Assembly: GCF_020745735.1 (NCBI RefSeq)
Contig: NC_083417.1
Location: 58,466,001 to 58,530,000 of the forward strand
Direction of reading: 5' to 3'
From: Hemiscyllium ocellatum
Taxonomy: Eukaryota
Length of the DNA: 64,000 nt
Positions 1 through 64,000 of the stretch are shown here, in pieces. The notes beneath the pieces were generated by a model, which did not search any database, was not told where the DNA came from, and saw only the letters and a list, made by a program, of their open reading frames with translations. Numbering within the stretch: position 1 is the first letter of the stretch; the number at the start of each line of letters is the position of its first letter. The translations under genes and the position numbers were made by a program.

Positions 1-221
1 GCTACGACAATGGATGAATGAACACCACACAACAATCACCACACAGGAGTGTTCCCTTCCAGTCAGGACATTTGGCCTTGGACCTTTGGGTGACCATCCT
101 CCAAGTTGGACTTTGGGACAGGCAACAATGCAAAGTGGGTGAGCAGAGGCTGAGAGCCAAGTTCAGTACCCATGGGGATGGCCTCAACTGGGATCTTGGG
201 TTCATGTCACACTACAGGTAA
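1..221 (+). mobile_element. Penelope-like element fragment (end of GIY-YIG domain)
   Basis: Translation EQRLRAKFSTHGDGLNWDLGFMSHY resembles the C-terminus of vertebrate Penelope-like endonucleases. Confidence 0.6.
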
Positions 222-229
222 TCTCACTA

Positions 230-401
230 GACTATACACTCTCATATACACACCCCCCTAAAACTCTCACACCCACGCAGACCCTCCCTCATACACAAGC
301 TCTCTCTCATATGAACACACATACCCCCCCCCGCATTTACACCGACACATGCACCCTCTCACACATACCCCATCATAATCACACACACACACACTCTTTC
401 C

Positions 402-436
<35 letters not shown>

Positions 437-727
437 GCATGCACCCTCTCACAGATATCCCATCACTCTCTCACACATACACACACACTCTATCATGTGC
501 ACCAGCAATCCCCCCCCCCCACACACACACACACACACACTCTTTCCCTCTCTCTCTCTCACGCACACACACACTCTCTCTCACACACACACACACCCTC
601 TCACACATACCCCATCACACTCTCACACACGCACACACTCTTTCCCTCTCTCTCTCTCTCACACACACATGCACGCACCCTCTCACAGATATCCCATCAC
701 TCTCTCACACATACACACACACTCTAT
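230..727. repeat. (CA)n/(CT)n low-complexity tract with an internal ~95-bp duplication
   Basis: Visible dinucleotide runs; ~390-493 recurs at ~635-727. Confidence 0.9.
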
Positions 728-895
728 NNNNNNNNNNNNNNNNNNNNNNNNNNNNNNNNNNNNNNNNNNNNNNNNNNNNNNNNNNNNNNNNNNNNNNNNN
801 NNNNNNNNNNNNNNNNNNNNNNNNNNNNNNNNNNNNNNNNNNNNNNNNNNNNNNNNNNNNNNNNNNNNNNNNNNNNNNNNNNNNNNNNNNNNNNN
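728..895. other. Assembly gap (168 N)
   Basis: Run of N. Confidence 1.
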
Positions 896-1777
896 TGCGC
901 GTACACATAAGCTTATGGGGTGAATTTGTTTTTGCAGAATTACATGACATTTTATTTTGCTCAAAGACTGCATGAATCCATGTAAAACTGTAAACCCATA
1001 CAGCGAGTTTGTCAGTCTGACATAGGATTGGGACACAGACAGACTTTAAACCTATTGTTTAAAAAGCTGAGCTATCCTGAGAATTTAATTTAAAAGAAGT
1101 TCTGGAATTCACCTCTCTAGCCAGTGTCTGTGTTTCCAGGTTTCACCAGATGTGGGAACGTTGCCTGCTTCCAACAAGGGAATCCTGGGTGAGGCAGGAC
1201 TGATTGGGGCACATTGGCCGGATGCCTCACCTCTGTTATCACTGAACAGCATGTGCAACCACCCCCACTCCCCCCTGTCTCCAAGCCCTTCCACCTCACA
1301 GGATGTGGGTACCCTTAGGGCCTGGGCTCCATTGAAAAGACTGTTGCTACCCCAGTGGGACTGAAGGGGTTAGGGGCCCATTGAGAGTTGTATTTATTAA
1401 AATTACACAGCTGGCTACATCTCGTTGGAACTTTGTTGACTGTAAAGTAGTTTTGGACATCCTGAGGTTGTGAAAGGTGCCACGTAAATGCAAAGAGCGA
1501 ATACTACCTTCATGTAGCAGAGCGCACCACATTTTACTGTGACCCTGCGCTGGAAGAAAGCTCATTCACGTCCCTTCTCTGAGTGGAGCCCCCCTCTCTC
1601 ACCATCTTCTGCCATGTTGACTCAGAGGCTCTGGGCTGTCTCGAACCCACTGACTGGGTGACACAGCGAGGTGCTTCCTTCAGATACACAACACAGCTTG
1701 GCACGGCTAAGTCCTGTGACCTTAGAGCAGAGAATGCTCATGAATCTCACTGCCTGCATTGTTCATTCAGCTTTGCA

Positions 1778-2000
1778 GGGGTCACTCAGTTGGCTGGACA
1801 ACTGGTTTGTGATTCAGCGTGATACCACCAGCGTGGGTTCAATTCCCTCTCCAGGACTGAGGTCGTCATGAAGGACTCTCCTTTTTAACCTCTCCCCTCT
1901 CACCTGATGCATGGTGATGCTCAGGTTAAACCACCACCCGTTGTTTCTCTCGAATGAGAGAACAGCCCCATGGTCTGGTAGGACTTTAGTGACTTTTTGC
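1778..2000 (+). mobile_element. Old tRNA-derived SINE; related copies at ~27905-28240, ~59005-59200, ~61690-61885
   Basis: A-box/B-box-like head (ctcagttgg...ggttcaattccc) and a shared body gaggt..catgaaggactctcct. Confidence 0.6.
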
Positions 2001-2604
2001 AATATCCGTGACAGCATTGAGGGCTATTACCTTGTTTTGTTTCAGGTAAATCAGTGTCATTAGCTTAGCAAAGGCCAGAGATTGGAAGATTTTGAGTAGT
2101 TTTGGAGGAGAGATGACTGTGACCAAGGATTTGAGAACAGCTAACTTTACAGGGATCAAGTTATGTTTGTAGGGAGTTACTTTGTGTAAATGATTAAGAC
2201 ATCTTAAGCTTTCAGTTTTGTGAGTATCCTTGTAAGGTGATTAAAAGAATAGCTTTGAACTTCAAAGTTCACTGGACAAAATTGGGAAGAATTAGTTGAG
2301 TTGAACAAAAAGAATAGAAATTGTCAAGTTATGGTGCTGAGGAATAGATGAGATGTCATTTCATTGTGTAATTAAGTTATTTTAAACTGTTGTATATGTT
2401 GATAGCTTTGTTTTTTTTTTCTTTCATGGAATTAAATCTGTTTACGTCTCAGTGAATGACCACCACATTAAAATACAAAAACACATGATCTCACAAACGA
2501 AATCTCAATTGCCCAGGGTTATCAATATTTAGGATCATAACAAAGTTTATTTGTTGGATTCTTTCTGTCCTGTTTTAGATATTCGTCTCTCTCCTTGCTT
2601 GCAG

Positions 2605-2894
2605 GCCCTTTCTCCATTCCTACTTCATGTGAATGTATAATGTTAGCTGCCTCGGTCAACAAAGACTGAAAAATGATTGGCAGAAAGTTGGGGTTGACCG
2701 ACAATGATACCTGTATCATTGATGCTGACTGTGATATGGAAGGCTTGAAGGAGAAAGCTTACCAGATGTTTCAGAAGTGGATACAGAAGCAGGGGAAACA
2801 TGTCACTTGACAAGTATTATTCAAGAACCTTAAGATGATGGAGAGGTCCGATGTGGCGATGCACTTGTTGGATGATACCATGACAGGGTCTTAG
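2605..2894 (+). pseudogene. Death-domain pseudo-exon (RIPK1/TRADD-type DD) with two in-frame TGA stops
   Basis: After the acceptor ctccttgcttgcag: LAASVNKD*KMIGRKLGLTDND...DMEGLKEKAYQMFQKWIQKQGKHVT*QVLFKNLKMMERSDVAMHLL; stops at 2667 and 2808. Confidence 0.8.
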
Positions 2895-3184
2895 ACTTGC
2901 TGTCTGTCCTCATTTCTGATGAGCTTGCAGAGGACATTTTTAACTCCTTTGTATTTTTGTTTCACGTCAAATGGATGTTGCGTCTTGTGTTACAACTTGT
3001 GTTACAGCCAAGAGAAGCTTGGAGGGAAACTTCCATTAAGACATGTGAATGAGGTAAGAAAAGGATGCTTGCTTGGCCTTAATGGAAGTTTTGTGGAATT
3101 TTCCTCCAAGCTTCTCTTGGCTGTAAACAGTTTCAAGGAATTGTAATGTTTCAGCTGGCAATAGTCTCTCCTCAGGGAATGTGT

Positions 3185-4222
3185 TGACCTAAGTCTTGGT
3201 ACTGCCCCCTGCAACTGGATCCTCAGCTCCTGACCCACACACAGCAATCAGTGAAGATAGGTAACTGCTCCTCCTCCACAATAACCATCAACACTGGGGC
3301 CCCCCCAAGGATGCATTCTCAACCCCCTATTGAACTCCCTGTAAACCCACGACTGTTTTGCCAAATTCCGAACGAACACCATCTGCAGGTTTGCTGATGA
3401 CATCACCATGGGCATCAAACAATAATGAGTCAGAATACCCATTGTTAGAGGCCTTGGTGATGTGGTGTAATGAGAACAACCTCTCTCCATGTCGACAAAA
3501 CTAAGGAACTGACTTCAGAAAGAACAGAGGGGAACACCGCCCCCCCCCCCAACTTTCTCAACAGAACTGAGGTTGAGAGGGTGAAGAGCATTAGGTTCCT
3601 TAGAGTAACCGACAATCTGCCCTGGACTTCCCACTTGGATGCGATGGTCAAGAAGGCACACAACACCTCTTTGTCCTCAGGTGGCTTAGGAAATTCAGCA
3701 TGTCCATAAGGATCCTCACCAGCTGTTACAGATGAACCACAGAGACCGTACTGTCTGGGTGCATAACGGCCTGGTACAGCAACTGCTCTGCACAGGACCA
3801 TAAGAAACTACAGAAGGTTCTATGCACAGTCCTGACCATCACAGAAGCCAGCCTTCCACCCATGGACTCCATTTATGTGGTTTGCTGCCATGGAAAGGCA
3901 AAGACCCCTCCCACCCCGGTAATGATCTCCAACAACTTCTTCCATCAAGCAGAAGGTACAGAAACTTGAACACCACACCAACAAGTTCAGGAACAGTTTC
4001 TTCCCTGCTGTTATTAGACTGCTGAATGGACTCTTTAACTTCAAATGATGTTGGTCTTGCTAACGGTGATCTTGCTTTGTGTACCTCCTGTGTAGTGTAA
4101 CCTGAATGCCTCACTTTATCTAATCACCCTATGATCTGTATGCCCTTGCTTGCTATGATCTGCCTGTATTGCTCGCAAACAAAGCTTTTCACTGTACTTA
4201 GGCACACGTGACAATAAATCAG
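3185..4222 (+). mobile_element. Rex1/Babar-like LINE, decayed 3' RT fragment
   Basis: Decayed NTGAPQGC.L.P.L and FADD motifs; ends in aataaa. Confidence 0.7.
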
Positions 4223-5377
4223 ACACATCAAGGCTGGGACTGCGGAGCATTGTTAGAGATGCTGTCTTTTAGGTGAGATGTCAAATTGGGGCTCTTATCA
4301 GTCCTTTCCAATAACAGAAAATATTCCATGGAGTTATTGGGAAAAGGGCAGTGTTGACCCAGTATTGTCCTCAGCATTCCTCCCTCCCTTGATTGAGAGT
4401 GGATCCTTTGTAGATCGATGGCCAGTGTCCACTAGTCCGTACTTCAGAAGGAATCAGTTGGCTGTGAAGCATTTTGGCATGTTCAGTACATAGTGAGGCT
4501 CTCGAGAAATGCAAGGCCTTCCTTTTTAGACACGTGTGCATCGTTTGCTGTATTATATTCACCTCCCCATTTTAAGATTCTGTTGAGGCACTGAAGGCAG
4601 TTGGCCAAGTTTGAGCAGATATTGGCTCCAGCAAGAAACTGAGGACTGGGCGTATTGTGAGGTGCCTTGTTACTCCCTTGTGTAGAATTATGCCTGTGGT
4701 CAGGACGCTATCCCATGACGGTGCAGGTCTCTGAGTGTTCACTGCACTGAAACTTTCCTGAGAGTTGCTGGTTGACCTGCACAGATCAGCCCTTACTCCG
4801 AGCCCTGCTGTTTTAGTTAGGGAGCAGGTTAACCTTTGCTGCCAAGCGTGGCCATACATGAGGTTGAACTTTGGCAGAAGAGATAGGGTTAACACTTCTG
4901 AGACCAAAGACCACAAGAAACAGGATGAGGAGTAGGCTATTCATTCCCTCGAGTTGAGAGTGTTGCTGGAAAAGCACAGCAGGTCAGGCAGCATCCGAGG
5001 AGCAGGAAAATTGACATTTCAGGCTGGAGTTCTTAATCAGAATTCAACCTCCGCATCCTGGTCCTCACCTTCCACCCCACCAACCTCCACATAAGATCCA
5101 CACAGCTGTTCATTCCTTCAAGCCTATTCCACAATTTTCAATAGGATTGTGGATGATCTGACATTCCTCTTTTCCGCTTTCCTGTCCTTTCCATATAACC
5201 CTTCACTGATCAAGAATCTATTAATCTCAGCCTTAAATGTACACAAGGATTCTGTCCCCCCAGCTCTCTGTGGCAAGGAGTTCCAAAGATCCTTAACCCT
5301 CTGAGAGAAGACATTTCTCCTCATCTCTGTCTTAAATTAGCTCCCCTTTATTCTGAGACTGTCTGTTGGTCCTAGAC

Positions 5378-7862
5378 ATTGGGAAGTAGTGACCATAATA
5401 CAATAAGCTTCAATCTGCAATTTGAGAGGGAGAGGGTACAATCGCAAGTGACAATATTTCTGTTGAATAAAGGGAACTATGGAGCTATGAGGGAGGAGCT
5501 GGCCAAAGTTCAATGGTGCAATACCTTAGCAGGGATGACAGTGGAGGAACAATGGCGGATATTTCTGTGTATAATGCAGAAATTGCAGGATCAGTTCATT
5601 CCAAAAAGGAAGAAAGATCCCAGAAGGAGGCATGGGTGGCCGTGGCTGATGAGGGAAGTTAAGAAACATATAAAGTTAAAAGAGAAAAAGTATAACATAG
5701 CAAGGATAAGTGGGAAAACGGAGGACTGGGAAGCTTTTAAAGAACAACAGAGGATTACTAAGAAGGAAATACGCAGAGGAAAAATGAGGCATGAAGGTAA
5801 ACTGGCCAATAATATAAAGGAGGATAGTAAAAGCTTTTTTAGGTATGTGAAAGGCAAAAAAATGGTTAAGACTAAAATTGGGCCCTTGAAGACAGAAACG
5901 GGGGAATATATTACGGGGAACAAAGAAATGGCAGAAGAATTGATTTGGTACTTCAGATCTGTGTTCTCTGGGGAAGACACAAGCAGTCTCCCTGAGGTAA
6001 CAGTGGCTGAAGGACCTGAATTTAAGGGAATCTGTATTTGCCAGGAGTTGGTGTTGGAGAGACTGTTAGGTCTGAAAGTTGATAAGTCCCCGGGGCGTGA
6101 TGGTTTACATCCCAGGGTACTGAAGAGGTGGCTCGAGAAATCGTGGATGCGTTGGTGATTATTTTCCAGAGTTCGATAGATTCGGGATCAGTTCCTGCGG
6201 ATTGGAGGGTGGCTAATTTTTTTTTAGATTAGATTAGATTACTTACAGTGTGGAAACAGGCCCTTCGGCCCAACAAGTCCACACCGACCCGCCGAAGCGC
6301 AACCCACCCATACCTCTACATTTACCCCTTACCTAACACTACGGGCAATTTAGCATGGCCAATTCACCTGACCCGCACATCTTTGGACTGTGGGAGGAAA
6401 CCGGAGCACCCGGAGGAAACCCACGCAGACACGGGGAGAACGTGCAAACTCCACACAGTCAGTCGCCTGAGTGGGGAATTGAACCCGGGTCTGTTGTACC
6501 ACTTTTTAAGAAAGGTGGGAGAGAGAAAGCAGGAAATTATAGACCAGTTACTCTGACCTCAGTGGGGGGAAAGATGCTGGAGTCTATTATAAAGAATGAA
6601 ATTAGGACACATCTGGATAGTACTAACAGGATAGGTCAGAATCAGCATGGATTTATGAAGGGGAAATCATGCTTGACTAATCATCTGGAACTCTTTGAGG
6701 ATGTAACTCAAAGGAGGTTAGTGAGCAAAATTAGGGCGCATGGTATTGGGGGCAAAGTACTAACTTGGATTGAAAGTTGGTTGGCTGATAGGAAACAAAG
6801 AGTAGTGATAAATGGCTCCATTTCGGAATGGCAGGCAGAGACCATTGGGGTACCGCAGGGATCAGCACTGGGACCACAGCTTTTTGCACTATATGTTAAT
6901 GATATAGAAGATGGTATTAGTAATAACATTAGCAAATTTGCTGATGATACTAAGCTGGGTGGCAGGGTGAAATGTGAGGAGGATGTTAGGAGATTACAGG
7001 ATGGCCTGGACAAGTTAGGTGAGTGGTCAAATGCATGATAGATGCAGTTTAATGTGGATAAATGTATGGTTATCCACTTTGGTGGCAAGAACAGGAAGGC
7101 AGATTACTACCTAAATGGAATCAATTTAGGTAAAGGGGCAGTACAGAGAGATCTGGGTGTTCTTGTACACCAGTCAATGAAGGCAAGCATACAGGTACAG
7201 CAGGTAGTGAAGAAGGCTAAGAGCATGCTGGCCTTCATAACAAGAGGGATTGAGTATAGAAGCAAAGAGGTTCTTCTGCAGCTGTACAGAGCCCTGGTGA
7301 GACCACACCTGGAGCACTGTGTGCAGTTCTGGTCTCCAAATTTGAGGAAAGACATTTTGGCTATTGAGGGAGTGCAGCGTAGGTTCATGAGGTCAATTCC
7401 TGGAATGGCGGGATTACCTTACACTGAAAGACTGGAATGACTGGGCTTGTATACCCTTGAGTTTAGAAGACTGAGAGGGGATCTGATTGAGACATATAAG
7501 ATTATTAAAGGATTGGACACTCTGGAGACAGGAAACATGTTTCTGCTGATGGGTGAGTGCCGAACAAGAGGACACAGCTTAAAATACCGGGTAGACCATT
7601 TAGGACAGTGATGAGGAGAAACTTCTTCACCCAGAGAGTGGTGGCTGTGTGGAATGCTCTGCCCCAGAGGGCAGTGGAGGCCCAGTCTCTGGATTCATTT
7701 AAGAAAGAGTTGGATCGAGCTCTCAAGTATAGTGGAATCAAGGGTTATGGAGATAAGGCAGGAACAGGATACTGATTAAGGATGATCAGCCATGATCATA
7801 TTGAATGGTGGTACAAGCTCGAAGGGCAGAATGGCCTACTCCTGCACCTATTGTCTATTGTC
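5378..7862 (+). mobile_element. CR1 LINE, 5'-truncated and young, nested in an older antisense CR1 (~4915-5377, ~7863-8445)
   Basis: RT motifs [33 protein letters not shown]; (ctattgt)n tail; frameshifts and an internal deletion near 6708. Confidence 0.93.
6218..6492 (-). mobile_element. HE1-type V-SINE, 5'-truncated, inserted in the CR1
   Basis: Near-identical to copies at 16083, 36657 and 60223; interrupts the CR1 sequence ggctaat|gttgtacc. Confidence 0.88.
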
Positions 7863-8535
7863 TTTTCCTCGAGGGGAAACACTCTCTCAGCGTTTATACT
7901 GTCAAGTAGCTTAAGAATTTGATATGATTCAATGAGATCATTCTTCTAAATTCCAATAAGTCGAGTCCTGACCTATTGAACCTTTACTCATAGGACAATC
8001 TCTCCAGACCAAGAGTCATCCGAGTGAACCTTCTCTGAACTGCCTCTCATGAAATGTAATCTTTCCTTAAATAAGGGAGTCAAAATGCTCCCCACCGATA
8101 GCTGTTAGATTAATTGGCCTATAATTACCTGCTTCTTGTTTGCCTCCTGTTTTGGATAGGAGTGTCACATTAGCAGTTGGACAATCCTCTGGTACTTTAG
8201 CAGCATCTAAGGATTTTTGGAAAATTGCAAACAGGGCCTGGAGACTTAACTGCCTTTAGTCCCATTAGTTTGACTAATACTACTTGTCTAGAGATGGTAG
8301 TTAATTCCTCCCCCATATTCTTTAGTATTAATGGGATGTTTGAAATATCTTCCAAGACTGATGCAAAATATCTATTTAGCTCTTCAGCCATCTCCTTGTT
8401 TCCCCATAACCATCCCTAGAGATTCATTTTCTAAGGGCCCACCCATTCTATTGTATTACATCCCCATCAACATTCATGAATGTTTCTGTGGAAACAGCCT
8501 TATTTTCAGTGTAGTTGGTAACCAGATACATTTTT

Positions 8536-11500
8536 TTGTGAATATTTTTATTGAGAAAAATATTCTGACACCCAGCTCATTGGATGCTCTTCTGAGCACA
8601 GAATGAAAGAATATTAAACAGTTTCTTCCCATGCGTGTCCAAAGTGGGGAGATTTGGCAAATGCAGGAGGAGGGACACCAGATCTACCTTGACCTCTGTT
8701 CCCAAGACTCCTTCCAAACACTCGCTATAGCGCCCCATTACCTACAAAGCCTGTGGCATGACCACAAACAATGAGTAAGAGTACCAACATCTATTTTATA
8801 TTTGGGGCACACTGGGGACGCTCCTGTTTTAAATTCCACAAGCCACTCCGGTGCCAAATAAACCCTGCGGAGTACCTTCAGTTGCATAGCCGGTGTCCTA
8901 TTGCAAATCAAAATCTTCCTACGTTCTCCCAAATATCCTCCCATGCCTCTGACGAGATCTTCATCCCTAATTCCTGAGTTCAGATCCCGCACAGCCGCTC
9001 AAAGTCCTTCGAGCCACTACCTCCTCATAAATGATAGAGGGTGCTGACCGAGAGAGTGCCCATGGACCGAAGCACTCTCCACTCTATATCCGACACATAG
9101 GGACTATCCATTAATGTAGTCTTTTTCTGTATAAAGTCCCTATCATGAAAATAACGAAAGAGGCCCGTCCTAGATTGCTCATATTTCTGGCTCAGCTGCT
9201 CGAAAGACATCAGGACCTCCCCCTCAAATAAATCTCCCAAACAGGAAATTCCTCTGGACTCCCAGAGCCTCAAGCTGGAATCCATTGATCCCAGCCGGAA
9301 TCCTGGCATTCCTACTATGGGAGCAAAAGGGGAAGTCTTTTGTAAATTGCCCTCGCTTTGTCACATCATTCTCTGTTCTTTAACCATGTTAAAGACAATG
9401 TGATTTCTGCAATACCCCATTACAGCCCTCACCTTGTCCATGAACAACAGATCAATGGGGGGACATTTTGACTGGGAGGCTTCGATGTCCAGCCAGATTG
9501 ACCTCTGGTCCTGGCAAGTCCAATCAGCCACATAAGATAGTAGGGAACTTAGTTGGTATTTCCTAAAGTCTGGAAAATCCACACTCCCCCATCCGCTGTG
9601 GAAGCTGCAAATTGGCGAGCTGAATAAGTGGCCGCCTGTGACACCAGATAAACGGGCTGAGACAACTGTATATCCTCTGTAGCACCTGCCTGGGCAGCAT
9701 CGGAGGGAGCAACATTGATTTTGATCAGAGCTATTCTATCCAACCAGGAGATCAGCAGATCCTCCCAGCGCCGAAGATTCTGTCTTATCTTCTCTTGCAA
9801 CTGCACAAAGTTTGCTTTGTATAATTGATCAATGGCTGGGATGATAAAAGTGCCTAAATACGAGAAACCTCCCTGCGACCATCTGAAAGGGAATCGGATT
9901 CCACCCCCAAGATTGGGTACTCTAACAAGACCCCTTACAGGTATGGCCTCTGATTTCATAAAATTGATTTTATATCCTGAGAAAGAGCCAAATAAATTAA
10001 TCACTTGTATTAAACGGGGCACAGATATCATTGGGTTAGTTAGAAAAAGAAGAACGTCTTCTGCATAAAGGAAGACCTTACACCTTCCTGGTCCTATCTC
10101 TGGGGCAGTTATATTGGAGTCCTTCCGGATAGCCTCTGCTAATGGCTCAATCCCCAATGTAAATAGCAATGGTGAGAGGGGCACCCTTGTCGGCTGCCTC
10201 TGCCAATACTAAAATTGTCAGACTTTATACTATTAGTGAGAACCGCTGCGTTAGGGTCACTATATAACTCTGCCACCAACCTGGCAAAGACCCCGCCAAT
10301 GTCAAATCGTTCCAGAACATAAAAGAGGTACGGCCACTTCACCCAGTCGAATGCTTTCTCTGCATCCAGGGAGACTACCAAACCTGAAATTGACCCTTGC
10401 TGGCACACCTGAACCATATGTAGCGCTCTCCTAATTCTATTAGAGGACCTGCGACCCCTAATAAAACCTGTCTGGTCCTCTTTTACAATGAAGGGCAAAA
10501 CCTTCTCCAGCCTCAACACGAGCATTTTTGACAAAATTTTAAAGTCCCTGTTTAATAACAATGTGGGCCAATATGAAGTGCAGTCCTCTGGGGCTTTCCC
10601 TCTTGTGAGAATAAGAGAAATATTTGCTTCTCTCAGACAGGATTGCAGGGAGTCCTGACTTTATGAATAATTGTGTATATCCAACATTGGCCTGACCATC
10701 ATGTCTATGAACTCCTTATAAAACTCACTCCAAAATCCATCTGTGCCAGGCGCTTTACCACTCTGGAGCTGCCTCATCGCCTCCTGTATCTCTTGAATTG
10801 TCAGAAGGGCATTCAAAAGAAACACCTGTTCTAAAGTTATACCTGGGAGGTTCAAGGTCTTAAAAAAGGACTCCATCTTCGCCAATCTGTCCTCACAGCC
10901 CTCTGATCATTACAACCCATAGTAGAATTTCCTGGATGCTGCGTTAATCTTTTTGGGATCACAGGTGATGGTACCAGCACCTCTCTAATGGATGTGATAG
11001 ATTGGGAATTACTCTTCTTTCTGGCCAAGTACACCAAATACCTACCCAGTTTATTACCGTAACCGAATAACCTCGGTTTCGCAAAGGAGATCTCTCTCTT
11101 TGCTGTCTGGGTCAGCGTAGCATTCAGAGCAACCCGGAGGGCTGTAATCCACTGCAACTTCATTAGAGACTGTCTGTCAAAGTATACTGTCTCAGCTGCC
11201 TTCAGCCGGGCCTCGAGCATACGCTGCTGCTCTCCCTTCTGCTGCTTCCGAGTCGCCGAGTGAGAAATAATCAAACCCCTTGCATAGGCCTTGGCAGTCT
11301 CCAAGATCACCGATAGATTACTGGCCAAACCTGAATTAATGCCTCAAATAATTTTAAATTCCCGCAAAAATTACTCAATAAACTTGCTATCCTTCAGAAG
11401 GACAGGGTCCACGCTCCACTGCCACAAGCCTATCCTATCACCACCGACTTTAACCTCCACGTACACTGCTGCATGATCAAAAATGGCTATGTTCCAATTC

Positions 11501-13803
11501 CACAGGACAGCATCGAACTCAAAAAGGCCAATGGAGCAAAAAACAAATCAATCCTAGTGTAGCACATGTGTGAGTTAGCCTCAGGGTGTTGTCACATCAG
11601 GGTGAAGACCTCTTCACACATCCACCAACCCCAACTCCCTGTTCAGGTCCGCCAGCTGCCTAGATTGTGGGGATATGCCCGCGAGATCCTGAGGCATCCA
11701 ATCCACCTCAGGGTCCATCAATCAGTTAAAGTCTCCCCCTATAATTGTATGATATGCCCCAAGGGCCATCAACCTGGAGAGTTCATCCATTAAAGATTTG
11801 AGGGGATGTGCTGGGCAACAATATACATTCAAAATCCCGTACTCCTCTCCATGTATTAAAGCTTTAAGGATCAGAAACCACCCACATTCATCCTTAATTT
11901 GGTCTAACAACTGAAATGGGAGATTCTTCTGGATGTGTATTATGACTCCTATGTTTTTCAAATTAAAGGATGAGAAAAACATCAGCCCAAACCCTCCCTG
12001 CTATAACTTTAAGTGCTCCTTATCGTTTAAATGTGTTTCTTGCAGCAAAGCTATATCGACCCTTACTTTTCTAAGACTTGGAAATGTCTTCTTCCTTTTA
12101 ATCAGTGAATGACTCCCGTTAATGTTCCAGGTGCACCATTTAAATGAGCAGTTATTCATAGCCATCTGAAGCAGCTCATGACACCCCCCCACCCCTCGGA
12201 GAAAGAGCCCCATTTATAGCCCGCCGAGTGAAAGCAGTAAACAGTTCATATAAACTTGAAAATACAACTACAAAAACTGCTGAATCAAAACTTTTAACAA
12301 CTACTTCTACAATGAACTAACATATAACACAAATAAGAGGAGACCTCCCCTTTGCCCATAGGGGGCGCCCATTGGGGGCGCTCATAGGGGGCTATCCACT
12401 AACCACTCCATAGCTTCTTCTAGCTAAAGCCACACCCCAAACCCAGGCAAAACAAAATTAAAAAAATTACATGTTTGTTACATCAAGAAAATTAAAAGTG
12501 GACATTCAGTCCGTCCCATCCATATTTTGATCCTTGACAATCCTGATAGATTAAAAAAAACATAGCCCCAAACCGCCCCACCCCACCCCCCATCCTATAC
12601 CAAGAGAGAGAAAAGAAAAGGGAATGATAGAAAAACAATGGATAATGAGAGGGGAGAAAGAAAGGAGAGGAGAGAGAAAGAAAAAAAGAAAGGAAGACCC
12701 CGGCATATTAAAAAAAACAGGTAAACCAGGAAAACTACAGAAAAAAACAAAGCGAACACAATTGTCCATATTATTTGAACCAGCCAGTCTATTTTAAGGT
12801 GTCCAGGAATTCCTTTGCCTTTTCCAATGAGTCAAAATTAAACATGGACCCTCCTTGGCTGAAACATAATATTACCAGATATATTACAGAGTACTGAATA
12901 TTCAAGTCCCTCAGCCTCCTTTTTACTTCAAAGGCCTCCCTCTTACGGATCACGGCCACAGAAAAGTCTTGGAAGAACATATTTCTTGATCCCTTGTATA
13001 TGAGAGCCTCTGGATCCTTCCCCAGTGCTCTAGAAGCTTCCTGCACCATTTGCTTGTCTCCATAGTGCTGGAGTCTCACTAGGACCAGGCGGGGGCGTTG
13101 GTCTGACCCAGGCCTGTGCACTGTGACCTGGTAGGCCCGCTCGACCTGTCCCCAGCCCGCCCCGACTTACAGCTTCAAAATCTCCAAGAAGCTGATTAAC
13201 TGGCCTTCCTCTTCCTGCTCCGGCAGCCCGATCAGATGGATATTCTTCCAAAGACCTTGATTTTCAAGGTCGTTAAACTGCTTGACTAAGGCCCATAACC
13301 TGCATTTCCAGGGCCCGGTCCCAGCCCTCCGAAGATTCCACCATGGTTTTGGAAGCCGCAGCCCCACTGTTCCATCTCCACGAAGTGCCACTCGAGACGC
13401 TGGATCTCCTGGTCATACTTCTGCAGCATGGTCAAGATTAGTTCCAGCCTGGTCCAGGTCTCCTCCTTTGCTGGATCAATCTTTTCTTAGAGTTTCACGG
13501 CCTCAGAGACCAGGCTCTGCTCCACAGGCAAGTCCTCCGGGATGTTCATGGAGACCAATGCCATGGCCGTGGGCATGAACGGTACTGCAGGGGAGTGCCC
13601 TACTTGTTGCAATCCTCGCAGTCCTTTTCCCTTTGTCATCTTCCTTAATCAACAAAACTGACACACAGCAATTCTGGGGATCTAAAACTGCCAATTTTTG
13701 CCACAATAGCTAAGAAAGGGAGGGTAAATACACCACTTGGCCTGGGTTATAGTGCAGAGCTCAGCAAGGCAGACCTACTGGATCGCTGCCATCTTGGATC
13801 TCC
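8536..13803 (-). mobile_element. Full-length decayed L1 (ORF1 ~13639-12789; ORF2 ~12165-8700, EN-RT-Cys)
   Basis: EN motifs TWNING, LLQETHL, GGDFN; RT motifs SLDAEKAFD, RQGCPLSPLLF, YAED; 14-bp TSD ccagatacattttt at 8522-8535 and 13804-13817; AATAAA plus short A-tail; TT/AAAA target. Confidence 0.93.
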
Positions 13804-13805
13804 CC
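13785..13805 (-). promoter_or_regulatory. YY1-type motif at the L1 5' end (GGGGAGATCCAAGATGGCAGC)
   Basis: CAAGATGGC core within the first ~20 nt of the element. Confidence 0.6.
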
Positions 13806-14355
13806 AGATACATTTTTAAGCTGCAAATTATTGTGGTCTGTGAGACAGTGCCTGGGAGGGTGGAGAAAGCAGATTCAATAAAAGTGAAATATTTGATGTG
13901 TGTATTTTTATGGACATGATTTCAGGGAAATGAGGAATGTGAAATAAATTACTCCTGTGCTGTTATATTCAATGTGAAGATTCAATCTAAATTCTTCCTT
14001 GGGGTCCTGTTGAGAATTGTCTCTGTCTCATTATTATTTGTCACCAGGCATGATTTATCTCACAGGATCTGAACCATATCTCAACTTGTTCAAAATTCTT
14101 GACGAATCACTGTCACCCTCTGACTGTAAAACTGAACATTTTATAAAACTACGTAATAAAGACCTTGCCATTTTAGATTGTCATTCTTTATTGGGAAAGA
14201 TAAAGGAAGAAATTGCTTCACTCAGTCATAAAGAGTGCAAAGCAAAGGTAGTATTTACCAAATGAGGGTGCTGAATCAAAAAACTGTTTCTGGCTGGCTT
14301 TCTCTCAGTGGGAATGGAACCATTAAAAGTTGGTCCAATGGAGCTGGTAGACAGC

Positions 14356-14381
14356 AGAGAGAGAGAGAGAGAGAGAGAGAG
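14356..14381 (+). repeat. (GA)n microsatellite
   Basis: Visible perfect run. Confidence 0.95.
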
Positions 14382-16082
14382 ACTTCACTGAGGTTGGAGT
14401 ATTGAACCAGCTAAGTCAAAGAGGACCAGAACAGATAGTACATGATGACCAGAGACGATTTAATCTTGGATGTTGGAGAGGATTTAATCTTGGGTGGACA
14501 CATTTGGAGCTTTCTGAAGACTGGAAATTGAAACGGAATTCACAAACAAAGAGAAGACGATGGCTTGAAGAGGGAATAACTAATTTAAGGGGCTTTGAAG
14601 AAAGGTTTTGATGGAGAGGAGAGCCTGAGTTGAGAGTTTTTTTTTAAAATGAGGAGGGGCGTCATGATGATGTTGAAAATGAAGTGGATGGAGTCTGTAG
14701 AAAATATTAATGATCTTGGGTAGTATTGGGCCAGGAAAGAGAGTTGATTGTCTCACCTCTCATTTCAAATCTGATTTTGATTTTTAATCTTTAACTTGAG
14801 CTTGTTTTTTGCTCAGAACCAGCACTTCCGTTTTGAAAGGACACGTTGCATATACCACATTACTCATTTGTGTGATATCCTTGATGGCAGCATCCTGTTC
14901 GTGGTAAAAGCTGCTTGGGTTGCTCTTGCATAGTAACTCTGCGGGTTACTAGAAGGGTTCTGTTGTTGCTGAAATATCAGAGTGATGAGTATGAGTTTCA
15001 GTGTTTGTACATTCCTCAGTCTGTAGCCATGTGTCCCAAAGACTGGTGGATTGTATTAAACAGCATGTCCCTTCGATTGTTCACAAAAAGCAAGGTATTG
15101 ACATAACCAGACAGTGTTTGCACCACTCAACACAAAATGGCCAACATTAGACATGATTGCGTAACTGGATAGAAGTTGCTAAACAAACCTGGGAGCACTA
15201 ACAGTTGTATGAGCTGTGAATTGAAGATTATCAGTTAGGTTTAAGGGATAGCCCACTTGCATGTACTGGAAACTACATATATTAATGCACACAGCATAAG
15301 AACATGGAGCAGGCATCTGTCTCACCAAGCCTGCTCTGTTATTCAATAAGATCATGGCTGATCTTTTCATAGACTCAGTTCTACTTATCTGCCCACTCAT
15401 CATAACCTTTAATTCCTTTACTGTTCAAAAATCAAACTATCTTTGCCTTAAAAACATTCAATGAGGTAGCCTCAACTGCTTCACTGGGTAAGGAATTCCA
15501 CAGACTCACCAGCCCTTTAGATGAAGAAGTTCCTCCTCAACTCAGTCCTGAATCTGCTCCCCTTTATTTTGAGACTATGTTCCCTTAGGAATGTATACAT
15601 GTTACCTGTTTCAACTTAACAAAATAAGTGATAGCCATTTGTAGAATCATTCCTCAGGGCAATGACTTGACCAATCATTGTCATCATGCCTGGTTTAAAC
15701 TGAAACAAATTTTGGCAGCTAACTGTTGGACACAATTTTAACCGGCTCTTCAGTCATTGAAATGCTACCATATTCTGCCTTTTGCCACGCATGTCCTTAC
15801 ATGATCAGAATAGATGGAACTTAATGCAAACCTCAGCATTAACCTTTTCAGAATTGTTTACCTTGTAAAACAGCATCTTTCAGGTGGGACTTGTGATTTC
15901 AGGCTATTCACTCATGTCTTCAGGTTGTCCATTGGGGAGAACATTTTGCCTTTGGTAGCAACTGAAGACAGGATAAAGCTCCACGCAGGTCACATTCAAC
16001 CCAGTCTAAAGTGCCCAGCGTGAAAACTGACAAGACCCAAAGTCCGGCACAGACTCCATCCTGAGATTGCCAGTTTTAAGAC

Positions 16083-16385
16083 TTTTTTTTTAGATTACTT
16101 ACAGTGTGGAAACAGGCCCTTCGGCTCAACAAGCCCACACCGACCCGCCGAAGCGCAACCCACCCATACCCCTATTACCTGACACTACGGACAATTTAGC
16201 ATGGCCAATTCACCTGACCTGCACATCTTTGGACTATGGGAGGAAACCGGAGCACCCGGAGGAAACCCACGCAGACACGGGGAGAATGTGCAAACTCCAC
16301 ACAGTCAGTTGCCTGAGTCGGGAATTGAACCCAGGTCTCTGGCGCTGTGAGGCAGCAGTGCTAACCACTGTGCTACCGTGCCGCC
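16083..16385 (-). mobile_element. HE1-type V-SINE
   Basis: tRNA-like head GGCGGCACGGTAGCACAGTGGTTAGCACTG...GGTTCAATTCCC and CR1-like tail. Confidence 0.9.
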
Positions 16386-19013
16386 ATATCTGTGCCGTTA
16401 TATCTGGATATCATGGAATAAACACATATCTTCCACTAAACCAATGACTTTATTCTCCAATGTCATTTAATATTTATAGCGACTAAACTCCTGATGGTAC
16501 TTGGCTTTAATAAAATTTAGAATTTTGTTTCTCCAAGGATCATCACAATGAGAATGCCTCATATTTTGCTCAAGTAAAAGAACAATATTTTGAATGCTGG
16601 AAATCTGACATTCCAGAGAGTATTGGAGAAACAGGCCTGGCAGTATCAGTGGAGAGGAATACAGAGTTAATGTTTTCAATCCAGTGTCACTCTTCTTTGG
16701 AAGGGTTTGTTTGCTTCATTGATCAGTCTATTCCAATTATTGTTGTTGGCAAGTTTTCAAAAAAATTTCAATTATGTTTATGATTCACTTTCTCCAAGAA
16801 AATGAAGGAAGAATGTTTGTTTCCTCAAATGCTTAGTTCTCTTCTGAAAGGATGTGCCTGCTACAAATCCATTTCACTTTATGTTTCCCCACTGAGAGAT
16901 TGAACACTAGTTGTATGCTTGTGTGTTAATACAAACTGGGTCAAAAGACATGTTTCCATGCGTTAACTTTTCGGTGCTTCCTGTGACTACTTTAAACTAC
17001 TTTTTCAGTGAATGGAAAGAGAAAATATCAATGAAGAAACAATGAACAACTTTTTTAAAGAACCTGCAGTGAGAAGGAGAAAGGAACCAATAGAATCATT
17101 TAGAATATTTTTGACTCCCATTTTATGTTGACAACAACTCTGAAGTCTAATACTGAAAATTCGAATATGTACATCCTTACTGCAAAGCTGTCCAAGAGTA
17201 GTCTGCGATTTGTCATCAGTTGACATCAGTCGATGACAACCTGGGTGGAATGGAAGCAGTTTTCCAGTTTGGACTCCAGGCCTTTGCCAGGATCGAACAC
17301 TTTGGAGCTGTTATATTTAAAGCTTGAAGTAATTTAAAACATTAATCTCTGAGCCAGTACTTCCCAAAATTTACCTGCTGTGACTATATCCCAATTCTGA
17401 AGACTTCCTATGAGCCTAAATGAAACGTTTGTGGTTGTGGTTAGGAGATTGGAGAGGGGAACTTCAGCTTTTGAGCAGGTAAAAGGAGTGGAAGAGCTTT
17501 AGTTATAGAGCACTGTGTGGGGCAACGGGATGGCACTGCTACTGAAAAGATATACAATAGCATCCCGGATTCTAAAGCATTAGGGTTCTCTTATGAATGT
17601 ACCAAGTTAGAACGCAGTGTAACATTATTGATGCTGTAGATCATTAATTAATAACAAATCATACAGATCTTTAATGTGTTTAGGCTCAGTTTATGTAATT
17701 TGCACCTCACAGAATAATGATTTATCTCGATAATTGCTGAAATTGACAATGACTTTAATAGGATCCTGATTGTCCATGTAATTGGATTCTGACAACCAAA
17801 ATACAGGTAATTCTAATTATAAATGATTATCATTCTGATTATTAAAGCAATATATAGCAGATTATTAATACAATACGAAGTATGTAACAAATGTAATTAG
17901 ATCTAACTATTAATTGGAAAGATCACACCTTTTTATTTTACCATATTTTTGATTGTGAACTGAACTGGGAAAAAGTATAGAGTAAATAGTTACTAAAGTT
18001 TCTGATACTCGGTTTTGTTTATACAGTTAATTTGCAAGAAATAGGAGTACGTGTAAATAGATGGCATAGCATGAGGATGCAAACAAAGTGATATTCAGGT
18101 GGCAATATATAGCCAATTGGTTTGTGGAATTAAGGCAGGTCATGGATGCCAAAGGCGAACAGTCAAATGCCACCTGTCTGGTTGCTGTATAGCTGAACAC
18201 CTTGTCTGTGAGAACAGACCAATCAGTTGCTCTTGGACCTCTAGAAAGGCAGATAGTGTCTACCTGAAACTAAAGAAAGTCAGTTGTTTTCTCCAACAAG
18301 TTGCTGTAAGCTGTTGTTTTTAAGCAATAGGTTAGAGACTTTGTAATTTGTGAACCAGTCACTCTGTGCCACCTATGAAGACTTTTAAGAATCTGAAGGC
18401 ACAACTTGGGAGAATGAATGAATTTGGGAAATGAAAGTAAATTCTTCCATTGAATCTTGAGGACTGGTGTCATTGAACTGTTTTCACATAACTTTGTTTC
18501 CATTCCATCCACATCACCAATTTTTTTGTTTGTTTATCTGCGTCTGCCTGTGTGTCTGCCCAGGAGGTATGTAAAAGGGGGTCAGGGGTTTAACAAGTAA
18601 TGTTATATTGTTGACCATTCATAGTTGTTTAGCAGCAGTTAGAATCTATTTATTTATAATAAATAATAATTCTTGCTAAGTACAGAAACCTTGTCCATCA
18701 TTTCTGTTCACCTGAATCTATCAGTTATAAAGTGTTCCTGTCGTGCAGTAGTAGCATTCCTACCTCTGGACCAAGAGATGTGGGTTCAAGTCCCACCTGC
18801 TCCAGAGGTGTTTAATTACACCACTGAACAGTTTGATTGGGAAACATAGGTTAAATTGGAGACTTTGAGTACAAGGATAAAATGTTTAACTTCTGACAAC
18901 TCCTGATTTCCCGTGGGCTCTCCCAGAGTGAAAGTAATAATATTTAATAGGACTTTGATTATTTATGCAGTAACATCTTAACTTTTGATACAATATCCCA
19001 GTTATTGATGTTG

Positions 19014-19300
19014 TCATAGAGTCATAGAGATGTACAGCATGGAAACAGATCCTTCGGTCCAACTCGTCCACGCCGACCAGATATCCCAAACCAATCTAGT
19101 CCCACCTGCCAGCACCCGTCCCATATCCGACCAAACCCTTCCTATTCATATATCCATCCAGATGCCTCTGAAATGTTGCAATTGTACCAACCTCCACCAC
19201 ATCCTCTGGCAGCTCATTCCATACACGTACTACCCTCTGTGTGAAAAAGTTGCCCCTTAGGGCTCTTTTATATCTTTCCCCTCTCACCCTAAACCTATGC
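19014..19300 (-). mobile_element. CR1 3' fragment
   Basis: GNFFTQRVVRVWNELP motif; ctctatga tail repeats. Confidence 0.85.
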
Positions 19301-20129
19301 CATTTGAATTTGAAAGTAATAGGACACTGTTTATGAATGTAACAGTAATCTGATTATCAATATAATCAGAATGTGGGCATTAATGTAATAAGATCTTCAT
19401 TGTTGATGGAATAGGTTTCTGACTAATGTAATGATGTCTTGATTATTATCAAATTACGATCCTGAATATGATGGAAGTAGGCTTTCTGAAGAGAAATGAA
19501 CACTAACCTATCTAAAAGCTCTCTTTTTCACACCAGCAGTCAAGCTGCAGAGACAATTTCGTTATATTGGTTCCACAAAGAAAAGACCTGCTTAAGTCAT
19601 GGTTTTCTTAAGGGATTTAAAGTGTCATTGTGCAGTGAATCAGTCTGGGCAGAATACCCTGCGATTTGTTTTTATTGAGAAAACAAGTGTGATATGTAAA
19701 AGTTCATTGGCTGAAGTATTGAATTTTGGGAAGATCACCTGAGGAGTTGGAAAGACCACTGAGCTAGGAGATAAGGAATCGGAGAGACAGTGGGACCCGC
19801 GAGATAGCAACACTAAGCAGGGTGATATAAAGTGTAGGCAAAGCCAGAGGCCTGAATCACTTCCCTTGGGAGTTCCAGAGAAGCAGCAGGGTCAGTGAGG
19901 GAGCAGCTGGTCCTTCGCTCAAAACTGAGTAAGAAAAACAGTGACATCACAGGAAAACCACACATTGATTGGTAAGGAATTCCTGTTTCGGATTGTCTAC
20001 AAATTGCTGTAAATTAGAAAAGCATATTTATTTTCAAACCATTAGCTGTACTTGGATGTAACTGAGAATGTTATATCCAATATAATAAGTAAGTAAAGGA
20101 AGGAAAGTCTTAAAGTACAAACTTCAAAG

Positions 20130-20920
20130 ACTTATGGCAGGGACCGTTTGGAGTGAAATGAAGTCCCTAGCATAGTTAGTTTTCATGAATAGGATAACTC
20201 ACAATTAGTTTTTTAGGGAAGTCATGGAAGTGGAGCTCATATCCATAATATGGTCCTCCAGCATGATATGAGAAGCCATGAACACTTGCAGTGTCCCTGA
20301 CAACCACATGTGTAGGAAGTGTGTCCAGCTGTAACTATGGCTAACTACATTTGCTATTGCTGATAGGGAGGGACTAACAAAGGGCTGGGAACCTGAGCAT
20401 GATGGAAACAAAAAGCAGAAGTGGAAGAAGGAAGAGTGGAAGACAGAAAGAAAACAAATGAGGCCACAGCACACAATAAAGCTAAGACAACTAACAAGGT
20501 TAGAAAAGACAAGTAAAAGGCTTTATAGCTTAATGTGCAGAGCATTTACAATAAGTAGAAATAAAATGGAGGAGGTTGTGTTACAAATAGATAATGATTA
20601 TAATGATGTAGTTGTGTTTACAGAGACTCGGCTGCAAGGATGTAGACTGAATATCCTGAGGCATGTTATATGGGAAGGACAGAGGAAAAAGGGAAAGGAG
20701 ATGGAGTAGCATTATTAGTAAAGGTGTTCATTAATGCAATAATGAGGAAGATATTGGCTTGGAAAATCATGATGTGGAATCGGTATGGATGGAGATAAGA
20801 AAAACCAAGAGACAGAACATGTTGGCGATTGTCTACAGGCCCCCAAACAGTTGTGGAGATGTAAGGGAAGGCATTAAACCAGAAGTCAGCAATGCATGCA
20901 ATAAGGTACAGTAACATTGA
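20130..20920 (+). mobile_element. Old CR1 ORF1/endonuclease remnants
   Basis: Cys-rich ORF1-like start; EN-like FTET.L, ESVW and VYRPP motifs. Confidence 0.6.
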
Positions 20921-22924
20921 TCACTATGAACATGTTAATTGGCTTGGGCTCTGTAATGATGGGCCACTTCTTGCTCGAAAAACATGAAAAAAACCCCTCA
21001 AACTGAGCCACTAAATGTAAGCCTCTTGTGTGTCTTGTTCCTTCTTGACTTTGCTCAAACAAAGAGCCTCATCTGACACAAAAAGATTATGAGTTTTGTT
21101 TGTGCCATCAGCACCCTCCAGCTGTGATACAAGACAATGATGAGGTCCAGTAGGGGTGGATCTCATTAACATCTGGATGCATGTGCTGCCTTGGACATTT
21201 CTTTGACAGTTATCTGCTCTCTGCCTACAGAAACAAACACTCTTTGGTGGCCGGGAAACACATCCCTCACCCTTTCCTCCTGAGCTTGGGGACCACTCAA
21301 TGTTTTTAAACAAGTGTGAGATATCGTTTTAGGCACCCAGATCTGCAGTCCATCAGTGAGGTGCACATGAACCATAATAGATGTCACTATGTTATGATTT
21401 ATTTGCTGTATTGTTGTGATCTCCACCGAATAAAATAACCTTTAAAGAGAAATTCAAACTTCTCGGTTAACAGCTCATAGAGTGACAGAAAAATGTTTCA
21501 AATTTAAAATGGTTTCTGTAACAAATGATTAAGAAAAAACAACCAACTAAACACTTTTTTAAAAAGGCAGCTTAATTTCAGAAAAGCAATTCCCCACTTA
21601 AATTTAGCATGATCAAAAATCTCCCACTCTAGTTACTAAAACAGATATTTCATTCTCCAGGAGCGAGTCTTAAAACTATTCTCCATTCCTAATAGTTGCT
21701 TCCTGGCTAACTGTTAACCTGAGTTCAGCCTTTCACTTTGAGGGTTGTGATGTAGATCCCTTCCCTCATTGCATGCAATGCAGATCTCCCAGCCTCCTTC
21801 AAATCCTCCCGAGTCCCAAGGTTCCCGCTCACATTCTGCAGGACAAAGAGAAGTTAACATTTCTCTGCTAAAGGTTCAGACCTGGTTGTTTCTATCTCTT
21901 GGGGCTTTCTGCTTCTCAGGTGGTTGCAGGCAAGTTGAAACTGCGAACTGCTGTCCATTTGTGGTTCTCATAGGTTTCTCAGGAAAACTATAACCCAATC
22001 TCAGAAATAGCTCCATCTACCCTTATTCCCATGGTAACACATTAGCTGTGCAAATTAGTTTTCCTTGATTTAACCCTTTCAATTCAAAAGTAAAAGAATA
22101 GTTTACAACATCACAATTTACAACCTATTCATCCATAACACATGTATTGGATTTTAGGAGATTCAGTGCTTCTTCATAGTATACTCAAAGACTGCTCAGT
22201 AACCCAAGTGAAACTTGTTAGGAAAAGAATCTGAGTCTACCTTTGATTGCAAATCATGAAACCATGGAGGTGTTCCAGCAGGCAGACTGCAGAACAGGCT
22301 TCTTTTATTTACTCTGTGTTTAAAGGCAGAATGTCTGCATCTAATAATCATATAAACCTTATCACTGTGCGAGGACAGGTACCACACAAACAATGGGCCG
22401 CACTATGGAATGGAGCAGGAACATGTATTTAAAGGGGTCCCATCTGTGCTCTACCATTTTCTTTGAGGTTCCAACCTTTTCAAGACACTGAAGAAAATAA
22501 CTGTAAGGAATTCACCTTCAGAACTCCAATTCTGAATTAAAACGTCTCAGCAGTGATTCACTGTGAGGCACCTATTACCATCTGTGAGTGATGTGTTTTA
22601 GGACTGATCCTTAATACGCAAAGATTACAGAAAACTTTGATCCAGAGTGCACATGCTTTATTATTCTTTAAGAGTTACAAGAAAGAAAAGATATCACTTA
22701 CATTTGCAATATTCCATTTAATTCATTGAGGTACAAACTGCATGGCACCACATTCTTGTGAAATGGTCAAACTCAAGTTCCTTGCATTCACCTGCGTATG
22801 TCCAGTTGTAATCAATATAATCAATTGTTCTAAGTAAAGTTTATTTCTATTAAACTATAATGTGTGAGTGGAGATATGGCTGTATGATCGGACTCATCAG
22901 CTAGACTGAACCACAGAACCTGTG

Positions 22925-23450
22925 ACCATAGAGTTATAGTCATAGAGATGTACCGCATGGAAACAGACCCTTCGGTCCAACCTGTCCATGCCGACCAGAT
23001 ATCCCAACCCAATCTAGTCCCACTTGCCAGCACCTGGCCCATATCCCTCCAAACCCTTCCTATTCATATACCCATCCAAATGCCTCTTAAATTTTGCAAT
23101 TGTACCAACCTCCACCACTTCCTCTGGCAGCACATTCCATACATGCACCACCATACATGCGTGAAAAAGTTGCCCCTCAGGTCTCTTTTATATCTTTCCC
23201 CTCTCACCCTAAACTAATGCCCTCTAGTTCTGGACTCCCCACCCCAGGGAAAAGACTTTGCCTATTTACCCTATCCATGCCCCTCATAATTTTGAAAACC
23301 TCTATAAGGTCACCCCTCAACCTCTGACGCTCCAGGGAAAACAGCCCCAGCCCGTTCAGCCTCTCCCTGTAGCTCAGATCCTCCAACCCTGGCAACATCC
23401 TTGTAAATCTTTTCAGAACCCTTTCAAGTTTCACAACATCGTTCCAATAG
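22925..23450 (-). mobile_element. CR1 3' fragment
   Basis: [14 protein letters not shown]...RLRGDLIEVFKIM; same family as 19014-19300. Confidence 0.88.
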
Positions 23451-24898
23451 TGATACAGAATTTCCTAGGTAGACAATAGTACGCGTTAGCAAGTGATTGC
23501 AGAGGACAATTTATTAATCACCCGTTATGTTATAGGAGCTTGAGCTTTTTTTGACTCAAATCATTTTCAATACTTTTTTTAGCTAAGCAGCCAATTAACA
23601 ACTCTTGCACATTCCGTGATAAGCAGAAACAGTCAACTAATACAATACATACTATGTTCACATAAACAGAAGCTAACTATTGGAGACAGTAGGGATTCCT
23701 ACATGGGTTCATCAAAAATATATCAAACAAACAATGCTACATTGTCTTGACATAAGGTGTGTCAATGCTTCTGATAATTTAGAGAGCACTTTCCAGAAAA
23801 TGCTTTCTCACACCTCTTTAATTACTCGATAAAGAAGATAAATTGTGTCCTGCACATTGGTTTCAAAAGTATGAAATATTCCTGAGCACAAAGAAAAGCA
23901 GCTAAAATAAAAACTTCCTAGTGGGTCTTGAACTGTCATTTATTTTCTGAACAGAATTTTAGTTGTTTGACTATTATATTGTGGCCTATATGCGTAACAG
24001 GATAAAGTTAGGCCTCATCATCACAGAATGAGTTGGGAAGGCTATCTTTGAGCCTTTCAAGTTAAAGACAATCAGAATGAAGGTAGGAAAGTGGTGATGA
24101 TTGGATCCCACTTTTCAGTGTAAAGTATATTTAATATCTCTTTGCCAAGTGTTTACACTCTCCAAATCCAACTCAGATGAAACAGGAGGGTTTATAGATT
24201 CAATTGAGATGTTTGGTGCATTTGAAAAGTAAAGGTATTGGAGTCTCAAACTGATTTGGCTTCCACAGCCTTCTGTGGTAGAGACTGTCACAGGTTTGCT
24301 AGTCTGAGTGAAGAAATCTTTCCTCATCTCAGTCCTGAGGCTCAGTTTGAATTCCAGATTTTTATTGAATTCAAATTTCATCATCTGTCTTGGTAGGATT
24401 CAAACCTATGTCCTTAGAATATTAACCTGGGGGACCGGATGATGAGTTCAGGGGCACCACTATATCACTGTCTCCACCACCTATTAGTTTAGCCTTTGCA
24501 GCTTTCAAACAAATTGAAGAATTTGCTTTCTCAATTCTCTCCTGCTTAGGTCTTTGGTGATCAACCGGAACTAATTCTGATAATTTTACAGCAGTTGGAA
24601 TTGAGACAACTCCTCATTTCAACTGATCATTAGCCCTCATCTAATGGGCATGATTTGACATAGCATTTAATTTTATATTGGCACTGGCCTTCAGAATAGA
24701 TGGTTCTCTGAGCTAAGGGGTAATGGACGTTTGTGTGCGGATTCTGAGCATACGCTGAACCCATACATAGACCAAACAACTGTACGCATTTCACACAATA
24801 TACAAGTGGTAAGATTCTTTTTAAAAACAAAAGTTTGTTTTGAAACACATCCGAAAGGTGAATGGAAGGCAAGTTGTTTCACTTTCACCATTCCTTCT

Positions 24899-24978
24899 CT
24901 ATGTTGAGGTTGTATAACTTGATATTTCGTCTTTCGATGGTTTTTTCATAGCCCAATACCACAGGAATATGAAAAATC
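24899..24978 (-). CDS. ADGRG-like terminal coding exon ([26 protein letters not shown])
   Basis: cctttgcag acceptor; TAG at 24901-24899. Confidence 0.93.
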
Positions 24979-27900
24979 CTGCAAAGGTTTTTAAAAAAAT
25001 GACAAGGTCATTAGTTACTCTATTTGTTGACACAAAATGGCCTAATCTCCTCCATTACCAAACCTAATCACCTGATGCCTGGAGGAAGAATGGCCCATCT
25101 TTCATCTTGGGACCTTCCAACCACGTGGAATCAATGTGGATTTCACCAAGTTCCCCATTACCATCTCCTACCTTATCCCAGTCCCAACCTATAATGAAAC
25201 AAGTCACTAGTCAGGCCATAGTTGGGATACTGTGAACTGTTCTGGGGCCCATAGCTAAGGAAAAGTACACTGGCATTGCAGACTATCTGGAAAAGATTCC
25301 CTAGGCTGATAGCAGGTATGGAGGGATTGTCTGATGAGGAGATGCTGAGTTTGGCCAGTGCTCATTGGAATTTTAGAAGTATTGGAAGCGACCTTATTGA
25401 AACATACAAGATTCTTAGATGCGGAAAGGTTGTTTCCCTTTGTGGGCGAGACTAAGAGCTGAGGACATAGTCTTAGATATAAGGTTCATATACTCCAGAC
25501 AGAGATGAGGAGGAATTTCCTCTCTTGGAGGATAGTGAATCTGTGGAATTCCTTACTGCAGATGACTGCCTGGTTCAAGGAACGCAGATTTTCCTTTCAC
25601 TCAGTACTACAATTCTGAGTTCTGGGTTCTGAGGCGGCTTAATTTAAATATTCACATTCTAAAATTACATTGAATGAGTGACATGGAAGTCAGGGTTGGA
25701 AGCTGGACATGATCTGAACATTGGGTTCCTGACCTTCATTTTAAAACCAAATCCTCTATTATGTGAAGTAAATTCATTTAATAAAATTAACACTATCATC
25801 GGTCCTTTGTTACCATGATACGACCACCAAAACACATAACACCAGAGCATTGACTGAAACACAAATAGAAAGTGCTGGAGAAACTCAGCAGGTCTGGTGT
25901 CATCTGCAGAGAGGAAAACAGAGTGAACATTTCGAGTCAGGACAGGGAGTCAGTCACCAGAGCATGGACTAACCTTGCAAGGAGTTGAAGATGGTGAACA
26001 GGTAGATTTCAACCAGACGGAGTGGTCCAAAGGAAAAGAAAGCTAAAGCCCAGGTTACGCCCAATAGGCAACAGAGGCCAAGAATTGTCCACAGATCCTT
26101 CCAAGCAGACCCTTGTTCTTCAGTGCGTTGTCTTTTCAGATAAAATAGCTTGGTACAGACTGTGATTAGTATTATTGTATTTCCAAAGAATATAATGCTG
26201 AAATAGCCACAGTTTGTAATGTAATGAGCCACCTTTTCTTTTATCCAGCACCTGTTCAAAAAGAAGTATTCAATAATGTACTTGACGTTTTGCATGCAAA
26301 TACATGATTAGGATCAACAGAAGGCCATTTGGCCCCTTGAGCCTGCTACACCAGTCACTAAGATCATGGCTAATCTTATTGTGCTTCAAGGTGATAAAAA
26401 CAATGACTGCAGATGCTGAAAACCAGATTCTGGATCAGTGGTGCTGGAAGAGCACAGCAGTTCAGGCAGCATCCAACGAGCAGCGAAGTCGATGTATTGG
26501 GCAAAAGCCCTTCATCAGGAATAAAGGCAGTGAGCCTGAAGCGTGGAGAGATAAGCTAGGGGAGGGTGGGGGTGGGGAGAAAGTAGCATAGAGTTCAATG
26601 GGTGAGTGGGGGAGGGGTTGAAGGTGATAGGTGAGGGAGGAGAGGGTGGAGTGGATAGGTGGAAAAGGAGCTAGGCAGGTCGGACAAGTCTGGACAAGTC
26701 CTCGGGACAGTGCTGAGCTGGAAGTTTGGAACTCGGGTGAGGTGGGGGAAGGGGAGATGAGGAAGCTGTTGAAGTCCACATTGATGCCCTAGGGTTGAAG
26801 TGTTCCGAGGTGGAAGATGAGGCGTTCTTCCTCCAGCCGTCTGGTGGTGAGGGAGCGGCGGTGAAGGAGGCCCAGGACCTCCATGTCCTCGGTAGAGTGG
26901 GAGGGGGAGTTGAAATGTTGGGCCACGGGGTGGTGTGGTTAATTGGTGTGGGTGTCTCAGAGATGTTCCCTAAAACGCTCTGCTAGGAGGCGCCCAGTCT
27001 CCCCAATGTAGAGGAGACCGCATTGGGAGCAACGGATACAATAAATGGTATTAGTGGATGTGCAGGTAAAACACCCCATTTTCTTGCCAAACCTGATCAG
27101 CTTTGATACGGTTATCAATCAAGAATGTGTCTTCTTCTGCATTAAAAATATTCAATAACTCTGCTCTGCTGTTCTTTGGGGAAGGGAGATCCACAGACAT
27201 GAAGGGAAAAGATTTTGCTCACATCTGTCTTAAATAGAAGATCCCCAATATTTAAACAGTGTCCCCTAGTTTTATTCTCTTCCACTAGAGTAAACATTCT
27301 TTCAGTTATATTCTGTCAAATCTCCTCAGGATCCACCCCGCTCCACCCCGGCCCCCTCCCCTCAGGATCTTACATGTTGTAATTGCATTATTCCTTAAAA
27401 AATCAAAATAGATCAAAATAGAACAAAGTACTCCAGAGGTGATCTTACCAATGCGCTATACAACTGGAGCAAAACATCCCAAATTTTACATTCCATTCCC
27501 CTTGTAATAAGCAACAATGATCCATTTGCCTTCCTAATCAATTTGTACACCAATGGGTAAACATTTTGTGATTCATGAACTAGGTTACCCAGATCCCTCT
27601 CTACCACAGAGTTCTGCAATCACTCTCCATTTAAATATACGTTAAATACCACTCTCTCCCACAGTACGGTCTATCTGCCAAACTTTGCTCATGACTTGAC
27701 CAATCTACATCCTTTTGCAGACTCCTTATATCCCATTCACAATTACTTTCTTATCAACTTATCACCATATATTCGGTCCCTTCATCTTACTCATCAGTAT
27801 TGGCAGTAAATAGTAAAGGACTAAGAACTGACTCCTGTGGTCCTCTACTAGTGAGAGGTTGCCAAACCTGATATGACTCATTTATGTCTACTCTATGGTT

Positions 27901-30900
27901 CCCTGATAGCCACCTAGCTCAGTTGGCTGGATGGCTAGTTTGCAATGTAGAGTAATGCCAACAATTTAATTCTGCTCTAAAAACACTAGTTTGCTCTCTC
28001 TCCATCAAACTGTCTGACCAGCTGTGATTTCCAACATTTGTTGTTTTCAGTACAGATTCTTGCAGTAATTTGCTTCTATGTGGGGTTCAATTCCCACACT
28101 TGCTAAAGTACCATAAAGGATTCTCCATCTCAACTTTTACCCTTGCCTGAGATGTGGTGACTGTTCGGTTAAGCACCCACCAGTTGTCTCCCTGTAATGT
28201 GAAAGTGTCTCTGTGATCTGGTAAAACTGTGGTTCCTTTGCTTTACATTAGTCCAATATCCGTGCTGGTATGTTATTCCCTGAGCCTGTGAATTCTTATT
28301 TCATGTAGCAACATTTGATGTGGAACCTTGTCAAGTGCCTTATTGAAATTATGAGCTTTTTTTATCCATATTGTTTGTTCATTTCTCAAAGAATTATGAT
28401 AAAATGGTCACAGATGATTTTCCTTTCTCAAAGCCATGTTGATTCTGCTAAATTACATAATAAGTGCCATGCTATAAACACCTTAATAATGGATTCCAGT
28501 ATTACCTCTACTGCAGACATCAAGCTAACTAGCCTGTCGTTACCTGTTTTCTACTTCCTTCCTCGTTTGAATCATTTTCACTTTAATGTCCGAACAAAAA
28601 GTTCCATTTGGAAGTTAACTTCTGAGTATTCTGCTCATTGATTAAAACTTGTAGGCTCATAAGTAACAATGACAAAGAAAAATAAATATTTTATCACAGA
28701 AATCTAATGTTCATTAAAATATATAATAGCATTCTTCAAATTTAAGTAGAATAATCAGTCAGTGTATCAAACCTCAGTATAATAGAGGCATTATATTCAC
28801 TATTTTGCAATCGAATGAGACCTTTCCAATATTAAGTAAAATTTGGAAAATGAAACGATTGCAGCATCTTAGGATAAAGTTTATTTGGATCGGGGACTGT
28901 CAGTCTTTAGTTATGATAACTTCCTCAGTACCTCGCCTTCACAATGTGATCATCAATTAATCTTATCTGATTGCACTATACAGGGTGTGGTATAACCGCT
29001 CTTTGGCTAGCATTAGAATATGCTGTTCTAAGAATGTTCCAGCAAGCATTCTATGAATGCATCATCTGGACTACATTTGAATCTGGCTTTTCCAGTTCAT
29101 ATGCTGATTAGAATCTCCCATGATTATGTTTGTGTCTTTATGACAAGCTCTCATTCTGTCTTTCTTTTCGCTCCTGTTTAATTATTGTTCGGAATTCTGT
29201 ACACCCTCGTGTAAGTACTTATCACTTCTACCCAAACTGTTTCCACACCTTCCTGACTCAGGACACCCATCTCTATTATGCTCAACTGATCATTACCTAA
29301 CAAAGCCACCATCCGCACTTTTCCTATTATTTCTAAATGTTGTGTAAGCTTCAAGTTCAGGTCCATATTATCCTGCCCTGAGCACAGATGCTGAGTGGGG
29401 GCTGTTTTTGTGCTTGTGGATTCTGTGTGGCAGGGTCCAGGGAGATGTTGTATCTGGTTCTCTTTCAGCGATGGCCATTAGTTTCTGCACAGCAATGGTA
29501 TCCTCCTCAAACTCGGTGCTTTCCTACAGCTGCTGGATCTCCTGAACTTTGAATTCCTTACCCTTATCTTTCAGCAGGTATTTCTCCAGTTAGCAATAGC
29601 TATTTCGATCCTTTTGCAGCATTATCTAATCCGATTCCAAATGTTACACTTTAGTGACCTCTCGCCTTGACTCTTGGCACACACTTCAGTGGTACACTCT
29701 GTCACTTCCAGTTATCACTTTCCTGAACACTACCCTGTTCTCTTGGCTTGTCCTCCCTCTCTGACTCATCACATCTTTCCTCACTTGGTCTCTCCCTCCA
29801 ATTGTTTAGTTTAAAGCTATCTTTACCCACTCTCATTATCCGAATTAGCACTGAGATCCCAGCATGCTTTAGATGAAGATTGATATACGTCTCACTTTCT
29901 CCAGTACTGGGGCCAGTGTCCATGAATAAAGACCCATTTCTCCCACAGTGACCTTTGAGCTATGCATTTCTAATCTTATTCGCGATATGCCAATTTACCT
30001 TGTGGCTCAGCAAATAATTCAGATGTTATCACCTTTTGAGGTCCTGCTTTATAATTTAGCCCCTTGCTGCTCATACTGCCTCAATAGATCTCTTCCCAGT
30101 GCTCTCTATGTTGTTGGTGTTGACATGGACCACAGTCACTGGATTGCCTCACTGTTAGTGTAAGACACCGGATTGCCTCACTGTCAATGTAAGTCACTGG
30201 ATTGCCTCACTGTCAGTTTAAGCCTCTGGATTGCCTCACTGTCAGTGTAAGAAACTGGATTGCCTCACTGTTAGTGTAAGAAACTGGATTGCCTCGCTGT
30301 CAATGTAAGACATTGGATTGCCTCGCTGTCAGTGTAAGACACTGGATTTCCTTGCTGTCAGTGTAAGACACTGGATTGCCTCACTGTCAATGTAAGACAC
30401 TGAATTGCCTCACTGTCAATGTAAGCCACTGGATGCTTCACTGTCACTTTAAGACACAGGATCGCCTCACTGTCAATGTAAGACACTGGATTGCTTAGCT
30501 GTCAATGTCAGACACTGGATTGCCTCACTGACAATGTAAGACACTGGATTGCTTCATTGTCCATGCAAGCCACTGGATTGCTTCACTGTCAGTGTAAGAC
30601 ACTGGATCGCCTCACTGTCAGTTTAGGCCACTGGATTGCCTTGCTGTCAGTGTAAGACACTGGATCGCCTCACTGTCAGTTTAGGCCACTGGATTGCCTT
30701 GCTGTCAGTGTAAGACACTGGATTGCCTCGCTGTCAGTGTAAGACACTGGATTGTCTCGCTGTCAATGTAATACACTGGATTGCCTCACTGTCAATGTAA
30801 GACACTGGATTGCCTCACTGTTACTGTAAGACACTGGATTGCCTCACTGTGAATGTAAGACACTGGGTTGCCTCACTGTTAATGTAAGACACTGGATTGC

Positions 30901-33900
30901 CTCACTGTCAATGTAAGACACTGGATTACCTCACTGTCAATGTAAGACACTGGATTGCCTCACTGCCAGTGTAAGACACTGGATTACCTCACTGTCAATG
31001 TAAGACACTGGATTGCCTCACTGTCAAGGAAAGACACTGGATTACCTCACTGTCAATGTAAGACACTGGATTGCCTCACTGTCAATGTAAGACACTGGAT
31101 TACCTCACTGTCAATGTAAGACACTGGATTGCCTCATTGTCCATGCAAGCCACTGGATTGCTTCACTGTCAGTGTAAGACACTGGATTGCCTCACTGTCA
31201 GTTTAAGCCACTGGATTGCCTCGCTGTCAGTGTAAGACACTGGATTGCCTCACTGCCACTGTAAGAAACTGGATTGTCTCGCTGTCAATGTAAGACACTG
31301 GATTGCCTCACTGTCAACGTAAGACACTGGATTACCTCACTGTCAATGTAAGACACTGGATTGCCTCGCTGTCAGTGTAAGACACTGGATTTCCTTGCTG
31401 TCAGTGTAAGACACTGGATTGCCTCACTGTCAATGTAAGACACTGAATTGCCTCACTGTCAATGTAAGCCACTGGATGCTTCACTGTCACTTTAAGACAC
31501 AGGATTGCCTCACTGTCAATGTAAGACACTGGATTGCCTAGCTGTCAATGTCAGACACTGGATTGCCTCACTGACAATGTAAGACACTGGATTGCTTCAT
31601 TGTCCATGCAAGCCACTGGATTGCTTCACTGTCAGTGTAAGACACTGGATCGCCTCACTGTCAGTTTAGGCCACTGGATTGCCTTGCTGTCAGTGTAAGA
31701 CACTGGATCGCCTCACTGTCAGTTTAGGCCACTGGATTGCCTTGCTGTCAGTGTAAGACACTGGATTGCCTCGCTGTCAGTGTAAGACACTGGATTGTCT
31801 CGCTGTCAATGTAATACACTGGATTGCCTCACTGTCAATGTAAGACACTGGATTGCCTCACTGTCAATGTAAGACACTGGGTTGCCTCACTGTTAATGTA
31901 AGACACTGGATTGCCTCACTGTCAATGTAAGACACTGGATTACCTCACTGTCAATGTAAGACACTGGATTGCCTCACTGTCAGTGTAAGACACTGGATTA
32001 CCTCACTGTCAATGTAAGACACTGGATTGCCTCACTGTCAAGGAAAGACACTGGATTACCTCACTGTCAATGTAAGACACTGGATTGCCTCACTGTCAAT
32101 GTAAGACACTGGATTACCTCACTGTCAAGGAAAGACACTGGATTGCCTCATTGTCCATGCAAGCCACTGGATTGCTTCACTGTCAGTGTAAGACACTGGA
32201 TCGCCTCACTGTCAGTTTAAGCCACTGGATTGCCTCGCTGTCAGTGTAAGACACTGGATTGCCTCACTGTCAGTGTAAGACACTGGATTGCCACACTGTT
32301 ACTGTAAGACACTGGATTGCCTCACTGTCAATGTAAGACACTGGGTTGCCTCACTGTTAATGTAAGACACCGGATTGCCTCACTGTCAATGTAAGACACT
32401 GGATTGCCTCACTGTCAACGTAAGACACTGGATTACCTCACTGTCAATGTAAGACACTGGATTGCCTCACTGTCAGTGTAAGACACTGGATTACCTCACT
32501 GTCAATGTAAGACACTGGATTGCCTCACTGTCAATGTAAGACACTGGATTACCTCACTGTCAATGTAAGACACTGGATTGCCTCACTGTCAATGTAAGAC
32601 ACTGGATTGCCTCACTGTCAGTGTAAGACACTGGATTACCTCACTGTCAATGTAAGACACTGGATTGCCTCGCTGTCAGTTTAAGACACTGGATTGCCTC
32701 ACTGTCAATGTAAGCCACTGGATCGCCTCGCTGTCAATGTCAGACACTGGATTGCCTCGCTGTCAATGTAAGCCACTGGATTATTTCACTGTCAATGTAA
32801 GACACTGGATTGCCTCATTGTCCATGCAAGCCACTGGATTGCTTCACTGTCAGTGTAAGACACTGGATTGCCTCACTGTCAGTTTAAGCCCCTGGATTGC
32901 CTCGCTGTCAGTGTAAGACACTGGATTGCCTTGCTGTCAGTGTAGGACACTGGATTGCCTCACTGTCAATGTAAGCCACTGGATTGCGTCACTGTCAGTG
33001 TAAGACACTGGATTGCCTCACTGTCAATGTAAGACACTGGATTGCCTCACTATCAATGTAAGACACTGGATTGCCTCAATGTCAGTGTAAGACACTGGGT
33101 TGCCTAGCTGTCAATGTCAGACACTGGATTGCCTCACTGTCAATGTAAGACTCTGGATTGCCTCACTGTTACTGTAAGACACTGGATTGCCTCACTGTCA
33201 ATGTAAGACACTGGGTTGCCTCACTGTTAATGTAAGACACTGGATTGCCTCGCTGTCAATGTCAGACACTGGATTACCTCACTGTCAATGTAAGACACTG
33301 GATTGCCTCACTGTCAAGGTAAGACACTGGATTGCCTCGTTGTCAGTTTATGACACTGGATTGCCTCACTGTCAACGTAAGACACTGGATCGCCTCGCTG
33401 TCAGTTTAAGACACTGGATTGCCTCACTGTCAACGTAAGACACTGGATCGCCTCGCTGTCAGTTTACGACACTGGATTGCCTCACTGTCAACGTAAGACA
33501 CTGGATTGCCTCGCTGTCAGTGTAAGACACTGGATTGCCTCGCTGCCAATGTAAGTTCCTCTCCAACCCAGAACACATGTACTTGCCAGAATTCTATAGA
33601 CCAGCTTTAACATGATTTTATTCTTTTATATGTGACCTTCGAGTAAAAAATGAGGTCTGCAGATGCTGGAGATCACAGCTGCAAATGTGTTGCTGGTCAA
33701 AGCACAGCAGGTTAGGCAGCATCTCAGGAATAGAGAATTCGACGTTTCGAGCATAAGCCCTTCATCAGGAATAAGAGAGAGAGAGCCAAGCCGGCTGAGA
33801 TAAAAGGTAGGGAGGAGGGACTAGGGGGAGGGGCGATGGAGGTGGGATAGGTGGAAGGAGGTCAAGGTGAGGGTGATAGGCCGGAGTGGGGTGGGGGCGG

Positions 33901-36900
33901 AGAGGTCAGGAAGAGGATTGCAGGTTAGGAGGGCGGTGCTGAGTTGAGGGAACCGACTGAGACAAGGTGGGGGGAGGGGAAATGAGGAAGCTGGAGAAAT
34001 CTGAATTCATACCTTGTGGTTGGAGGGTTCCCAGGCGGAAGATGAGGCGCTCCTCCTCCAGCCGTCGTGTAGTTGTGTTCTGCCGGTGGAGGAGTCCAAG
34101 GACCTGCATGTCCTCGGTGGAGTGGGAGGGGGAGTTAAAGTGTTGAGCCACGGGGTGATTGGGTTGGTTGGTTCGGGCGGCCCAGAGGTGTTCTCTGAAG
34201 CGTTCCGCAAGTAAGCGGCCTGTCTCACCAATATAGAGGAGGCCACATCGGGTGCAGCGGATGCAATAGATGATGTGTGTGGAGGTACAGGTGAACTTGT
34301 GGCGGATATGGAAGGATCCCTTGGGGCCTTGGAGGGAAGTGAGTGTGGAGGTGTGGGCGCAAGTTTTGTAAATGTAAATGCAAGGAAATGTAAAACTTGC
34401 GCCCACACCTCCACACTCACTTCCCTCCAAGGCCCCAAGGGATCCTTCCATATCCGCCACAAGTTCACCTGTACCTCCACACACATCATCTATTGCATCC
34501 GCTGCACCCGATGTGGCCTCCTCTATATTGGTGAGACAGGCCGCTTACTTGCGGAACGCTTCAGAGAACACCTCTGGGCCGCCCGAACCAACCAACCCAA
34601 TCACCCCGTGGCTCAACACTTTAACTCCCCCTCCCACTCCACCGAGGACATGCAGGTCCTTGGACTCCTCCACCGGCAGAACACAACTACACGACGGCTG
34701 GAGGAGGAGCGCCTCATCTTCCGCCTGGGAACCCTCCAACCACAAGGTATGAATTCAGATTTCTCCAGCTTCCTCATTTCCCCGCCCCCCACCTTGTCTC
34801 AGTCGGTTCCCTCAACTCAGCACCGCCCTCCTAACCTGCAATCCTCTTCCTGACCTCTCCGCCCCCACCCCACTCCGGCCTATCACCCTCACCTTGATCT
34901 CCTTCCACCTATCCCATCTCCATCGCCCCTCCCCCTAGTCCCTCCTCCCTACCTTTTATCTCAGCCGGCTTGGCTCTCTCTCTCTTATTCCTGATGAAGG
35001 GCTTATGCTCGAAACGTCGAATTCTCTATTCCTGAGATGCTGCCTAACCTGCTGTGCTTTGACCAGCAACACATTTGCAGTTATATGTGACCTTGCACAC
35101 TATGTTTCAAATGAATGCCTGGCCAGGTTATTTTCCAATCAGCCCAAACTGCTGAACAGATTTTAGTTTGAAATGAGCACTATAAACTGAAATTTTGCTG
35201 AATGTATTATTTATGACCATTATGAACATGAGGAAGTTATTTGGCCCTTCGAACCTGCACTGCCATTCAATAAGATCTGATTTTAATCTCAATTCTAAAT
35301 TCCTGCATATCCCTGATCAATCTTTCATTCCCTTAGTCATCAAAAGTCAATCTACCTCCACTTCAACAATATTTAAAGATCCTGCATTGACTGCCTTTTG
35401 AGCAAGGGAATTACAAATATTCATGACTGCCTGAGAGAGAAAAACTGTTTCCTCACCTGTTTTAAATGGCACCCCCTTTGTTTTAAACTATGATCCCGAG
35501 TTCTAAATTGTCCCACAACATTCTTTCAAAATTCACTTGCTCAAGTCCTCTCAGGATCTCAATTCATTCACCACTGACTTTTCTAAGTTGCAGAGAATGC
35601 AGGCCTGTCTAGCCTTTCCTCATTAAAACAATCAGCTCATCTACAGTCTAGTAAACCTCCTCTGAACTGCTTTCAAAGCATTGACGTCCTTCTGTAAGTC
35701 TGGTGACCAGTACTGTACACATTACTCAAGACACGGTCTCATCAATGACCTGTATAACTGAAGCATAATGTTTCTACTCTTGCATTCAACTCCTACCACA
35801 ATAAAACCTAATGTTATGTCAGCCTAGCCAGCTATGATTTCAGTCTTGTCCTCTCCATGTAGATTCAGCGTAGTATTGTAACAGGAGTAAGAACCTGGCG
35901 AATGCCAAGTGTTTATTTTAACTCCCTCACACACTATAGCACATGTCACTTCACAAATCATTCATCATAGCTGCTGCAACTTACTTGGTAATGAAATAAC
36001 AGAAATTGCACAGTATTTCACAAACTAAAACTCAATCCTGTTAAAGAACAAGATTAGTCACTTCTTGTCCTAGCCAGCTTTGCGATTGTATAATTTCCTT
36101 TTCCTGTCTTCCAAAATCTCCTTACCAGCTTCCTGTTGCATACACACAGTCACCCTCTGTAATTCTATTCTGAACATGAAAGGCTATTTTACTGCAAGAG
36201 TAGTCTGATCCTGCCTTCACTGAGTTACAAACCTCCCCAGTGCTCAGTGGATCCCCATCAGAAGCAGGAACACAGGCAGATTTCCCTGCAACTATTAGAA
36301 GCAAATTATAGCATAGTTCCATCAGTTGTCTCATACCAGGTCATACACATTTGAATTTGATCCTAGGAAATTGTTGTCCCAGTTCCTCCCTGGAAATAAG
36401 TGCCTCCTCAAACTCTCATGGAAGTGGAGGAGAGTCAAATACCAGCATTATTGCCTTTTACAAAGACTTACATTGAAGTATTCTTCCCGTCTCGTTTCTC
36501 AATCACAAACTCGCCATAAATGTCTGGTATCGCGATACATATAAGCACCACAATTGCTGGAAGGCCTATCAATCAAAGAAAATGATTTGCAATCATTAAT
36601 ATTTAAAGAATACAGATCATATTAAGAACATTGAGCAATAGGCTCCTCAAGGTAAGTAGATTAGATTACTTACAGTGTGGAAACAGGCCCTTCGGCCCAA
36701 CAAGTCCACACCGACCCACCGAAGCGCAACCCACCCATACCCCTACATTTACCCTTTACCGAACACTACGGGCAATTTAGCATGGCCAATTCACCTGACC
36801 CGCACATCTTTGGACTATGGGAGGAAACCGGAGCAAACCCACGCAGACACGGGGAGAACGTGCAAACTCCACACAGTCTGTCGCCTGAGTCGGGAATTGA

Positions 36901-39900
36901 ACCCGGGTCTCAGACGCTGTGAGGCAGCAGTGTTAACCACTGTGCCACCGTGCCGCCCACAAAGTGTTTGCCAGGAATTGGTGTTGGAGAGACTGTTAGA
37001 TCTGAAGGTTGATAAGTCTCCGGGACCTGATGGTCTATATCCCAGAGTACTGAAGGAGGTTGCTTGAGAAATCGTGGATGTGTTGGTGATTATTTTCCAG
37101 AGTTCGATTGATTCGGGATCAGTTCCTGCAGATTGGAGGGTGGCTAATGTTGTACAACTTTTCAAGAAAGGTGGGAGAGAGAAAGCAGGAAATAATAGAC
37201 CAGTTAGTCTGACCTCAATGGTGGGAAAGATGCTGGAGTCTATTATAAAGGATGAAATTACAACACATCTGGATAGTAGTAACAGGATAGGTCAGAGTCA
37301 GCATGGATTTATGAAGGGGAAATCATGCTTGACTAATCTTCTGGAATTCTTTGAGGATGTAACTCTGAAGATGGACAAGGGAGATCCAGTAGATGTAGTG
37401 TACCTGGACTTTCAGAAAGCTTTTGATAAAGTCCCATGTAGGAGGTTAGTGAGCAAAATGAAGGCACATGGTATTGGTGGCAAAATACTAACGGATTGAA
37501 CGTTGGTTGGCTGATAGGAAACAAAGAGTAGTGATAAACGGCTCCATTTCGGAATGGCAGGCAGTGACCAGTGGGGTACTGCAGGGATCAGTACTGGGAC
37601 CGCATCTTTTTACAATATATGTTAATGATATAGAAGATGGTATTAGTAATAACATTAGCAAATTTGCTGATGATACTAAGCTGGGTGGCAGGGTGAAATG
37701 TGATGAGGATGTTAGGAGATTACAGGGTGACCTGGACAAGTTAGGTGAGTGGTCAGATGCATGGCAGATGCAGTTTAATGTGGATAAATGTATGGTTATC
37801 CACTTTGGTGGCAAGAACAGGAAGGCAGATTACTACCTAAATGGAATCAATTTAGGTAAAGGGGCAGTACAGAGAGATCTGGGTGTTCTTGTACACCAGT
37901 CAATGAAGGCAAGCATGCAGGTACAGCAGGTAGGGAAGAAGGCTAATAGCATGCTGGCCTTCATAACAAGAGGGATTGAGTATAGAAGCAAAGAGGTTCT
38001 TCTGCAGCTGTACAGGGCCCTGGTGAGACCACACCTGGAGCACTGTGTGCAGTTCTGGTCTCCAAATTTGAGGAAAGACATTTTGGCTATTGAGGGAGTG
38101 CAGCGTAGGTTCACGAGGTCAATTCCTGGAATGGCGGGATTACCTGACACTGAAAGACTGGAGTGACTGGGCTTGTATACCCTTGAGTTTAGAAGACTGA
38201 GAGGGGATATGATTGAGACATAGAAGATTATTGAAGGATTGGATACTCTGGAGGCAGGAAACATGTTTCCCGGGGTAGACCATTTAGGACAGAGATGAGG
38301 AGAAACTTCTTCACCCAGAAAGTGGTGGCTGTGTGGAATGCTCTGCCCAAGAGGGCAGTGAAGGCCCAGTCTCTGGATTCATTTAAGAAAGAGTTGGATA
38401 GAGCTCTCAAGAATTGTGAAATCAAGGGTTATGGAGATAAGGCAGGAACAGGATACTGACTAAGGATGATCAGCCATGATCATATTGAATGGCGGTGCAG
38501 GCTCGAAGAGCAGAATGGCCTACTCCTGCACCTATTGTCTATTGTCTATTGTTGCTAATGTTGAAGAAAGGACATCTTTTCCTTTCAATTTTGGCTCGGA
38601 AGAAGCACTATAAGATGCAGAAGAAAGCACCCTTGACAAATTTTTTAAACAAAGAGGAAAACATTTTACATGGTTGTGGATTACAATCCAAATTCCCGTT
38701 TGTGACAATGTTAGACCAGCCACACCCCTCAGTTGATCTTTCTGAAAGTTAGTTGGAGAAAGGCTGACTGTAAAAATACTACACAAATCTGAAGGACAGA
38801 TTTATCTTTCATCAAACGAAAGGCACTTACTGAGCTTATTAACTTCTATCATATTGTCTTTTCAACATGGAACTGCTAATTTATAGCATTCCAGATATTA
38901 CTATAATCCAGCAACCTCTCCTGAGTAAAGTATCTCGCCACCAAAGAGGTATGGACCAAGTACACAGGAGCAGGCTTAAAGGGTACAATGTTTCTCATTT
39001 TCTGAATATCCTCTGTCTCAGTCCCCTTCATGTTAAAACTTGTCCTTTCATTACCATAACAAGAGACGGGTTATTCTGAGGATGAATTTCATCTCAATCA
39101 AAATGATACTAACATTTCTTTCACTTATACATGGGATTAAGAGCATCTCTGGCTAGATCAAAGTTTACTGCCCATCCCTCATTTCCTTAATAATGTGGTG
39201 GAGGTGTAAGGAAAATCTATATTTGAGACCAGAGAGGGACTAATTTGGGTATTGGAATACAAGGTTTAATGTTTTGTTAAAATGAAGGGAAAACATCAAG
39301 CAGGGGCAAAAAAAAAACTGAGAGTAGAGGAAGAGACAGCTAAACGTAGAGGCCTGTGTTAGAAAAAAATGACATCTATCAGAGTATGTTTGAAATCTTG
39401 AGGAGTTTGAGTTTAGAAAGTTAGGAATCGGAAACCAGTGTTAGAACTGGAAGATGTAATTGCAATCTTATGTTTAGGGAGGACCTGGTTTTAACTATCC
39501 ATTAGATACCCGACCTCCGCACACTATTTCAACAATTTAGGACAATTAAAGTTTTGTGTGTAAAACACCAAGTAACATCAATACATCAGCCAACAAAACG
39601 TGAAAGGAAAATCATTCTTACTCACCCCAACCGATAACAGCCAGTTTTTGTATGTAGTGTTTTATGTAGGTGTTGAAAACTTTGATCAGCAGCAGGTACA
39701 GCTGAAATGCTTCAATTCCCATCCAGGTAAAAGTACACAGCAATGAATAATGTAGAAAAACAGCAATGGTCTTACATAGACTTTCATTTTTCACCATACT
39801 GAGCCACACGTTGGTCAAGAAGTTCACATTCAGGAGAAATATGGCAGCACAGAGGTTCATGTGGATCTTTGTGACATGATCGCTTTTAATTTTCCTAAAC

Positions 39901-42900
39901 AGAAAGTCGAAAAAAAAACCAAAATGTTTTACCAACATTGTGAGGGCGGTTAGTTATATATACTTCAGATGCCTTTAGAATTAGCAGTATATTATGTGTG
40001 TTCAAGCTCCCTTTACAGCCTTGCTTTCATTAACTTTAGGCAGGATGGTCAGTGGTTAGCACTGCTGCCTCACAGTGTGAGGGACCTGGGTTTAATTCCA
40101 CCCTGAAGCAACTATCTGTGTAGAGTTTGCACATTCTCTTTGTAGGTTTGCACCCACAGTCTAGGTAGACTGGCCATGAGAAATGCAGGGTTACAGGAAT
40201 AGGGTTGGGAGATATAGGTCTGGGTGGGCTAATCTTCAGAGGGTCACCGTGGACTCAATGGATTGAATGGCCTGAGTCCACACTGTTTAGATTCCATCTA
40301 AACCTTCCATATTCATGTATCTACCCAAATATGTTTTCAAGGTTATAACTGTACCCGCATCCACCACTTCATCTGGCAGTTCATTCTGTGTAGAAACCAC
40401 CCTCTGTGTGAAAACATTGCCCCTCAAGTCTCTTTTAAAGCTTTCTACTCTCACCTTAAAAATATGGCCCCTCGTTTTGAATTCCCCCACTAGAGGGAAA
40501 AGACCTTTGTTATTCACCTTCTTTATGCCTCTCGAGAGCTCTATAAGATCACTCCTCAACCACCTGTGCTCCACCCTCTATCCACCCTCTCCTTATAACA
40601 CAAACCCTCAAGTCCCAGCAACATCTCCAGCTTAACAATATCCTTCCTATAACAGGGCGACCAGAACTGCACACAGTACTTCAGACGAGGCCTCACCAAA
40701 GTCCTGTACACCATCGACATGACGTCCCAGCTCCAATACTCAATGGTCTGAGCAATGAAGACAACTGCTAAATGCCTTTTTAATCACTGTCGACCTGTGG
40801 CACAACTTTCAAAGAACCATGCACCCAAACCATTCAGTCTCTCTGTTCTACAACACTATCCAAGGCTCTACCATTAACTGTATAAGGCAGAAGTGGGTAC
40901 TGCAGAGGTTGGAAATTAGGATTAGAATGGTGCTGGAAAAGCACAGTAGGTTAGGCAGCATCTGAGGAGCAGGAAAATCGATGTTTTGAGCAAAAGCTCT
41001 TCATCAGGAATGAGGCCTGTTACATTAACTATATAAGCGTTGCTCTTGTTCACTTAACAAAATGCAATGTCTGATATTTATCCAAAATAAACCCCATCTA
41101 TCACGCTTCAGCCCTTGACCCAATTGATCATGATTACATTGTACTTTTCTTCACTGTCTACTAGCCACCAATTTTGGCATCAACTGCAAACTTACCAACC
41201 ATACCTTCTAAATTCTCATCCAAAACGTTTATATAAATGACACACAACAGCAGACCCAGCACCAACACCGCTGGCCACAGCCCTCCAGTCTGAACAACAA
41301 TTCTCTACCACCGCCTTGTCTCCTATCATCAAGCCAATTGACACGTAGTCAATGTCTGGTAAAATTGAATCCGGCGTGACAAGGTCAATGACCTTTCATT
41401 ACAACAGGAAGAAATTTGAGATATCATAGGCTTTATGTGAGTGCAGAGGCAAATGTGTGTATGTGGCAGGAGAACTGGAGGAAAAGTCAGTGATAGGAGA
41501 GAGAGGTAACAGAACCAACGTTCAAAGGCAATGACAGTTCATGATAAAGGAAGTGTTCATGGGACAAGTGCAGAAACGTTAGGTATATCCAGAAGCGATG
41601 TAAGTATGAAAAGGAGAATCATCACTTACTGCTGCCTTTCAAAATCACAAGGGTAAAATACCCGATCTGAAATTGCAGAACTCAATTTTGATTCTAGAAA
41701 ACTATGTAGTGTCTAATTAAAAGCTAAGCTGCTTCTTCGAGCTCACATTCCATTGGAGCAGAGTCAGCAGCTGAAGGTAGAGAGGTCAGAGCGAGTGTGG
41801 GCTGGAGAATGAAAATAACAAGTGACTGGAATTTCCGGATCATACTCTTCGCTGGCTTACGTTTTTCTTCAACTCAGAGCAAAATATTGCATGTGATTCA
41901 TGCACGAGGAAAATGAACATCTCAGAGCTCTGTGGCCTCACACCAATTAGGTAAAAAGTTTTTAAAATTTTGTTTTATGCCAAAATGGACAATTTCATAC
42001 TTGCACACAATGTATAAAAAGAGGGCTAAGAAGAGCCAGGAAGGGACATGAGAAGTCATTAGCAGATAGGATCAAGGAAAACCCAAAGGCTTTCTTTAGA
42101 CATATCAGGAATAAAAGAATGACTAGAGTAAGATTAGGGTCAATCAAGGATAATAGTGGGAAGTTGTGCGTGGAGTCAGGGAAGCGATAAATGAATTTGT
42201 TTTGTCAGTATTCACACTGGAAAAAGACAATGTTATCGAGGAGAATATTGAGATACAGGCTACTAGATTAGATGGGATTGAGGTTCACAAGGAGGAGGTG
42301 TTAGCAATTCTGGAAAGTGTGAAAATAGGTAAGTCGCCTGGGCCAGATGGGATTTATCCTAGGATTCTCTGGGAAGCCAGGGAGGAGATTGCAAAGCCTT
42401 TGGCTTTGATCTTTATGTCGCCATTGTCTACAGGAGTAGTGCCAGAAGACTGAAGGATAGCAAACATTGTCCCCTTGTTCAAGAGGTGGGATAGAGACCA
42501 CCCTTGTAATTATAGACCAGTGAGCCTTACTTCGTTTATGGTTAAAGTGTTGGAAACGGTTATAAGGGATAGGATTTACAATCATCTAGAGAGGAATAAG
42601 TTGATTAGGGATAGTCAACATGGTTTTGTGAAGGTAGGTCATGCCTCACAAACCTTACTGAGTTCTTTAAGAAGGTGAACAAACAGGTGGATGAGGGTAA
42701 AGCGATTAATGTGGTATATATGGATTTCAGTAAGGCATTTGATAAGGTTTCCCATGGAAGACTATTGCACAAAATATGGAGGCATGGGATGGAAGGTGAT
42801 TTGGTGGTTTGGGCCAGAAATTGGCTCGTGAAAGAAAGGACAGAAAGTTGTGGTTGATGGGAAATGTTCATCCTGGAGTTTAGTTACTAGTGGTGTACTG

Positions 42901-45900
42901 CAAGGATCTGTTTTAGGTCCACTGCTGTTTGTCACTTTTATAAATGACCTGGATGAGGGTGTAGAAGGATGTGTTCATAAATTTGCAGATGACACTAAGT
43001 TTGTTAGAGTTGTGGACAGCACAGAGGGTGTTGTAGGTTACAGAGGTGGGCTGAGAGATGGAAAAGGGAGTTTAATGCAGAAAAGTGTGAAGTGATTCAC
43101 TTTGGAAGGAATAACAGGAATGCAGAATAGTGGGCTAATGATAAGATTCTTGTTAGTATAGATGAGCAGAGAGATCTTGGTGTCCATGTACATAGATCCC
43201 TGAAAGTTGCCACCCATTTTGATAGCGTTGTTAAGAAGGCGTATGGTGTGTTAGCTTTTATTAGTAGAGGGATTGAGTTTCGGAGCCTTGAGGTCATGCT
43301 GCAGCTGTACAAACCTCTGTTGCAGTTGCACTTGGAGTATTGCATACAGTTCTGGTCACTGCGTTATAGAGAAGATGTGGAAGCTTTGGAAAGGGTGCAG
43401 AGGAGATTTACGAGGATGTTGCCTGGTGTGGAGGGTAGTTCTTGTGAGGAAAGGCTGAGGGTCTTGAGGCTGTTTTCGTTAGAGAGAAGAAGGTTGAAAG
43501 GTGACTTAATTGAGACATATAAGATGATCAGAGGGTTAGACAGGGTGGACAGTGAAAGCCTTTTTCCTCAGATGGTGATGGCTAGCACGAGGGGACATAA
43601 CTTTAAATTGAGGGGTGATAGATATAGGATAGATATCAGCGGTAGTTTCTTTACTCAGAGAATAGTAGGGGCGTGGAACAACCTGCCTGCAACAGTAGAG
43701 GACTCGCCAACTTTAAAGGCATTTAAATAGTCATTGGATAGACAGATGGATGATAATGAAATAGTGTAGGTTAGATGGGCTTCAGATTGGTTTCTCAGGC
43801 TGGCGCAACATTGAGGGCTGAAGGGTCTGTACTGCGCTGTAATGTTCTATGTTCTATACCACTCACCAGATCTCTGATTACTCACTTAGCCGATTTACAT
43901 CCCTTTGTTGGCTCCTTATATTCTCTTCACAAGTAACTTTCCTAACTATCTCCATACTATCAACAAATTTAACAAACATACCTTTGATCCCTACATTCAA
44001 ATAATTTATATAAATTATAAAGAGTTGCGGCTGGGGTCTTGATTTGAGGCTTGTTCTTGTTCTAGCAGGCCTACCCTTTAAACATATCGCACTTTCCCTT
44101 CAGTGACTCTGAGACTGAATCACCTGCCTCACAGGAATTTATCCCATCTTATTTTGAAAGAAAAGTTGCCACAGCTTTTCCGTCAGTCCATCCAATGCCC
44201 CACCTTAACATCAATCCCTTCCTCCTCAACAGCCAGTGATGATAATATAACACACTGCCATTAAAATAAAACTGTTGTCTATTGTTCCTGAGCTTTTAAC
44301 TTACACCAATGTGAAAAAGTTTTGGATAAAGGACAAGATAGATTCAGTTATGACAAGCCACCCAGTGCTTCAGCCAAGTTACTTCCTGCAGACAGACCCA
44401 ACATTCCACTTACTTTAATGATATATAGCTCAACAAAGTGAAACATCATCTGAGGGGTTGGTCTGAGAAATATGGAAAATGATACATGATCCAACACTAT
44501 TGGAATTATTGGAAGACAGTCCCATTGGTGACAATCTGATTGTATTCACTGAGTAGATGTGTAACTCACCTGAATACACAGTAAATGATTATTGTGGTGG
44601 CTGAGAAGATGGCAGAAATACCACAACCAATCTGTGAGATGTACATCAATGAAATCAAAACTTTCTCATCCACGGTGTTGTTGGTATCACTGAAGTCCTT
44701 TGGGAAATGAAGGCATAGACCACAATGAGTAAGAGTTAAATCCTGTCTCACCTAGAATAAATAGCCTGTCTCTGGTACCAGTTCAAAACACTGGGATTAA
44801 GCTACTTGATTAGTAGGATCAGCTCAAATGCAAGTAACTGTACATTGAAAGAAACTTTTGTTAGTGTGTGTAGAATCCTGGTGAGAGTTCACTTGAAATT
44901 TAGGTTAGAAATGGAGCCATTCTCCAAGTCCTCTTCTGGGATAACTCCTACAGAGGAATCTAGATTCAACTGGGGCAATGGTTTTCGACACTTTGGGCAG
45001 CTCACTCACAACCAGCCAAAGGCTGTCCTAGTAATCTCATCAGGCATGTCTCCTGAACACAGGTTCACAGCAAGTTTAAATTCTGTTTCAGCTCCGACAT
45101 GTGACTGGATGCCTGAAGGTTATTGCAAGTGATACCATGCATTAATGAGGTTCACTATTAGTAAACTTTGTCCCTTTCTCAGAGCAGCATGTCTAGCTGT
45201 GAGGCTCTGATGTCTCCGCCACCTGAATTATTCTGTTCCAGGTGCAGATGTGGATTCCAGTGTTGACATGGCCCTGTGTCCAGTGTAAAGTCATGGGCAG
45301 AAGTTGCATTGTACTTCACTTCCAGTGGCACAACTGTATTGAAGAATATCCTCTTGGTGTTGTGCAATTTCAGCTGCTAGATCCTCAAAACCCATCGATG
45401 AGAGAGAGAGAATTGAAAGCTGAGTAGCTCAGTTAAGGTCAGTCCTTGGGATCTGAGTAGGGATAGTCAGAAATCTTGACAAGTTTGCACTGAAACTCTG
45501 GCAAAGCAGTAGGCATGGAAGAATGTGAAGGAAGGATGAAAAGTCTGTAGAAGATGACAATGCTAAATAAAGGAAATATTTTGAGGAGATTCAGTGGAAA
45601 GAGTGAGTTGCCTATTGGCAATGACTATCACACAGTCAAGAAGTGTGTTGCTGGAAAAGCATCGCCTTTCAGGCAGCATCTGAGGAGCAGGGGAGTTGAT
45701 GTTTCAAGCATAAGCTCTTCATCAGGAATGACAGATCTCTCATACAGAAGGCATCAATCCAAAACTTACCAATAACACAGCAAAGTAGGAGAGATGGTCA
45801 CACTGACATATGATATGGCTATCCTGAACTGTTGTTTTACAACCAGTAGTATCCCAATGACCTGTTGAGTTGTCTGTAACATAAGGTTTGGTCTAAAATT

Positions 45901-48900
45901 TAGAGAATTGGTTTTCTAATATTAACTGTAATAGTTTGACAAGTCTTTTACTTACCATCTTCATTTTCAGACCAGAAGACACAATGTTGAGAGAAGTTAT
46001 TCTGAAATTCAAAAATAAATTGAAATGTTTTGTTTGGCTAGTTGGTGTTTCACTATAAATCTGTTGAAATGCCTTTAAACTATAGGTATACCACAAACAG
46101 AGACCAGTGTTTGTATATGACAATGCTTAACCTAAGATTGAATTAGACTGTGATTGCACCTCACATTTGGATTGATAACAATTAAACTGTGTATTTACAC
46201 ATCAGGGCACAAATGTTCCCTTGGTTAGCCATTATTTAATGTTTGAACATCCCCAGTAATAAAGGAACCTTTGTCATAACATTCAAATGATTGAAAGTGA
46301 ATTTAGATGGTCCTCAGGAAATTGAGAGACTTTCTTAACATGTGGCTTTTACAGAGTTGGAGTTCTATTGTGGACCCTATAAAGTGGAGTTAAACCGACG
46401 ACTCGGGTGGCCTCATATATTTTGCTGGATTCTTGTTACACACCTAAAACTGGCTCACATCAATGTACAAGTGGGAGCATGTCTGCAGCCTCAGTGACAT
46501 GCCTCAGTGGGTATCAACACAGCCCTTGAGATGTGCAGCAGGTAAACCAGGAGAAGTTCCAGAAGATCACTGTCAATAGCCTTGGTGTAGGGTTGAGGTA
46601 GTCACCAACATGAAGGTGAGTGAATTGGATAGCCCTCGACAATAGGTGCAGATATCCCAATGTGATGATTAATTTGGTTAATGTGCTAATTAGCACACAC
46701 ATACAGGCTTAGGAAGATAGTTCCTGTGTTGATGTGATTTACCCCACCTCAGGGCCAGGAGGCTCCAGAATAAGTCCCATCTGCTCCAAGACTATGTCAT
46801 ATCATCTTGGAATAGGGTGCTGAGGAAAATACCTACAGGGTGGTCAAGTTCCCGGCTGAAAGATTAACATGAATTTAAATTTAAACTGCAACATGTAAGC
46901 AGGTCAGCTTATGCATCCATGTAAAAAGGGAGTGTGTACTGAAAGAACAGATGGAATAATGCTCGCATTTGTGTGATGTCAACATTATTTTAAAACTTGT
47001 CTGTGCTACTTAAAACCAACTTGAAACTTTCAAAGAGAAGGAGCACTTCACCCAGACATGATGCAGGAGTTGGTTGTAGAAGAGACTTCAGGAACGAGGA
47101 ATACATTTTGATGTAACAGGACAGAAAGGATGTACAAAGTTTCTCAAATGTTCAGAAACCACTTGAGCATTATATAATTGTCACAACTCATCAATAAAAA
47201 ACAATCAACAGCTAGCATGTGAGTAGCTGACGATCCTTTTAATGAGCTCGGGTGTGGGGTCCTTCCTGAGGCTGTCTGTATTTAAGAGATAACTAGAGGG
47301 TTTTATTTTAAAATGGCAGCACTGATGTGAGAGCTGCTTGATTCACTGATTGCTATACACTGCAAACTCCAGCAGATACTCAGAGCCGAAAAAATAAACC
47401 GATATCTCCAAAACAGAGTGGTACAGTGGCTCATTGATTAGAACTGCTGCCTCACAGCACCAGGGACACAGGTTTGATTCCACTCTTGAGCGTCTGTGTG
47501 GAGTTTGCATCTTCTCCCCATGTCTGCATCGGTTTCCTGCAGATGCTCCAGTTTCCTCCCACAGTCTAAAGTTGTGCAGGTCAGGTGGATTGGCCATGCT
47601 CAATCCCATAGATTCCAGGGATGTGTAGGTTTGGTGGATTAGCCATGGCAAATGTCGGTATTCCGAGTTAAGATAGGATACTGGGTATAGGTGGGATGTT
47701 CTTTGGACAGTCAGCATGGATTTGAAAGGCTGAATGGCCTGCTTCCACATATAAGGATTCTATGATTCCATGAGCGATAAGAAGTGGAATTTCAAAGCTT
47801 AGATTGCTTAAATCAGATGAACAAAGAACTTTACTTTATAGTTTACACAGGGTGATAAATGTTCTGTCAGTTCTGAGCCATTTAAAATTGAACAAAAACA
47901 TATGTAGAAAACAGAATAGGTTGCTATAATGTCAATTTGGGGACAAAAAGAATAAAATTCAATCAACATAACAGTCTCCTCAATCCTCAAAATTCTTGGG
48001 AATTACTGAAGATTTTCTTACCAGCATTTTTGACTTAAGCTTAACTGTAATATTCACACACGCAGTGAGGTTATGAATGCTTGTGTTTCCTACAGCAATT
48101 TCAATCACGTTATTATTTAAGATAGTACTGTTCTTTTCATCCTGTAGAGAAAGAAGCCATGAGAACTGTCAGCAATGTACTGTACTGAAGAACATGACAT
48201 TAGGTATTTTTAACAATTCAAGTGTAAGTAAATAGGGCCAAACTAATGTTAGGGTCCACACACAGGATTTCACCTCATGTGGGCATTCCTTAATATTCTA
48301 AAAGGATGGAATCCTGCCTCTCATGTGGGACACAAAGTAATAATAAAGGACTTTGATGGACGAGGTAGTGAGATGAAGTCAAAGAGACTCTGAAACACAG
48401 GACAGTTCATATTCCATGGCTTTCAGAGCTGGACAGGTAATTTGCAAATGTTATGTCATCTGAAGCTAACTGCACTGACTTCAGAGATTCAGAAACCAGG
48501 GGGATCTTATGTTATGGATCCAGGGAGAGGTTACCAACTAACAATGTTCCCTGTAACCCAGAAGGTGCATTGGCACCTGTATCTCTGAAAGTCAGAGCTA
48601 ATGTCAAAGGGCTCACGATGGGAACATTTCAATGGCATCTTCCAAACCCACAACCTCCAACACCAGCACCTGCCAGTTCTCCTCCAAGCTGCACACCATC
48701 CTGACATGAAACTATCTTGACATTCCATCATTGTCACTGGGTGAACATTCCAGAACCCTCTTCCTAACAGCACTGTGGTTGTATTGAGTTCACAAGGACA
48801 GCAATGATTCAAAAAGGCAGCTCACCACCACCTTTTACCAGATGGGCAATAAATGCTGGCCCAGTCAGTGATTCTCACATCCAACTGGGGATGAAATTAT

Positions 48901-51900
48901 GCAATGTATTTGTTGGATCTCTGTACATATTTTACAGCAATAGGAATTAGGATGTAGAACAGACCCAGGTCATTGTACTCCTTCGAGTCTGCTCTGTCAT
49001 TCTGTATGATCATGGTTGTCATCTCAATTCCACTTTCCTGTCTGACTACCATAACCCTAGACTCCCTTGTTGATCAGAAATCTATTCAATGCTGCCTTGA
49101 GCAAAATCAACAACTAAGCTTCCTGTGTTTTCTAAGGAAAAGAATTCCACGGACTCACGGCTCTCCAAGAGGAAAACAAAGCCTTCCACATCTCAGTTTT
49201 AAAAGGATGGACTCCTGTTATCAAACTGTGGCCCATTACTCTTTTGTCCTCCACAAAAGTATTCATCCATCCATCCTATCAAGTCCCCTTTAGCGAGAGT
49301 TGAGGAAGTTACAGAGATAGAGAGGCTTGTAGGTTCTGGAGGAGCGTACATTGATCTGGAGGTTTGGAAAGGCTGGAGGATGCTATAGTGCTAGGAAGGA
49401 TTGTCAGGACTGGAGGAGGTTACAGAGATAAGACCATGAACCCATCAGGTGAAGGAGGAGAAGTTGTCCATTCAGCCCATCATATCTGTTCCACCATTCA
49501 ATGAGATCTTGGCTGCTCTGATAATCCTTACTGCCATTTTCCTGCCTTTAGCCCATAACCCTTGATTCCTTACAGTGTGGAAGTAGGCCATTCAGCATAT
49601 CAAGTCCACACTGACTGTCCGAAGAACATCCCACCCAGACCCAGCCTCCTATCTTAACCCGGTAATCGGTCTATTTCAGCCTTGAATACACTTCAACATA
49701 CAGACTACCTCCCTTATTCCTAAAAGTGAATAAAAGGGATTAAGATTAGGGTTAAATGGTAATTACTTTGCCCAGTTAATTGTGACACACAACAGTTAGT
49801 CATAGACCGAAGGGTTTGTTTCCATGCTGTACATCTCTATGACTCTATGATTCTATTAATGTTGACTTTGCCAGCAAAGGACTTTGCAAAATGCAATTCA
49901 GAAAAAAATGCGTGGGCTGTTAGTGCCTGTTCCCTACTACCCAGTTGATCGAATGTAGCCTTCCTTGTGTTATGAGAAGTTCCTTTCTACTTTCTCCTTT
50001 TTGAATTGGAGTGGTGGGAGGTGCCTACAGACATCAGTGCAGAATTGAAGCACTTTACCTCAAACAGTGATGTATCATTGAATAATGAGAAGGTGATGCT
50101 CGAGAAATCATTCTGCTGCTCCATTGATTTCCTGAACAATTCCTCTGGGAGGACTACCTCAATGTCAACATTTTGTTCTTGAGTGGCTCTTTCACCGACC
50201 TGCACAACAAAATAAATAACCATTTCACGTTTCTGTTCATCAATCATAATTTGTGGATAATCTACATTTGGAATGGCACATGCATGAAAATCAGATACTA
50301 AAACACTGAAAAAAAGGATAATTTCTAATTAGAATTATTGTTTGGGCAATTTAACCTTTAGGTGAGGTAGTGTAACCTTTTGGGCCTGTTCAGTTGACCT
50401 TTTGGGAGAAGTAAGTAATCTTTCAAAACTTTAAATTGTTCATTGAATTGTTCAAAGTAGACATGAGTAATCATGAAACGTCGATGAAAATGCTGCAACT
50501 GTCAAAGCTGTCATGGCATTTAACTCTCCTGCCCTCTAAAGTTTGGAAAACTGTCTGCAATGTTTAAGAAAATGGTATTTCCAATCCATCAAAGCAGGAA
50601 GCTGTGCTTTTTCTAGTTATGGGGATAGAAAGAATAGAATAAAATAAAACAATGAGTAATAGGACAATAGTAAGCTCATAGTATTGTTAAAAAAAACAAG
50701 CCTACTTTAGAAAGCATAGAGGAAATCTGAGAAAGGGAATAAGAGGGGAAATGAACCTAAGAATGAGAATAAATTAACAGCTAACACATTAGTAATGAAA
50801 TGGAAGTTAAAAGAAGGATAGGGCTTATTCGAGAACAAAAATGAAATTTTCCTTTTTCCAACAGTAGCTCTGTAACATACTATACCACATGGCATATGTC
50901 TTCACGACAGGATTGGATGCTGCTAATTTAGCAGTAAAAGAGGAGACAGTGGGAATAATGAATAGAATAAAAGCAGAGATGAATTTCTTAAATATGGCTT
51001 GAAAGAAATCAAAGGAAGAAAGCTCACCGAGACCAAGGGTTTATCAACCTAGATATTATCAACTTGTCCAGAGATGTTATTATACACCTTTTAAATGTTG
51101 TAATGTACTCAGACCCATCACTTCCTCTGGATGGTCATTCCACACACGAACCATTCTCTGTGGAAAAGCATTGCCCCTCACATACTTTTAAAATATTACT
51201 GCTGTCACACTAAAAATAGATCCCCTAGTCTTGAAATTGTCCACCCCAGGGAAAAAAGACACCTGCCATTTACCTCACCTATGGCCCTCATGATTTTATA
51301 AACTTCTATAAGGTCATCTCTCAACCTCCTATACTCTTCCAGTGAAAGAAAGACCCTGCCTATGCAGCCTCTCCTTATAACTCATGCCCTCCACTCCCAG
51401 TAACATCCTGGTAAATGTTTTACATAGGAACATAAGAAGATAGGAATGGGGAGCAGCAGTAGGCCATCTGGCCCTTCCAGCCTGGTCCTCGATTCAATAA
51501 GATCAGGGCTGATCTTCTTGTGGCCTGTGCTCCACTCACCTGCCCTCTCACCACAACCCTTAATTCCTTCATGGTTAAAACAAATATCGATCTTAGCTTT
51601 AAAAATGTTTACTAAAGTAGCGTCAACTATTTGATTGGTCCCCAACTCCAATCATCACATGAATTGTTTGGTTCCCAACATTTATCCCTGAGGCACACCA
51701 CTAGTTACTGATTGCCAACCAGAAGAGCACTCATTTATCAAAGTCAAAAAGTGTGGTGCTGGAAAAACGCAGCCGGTCAGGCAGCATCCAAGCGGCAGTA
51801 GAGTCAATGCTTCGAGCATAAGCTCTTCATCATTCTTGAAACGTCAACTCTCCTGCTCCTCAGATGCTGCCTGACTGGCTGTGCTTTGCAAATGCCACAC

Positions 51901-54900
51901 GTTTTGACTCTGATCTCCAGTATCTGCAGTCCTTGCTTTCTCCTAGCACTCATTTATCCCCACTCTTTACTTCCGGTTGGTCAACCAATCCCCTCTCCAT
52001 GCCAATACTTCACACGTAACACTATGCAGCTTTATCTTATGCATTTTCTGAACCTTCTCCAGGTTGATACTACTTTTTATTCTATTTTAGCTGAACTTTG
52101 TTAATTCAGTTACTGTGCCAGTTAAAGGTCAATTTTCCAGATCTTCACTGAATTCAAATAAACTTTTTTTTGTTTCTCAACATTACTTGAAGATAAAGAG
52201 AAAGTTAACGTTCTGAGGCAAGCATGATTCTTCCTTGGAATTTATTCCTTCAGCATTCCAAAGAAGGCTCATACTGGACTCGAAATGTTAACACTGTTTC
52301 TTTCTCCACAGATACAGCCAGCATTTTCTGTATATCTTTCAGAGTTCGAGCATCGGCAGTGGTGGGTTTTTCATTGTGTAGGGGTGAATGGTTGATGTTT
52401 GAGGTTGCGCTATCCACTGGACCATGTATCACAATGGGCCTAATTGTATTTCTTTCTCCCATTTTTATATAACTAAATATAAGCTTATCCCCATATCAGT
52501 GTGTACTAAGTTTGGTTTCATATTTAATCCATTACCCTACCCAATTCCCAGAGGCAGCCTGTATTCCTTGCTGCTGATGTATGCAGTTAGAGGCCTAAAA
52601 ATGAAGAGTGCATTACCAAGCAGAGTGAGGCAACTCACAAACATAACAGAAAATGCTGGAGAAATTCAGCAAGTCTGGCAGCAGCATCTGTGGGAAGAAA
52701 GCAGAATTAATGTTTCAAGTCTCGTATCTCTTCATCAGAGTTCAGTTTCTGGTTTGGTTTCAGATCTCCAGTGCCCACAGTTCATTATTTTAGTTTAAGG
52801 TGAGGCTAGCATATTAGAGATGAATATTTAATTTAAATCTCATTCAATTCCTTTTATGTTCATCAATATATACTAATACTTAAAACATATTGAGATAAAA
52901 ATCTAGCCTCAAATATGAACTTTGAAAATTATAAATATATAGGATACCACGTCAGATTTGATGTTACAAGGCAAACATTTCTGTACACGTTGAAAAATCA
53001 GGTCAGAGATCCTATGTTGTCTGTACCTGTATTTGTAGCTTTGCTAGGCACAGAGTTAGTGAGGTTACTTACCCATGAAGAATTGGCAACAAGTGTTATT
53101 CCTTTAAAACTTGAGCTGTTTAATTTTCTACAATAAGCTTTATATCTTGAGTGTATTTGTGTGATACTGTCTTTGTCAGAAGCTTCACAATCAGCTGTGG
53201 CTCTTACACATCTCCTTTGTAATCTATAACAAGAGATTTTGAAATACACAAGATGAGTAATGTAGATAGTAAAGTAAGTGATTATCAGCTAATTGAGGTG
53301 GTTAGACACTGGGATGCAGCCTTGTGGATCCAGCCGGATACAGTCTTGGGAGAAGAGATTGAGCAGTTGGATGGTGGACCGCCACTGGAATATTTGAAGG
53401 TTATGAGGTTGTTTCTTGATTATTATTGCAGCCAAAGAAAATGAAAGAAAGCTTCCAGGCTGAATAAGAGCTGTGTTTGAGGGAAATCAGAGGTGAGATC
53501 CTGGGAGGAAAATGTCTCTTCCTAATGAGAAAAAGTCAGAGTTTAAGGGATGTTTGTAATACCAATTACTACTGACCGAGGGGGCTGCTGAGCAGTTTGT
53601 GGGATCTGTCTTCACTGTGGTTGTCACTACATGTGTACTTTCTGGTCTTTGGCCTACAATAATGACCTGAACTTCATTACACTTGTTATTATCCCCCGAT
53701 AGGGTTCAACTCTAGTGGAATCAGATGCAGCATTCTGTGTCGCAAATGTTATAATCTCAACCAAAGATCACATTGGGTAATTTAGCATGACCAATTCGCC
53801 TAATCAGGGGAAACCCACAGAGAGAATGTGCAAGCTCCACACAGACAGTTGCCCAAAGCTGGTATTAAACCCAGGTCCCTAGCATTGTGAGCCTTCAGTG
53901 CTAAACACTGAGCCAATATGCCACCCGAATATCTATCAGGTTAATGAATGTGCTGAGCTTAGCTTATCTGGCCTCCTTGTGACTCCAGACCCACCGAAAT
54001 GTGGTTGACTCTCAGCTGTCTTCTCAGTACTGGTTAGGGATGGGTAATAAATATTGGCCCAGCCAGTGATAGCAATGTGAATTTATGGATTTAAAAAAGA
54101 AACCCTTTGATGTTTATAATCTCTCAACCTGAGACTTGAACAAACTCAACAGCCGAACCTCCACAGCCCTCTTGAGAAGGAATTCCTCATCTCAATGCGA
54201 ATGGTTCTACACACAATGGTTCCACACCAACAACACATGTACAAAAATCAACAATGTTCACAATTAGATCCTTAAAGCTAGATTTTTATTGATTTGGGAT
54301 TTACCATTTGCTGCAGTGAGATTTGAACCCAGGACTGCAGAACAGTACCTGGGTCTTTGGATTAATCGCTTAGCAATAGCAACACTAGGCATTCAGCCTC
54401 CCCTTAATGATCGGTATTCTAGAAGTTTAGGGAAAAAGCTGATAAAACAGAATACATCATTTTACCAGCATCATGGAGACAGTAAGGATTGCAGATGCTG
54501 GAAGCCAGAGTCAGTAGATGTGGAGCTGGAAAAGCACAGCAGGTCAGACAGCATCCGAGGGGCAGGAAGGCCCATGTTTTGGGCTGAAACCCTTCATCAG
54601 GTCTGTTCTGCTCTAATTCCAATTCAATCAACTAATCAATTATAAACCCAGGCCTTTTCCCAATCCTGATCCTGATCGGTGGTCTACGCTGAAAATATCA
54701 ACCACATAAACTTACTTGTTCTTAATGTTCTTTGCCTTTAGATTGCATGTTGTAGTTAGATTCTGGACAAGTACCTCACATTTATCTGATGTTAGAGTTT
54801 CTGAAATGAAATTATAAAAGAATATTGACTGAGTTTCTTAAACGCAATTAGTGCTCTCTCTTTTTTAAATTCCATCATGCTTCTCTATGTTAACAATGGT

Positions 54901-57900
54901 TAAACAAGTCAGAGTTTTTAAATAAAACATGGATCGATGGTTTAAAGAGCTGTCTCCAACTACTCATGAGATGAAATGTCAAGTTGGAGCTTGCTAACCA
55001 TTTCTTAAAAGCAGTTTATTATTGTACATCAGCCTGGAAATTGGAAGGTAGAGTGAGGAGGGATGTCATCCAGAACCAGGTAACATAATGAGGGGCAGGT
55101 TATTTCAGACTGAGATGAGGAATTCCTTCTCCAGAGGACTGTGGAGGTTCAGCTATTGAGGCTCAGACTGAGATGTTATAAACATCAAGGGATTTCTAAT
55201 TTAAATCCATAAATTGACTTTGCTATAACTGACTGGGCCAATATTTATGACCCACCCTGAACTGCCCTAGTACTGAGAAGACAGCTGTGGGTCCGGAGTC
55301 ACATGGAGGCCAGATAAACTAAGCTCAGCATATTCATTAACCTGATGGATACTGGGTGGCATATTGTCTCAGTGGTTAACAATGCTGGCTGACAGTGCTA
55401 GGGACCTGGGTTCAATCCCAGCCTTGGCCAACTGTCTGTGTGAAGTTTGCACATTCTCTCCCTGAGCTTCCTCCCATAGTCCAAAGATGTGCAGGTTATT
55501 TGAATTGGCCATGCTAAATTGCCCATTGTGTTCAGGGATGTGTAGGTTAGGTGCATAAATCAGGGGTAAATGTAGAGTATTAGGTTTCGGTGGGACACAC
55601 TTTGGAAGGTCAGTGTGGACTTGTTGGGCCGAAGGGCTTGTTTCCACACTATAGGGATTCTATGATTATACCTGGCCAACAATGATTTCAAAGTCACCAG
55701 TAGGCTAGCACAATTGCAACATTTAAAAGGCATCTGGATGGGTACAGGCCAGGTGCGAATAGATTGGTTTGGGATATCTGGATGGAAGGGTCTGTTTCCA
55801 TGCTGTATGATTCCAGATTTTGATTCAAAGCCCAATTACACATTCCCAGAGTGGGATTCGAGCTCACATCCTCAGGATATTAGTTTGGGACTCTCAGTTA
55901 TGAGCTCACTGACATGACCACCGTACTATCACCTCGCTCATACAGAGACCGCAGGAAAATGTTGCTGAAGTGGAAGATCAGACATGGTCTCAGTGAATGG
56001 TGGCATGGGCTGGTGAATGAGACTCACCTTCCCCCGTTTGTTTGTTTTTGTGTAGACATCCATTTTCCCGGAGCTCTGCTGTTCTCCTGCCAGAATTCCC
56101 AGGATAAATGGGGTTTCAGGATCAATACAGATGGCAGATTTCTGCACAACCAGTACAGGGCAAGAGGAAGTGTGATTTGGATAAATTCCTCAATTATCCC
56201 CTTCCCAAAACACAAAAAAAGTACATCTGACATCACCTAATTCCAAGATGAGGTGTTTGATTAAAAACCAGATATTTGGTCCATCTTAATTCATGATATC
56301 AAACCACGTCAAGTTCCATTGACAGCACAGAAACAGGCTATTCAGCCCAACTGGTCTATGCCAGTGTTTATATGAGTATCCTCCTACCTTCCTCACCCAA
56401 CCATATCAATATAACTTCCCATTCCTTTCTCTCTGATGTATTGATCCAGCTTCACCTTCTTGAGGGTAATGGATCAGGCAACAAATGCTGCCCTTCCTGG
56501 GGTGGGAGTGGGGGGTGGGAGTTGGAGGGGGGGAGGTGGTGGGTGTGCAGTATTAGGACCCGTGCTTTGTTTGACAGCTCTCACAGGTACACGAACCTCA
56601 AAGTGTACACATGAAGGCTGGAACCTGGTGCTGCTCTCAGTAATGGGAAACCTGTCTGTGAGGATAAATATATCAGGCCATTTTTGCCCAGTCTGTGGGA
56701 CAGCTGTCACAATTTTGGCACTAGCTGCCAGATATTAATAAGGAGGACTTTGCAGGTTCAACAGGGCTGTGTTTGCCTTTGTTGTTCCCAGTACCTAGGT
56801 CCAGCTGTTTCCATTCCATTTTTGTTTCTACCAGTTGGTACAACCAAGTAGCTGGCTACACAATTACAGAGAGCAGTTAGGAGTCAATCACATTGCTGTT
56901 GGTTTGGAGTTACATGTCAGCCAGACCAGGTGATGATGGTAGCTATCCTTCCCTGAAGGACATTACTGTGTAGGATGGGTTTTTTTCCCTGACAATCAAT
57001 GATGGACAACATGGTCATCGGATTCAAGCCCAGGTCCCCAGAACATTACCTGGGTCTCTGAGATAGTCTCGGGATAGAACCACCCTGTCATTGCCACCCA
57101 GCTAAACAGCTGAAACCTCACTACAGGCACTTAAATAGATGGACTCAGTCGTCATTTCAATGATCCAGACATGTTTAATCTGCAATTCTGTCCATGTAGA
57201 TGTAAATGTAAAAGATCTGAAAACTCTATTTGAGGATGAACAGAAGACATGTTCTGGCCAATATTTATCTTACATCCAACGACATTGAAACACATGCTCA
57301 AATCGCCCAACTATTCTCTAATCATGGGGCCTTGATGTGCAAACATTGGCTGTCATGTTTAACAAAGACTAAACATTCAAAGAATATCACACACTTTGGT
57401 AAATTTTGGGGTTGTGACAGGTGCTTTATAAATGCACAATTTCTTACTTTCATCTTCACTCTTCTTGTACAATAATTGTGACTTTTTAAAAATTTTGTGT
57501 TTATTAGATCACTGACCTTCGAGACGGCATAAATTCTCACAACATTCATCTGTGGAGATAAAATAAAGACAGCTTAGAACCTAGTTCTGATGGTTATGGG
57601 ATCACTTAACTCTGCCCATTGCATGCTGTTTCTGCTTGGTATACTGGTAATCCTGTTTGGGAGCTTCAGCAGTTCATCATCATATCTTTTAGGTATACTG
57701 GTGCTGCTCCTGGCATGCCCTCCTGTATTCTCCATTGAACCAGGGTTGATCATCTGGCTTGATGGTAATGGTGGAGTGGGGAATATCCTGGGCCAGGAGG
57801 TGACAGATTGTGCTGGAGTACAATTCTGCTGCTACTGATGGTCCATGATGCTCCATGGATTCCCAATCTTGGATGCTGCATCTGTTCAGATTCTGCCCCA

Positions 57901-60900
57901 CTTAGACAGTGACAGTGCCACACAACACTATGGAGGGTATTGTCAATGATTTTGTCTCCAAGAGGACTGTGTGGTGGTCACTCTTACCAATACTGGCCTG
58001 GACAGATGCTTCAGAAGCCAATACATTGGTAAGGATGAGGTCAAGTATGTTTCTTCCCTCTTGTGGGTTCCCTCGTTATCTGCTTCAGACCTTGTCTAGC
58101 ATGGATGTCCTTTAGGACCTGACCAGCTCAAACAGTACTGCAGCATTTCAGCATTGAATTGACATTGAAATCCCCCACCTAGAATACATTCTGTGCCCTT
58201 GCCACCCTCATTGTTTCTTCCAAGTGTTATTCAACATGGAGGAGCATTGATTCCTCAGCTGAGGGAGGATGGTACGTGGTAATCAGCAGGAGGTTTCCTT
58301 GCCCATATATAGCCTGATGGCTTCAGACTTTATGGGGTCTGGAATCAATGTTGAGAACTCCTCGGGAAACTCCCTCCCAACTATATCCCACTGTGCTGCC
58401 ACCTCTGCTGGATCTGGCCTGCCGATGGGACAGGACATATCCAGGGATGGTGATGGTGGTGTCTGGAATATTGTCTGTCAGGTATGACTCTGTGAGTATA
58501 CCTACGTCAGGCTGTTGCTTGATGAGTCTTTGAGACAGCTCCCTATATTATCCCATGGCAAACAGCATTAAAACACACATTCAAGTCATTCAATTATTCT
58601 CTAATCATGGGTCTTTGCTGTGCAAACATTGGCTGCTATGTTTAACAATGACTAAACATCAAAATTACTTCATCATCTGTCGCACACTTTGGGAAATTAT
58701 GAGGATGTAACAAATGCTTCACGAATGCACCATTTCCTCCTTTCATCCTCTCTCTTCTTGTGTAATAATAATTATATTTTTCCTTTTATTTTTGTTGATG
58801 AGATCACTGACCTTTTGATTTTCTCTTTTTGCAAATTTTCTTACAAACTCTGTCTGTAAGTTAAAGAAGACAGCAGTAAGGTTTGGAAATAAAAAGTAAA
58901 CTTCATTTATTGACAGAATTCTGTTTTTAGTTCTTACATCAGTGATGCCAATCTATCTTTGGGTGCTGGTTTATTTCCATTTGGTTTTTCAATATTGATC
59001 TTTGGCTAGTTAGCTGAGTTACCTGGGCAGCTGGTTTGCAATGCAGAGTGATGCCAACAGTGCTTGTTTAGTACTCCCACCAGCTGAGGTCACCATGAAG
59101 GACTCTCCTTCTCAACCTCTCCCCTCACATTGAGCCACCACCAGCCATCTCTCTCTCCACTGAAACAGCAGCTCTTGAGGACTTTGGCAATGTTACTTTT
59201 CATCTGTAGCATGATCCTAGTTCCAGGATGTTGATACAGCAACAGTGAAGGAACCATGATATAGTTACATGTCAGGGTGGGTCATGGCTTAGAGGGAAAC
59301 TTACAGGAGAGGTGATGCTCCCATGTATCTGTGGCTCTCTCCTTCTCCTTGACAGAGGTTGCAGCCTTGGAAGCTGCTGTAAAGGGAGTCTCAGTGAGTT
59401 AATTTAGGGCAGTATCGTACACAGTACACACTGCTGCCACTGTGCATTGCTGGCTGAGGGAGTGAATGATGGAGTATTAGTTGGGATGTAAATCATGAGT
59501 GTGGTAGAATAGTCCCAAATGCTAAATTTGTGCTAGATGGTTTCAAACATTTTGAGTGTTCTTGGAGCTGCACCTATCCAGGCAACTGGGGCATATTCTA
59601 TCACATGGTTGAGTTATACATTGTAGATGATGGTTAGGCTTTGAGGAGTGAGAAGGCAAATTACTCACCACAGAATTCCCAACCTTTGATGTATTTTTGT
59701 AGCCAGCTCAATTGTGTGAATGCTCCAGTTCAGATTCTGGCCAATTGTATCCCTCAGGATGGTGATAATGAGGGATTAGTGATTACCATTGACGTTGAAT
59801 GTCAGGGAGCAATGGTTGCATTCTCATTAGTTGGAGATAGCTATTGCCTAGTACTCGTGTGACTGAAATATTACAAGGCACTTATCAACCCAAACCTGGA
59901 TGTTGTCTACAGTTTGCTGCATAGAGACACAGGCTGCTTCAGAATCTGAGGACTTGGGAATGCTATTCAACATTGTACAATCATCAGAGCACGTTCCCAA
60001 TTCTGAAATTATGCAGGACACTAGAAGTTGATAGAGGTGTTTGCACCCAGAATACTACCCAGAGATGTCCTAGAGCTGAAATGACTGACCTCCAGCAACC
60101 ACTACCGTCCTCCTGTGTTCCAGGAATAAAGTAATCAGTGGAGAGATTTCCATTTAACTTCAGTTTTGTTACACTTGGTAAAATACTACCTTGATATCAA
60201 GGTCAGTTATCTTTATGACCCCTTTTTTAGATTAGACTTACAGTGTGGAAACAGGCCCTTCGGCCCAACAAGTCCACACCGACCCGCCGAAGCGCAACCC
60301 AACCATACCCTACATTTACCCCTTACCTAACACTACGGGCAATTTAGCTTGGCCAATTCACCTGACCCGCACATCTTTGTGACTGTGGGAGGAAACCGGA
60401 GCACCCGGAGGAAACCCACGCAGACACGGGGAGAACGTGCAAACTCCACACAGTCAGTTGCCTGAGTCGGGAATTGAACCCGGGTCTACAAGCGCTGTGA
60501 GGCAGCAGTGCTAACCACTGTGCCACCGTGCCGCCCATAACCTCACCTCCTTTGTCCATGTTTGGACTAAGGCTGTAATGAGGTCAGGAATTGAGTGGTC
60601 CTGGCAATACCCAAACTGAGCATCTCTAAACAGCTTATTGCTGAGAAACTGCTGCCTGATGGCACTATCCCTTTCCTAATAGTTGAGAATTGACTGATAC
60701 TGGGATAATTGGCTGGGTTGGCATTGCCCTTCTTTTTATATACAGGACATACCTGAACAATTCTTGACATTTCAGGTAGATGCCAGTGTTGTAGCTGTAT
60801 TGGAACAGCTTGGCTAAGGGAGAAGCAAGTTGAAGAGCATAAGTCTTCAGTACTATTATCAAAATGTTGTCAGGGCCCATATCCTTGCAGTATCCTGTGC

Positions 60901-61527
60901 ATCCAACCATTTCTTTACATCATTCTTTCAATCACGAGGCTGACATGAATTATCCACTCAGAATTTCTAACTGAAGAAGTTTGTAAATAATTTGCCTTGT
61001 TTATTGCAACAATGTGCGGGACTTCCCCATCATTGGGGATGGTAAAATTCAGGGAGCACGGTCCTTCTGTTCATTGGTTAATTGTAGACCATGGTTCATG
61101 ACTTGAAGTGGCAGCACTGCAGTGCCTAGTTTTGATGGTTATGAGATCATTTAGCTCTGTCCATTGCACACTGTTTCTGCTAGGTACACAGGTATGTCCT
61201 TCTGGCAGGTACAGGAGTTTATTGTCGCATTTTTAGCAATGCCTGTTCTGGCATGCCCTCCTGCACTCTCCATTCAACCAGGGTTAATCCCCTGGCTTGA
61301 TAGTAATGGTTGAGTGGGCAATATGCTGGGTCACGAGGTTATAGATTGCATTCAAGTTCAATTCTGCTGCTGCTGGCCCACAGTGTTTCGTGGATTCCAA
61401 ATATTAATTGTCTAGATCTGTTCAAAGTCTGTCCCATTTAGCGTGGTGACAACATTTTTTATTTTGTGTTTATGAGATCACTGACCTTCATCTTTTATTG
61501 TTTTGCAGATTTTCTGACAGTCAGCGT
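24899..61527 (-). CDS. Adhesion GPCR, ADGRG3/ADGRG5-like (GAIN-GPS-7TM); gene span of 14 identified coding exons, 5' end outside window
   Basis: Exons join in frame through GT-AG junctions with matching phases (1601 coding nt, no internal stop). GPS motif CVFW...W...GC...[13 protein letters not shown]; 7TM motifs IHMNL, TWMGIEA..LY, GWGLPA, LLGVTW, NSLQGFFIF. The sequence mixes ADGRG3-like and ADGRG5-like motifs, so no symbol is assigned. Confidence 0.93.
25974..26251 (-). CDS. ADGRG-like TM5-TM7 exon (CWIKEK...[14 protein letters not shown]...FNSLQ)
   Basis: tttttgaacag acceptor, AAG|gttagt donor, 278 nt, phase 2/1. Confidence 0.95.
26392..27072 (-). mobile_element. Penelope-like element fragment (GIY-YIG plus pLTR, degenerate hammerhead)
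   Basis: Homologous to the arms of the 33640-35080 element. Confidence 0.85.
27080..30134 (-). mobile_element. Ancient fragmented CR1 (3' end, RT, EN and ORF1 remnants)
   Basis: [18 protein letters not shown] and ETVWVE motifs in order along the minus strand. Confidence 0.65.
30135..33556 (+). repeat. 29-bp satellite, ~118 copies, consensus CACTGGATTGCCTCACTGTCAATGTAAGA
   Basis: Directly visible tandem array without spacers; 1043-bp higher-order duplication. Confidence 0.98.
33737..33772 (-). ncRNA. Minimal type I hammerhead ribozyme motif (Penelope pLTR)
   Basis: AUUC-CUGAUGA-A-GGGC-UUAU-GCUC-GAAACGUC-GAAU: intact core, stem I, stem II and palindromic ACGU stem III. Confidence 0.8.
34987..35022 (+). 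ncRNA. Minimal type I hammerhead ribozyme motif (mirror copy)
   Basis: attcctgatgaagggcttatgctcgaaacgtcgaat. Confidence 0.8.
36472..36565 (-). CDS. ADGRG-like TM4-ECL2 exon ([31 protein letters not shown])
   Basis: ttctttgattgatag acceptor, gtaagt donor, 94 nt, phase 1/2. Confidence 0.92.
36657..36958 (-). mobile_element. HE1-type V-SINE
   Basis: Full tRNA-like head and (ttaga)n-type tail. Confidence 0.9.
36965..38552 (+). mobile_element. CR1 LINE, 5'-truncated; same young subfamily as 5378-7862
   Basis: [16 protein letters not shown]; (ctattgt)n tail; near-identical to 6040-7862. Confidence 0.94.
39626..39894 (-). CDS. ADGRG-like TM2-TM4 exon ([14 protein letters not shown]...KLAVIGW)
   Basis: ctgtttag acceptor, gtgagt donor, 269 nt, phase 2/1. 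Confidence 0.95.
40043..40286 (+). mobile_element. Diverged V-SINE
   Basis: cagtggttagcactgctgcctcacag head. Confidence 0.75.
40287..41345 (-). mobile_element. Old CR1 3' portion, interrupted by a short Penelope pLTR (40887-41022)
   Basis: TRGH.FKV and NVFTQRVV motifs; insert flanked by the near-direct repeat cattaact(g/a)tataag. Confidence 0.75.
42010..43858 (+). mobile_element. CR1 LINE, 5'-truncated
   Basis: [34 protein letters not shown]; (gttctat)n tail. Confidence 0.92.
44570..44697 (-). CDS. ADGRG-like TM1 exon (DFSDT...[13 protein letters not shown]...YCVF)
   Basis: cttcatttcccaaag acceptor, AG|gtgagt donor, 128 nt, phase 0/2. Confidence 0.92.
45770..45861 (-). CDS. ADGRG-like GPS exon 2 ([10 protein letters not shown]...CQCDHL|SYFAVLL)
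   Basis: caacag acceptor, gtaagt donor, 92 nt; HL|S cleavage site and start of the Stachel peptide. Confidence 0.95.
45956..46001 (-). CDS. ADGRG-like GPS exon 1 ([15 protein letters not shown])
   Basis: tttcag acceptor, gtaagt donor, 46 nt, CVFW motif. Confidence 0.92.
47417..47770 (+). mobile_element. Diverged V-SINE
   Basis: tRNA-like head, tgtgtggagtttgca core, attctatg tail. Confidence 0.75.
48022..48141 (-). CDS. ADGRG-like GAIN exon ([40 protein letters not shown])
   Basis: ctttctctacag acceptor, gtaaga donor, 120 nt, phase 0/0. Confidence 0.92.
50059..50199 (-). CDS. ADGRG-like GAIN exon (VGERATQ...VLPEELF...FNDTSLFE)
   Basis: ttgttgtgcag acceptor, GAG|gtaaag donor, 141 nt, phase 0/0; LP..LF GAIN motif. 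Confidence 0.9.
51740..51944. mobile_element. Miniature inverted Penelope-like pLTR element
   Basis: Imperfect inverted arms; 14-bp TSD agcactcatttatc at 51726-51739 and 51945-51958. Confidence 0.8.
53073..53223 (-). CDS. ADGRG-like GAIN exon (LQRRCV...[18 protein letters not shown])
   Basis: ctcttgttatag acceptor, gtaagt donor, 151 nt, phase 2/0. Confidence 0.85.
54716..54800 (-). CDS. ADGRG-like ectodomain exon ([28 protein letters not shown])
   Basis: tttcatttcag acceptor, gtaagt donor, 85 nt, phase 1/2; matches the phase of the next exon. Confidence 0.8.
55354..55668 (+). mobile_element. V-SINE
   Basis: tRNA-like head and ...gtttccacactatagggattctatg tail. Confidence 0.8.
57517..57549 (-). 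CDS. ADGRG-like micro-exon C (33 nt, phase 1/1): [11 protein letters not shown]
   Basis: Acceptor ttattttatctccacag, donor AAG|gtcagt; joins in phase to the 54800 exon. Confidence 0.75.
58812..58853 (-). CDS. ADGRG-like micro-exon B (42 nt, phase 1/1): [14 protein letters not shown]
   Basis: Acceptor cttctttaacttacag, donor AAG|gtcagt; open in phase 1. Confidence 0.72.
60223..60536 (-). mobile_element. HE1-type V-SINE, young, present in only one duplication unit
   Basis: Near-identical to the other young copies; absent at the paralogous position ~62890. Confidence 0.9.
61486..61527 (-). CDS. ADGRG-like micro-exon A (42 nt, phase 1/1): (D)[13 protein letters not shown]
   Basis: Acceptor ttttatccctacag, donor AAG|gtcagt; open in phase 1; paralogous to micro-exons B and C. 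Confidence 0.72.
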
Positions 61528-64000
61528 CTGTAGGGATAAAAAAAAGGCAGCTATAAGGTTTGGAAACTGAAATCTCTTTTGCTGAGAGCAGACTGATTTT
61601 CGTTCTTACGTCAGTGATGCCAAGTAATATTTTCTCTCTTTGGATATTGCTTCCTTTCCATTGGGTTTGTCAATATTAATCTTTGGCCATTATGAGGTCA
61701 GTTGGCTGGAGAGCTGGTTTGCAATGCAGGCTGATGCCAACAATGTGGGCTCAGTCCCCACACCAGCTGAGGTCACCATGAAGGACTGTCCTTCTCAACC
61801 TCTCCCCTCACAATGAGCCACCACCAGCCATTTCTCTCTCCACTGAAATAGCACCTCTCGGGGACTTTGGCAATGTTACTTTTTAACTCGAGCAGTGGAG
61901 GTCCAGGATTTGAACCAGTGACAGTGAAGGAACGATGATATAGCTATAAATCAGGATGGCTGTATGGCTTAGAGGGGAACTTGCAGGAGATGTGGTGTTC
62001 CCATGTATCTGTGGATCTCCCCTAATTGACAGAGTATGCCGGCTTGGACGTTGTGTTTGAGGCAGCCTCAGTGTGTTAATGCAGGACAGTATCATACATG
62101 GTACACACTGCTGCCACTGTGCATTGCTGGCTGAAGGGGTGAATGATGAAGGTATTGGTTGGGACGTAAATCAAGTGGACAGCTTTGAACTGAATGATGT
62201 CAAACATCTTGAGTGTTGTTGAAGCTGCACCGATCCAGGAATATACTATCACACTCTGGATTTGTACCTTGTAGATGGTGGACATTCTTTGAGGAGAGAG
62301 GAGGCAAGTTACTCACCACAGAATTCGCAAACTCTGATGTGGTTTTGTAGCCAGATTATTTATATGAATGCTTTGCTTCAGATTCTGGTCAATTGTATCC
62401 ATCGGGATGTTGATTATGGCAGACTGGGAATTACCATTGACATTAAATGCCAAGGGACAATGGTTGGATTCTCATAAGTTGGAGATGGCCATTGCCTGGC
62501 ACTTGTATGGCCCAAAATATTTCTAGGGACCTCCCAACCCAAATCTGAATGTTGTGCAGATTCGCTATTATTGATACGTGCTGCTTCAGTATCTGAGGAG
62601 TTGGGAATGGGAATGAACATTGTGCAATCATCAGAGAATGCTGGAGCGGAGAAACAGTTAAAGATAGATGGGCCTAGGATCTTACCCTGAGGAATTCCTG
62701 CAGAAATGTCCTGGAGCTAAAATGACTGACCTTCAACAACCATAACCATCCTCCTAAGTTCCAGGAATGACTCTAATCAGTGGAGAGTTTTCCCCCTGAC
62801 TCCCATTGACTTCAGTTTTACTCAGACTCCTTGATCTCACGCTTGGTCAAATAATACCTTGATGTCGAGGACAGTTACCTTTATAACCCCTCATGACATC
62901 ATCTTTTTTGACCAGTGTTGTGGCTGTACTGGAACAGCTTGGCAAGAGGAGTGGCACGTTCTGGGTACAAAGTTTTCAGTGCTATTTCCAGAATGTTTTC
63001 AGGGCCCATCGCCTTGCAGTATCCATTGCCTACAGCCATTTCTTTTTACAGCATTCTTTGTAAGAGGCCAATATAAATCATGCATTTGGCATTTAGAGCT
63101 GAAGATGTTTGTAAATGCTGTTGGCCTGATTTGTGCACCAAAGTGCTGGGCTTCCCTAACATTGGGGATGGTAACGTTCAGGGGGCATGGTTCTGTTCAT
63201 TGTTTAATTGTAGACCATGACTCATGACTGGAAGTGGCAGCACTGCAGTGCTTAGTTCTGATGGTTATGGGAACACTTAGCTCTGTCCATTGCATGCTGC
63301 CTCTGCTTGGTAACACAGATAGTGCCGTCTGCTGGCTTCAGCTGTTTATTGTCACATTTCTAGCAATGCCTGGTGCTGCTCCTGGCATGCCCTCCTGCAT
63401 TCTCTATTGATCCAGGGTTCATCATCTGGTTTGATGGCAATGGTTGACTGGGAATACACGAGTCAATGAGGTTACAGATTGTGCTGGAGTACGGTCCTGC
63501 AGCTGCTATGGTCCATAGTGCCTCATGGGTGTCCAGCGTGGAGTTGCTAGATCTGTTCAAAGTTTGACCCATTGTGCATGGTAATAGAGTCACTCAGCAC
63601 AATAGAAGGTATTCTCAATGTGAAGGTGGGGCATTGCGTCCACAGGGACTGTGCCGGGGTCACTCTTACTGCCACTGCTTTTCACAGATGCACCATTAGC
63701 CTGCAGATTGGTGACGATGAGGTCAAGTATGGTTTTCCTACTTATGGGTTCCCTCACTACCTGCCGCGGACCCTGTCTAGCAGCTATGTCCTTTTGGCCC
63801 CGACCAGCTTGTTCAGTAATGCTGCTTCTGAGTCCACTCTCAGTGGTTGACATTGAAATCTCTCACCCAGAATGCATTCTGTGCCCTTGCCACTCTCATT
63901 GTTCAACATGGAGGAGCGCTGATTCCTCAGCTGAGGGAGGATGGTATGTGGTGATCAGTTCGAGGTTTCCTTGCCCATATATAACATGATGACTTCTGAT

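What the first reader, a model, noticed from the sequence alone, without database searches (positions are those of the whole stretch)
57517..61527. Tandem array of CxxxC micro-exons building a modular N-terminus on an adhesion GPCR
Seen: three paralogous micro-exons on the minus strand (42, 42 and 33 nt) share acceptor context (gctg(t/c)ctt...acag) and donor context (AAG|gtcagtgatct). All are phase 1/1, open, and in frame with the downstream ADGRG exons. They encode [14 protein letters not shown] (mixed charge), [14 protein letters not shown] (8 of 14 basic) and [11 protein letters not shown] (acidic). None shows in the ORF track in its true frame. Known: symmetric exons can be skipped without frameshift, and from memory human ADGRG3 has a single CxxxC near its N-terminus. 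Inference: a duplicated disulfide mini-module cassette lets the receptor vary its extracellular tip by combinatorial or mutually exclusive splicing. The flanking unit is still repeating at 64000, so more copies may lie upstream.
Basis: partly seen in the sequence, partly recalled or inferred. Interest (0 to 1): 0.82.

Follow-up and report, generated by a model that had tools for sequence, protein, structure and literature searches.

The report
Cysteine micro-exon array on shark receptor
Three tiny duplicated exons are real coding exons of an epaulette-shark adhesion GPCR; they belong to an eight-unit, fast-evolving array that builds a cysteine-rich receptor tip, but these three look constitutive rather than a splicing switch.

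Summary
The 42, 42 and 33 nt units at 61486-61527, 58812-58853 and 57517-57549 (minus strand) are phase 1/1 with AG/GT borders. They are coding exons 6-8 of a 19-exon gene. Its spliced translation equals, residue for residue, RefSeq "adhesion GPCR G5-like isoform X1" of Hemiscyllium ocellatum (633 aa; 7tm_2 and GPS by Pfam).

The array runs past the window: eight units over 21 kb, seven used and one with a lost donor. The signal-peptide exon lies 45 kb beyond the window end. The unit occurs nowhere else in the genome.

The splicing idea is only partly supported. All 13 RefSeq isoforms in three hemiscylliid species keep these three units. Skipping is annotated only for other units, and nothing is mutually exclusive.

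Unit number differs between species (7, 7, 9). Other sharks and rays carry different repeated Cys modules at the same place. The exons diverge faster than their introns (0.55 vs 0.66-0.72 identity). The array is 70% identical between genera against 92-97% for the rest, with every aligned cysteine kept.

No Pfam, PDB or Atlas relative was found. AlphaFold gives one short, low-confidence helix per unit. Read-level RNA evidence could not be obtained. The exons are already annotated; I found no paper describing the array.

The parts
61486..61527 (-). Micro-exon A (unit U3), coding exon 6. It is 42 nt, phase 1/1, and encodes [14 protein letters not shown] (net charge -1).
   Evidence: Sequence. Exact match to P0255 residues 97-110. 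GT-AG model.
58812..58853 (-). Micro-exon B (unit U2), coding exon 7. It is 42 nt, phase 1/1, and encodes [14 protein letters not shown] (net charge +7).
57517..57549 (-). Micro-exon C (unit U1), coding exon 8. It is 33 nt, phase 1/1, and encodes [11 protein letters not shown] (net charge -3).
54716..54800 (-). Coding exon 9, 85 nt, phase 1 to 2. It encodes [29 protein letters not shown], the first non-repeated exon after the array. It starts the first confidently predicted helix pair (pLDDT 68-80).
53073..53223 (-). Coding exon 10, a Cys-containing helix that leads into the conserved NSSWVGE segment before the GAIN/GPS region.
44570..50199 (-). Coding exons 11-15 (50059-50199, 48022-48141, 45956-46001, 45770-45873, 44570-44697). 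They encode the GAIN/GPS region, with the CDHL|SYFAVLL cleavage and tethered-agonist motif, and TM1. Exon 12 is missing from RefSeq isoform X5.
   Evidence: Pfam GPS 2.2e-15 at residues 307-350. Exon mapping. Isoform X5 sequence.
24899..39894 (-). Coding exons 16-19 (39626-39894, 36472-36565, 25974-26251, 24899-24978). They encode TM2-TM7 and the C-terminal tail up to the stop codon.
   Evidence: Pfam 7tm_2 4.8e-44. Best solved matches are ADGRG2, ADGRG6 and ADGRG3. Exon mapping.
57340..57516 (-). Conserved intron flank just downstream of unit C. It is 73-85% identical to the same flank of units U2, U4, U5, U6, U7 and U8, which marks these as copies of one duplicated exon-plus-intron unit. Unit A has lost this flank.

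Best explanation
These are genuine coding micro-exons of the N-terminal extracellular region of an ADGRG-family adhesion GPCR in Hemiscyllium ocellatum. RefSeq calls its isoforms 'ADGRG5-like' (X1-X4) or 'ADGRG3-like' (X5).

Origin. One ancestral exon of about 42 nt, phase 1/1, was copied with its intron flanks by tandem segmental duplication. The result is an eight-unit array over 21 kb, lying between the signal-peptide exon and the GAIN/7TM exons. Every unit starts after a borrowed G and ends in AAG|gt. Units can therefore be gained, lost or skipped without a frameshift, and each unit starts with D or E.

Protein (inferred). Each Cys unit probably forms one short helix that carries an invariant C-x3-C pair. 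The chain of six such units, with 17 cysteines and net charges of +1, +2, +6, -1, +7 and -3 behind an acidic Cys-free cap, forms a disulfide-linked, strongly charged stalk or tip ahead of the GAIN domain.

Splicing. The three units in the window are included constitutively. Variation comes from evolutionary unit turnover, fast amino-acid change at non-Cys positions, and cassette skipping of the more 5' units.

What is shown: exon reality at the level of gene models, array anatomy, phase symmetry, copy-number turnover, and faster divergence of exons than introns.

What is inferred: disulfide pairing, helical stalk architecture, and a ligand-binding or polyanion-binding role. I give the structural and functional part about 35%.
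For: - Gene model. Splicing the units with GT-AG junctions reproduces RefSeq X1 exactly (peptide blocks).
- Receptor identity. Pfam finds 7tm_2 (4.8e-44) and GPS (2.2e-15). The best solved relatives are ADGRG2, ADGRG6 and ADGRG3.
- Conservation. Orthologous units are present in all isoforms of C. plagiosum and C. punctatum. An independent C. punctatum annotation (GCC18687.1) starts inside the unit C orthologue.
- Array. There are eight units with shared acceptor and donor context, found only at this locus.
- Constraint. The C4-x3-C8 pair is invariant in the six Cys units, and every aligned cysteine is kept between Hemiscyllium and Chiloscyllium. The array as a whole is 70% identical against 92-97% for the rest of the protein.
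- Divergence. Paralogous exons are 0.55 identical against 0.66 and 0.72 for the flanks. The youngest pair, U5/U6, has 6 differences in 42 nt, all nonsynonymous. That compares with 4 in 300 nt of near flanks (p=3.5e-4) and 122 in 3055 nt of the whole unit (p=0.007).
- Structure. AlphaFold places one short helix on each CxxxC unit.
- Expression hint. A probable RNA run of the same organism holds 100% of the sampled words of a 7TM exon.
Against: - No read-level junction evidence was obtained here (one search failed). Exon use therefore rests on automated RefSeq models. That such isoforms need transcript support is my knowledge of the Gnomon pipeline, not something tested here.
- AlphaFold confidence for the array is low: pLDDT under 50 with the alignment and 54-77 from the single sequence. 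Foldseek found nothing.
- The array holds an odd number of cysteines (17), so simple within-array pairing cannot be complete.
- The faster divergence of exons is not universal. The U4/U2 pair is equal to its flanks (0.76 vs 0.74 and 0.76). It could also partly reflect gene conversion homogenising the introns.
Confidence: 0.8

Rival explanations
1. The three units are alternative cassettes, combinatorial or mutually exclusive, so that one gene makes many different receptor tips in one animal.
For: - All units are symmetric, phase 1/1.
- The donor GTCAGT is not a perfect consensus match.
- RefSeq isoforms skip other units of the same array: U7 and U7+U6 in H. ocellatum, the U4 orthologues in C. 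plagiosum X5 and C. punctatum X2 and X3.
Against: - All 13 annotated isoforms in three species contain the orthologues of units A, B and C.
- All units occur together in the X1 isoforms, so they are not mutually exclusive.
- The orthologues of these three are the best conserved units of the array.
Confidence: 0.12
2. Annotation artefact or dead exons. The units are duplicated pseudo-exons that a gene predictor strung together, and the real mRNA does not contain them.
For: - No read-level evidence was obtained here.
- One unit, U8, really is dead in this assembly: its donor GT is lost.
- Many orthologue models in other elasmobranchs lack an N-terminus.
Against: - Seven units keep an open frame, phase, AG/GT borders and the Cys pair despite 24-62% nucleotide divergence.
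- Orthologous units are kept in three species with every aligned cysteine conserved.
- The receptor's only signal peptide lies upstream of the array.
- Two annotation pipelines include unit C.
Confidence: 0.04
3. Neutral spacer. The exons are real, but the array is only a length-variable linker with no specific binding role. Its fast change would be relaxed constraint, combined with intron homogenisation by gene conversion.
For: - There is no Pfam, PDB or Atlas relative.
- AlphaFold confidence is low.
- Unit number and sequence differ freely between lineages.
- The flanks next to the U5/U6 exons are 98-99% identical while the whole unit is 94% identical. This fits local conversion.
Against: - Relaxed constraint alone cannot push exons beyond the divergence of their introns.
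- All six U5/U6 differences are nonsynonymous.
- Cysteines are strictly kept.
- The charge pattern is extreme rather than random.
Confidence: 0.2

Closest known systems
ADGRG-family adhesion GPCRs (the ADGRG1/3/5 group, also ADGRG2 and ADGRG6)
   Same: - It has a 7tm_2 domain, a GPS motif with an HL|S cleavage site, and a tethered-agonist sequence.
- The best solved-structure matches are ADGRG2, ADGRG6 and ADGRG3.
- PMC8584163 reports that the ADGRG1/3/5 group has common fish orthologues, which fits the mixed RefSeq names.
   Different: - The N-terminus has no known domain: no Pfam family for residues 41-215 and no PDB sequence relative for residues 41-180.
- It is built instead from a tandem array of 13-14 residue C-x3-C modules, each encoded by its own micro-exon.
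- The chimaera, sturgeon and tetrapod relatives retrieved show no such array.
Repeat-number variation and alternative splicing of extracellular modules in other adhesion GPCRs (EGF repeats of ADGRE2 and ADGRE5; the short alternative exon of ADGRG6)
   Same: The extracellular region is changed by adding, losing or skipping whole in-frame exons. PMC8584163 describes numerical variability of N-terminal domains. PMC6954182 was returned by my search on alternatively spliced aGPCR extracellular regions, including Gpr126.
   Different: - Here the module is a 14-residue peptide, not a folded domain of about 40 residues.
- The array turns over between genera.
- Each elasmobranch lineage has amplified a different unit.
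Micro-exon genes (MEGs) of schistosomes
   Same: They also have tandem symmetric micro-exons between ordinary exons, secreted or exposed products, variation by exon skipping, and accelerated evolution (PMC4350168).
   Different: - Units here are 33-42 nt and make up only the N-terminal sixth of a large receptor.
- The three units studied are constitutive in the annotated isoforms.
- There is no sequence relationship, so this is an analogy and not membership.
Twin CX3C helical hairpins (small Tim proteins, plant alpha-hairpinins)
   Same: The CX3C-X9-CX3C spacing between neighbouring units, and the predicted helix on each motif, resemble helix-loop-helix hairpins stapled by two disulfides. The resemblance is from my own knowledge of those families.
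   Different: - Neither disulfide pairing nor a hairpin was shown.
- The model is of low confidence and Foldseek found no match.
- There are six or more motifs in series with an odd number of cysteines.

Membership tests
Adhesion GPCR, subfamily G (ADGRG) | Secretin-like seven-transmembrane domain (7tm_2) | tested here: met
   PF00002, E=4.8e-44, residues 367-611 of P0255.
Adhesion GPCR, subfamily G (ADGRG) | GPS motif / GAIN region with an HL|S/T cleavage site directly before TM1 | tested here: met
   PF01825, E=2.2e-15, residues 307-350. The sequence reads CDHL|SYFAVLL.
Adhesion GPCR, subfamily G (ADGRG) | Closest relatives are ADGRG members rather than other adhesion GPCR subfamilies | tested here: met
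   PDB hits are ADGRG2 1.3e-90, ADGRG6 1.2e-88 and ADGRG3 2.1e-80, against ADGRL3 2.6e-41. All named database hits are ADGRG-like.
Adhesion GPCR, subfamily G (ADGRG) | One-to-one orthology with a particular mammalian member (G1, G3 or G5) | tested here: inconclusive
   RefSeq names for the same gene and its orthologues vary between G1-, G2-, G3- and G5-like. No tree was built. PMC8584163 reports common fish orthologues for the G1/3/5 group.
Tandem-duplicated alternative cassette exons | Paralogous neighbouring exons of equal phase, derived by tandem duplication | tested here: met
   Eight units, 33-42 nt, all used units phase 1/1, with homologous flanks.
Tandem-duplicated alternative cassette exons | Alternative inclusion of the three units in the finding | tested here: not met
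   All three are present in all 13 RefSeq isoforms of three species.
Tandem-duplicated alternative cassette exons | Alternative inclusion of other units of the array | tested here: met
   H. ocellatum X3 lacks U7 and X4 lacks U7 and U6. C. plagiosum X3 and X5 and C. punctatum X2 and X3 lack other units. This is model-level evidence.
Mutually exclusive exon clusters (Dscam type) | Only one exon of the cluster is present in any mRNA | tested here: not met
   Seven units occur together in isoforms X1, X2 and X5.
Twin CX3C disulfide-stapled helical hairpins | CX3C motifs on helices, spaced to allow a hairpin | tested here: inconclusive
   The C4-x3-C8 pair is invariant and nine residues separate motifs of neighbouring units. 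Helices are predicted on each motif, but with pLDDT under 50 (alignment) or 54-77 (single sequence).
Twin CX3C disulfide-stapled helical hairpins | Two interhelical disulfide bonds | not testable with these tools
   This needs disulfide mapping or a solved structure.

The most novel reading that the evidence does not exclude
The array may be a fast-evolving recognition surface under diversifying selection. In this reading elasmobranchs have repeatedly and independently amplified different Cys-stapled micro-exon modules at the tip of one adhesion GPCR. The modules seen are 14-residue CX3C units in hemiscylliids, 12-residue CC units in sawfish, 14-residue units in manta and bullhead shark, and 32-residue units in a numbfish. 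Unit turnover, charge changes and partial cassette skipping would then tune binding to a changing partner, such as a microbial or matrix polyanion.
Probability: 0.25. Interest if true: 0.7.

Novelty: new variant of a known kind. Interest (0 to 1): 0.45.

Why it matters
The N-terminal fragments of adhesion GPCRs decide what the receptor binds. Those of the ADGRG1/3/5 group are poorly understood.

Here the tip is made from exon-sized, disulfide-bearing peptides. Evolution adds, removes and rewrites them quickly while the receptor core stays 92-97% conserved. That gives a natural series of tip variants for asking what the tip does.

There is also a practical point. Many elasmobranch gene models of this receptor lack an N-terminus, perhaps because predictors miss such micro-exons.

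The exons themselves are already in RefSeq, so the value lies in the pattern and not in a new gene.

Tried and rejected
- Read laying. There is therefore no junction-level RNA evidence. Runs X1 and X2 (same organism, probably RNA) remain untested.
- The look-up of sequencing runs. No run is on record as RNA. X1 holds all sampled words of a 7TM exon, which is only a hint of expression.
- The search for homologous proteins with the N-terminus alone found nothing. With the region limited to 41-215 it found only the Hemiscyllium and Chiloscyllium clusters. By sequence the array is recognisable only within hemiscylliids, and no transcript-derived (Logan) protein was found.
- No relative was found for the array by Pfam on residues 41-215, PDB sequence search on 41-180, or ESM Atlas on 41-136.
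- AlphaFold full length with 36 sequences gave pLDDT under 50 for the array. Residues 55-180 as a single sequence gave helices with mean pLDDT 57.7. Foldseek against PDB gave only generic helical repeats at E above 2. I draw no fold assignment from these.
- The genome search with the signal peptide failed four times because the machine was busy. I found the exon instead by fetching upstream DNA.
- Exonisation from a dispersed transposon is rejected. The exon-plus-flank unit matches only this locus, although the deeper intron parts are LINE-like repeats with thousands of copies.
- A separate upstream gene is rejected. The signal exon, the array and the receptor form one open GT-AG model.
- Literature searches found no description of this array. 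That is a limited search, not proof of absence.

Full report
**1.

On the minus strand three short open units sit behind pyrimidine tracts ending in cag and in front of AAG|gtcagtgatct:

| Unit | Coordinates | Length | Peptide |
|---|---|---|---|
| A | 61486-61527 | 42 nt | [14 protein letters not shown] |
| B | 58812-58853 | 42 nt | [14 protein letters not shown] |
| C | 57517-57549 | 33 nt | [11 protein letters not shown] |

All three are phase 1/1. The ORF list shows only an out-of-frame ORF across unit C.

**2. What gene this is**

- Minus-strand ORFs at lower coordinates look like adhesion-GPCR 7TM exons.
- A search with the TM2-4 exon found shark and ray ADGRG-like proteins.
- One cluster comes from Hemiscyllium ocellatum, on a contig of 84,986,831 bases. 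That is exactly the length of the window's contig, so the genome is the epaulette shark.
- RefSeq isoform X1 (P0255, XP_060693768.1, 633 aa) maps to the window and its upstream DNA in exact peptide blocks.
- A model with GT-AG at all 18 junctions translates to it exactly.
- The three units are coding exons 6, 7 and 8.
- Pfam finds 7tm_2 (4.8e-44) and GPS (2.2e-15).
- The best solved relatives are ADGRG2, ADGRG6 and ADGRG3.
- Which mammalian member it corresponds to is unclear. RefSeq itself uses G5-like and G3-like for isoforms of this one gene. PMC8584163 says that the G1/3/5 group shares common fish orthologues.

**3. The array is larger than the finding**

The donor motif recurs upstream of the window. 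I fetched 70 kb of upstream DNA. Eight units lie within 21 kb:

| Unit | Position | Peptide | Status |
|---|---|---|---|
| U8 | about +14383 past the window end | EKCEEFCETLKSA | donor GT lost by one missing G; not in RefSeq |
| U7 | +12429 | EESEGTSEDQTST | used; acidic, no Cys |
| U6 | +8132 | ENCCKKCDCYLPPK | used |
| U5 | +2923 | ENCCKKCCSQLQPK | used |
| U4 | +454 | DRNCKKICKMLKRK | used |
| U3 | unit A, in window | [14 protein letters not shown] | used |
| U2 | unit B, in window | [14 protein letters not shown] | used |
| U1 | unit C, in window | [11 protein letters not shown] | used |

- The signal-peptide exon lies 45.4 kb beyond the window end, and no further unit lies in between.
- The exon-plus-flank unit matches only this locus in the genome. 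It is therefore a local tandem duplication and not a dispersed element.
- The deeper intron parts are LINE-like repeats that were copied along with the unit.

**4. Splicing**

I could not lay reads. The evidence is therefore at the level of gene models.

- In H. ocellatum, X1, X2 and X5 contain all seven used units. X3 lacks U7, and X4 lacks U7 and U6.
- In Chiloscyllium plagiosum, X3 lacks the first acidic unit and X5 lacks the U4 orthologue.
- In C. punctatum, X2 lacks both U4 copies, and X3 also lacks one 5' unit.
- The orthologues of A, B and C are present in all 13 isoforms.
- An older, independent C. punctatum annotation begins inside the unit C orthologue.

So the array does contain cassette exons, but the three units of the finding look constitutive. 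Mutual exclusion is ruled out because the units occur together.

From my knowledge of the pipeline, RefSeq makes alternative isoforms only where transcripts support them. I did not test that here. A probable RNA run of the same organism holds all sampled words of a 7TM exon.

**5. Evolution**

- *Copy number.* H. ocellatum uses 7 units, C. plagiosum 7 and C. punctatum 9. Different units are duplicated in each: U5/U6 only in Hemiscyllium, U4 twice in C. punctatum, and three acidic CX3C units in C. punctatum.
- *Other elasmobranchs.* Models that include a signal peptide or N-terminal repeats show other repeats at the same position. Sawfish has six 12-residue DKCCN units. Manta has five 14-residue units. 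Bullhead shark has three 14-residue NDKPC units. Numbfish has three 32-residue units. The chimaera, sturgeon and tetrapod relatives that I retrieved show none. I could not check the exon structure in those species.
- *Between genera.* Between Hemiscyllium and Chiloscyllium the array is 70-71% identical, against 91-92% for the rest of the extracellular region and 96-97% for the 7TM part. Every aligned cysteine is kept.
- *Between paralogous units.* The exons are less alike (pooled identity 0.55) than 150 nt of upstream (0.66) or downstream (0.72) intron.
- *The youngest pair, U5/U6.* It has 6 differences in 42 exon bases, all nonsynonymous. The near flanks have 4 in 300 (p=3.5e-4) and the whole unit 122 in 3055 (p=0.007).
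- *Exceptions.* The pattern is not universal; the U4/U2 exon is as similar as its flanks. Intron homogenisation by gene conversion could also contribute.

An earlier first-reader note on this stretch (s1-148371) had raised the exon-versus-intron point. My counts support it in part.

**6. Structure and function**

- No Pfam family (residues 41-215), PDB sequence relative (41-180) or Atlas look-alike (41-136) was found for the array.
- AlphaFold with a 36-sequence alignment gives pLDDT under 50 for residues 30-135, with short helices centred on the CxxxC motifs. Confidence rises from residue 136.
- A single-sequence run of residues 55-180 gives one helix per unit, with units A and B fused into one long helix, at pLDDT 54-77.
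- Foldseek found only generic helical repeats at E above 2.
- The motif spacing, CX3C-X9-CX3C, recalls disulfide-stapled helical hairpins. That resemblance is a lead from memory and has not been shown here.
- The used array has 17 cysteines. Net unit charges run -5, +1, +2, +6, -1, +7, -3.

My working model is a disulfide-linked, strongly charged helical stalk or tip that may bind polyanions. I give that structural and functional part about 35%.

**7. Novelty**

The exons are already annotated in RefSeq, so the gene model is not new. My literature searches found no account of a micro-exon CX3C array on an adhesion GPCR or of its turnover in elasmobranchs. The nearest concepts are:
- repeat-number variation of extracellular modules in other adhesion GPCRs (PMC8584163);
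- the symmetric micro-exon genes of schistosomes (PMC4350168).

I class it as a new variant of a known kind, of moderate interest.

Noticed in passing
window 30137-33555: A minisatellite with a 29-nt period, 118 copies and 88% matches. It lies in the long intron between coding exons 17 and 18 of the receptor and produces many spurious 54-83 aa ORFs.
   Followed up: partly
window 33906-34853: Two almost identical 192-aa ORFs lie on opposite strands (33906-34484 minus, 34275-34853 plus), which indicates an inverted duplication in the same intron.
   Followed up: no
about 14.4 kb beyond the window end (G000:C50, near 58544383-58544421): An eighth array unit (EKCEEFCETLKSA) has an intact acceptor and open frame, but one G is missing at its donor (CAG|tcagtgatct). 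Its orthologue is a used exon in both Chiloscyllium species. It is either a recent exon death or a one-base assembly error.
   Followed up: partly
window 48022-48141: Coding exon 12 (120 nt, phase 0/0) is missing from RefSeq isoform X5. Its absence removes 40 residues upstream of the GPS motif.
   Followed up: partly
window 60250-60540: By eye, a SINE-like insert (ggcacggtggcacagtggttagc...) lies in the intron between units A and B. The read laying filter tripped inside it (60398-60458).
   Followed up: no
window about 700-900: A run of N (assembly gap or mask) lies inside a CA/TG-rich simple-repeat region.
   Followed up: no
proteins P0151-P0154, P0161-P0163, P0165: Many RefSeq models of this receptor in other sharks and rays start without a signal peptide, just before or inside the GAIN region. 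Their micro-exon N-termini may have been missed by the predictors.
   Followed up: no
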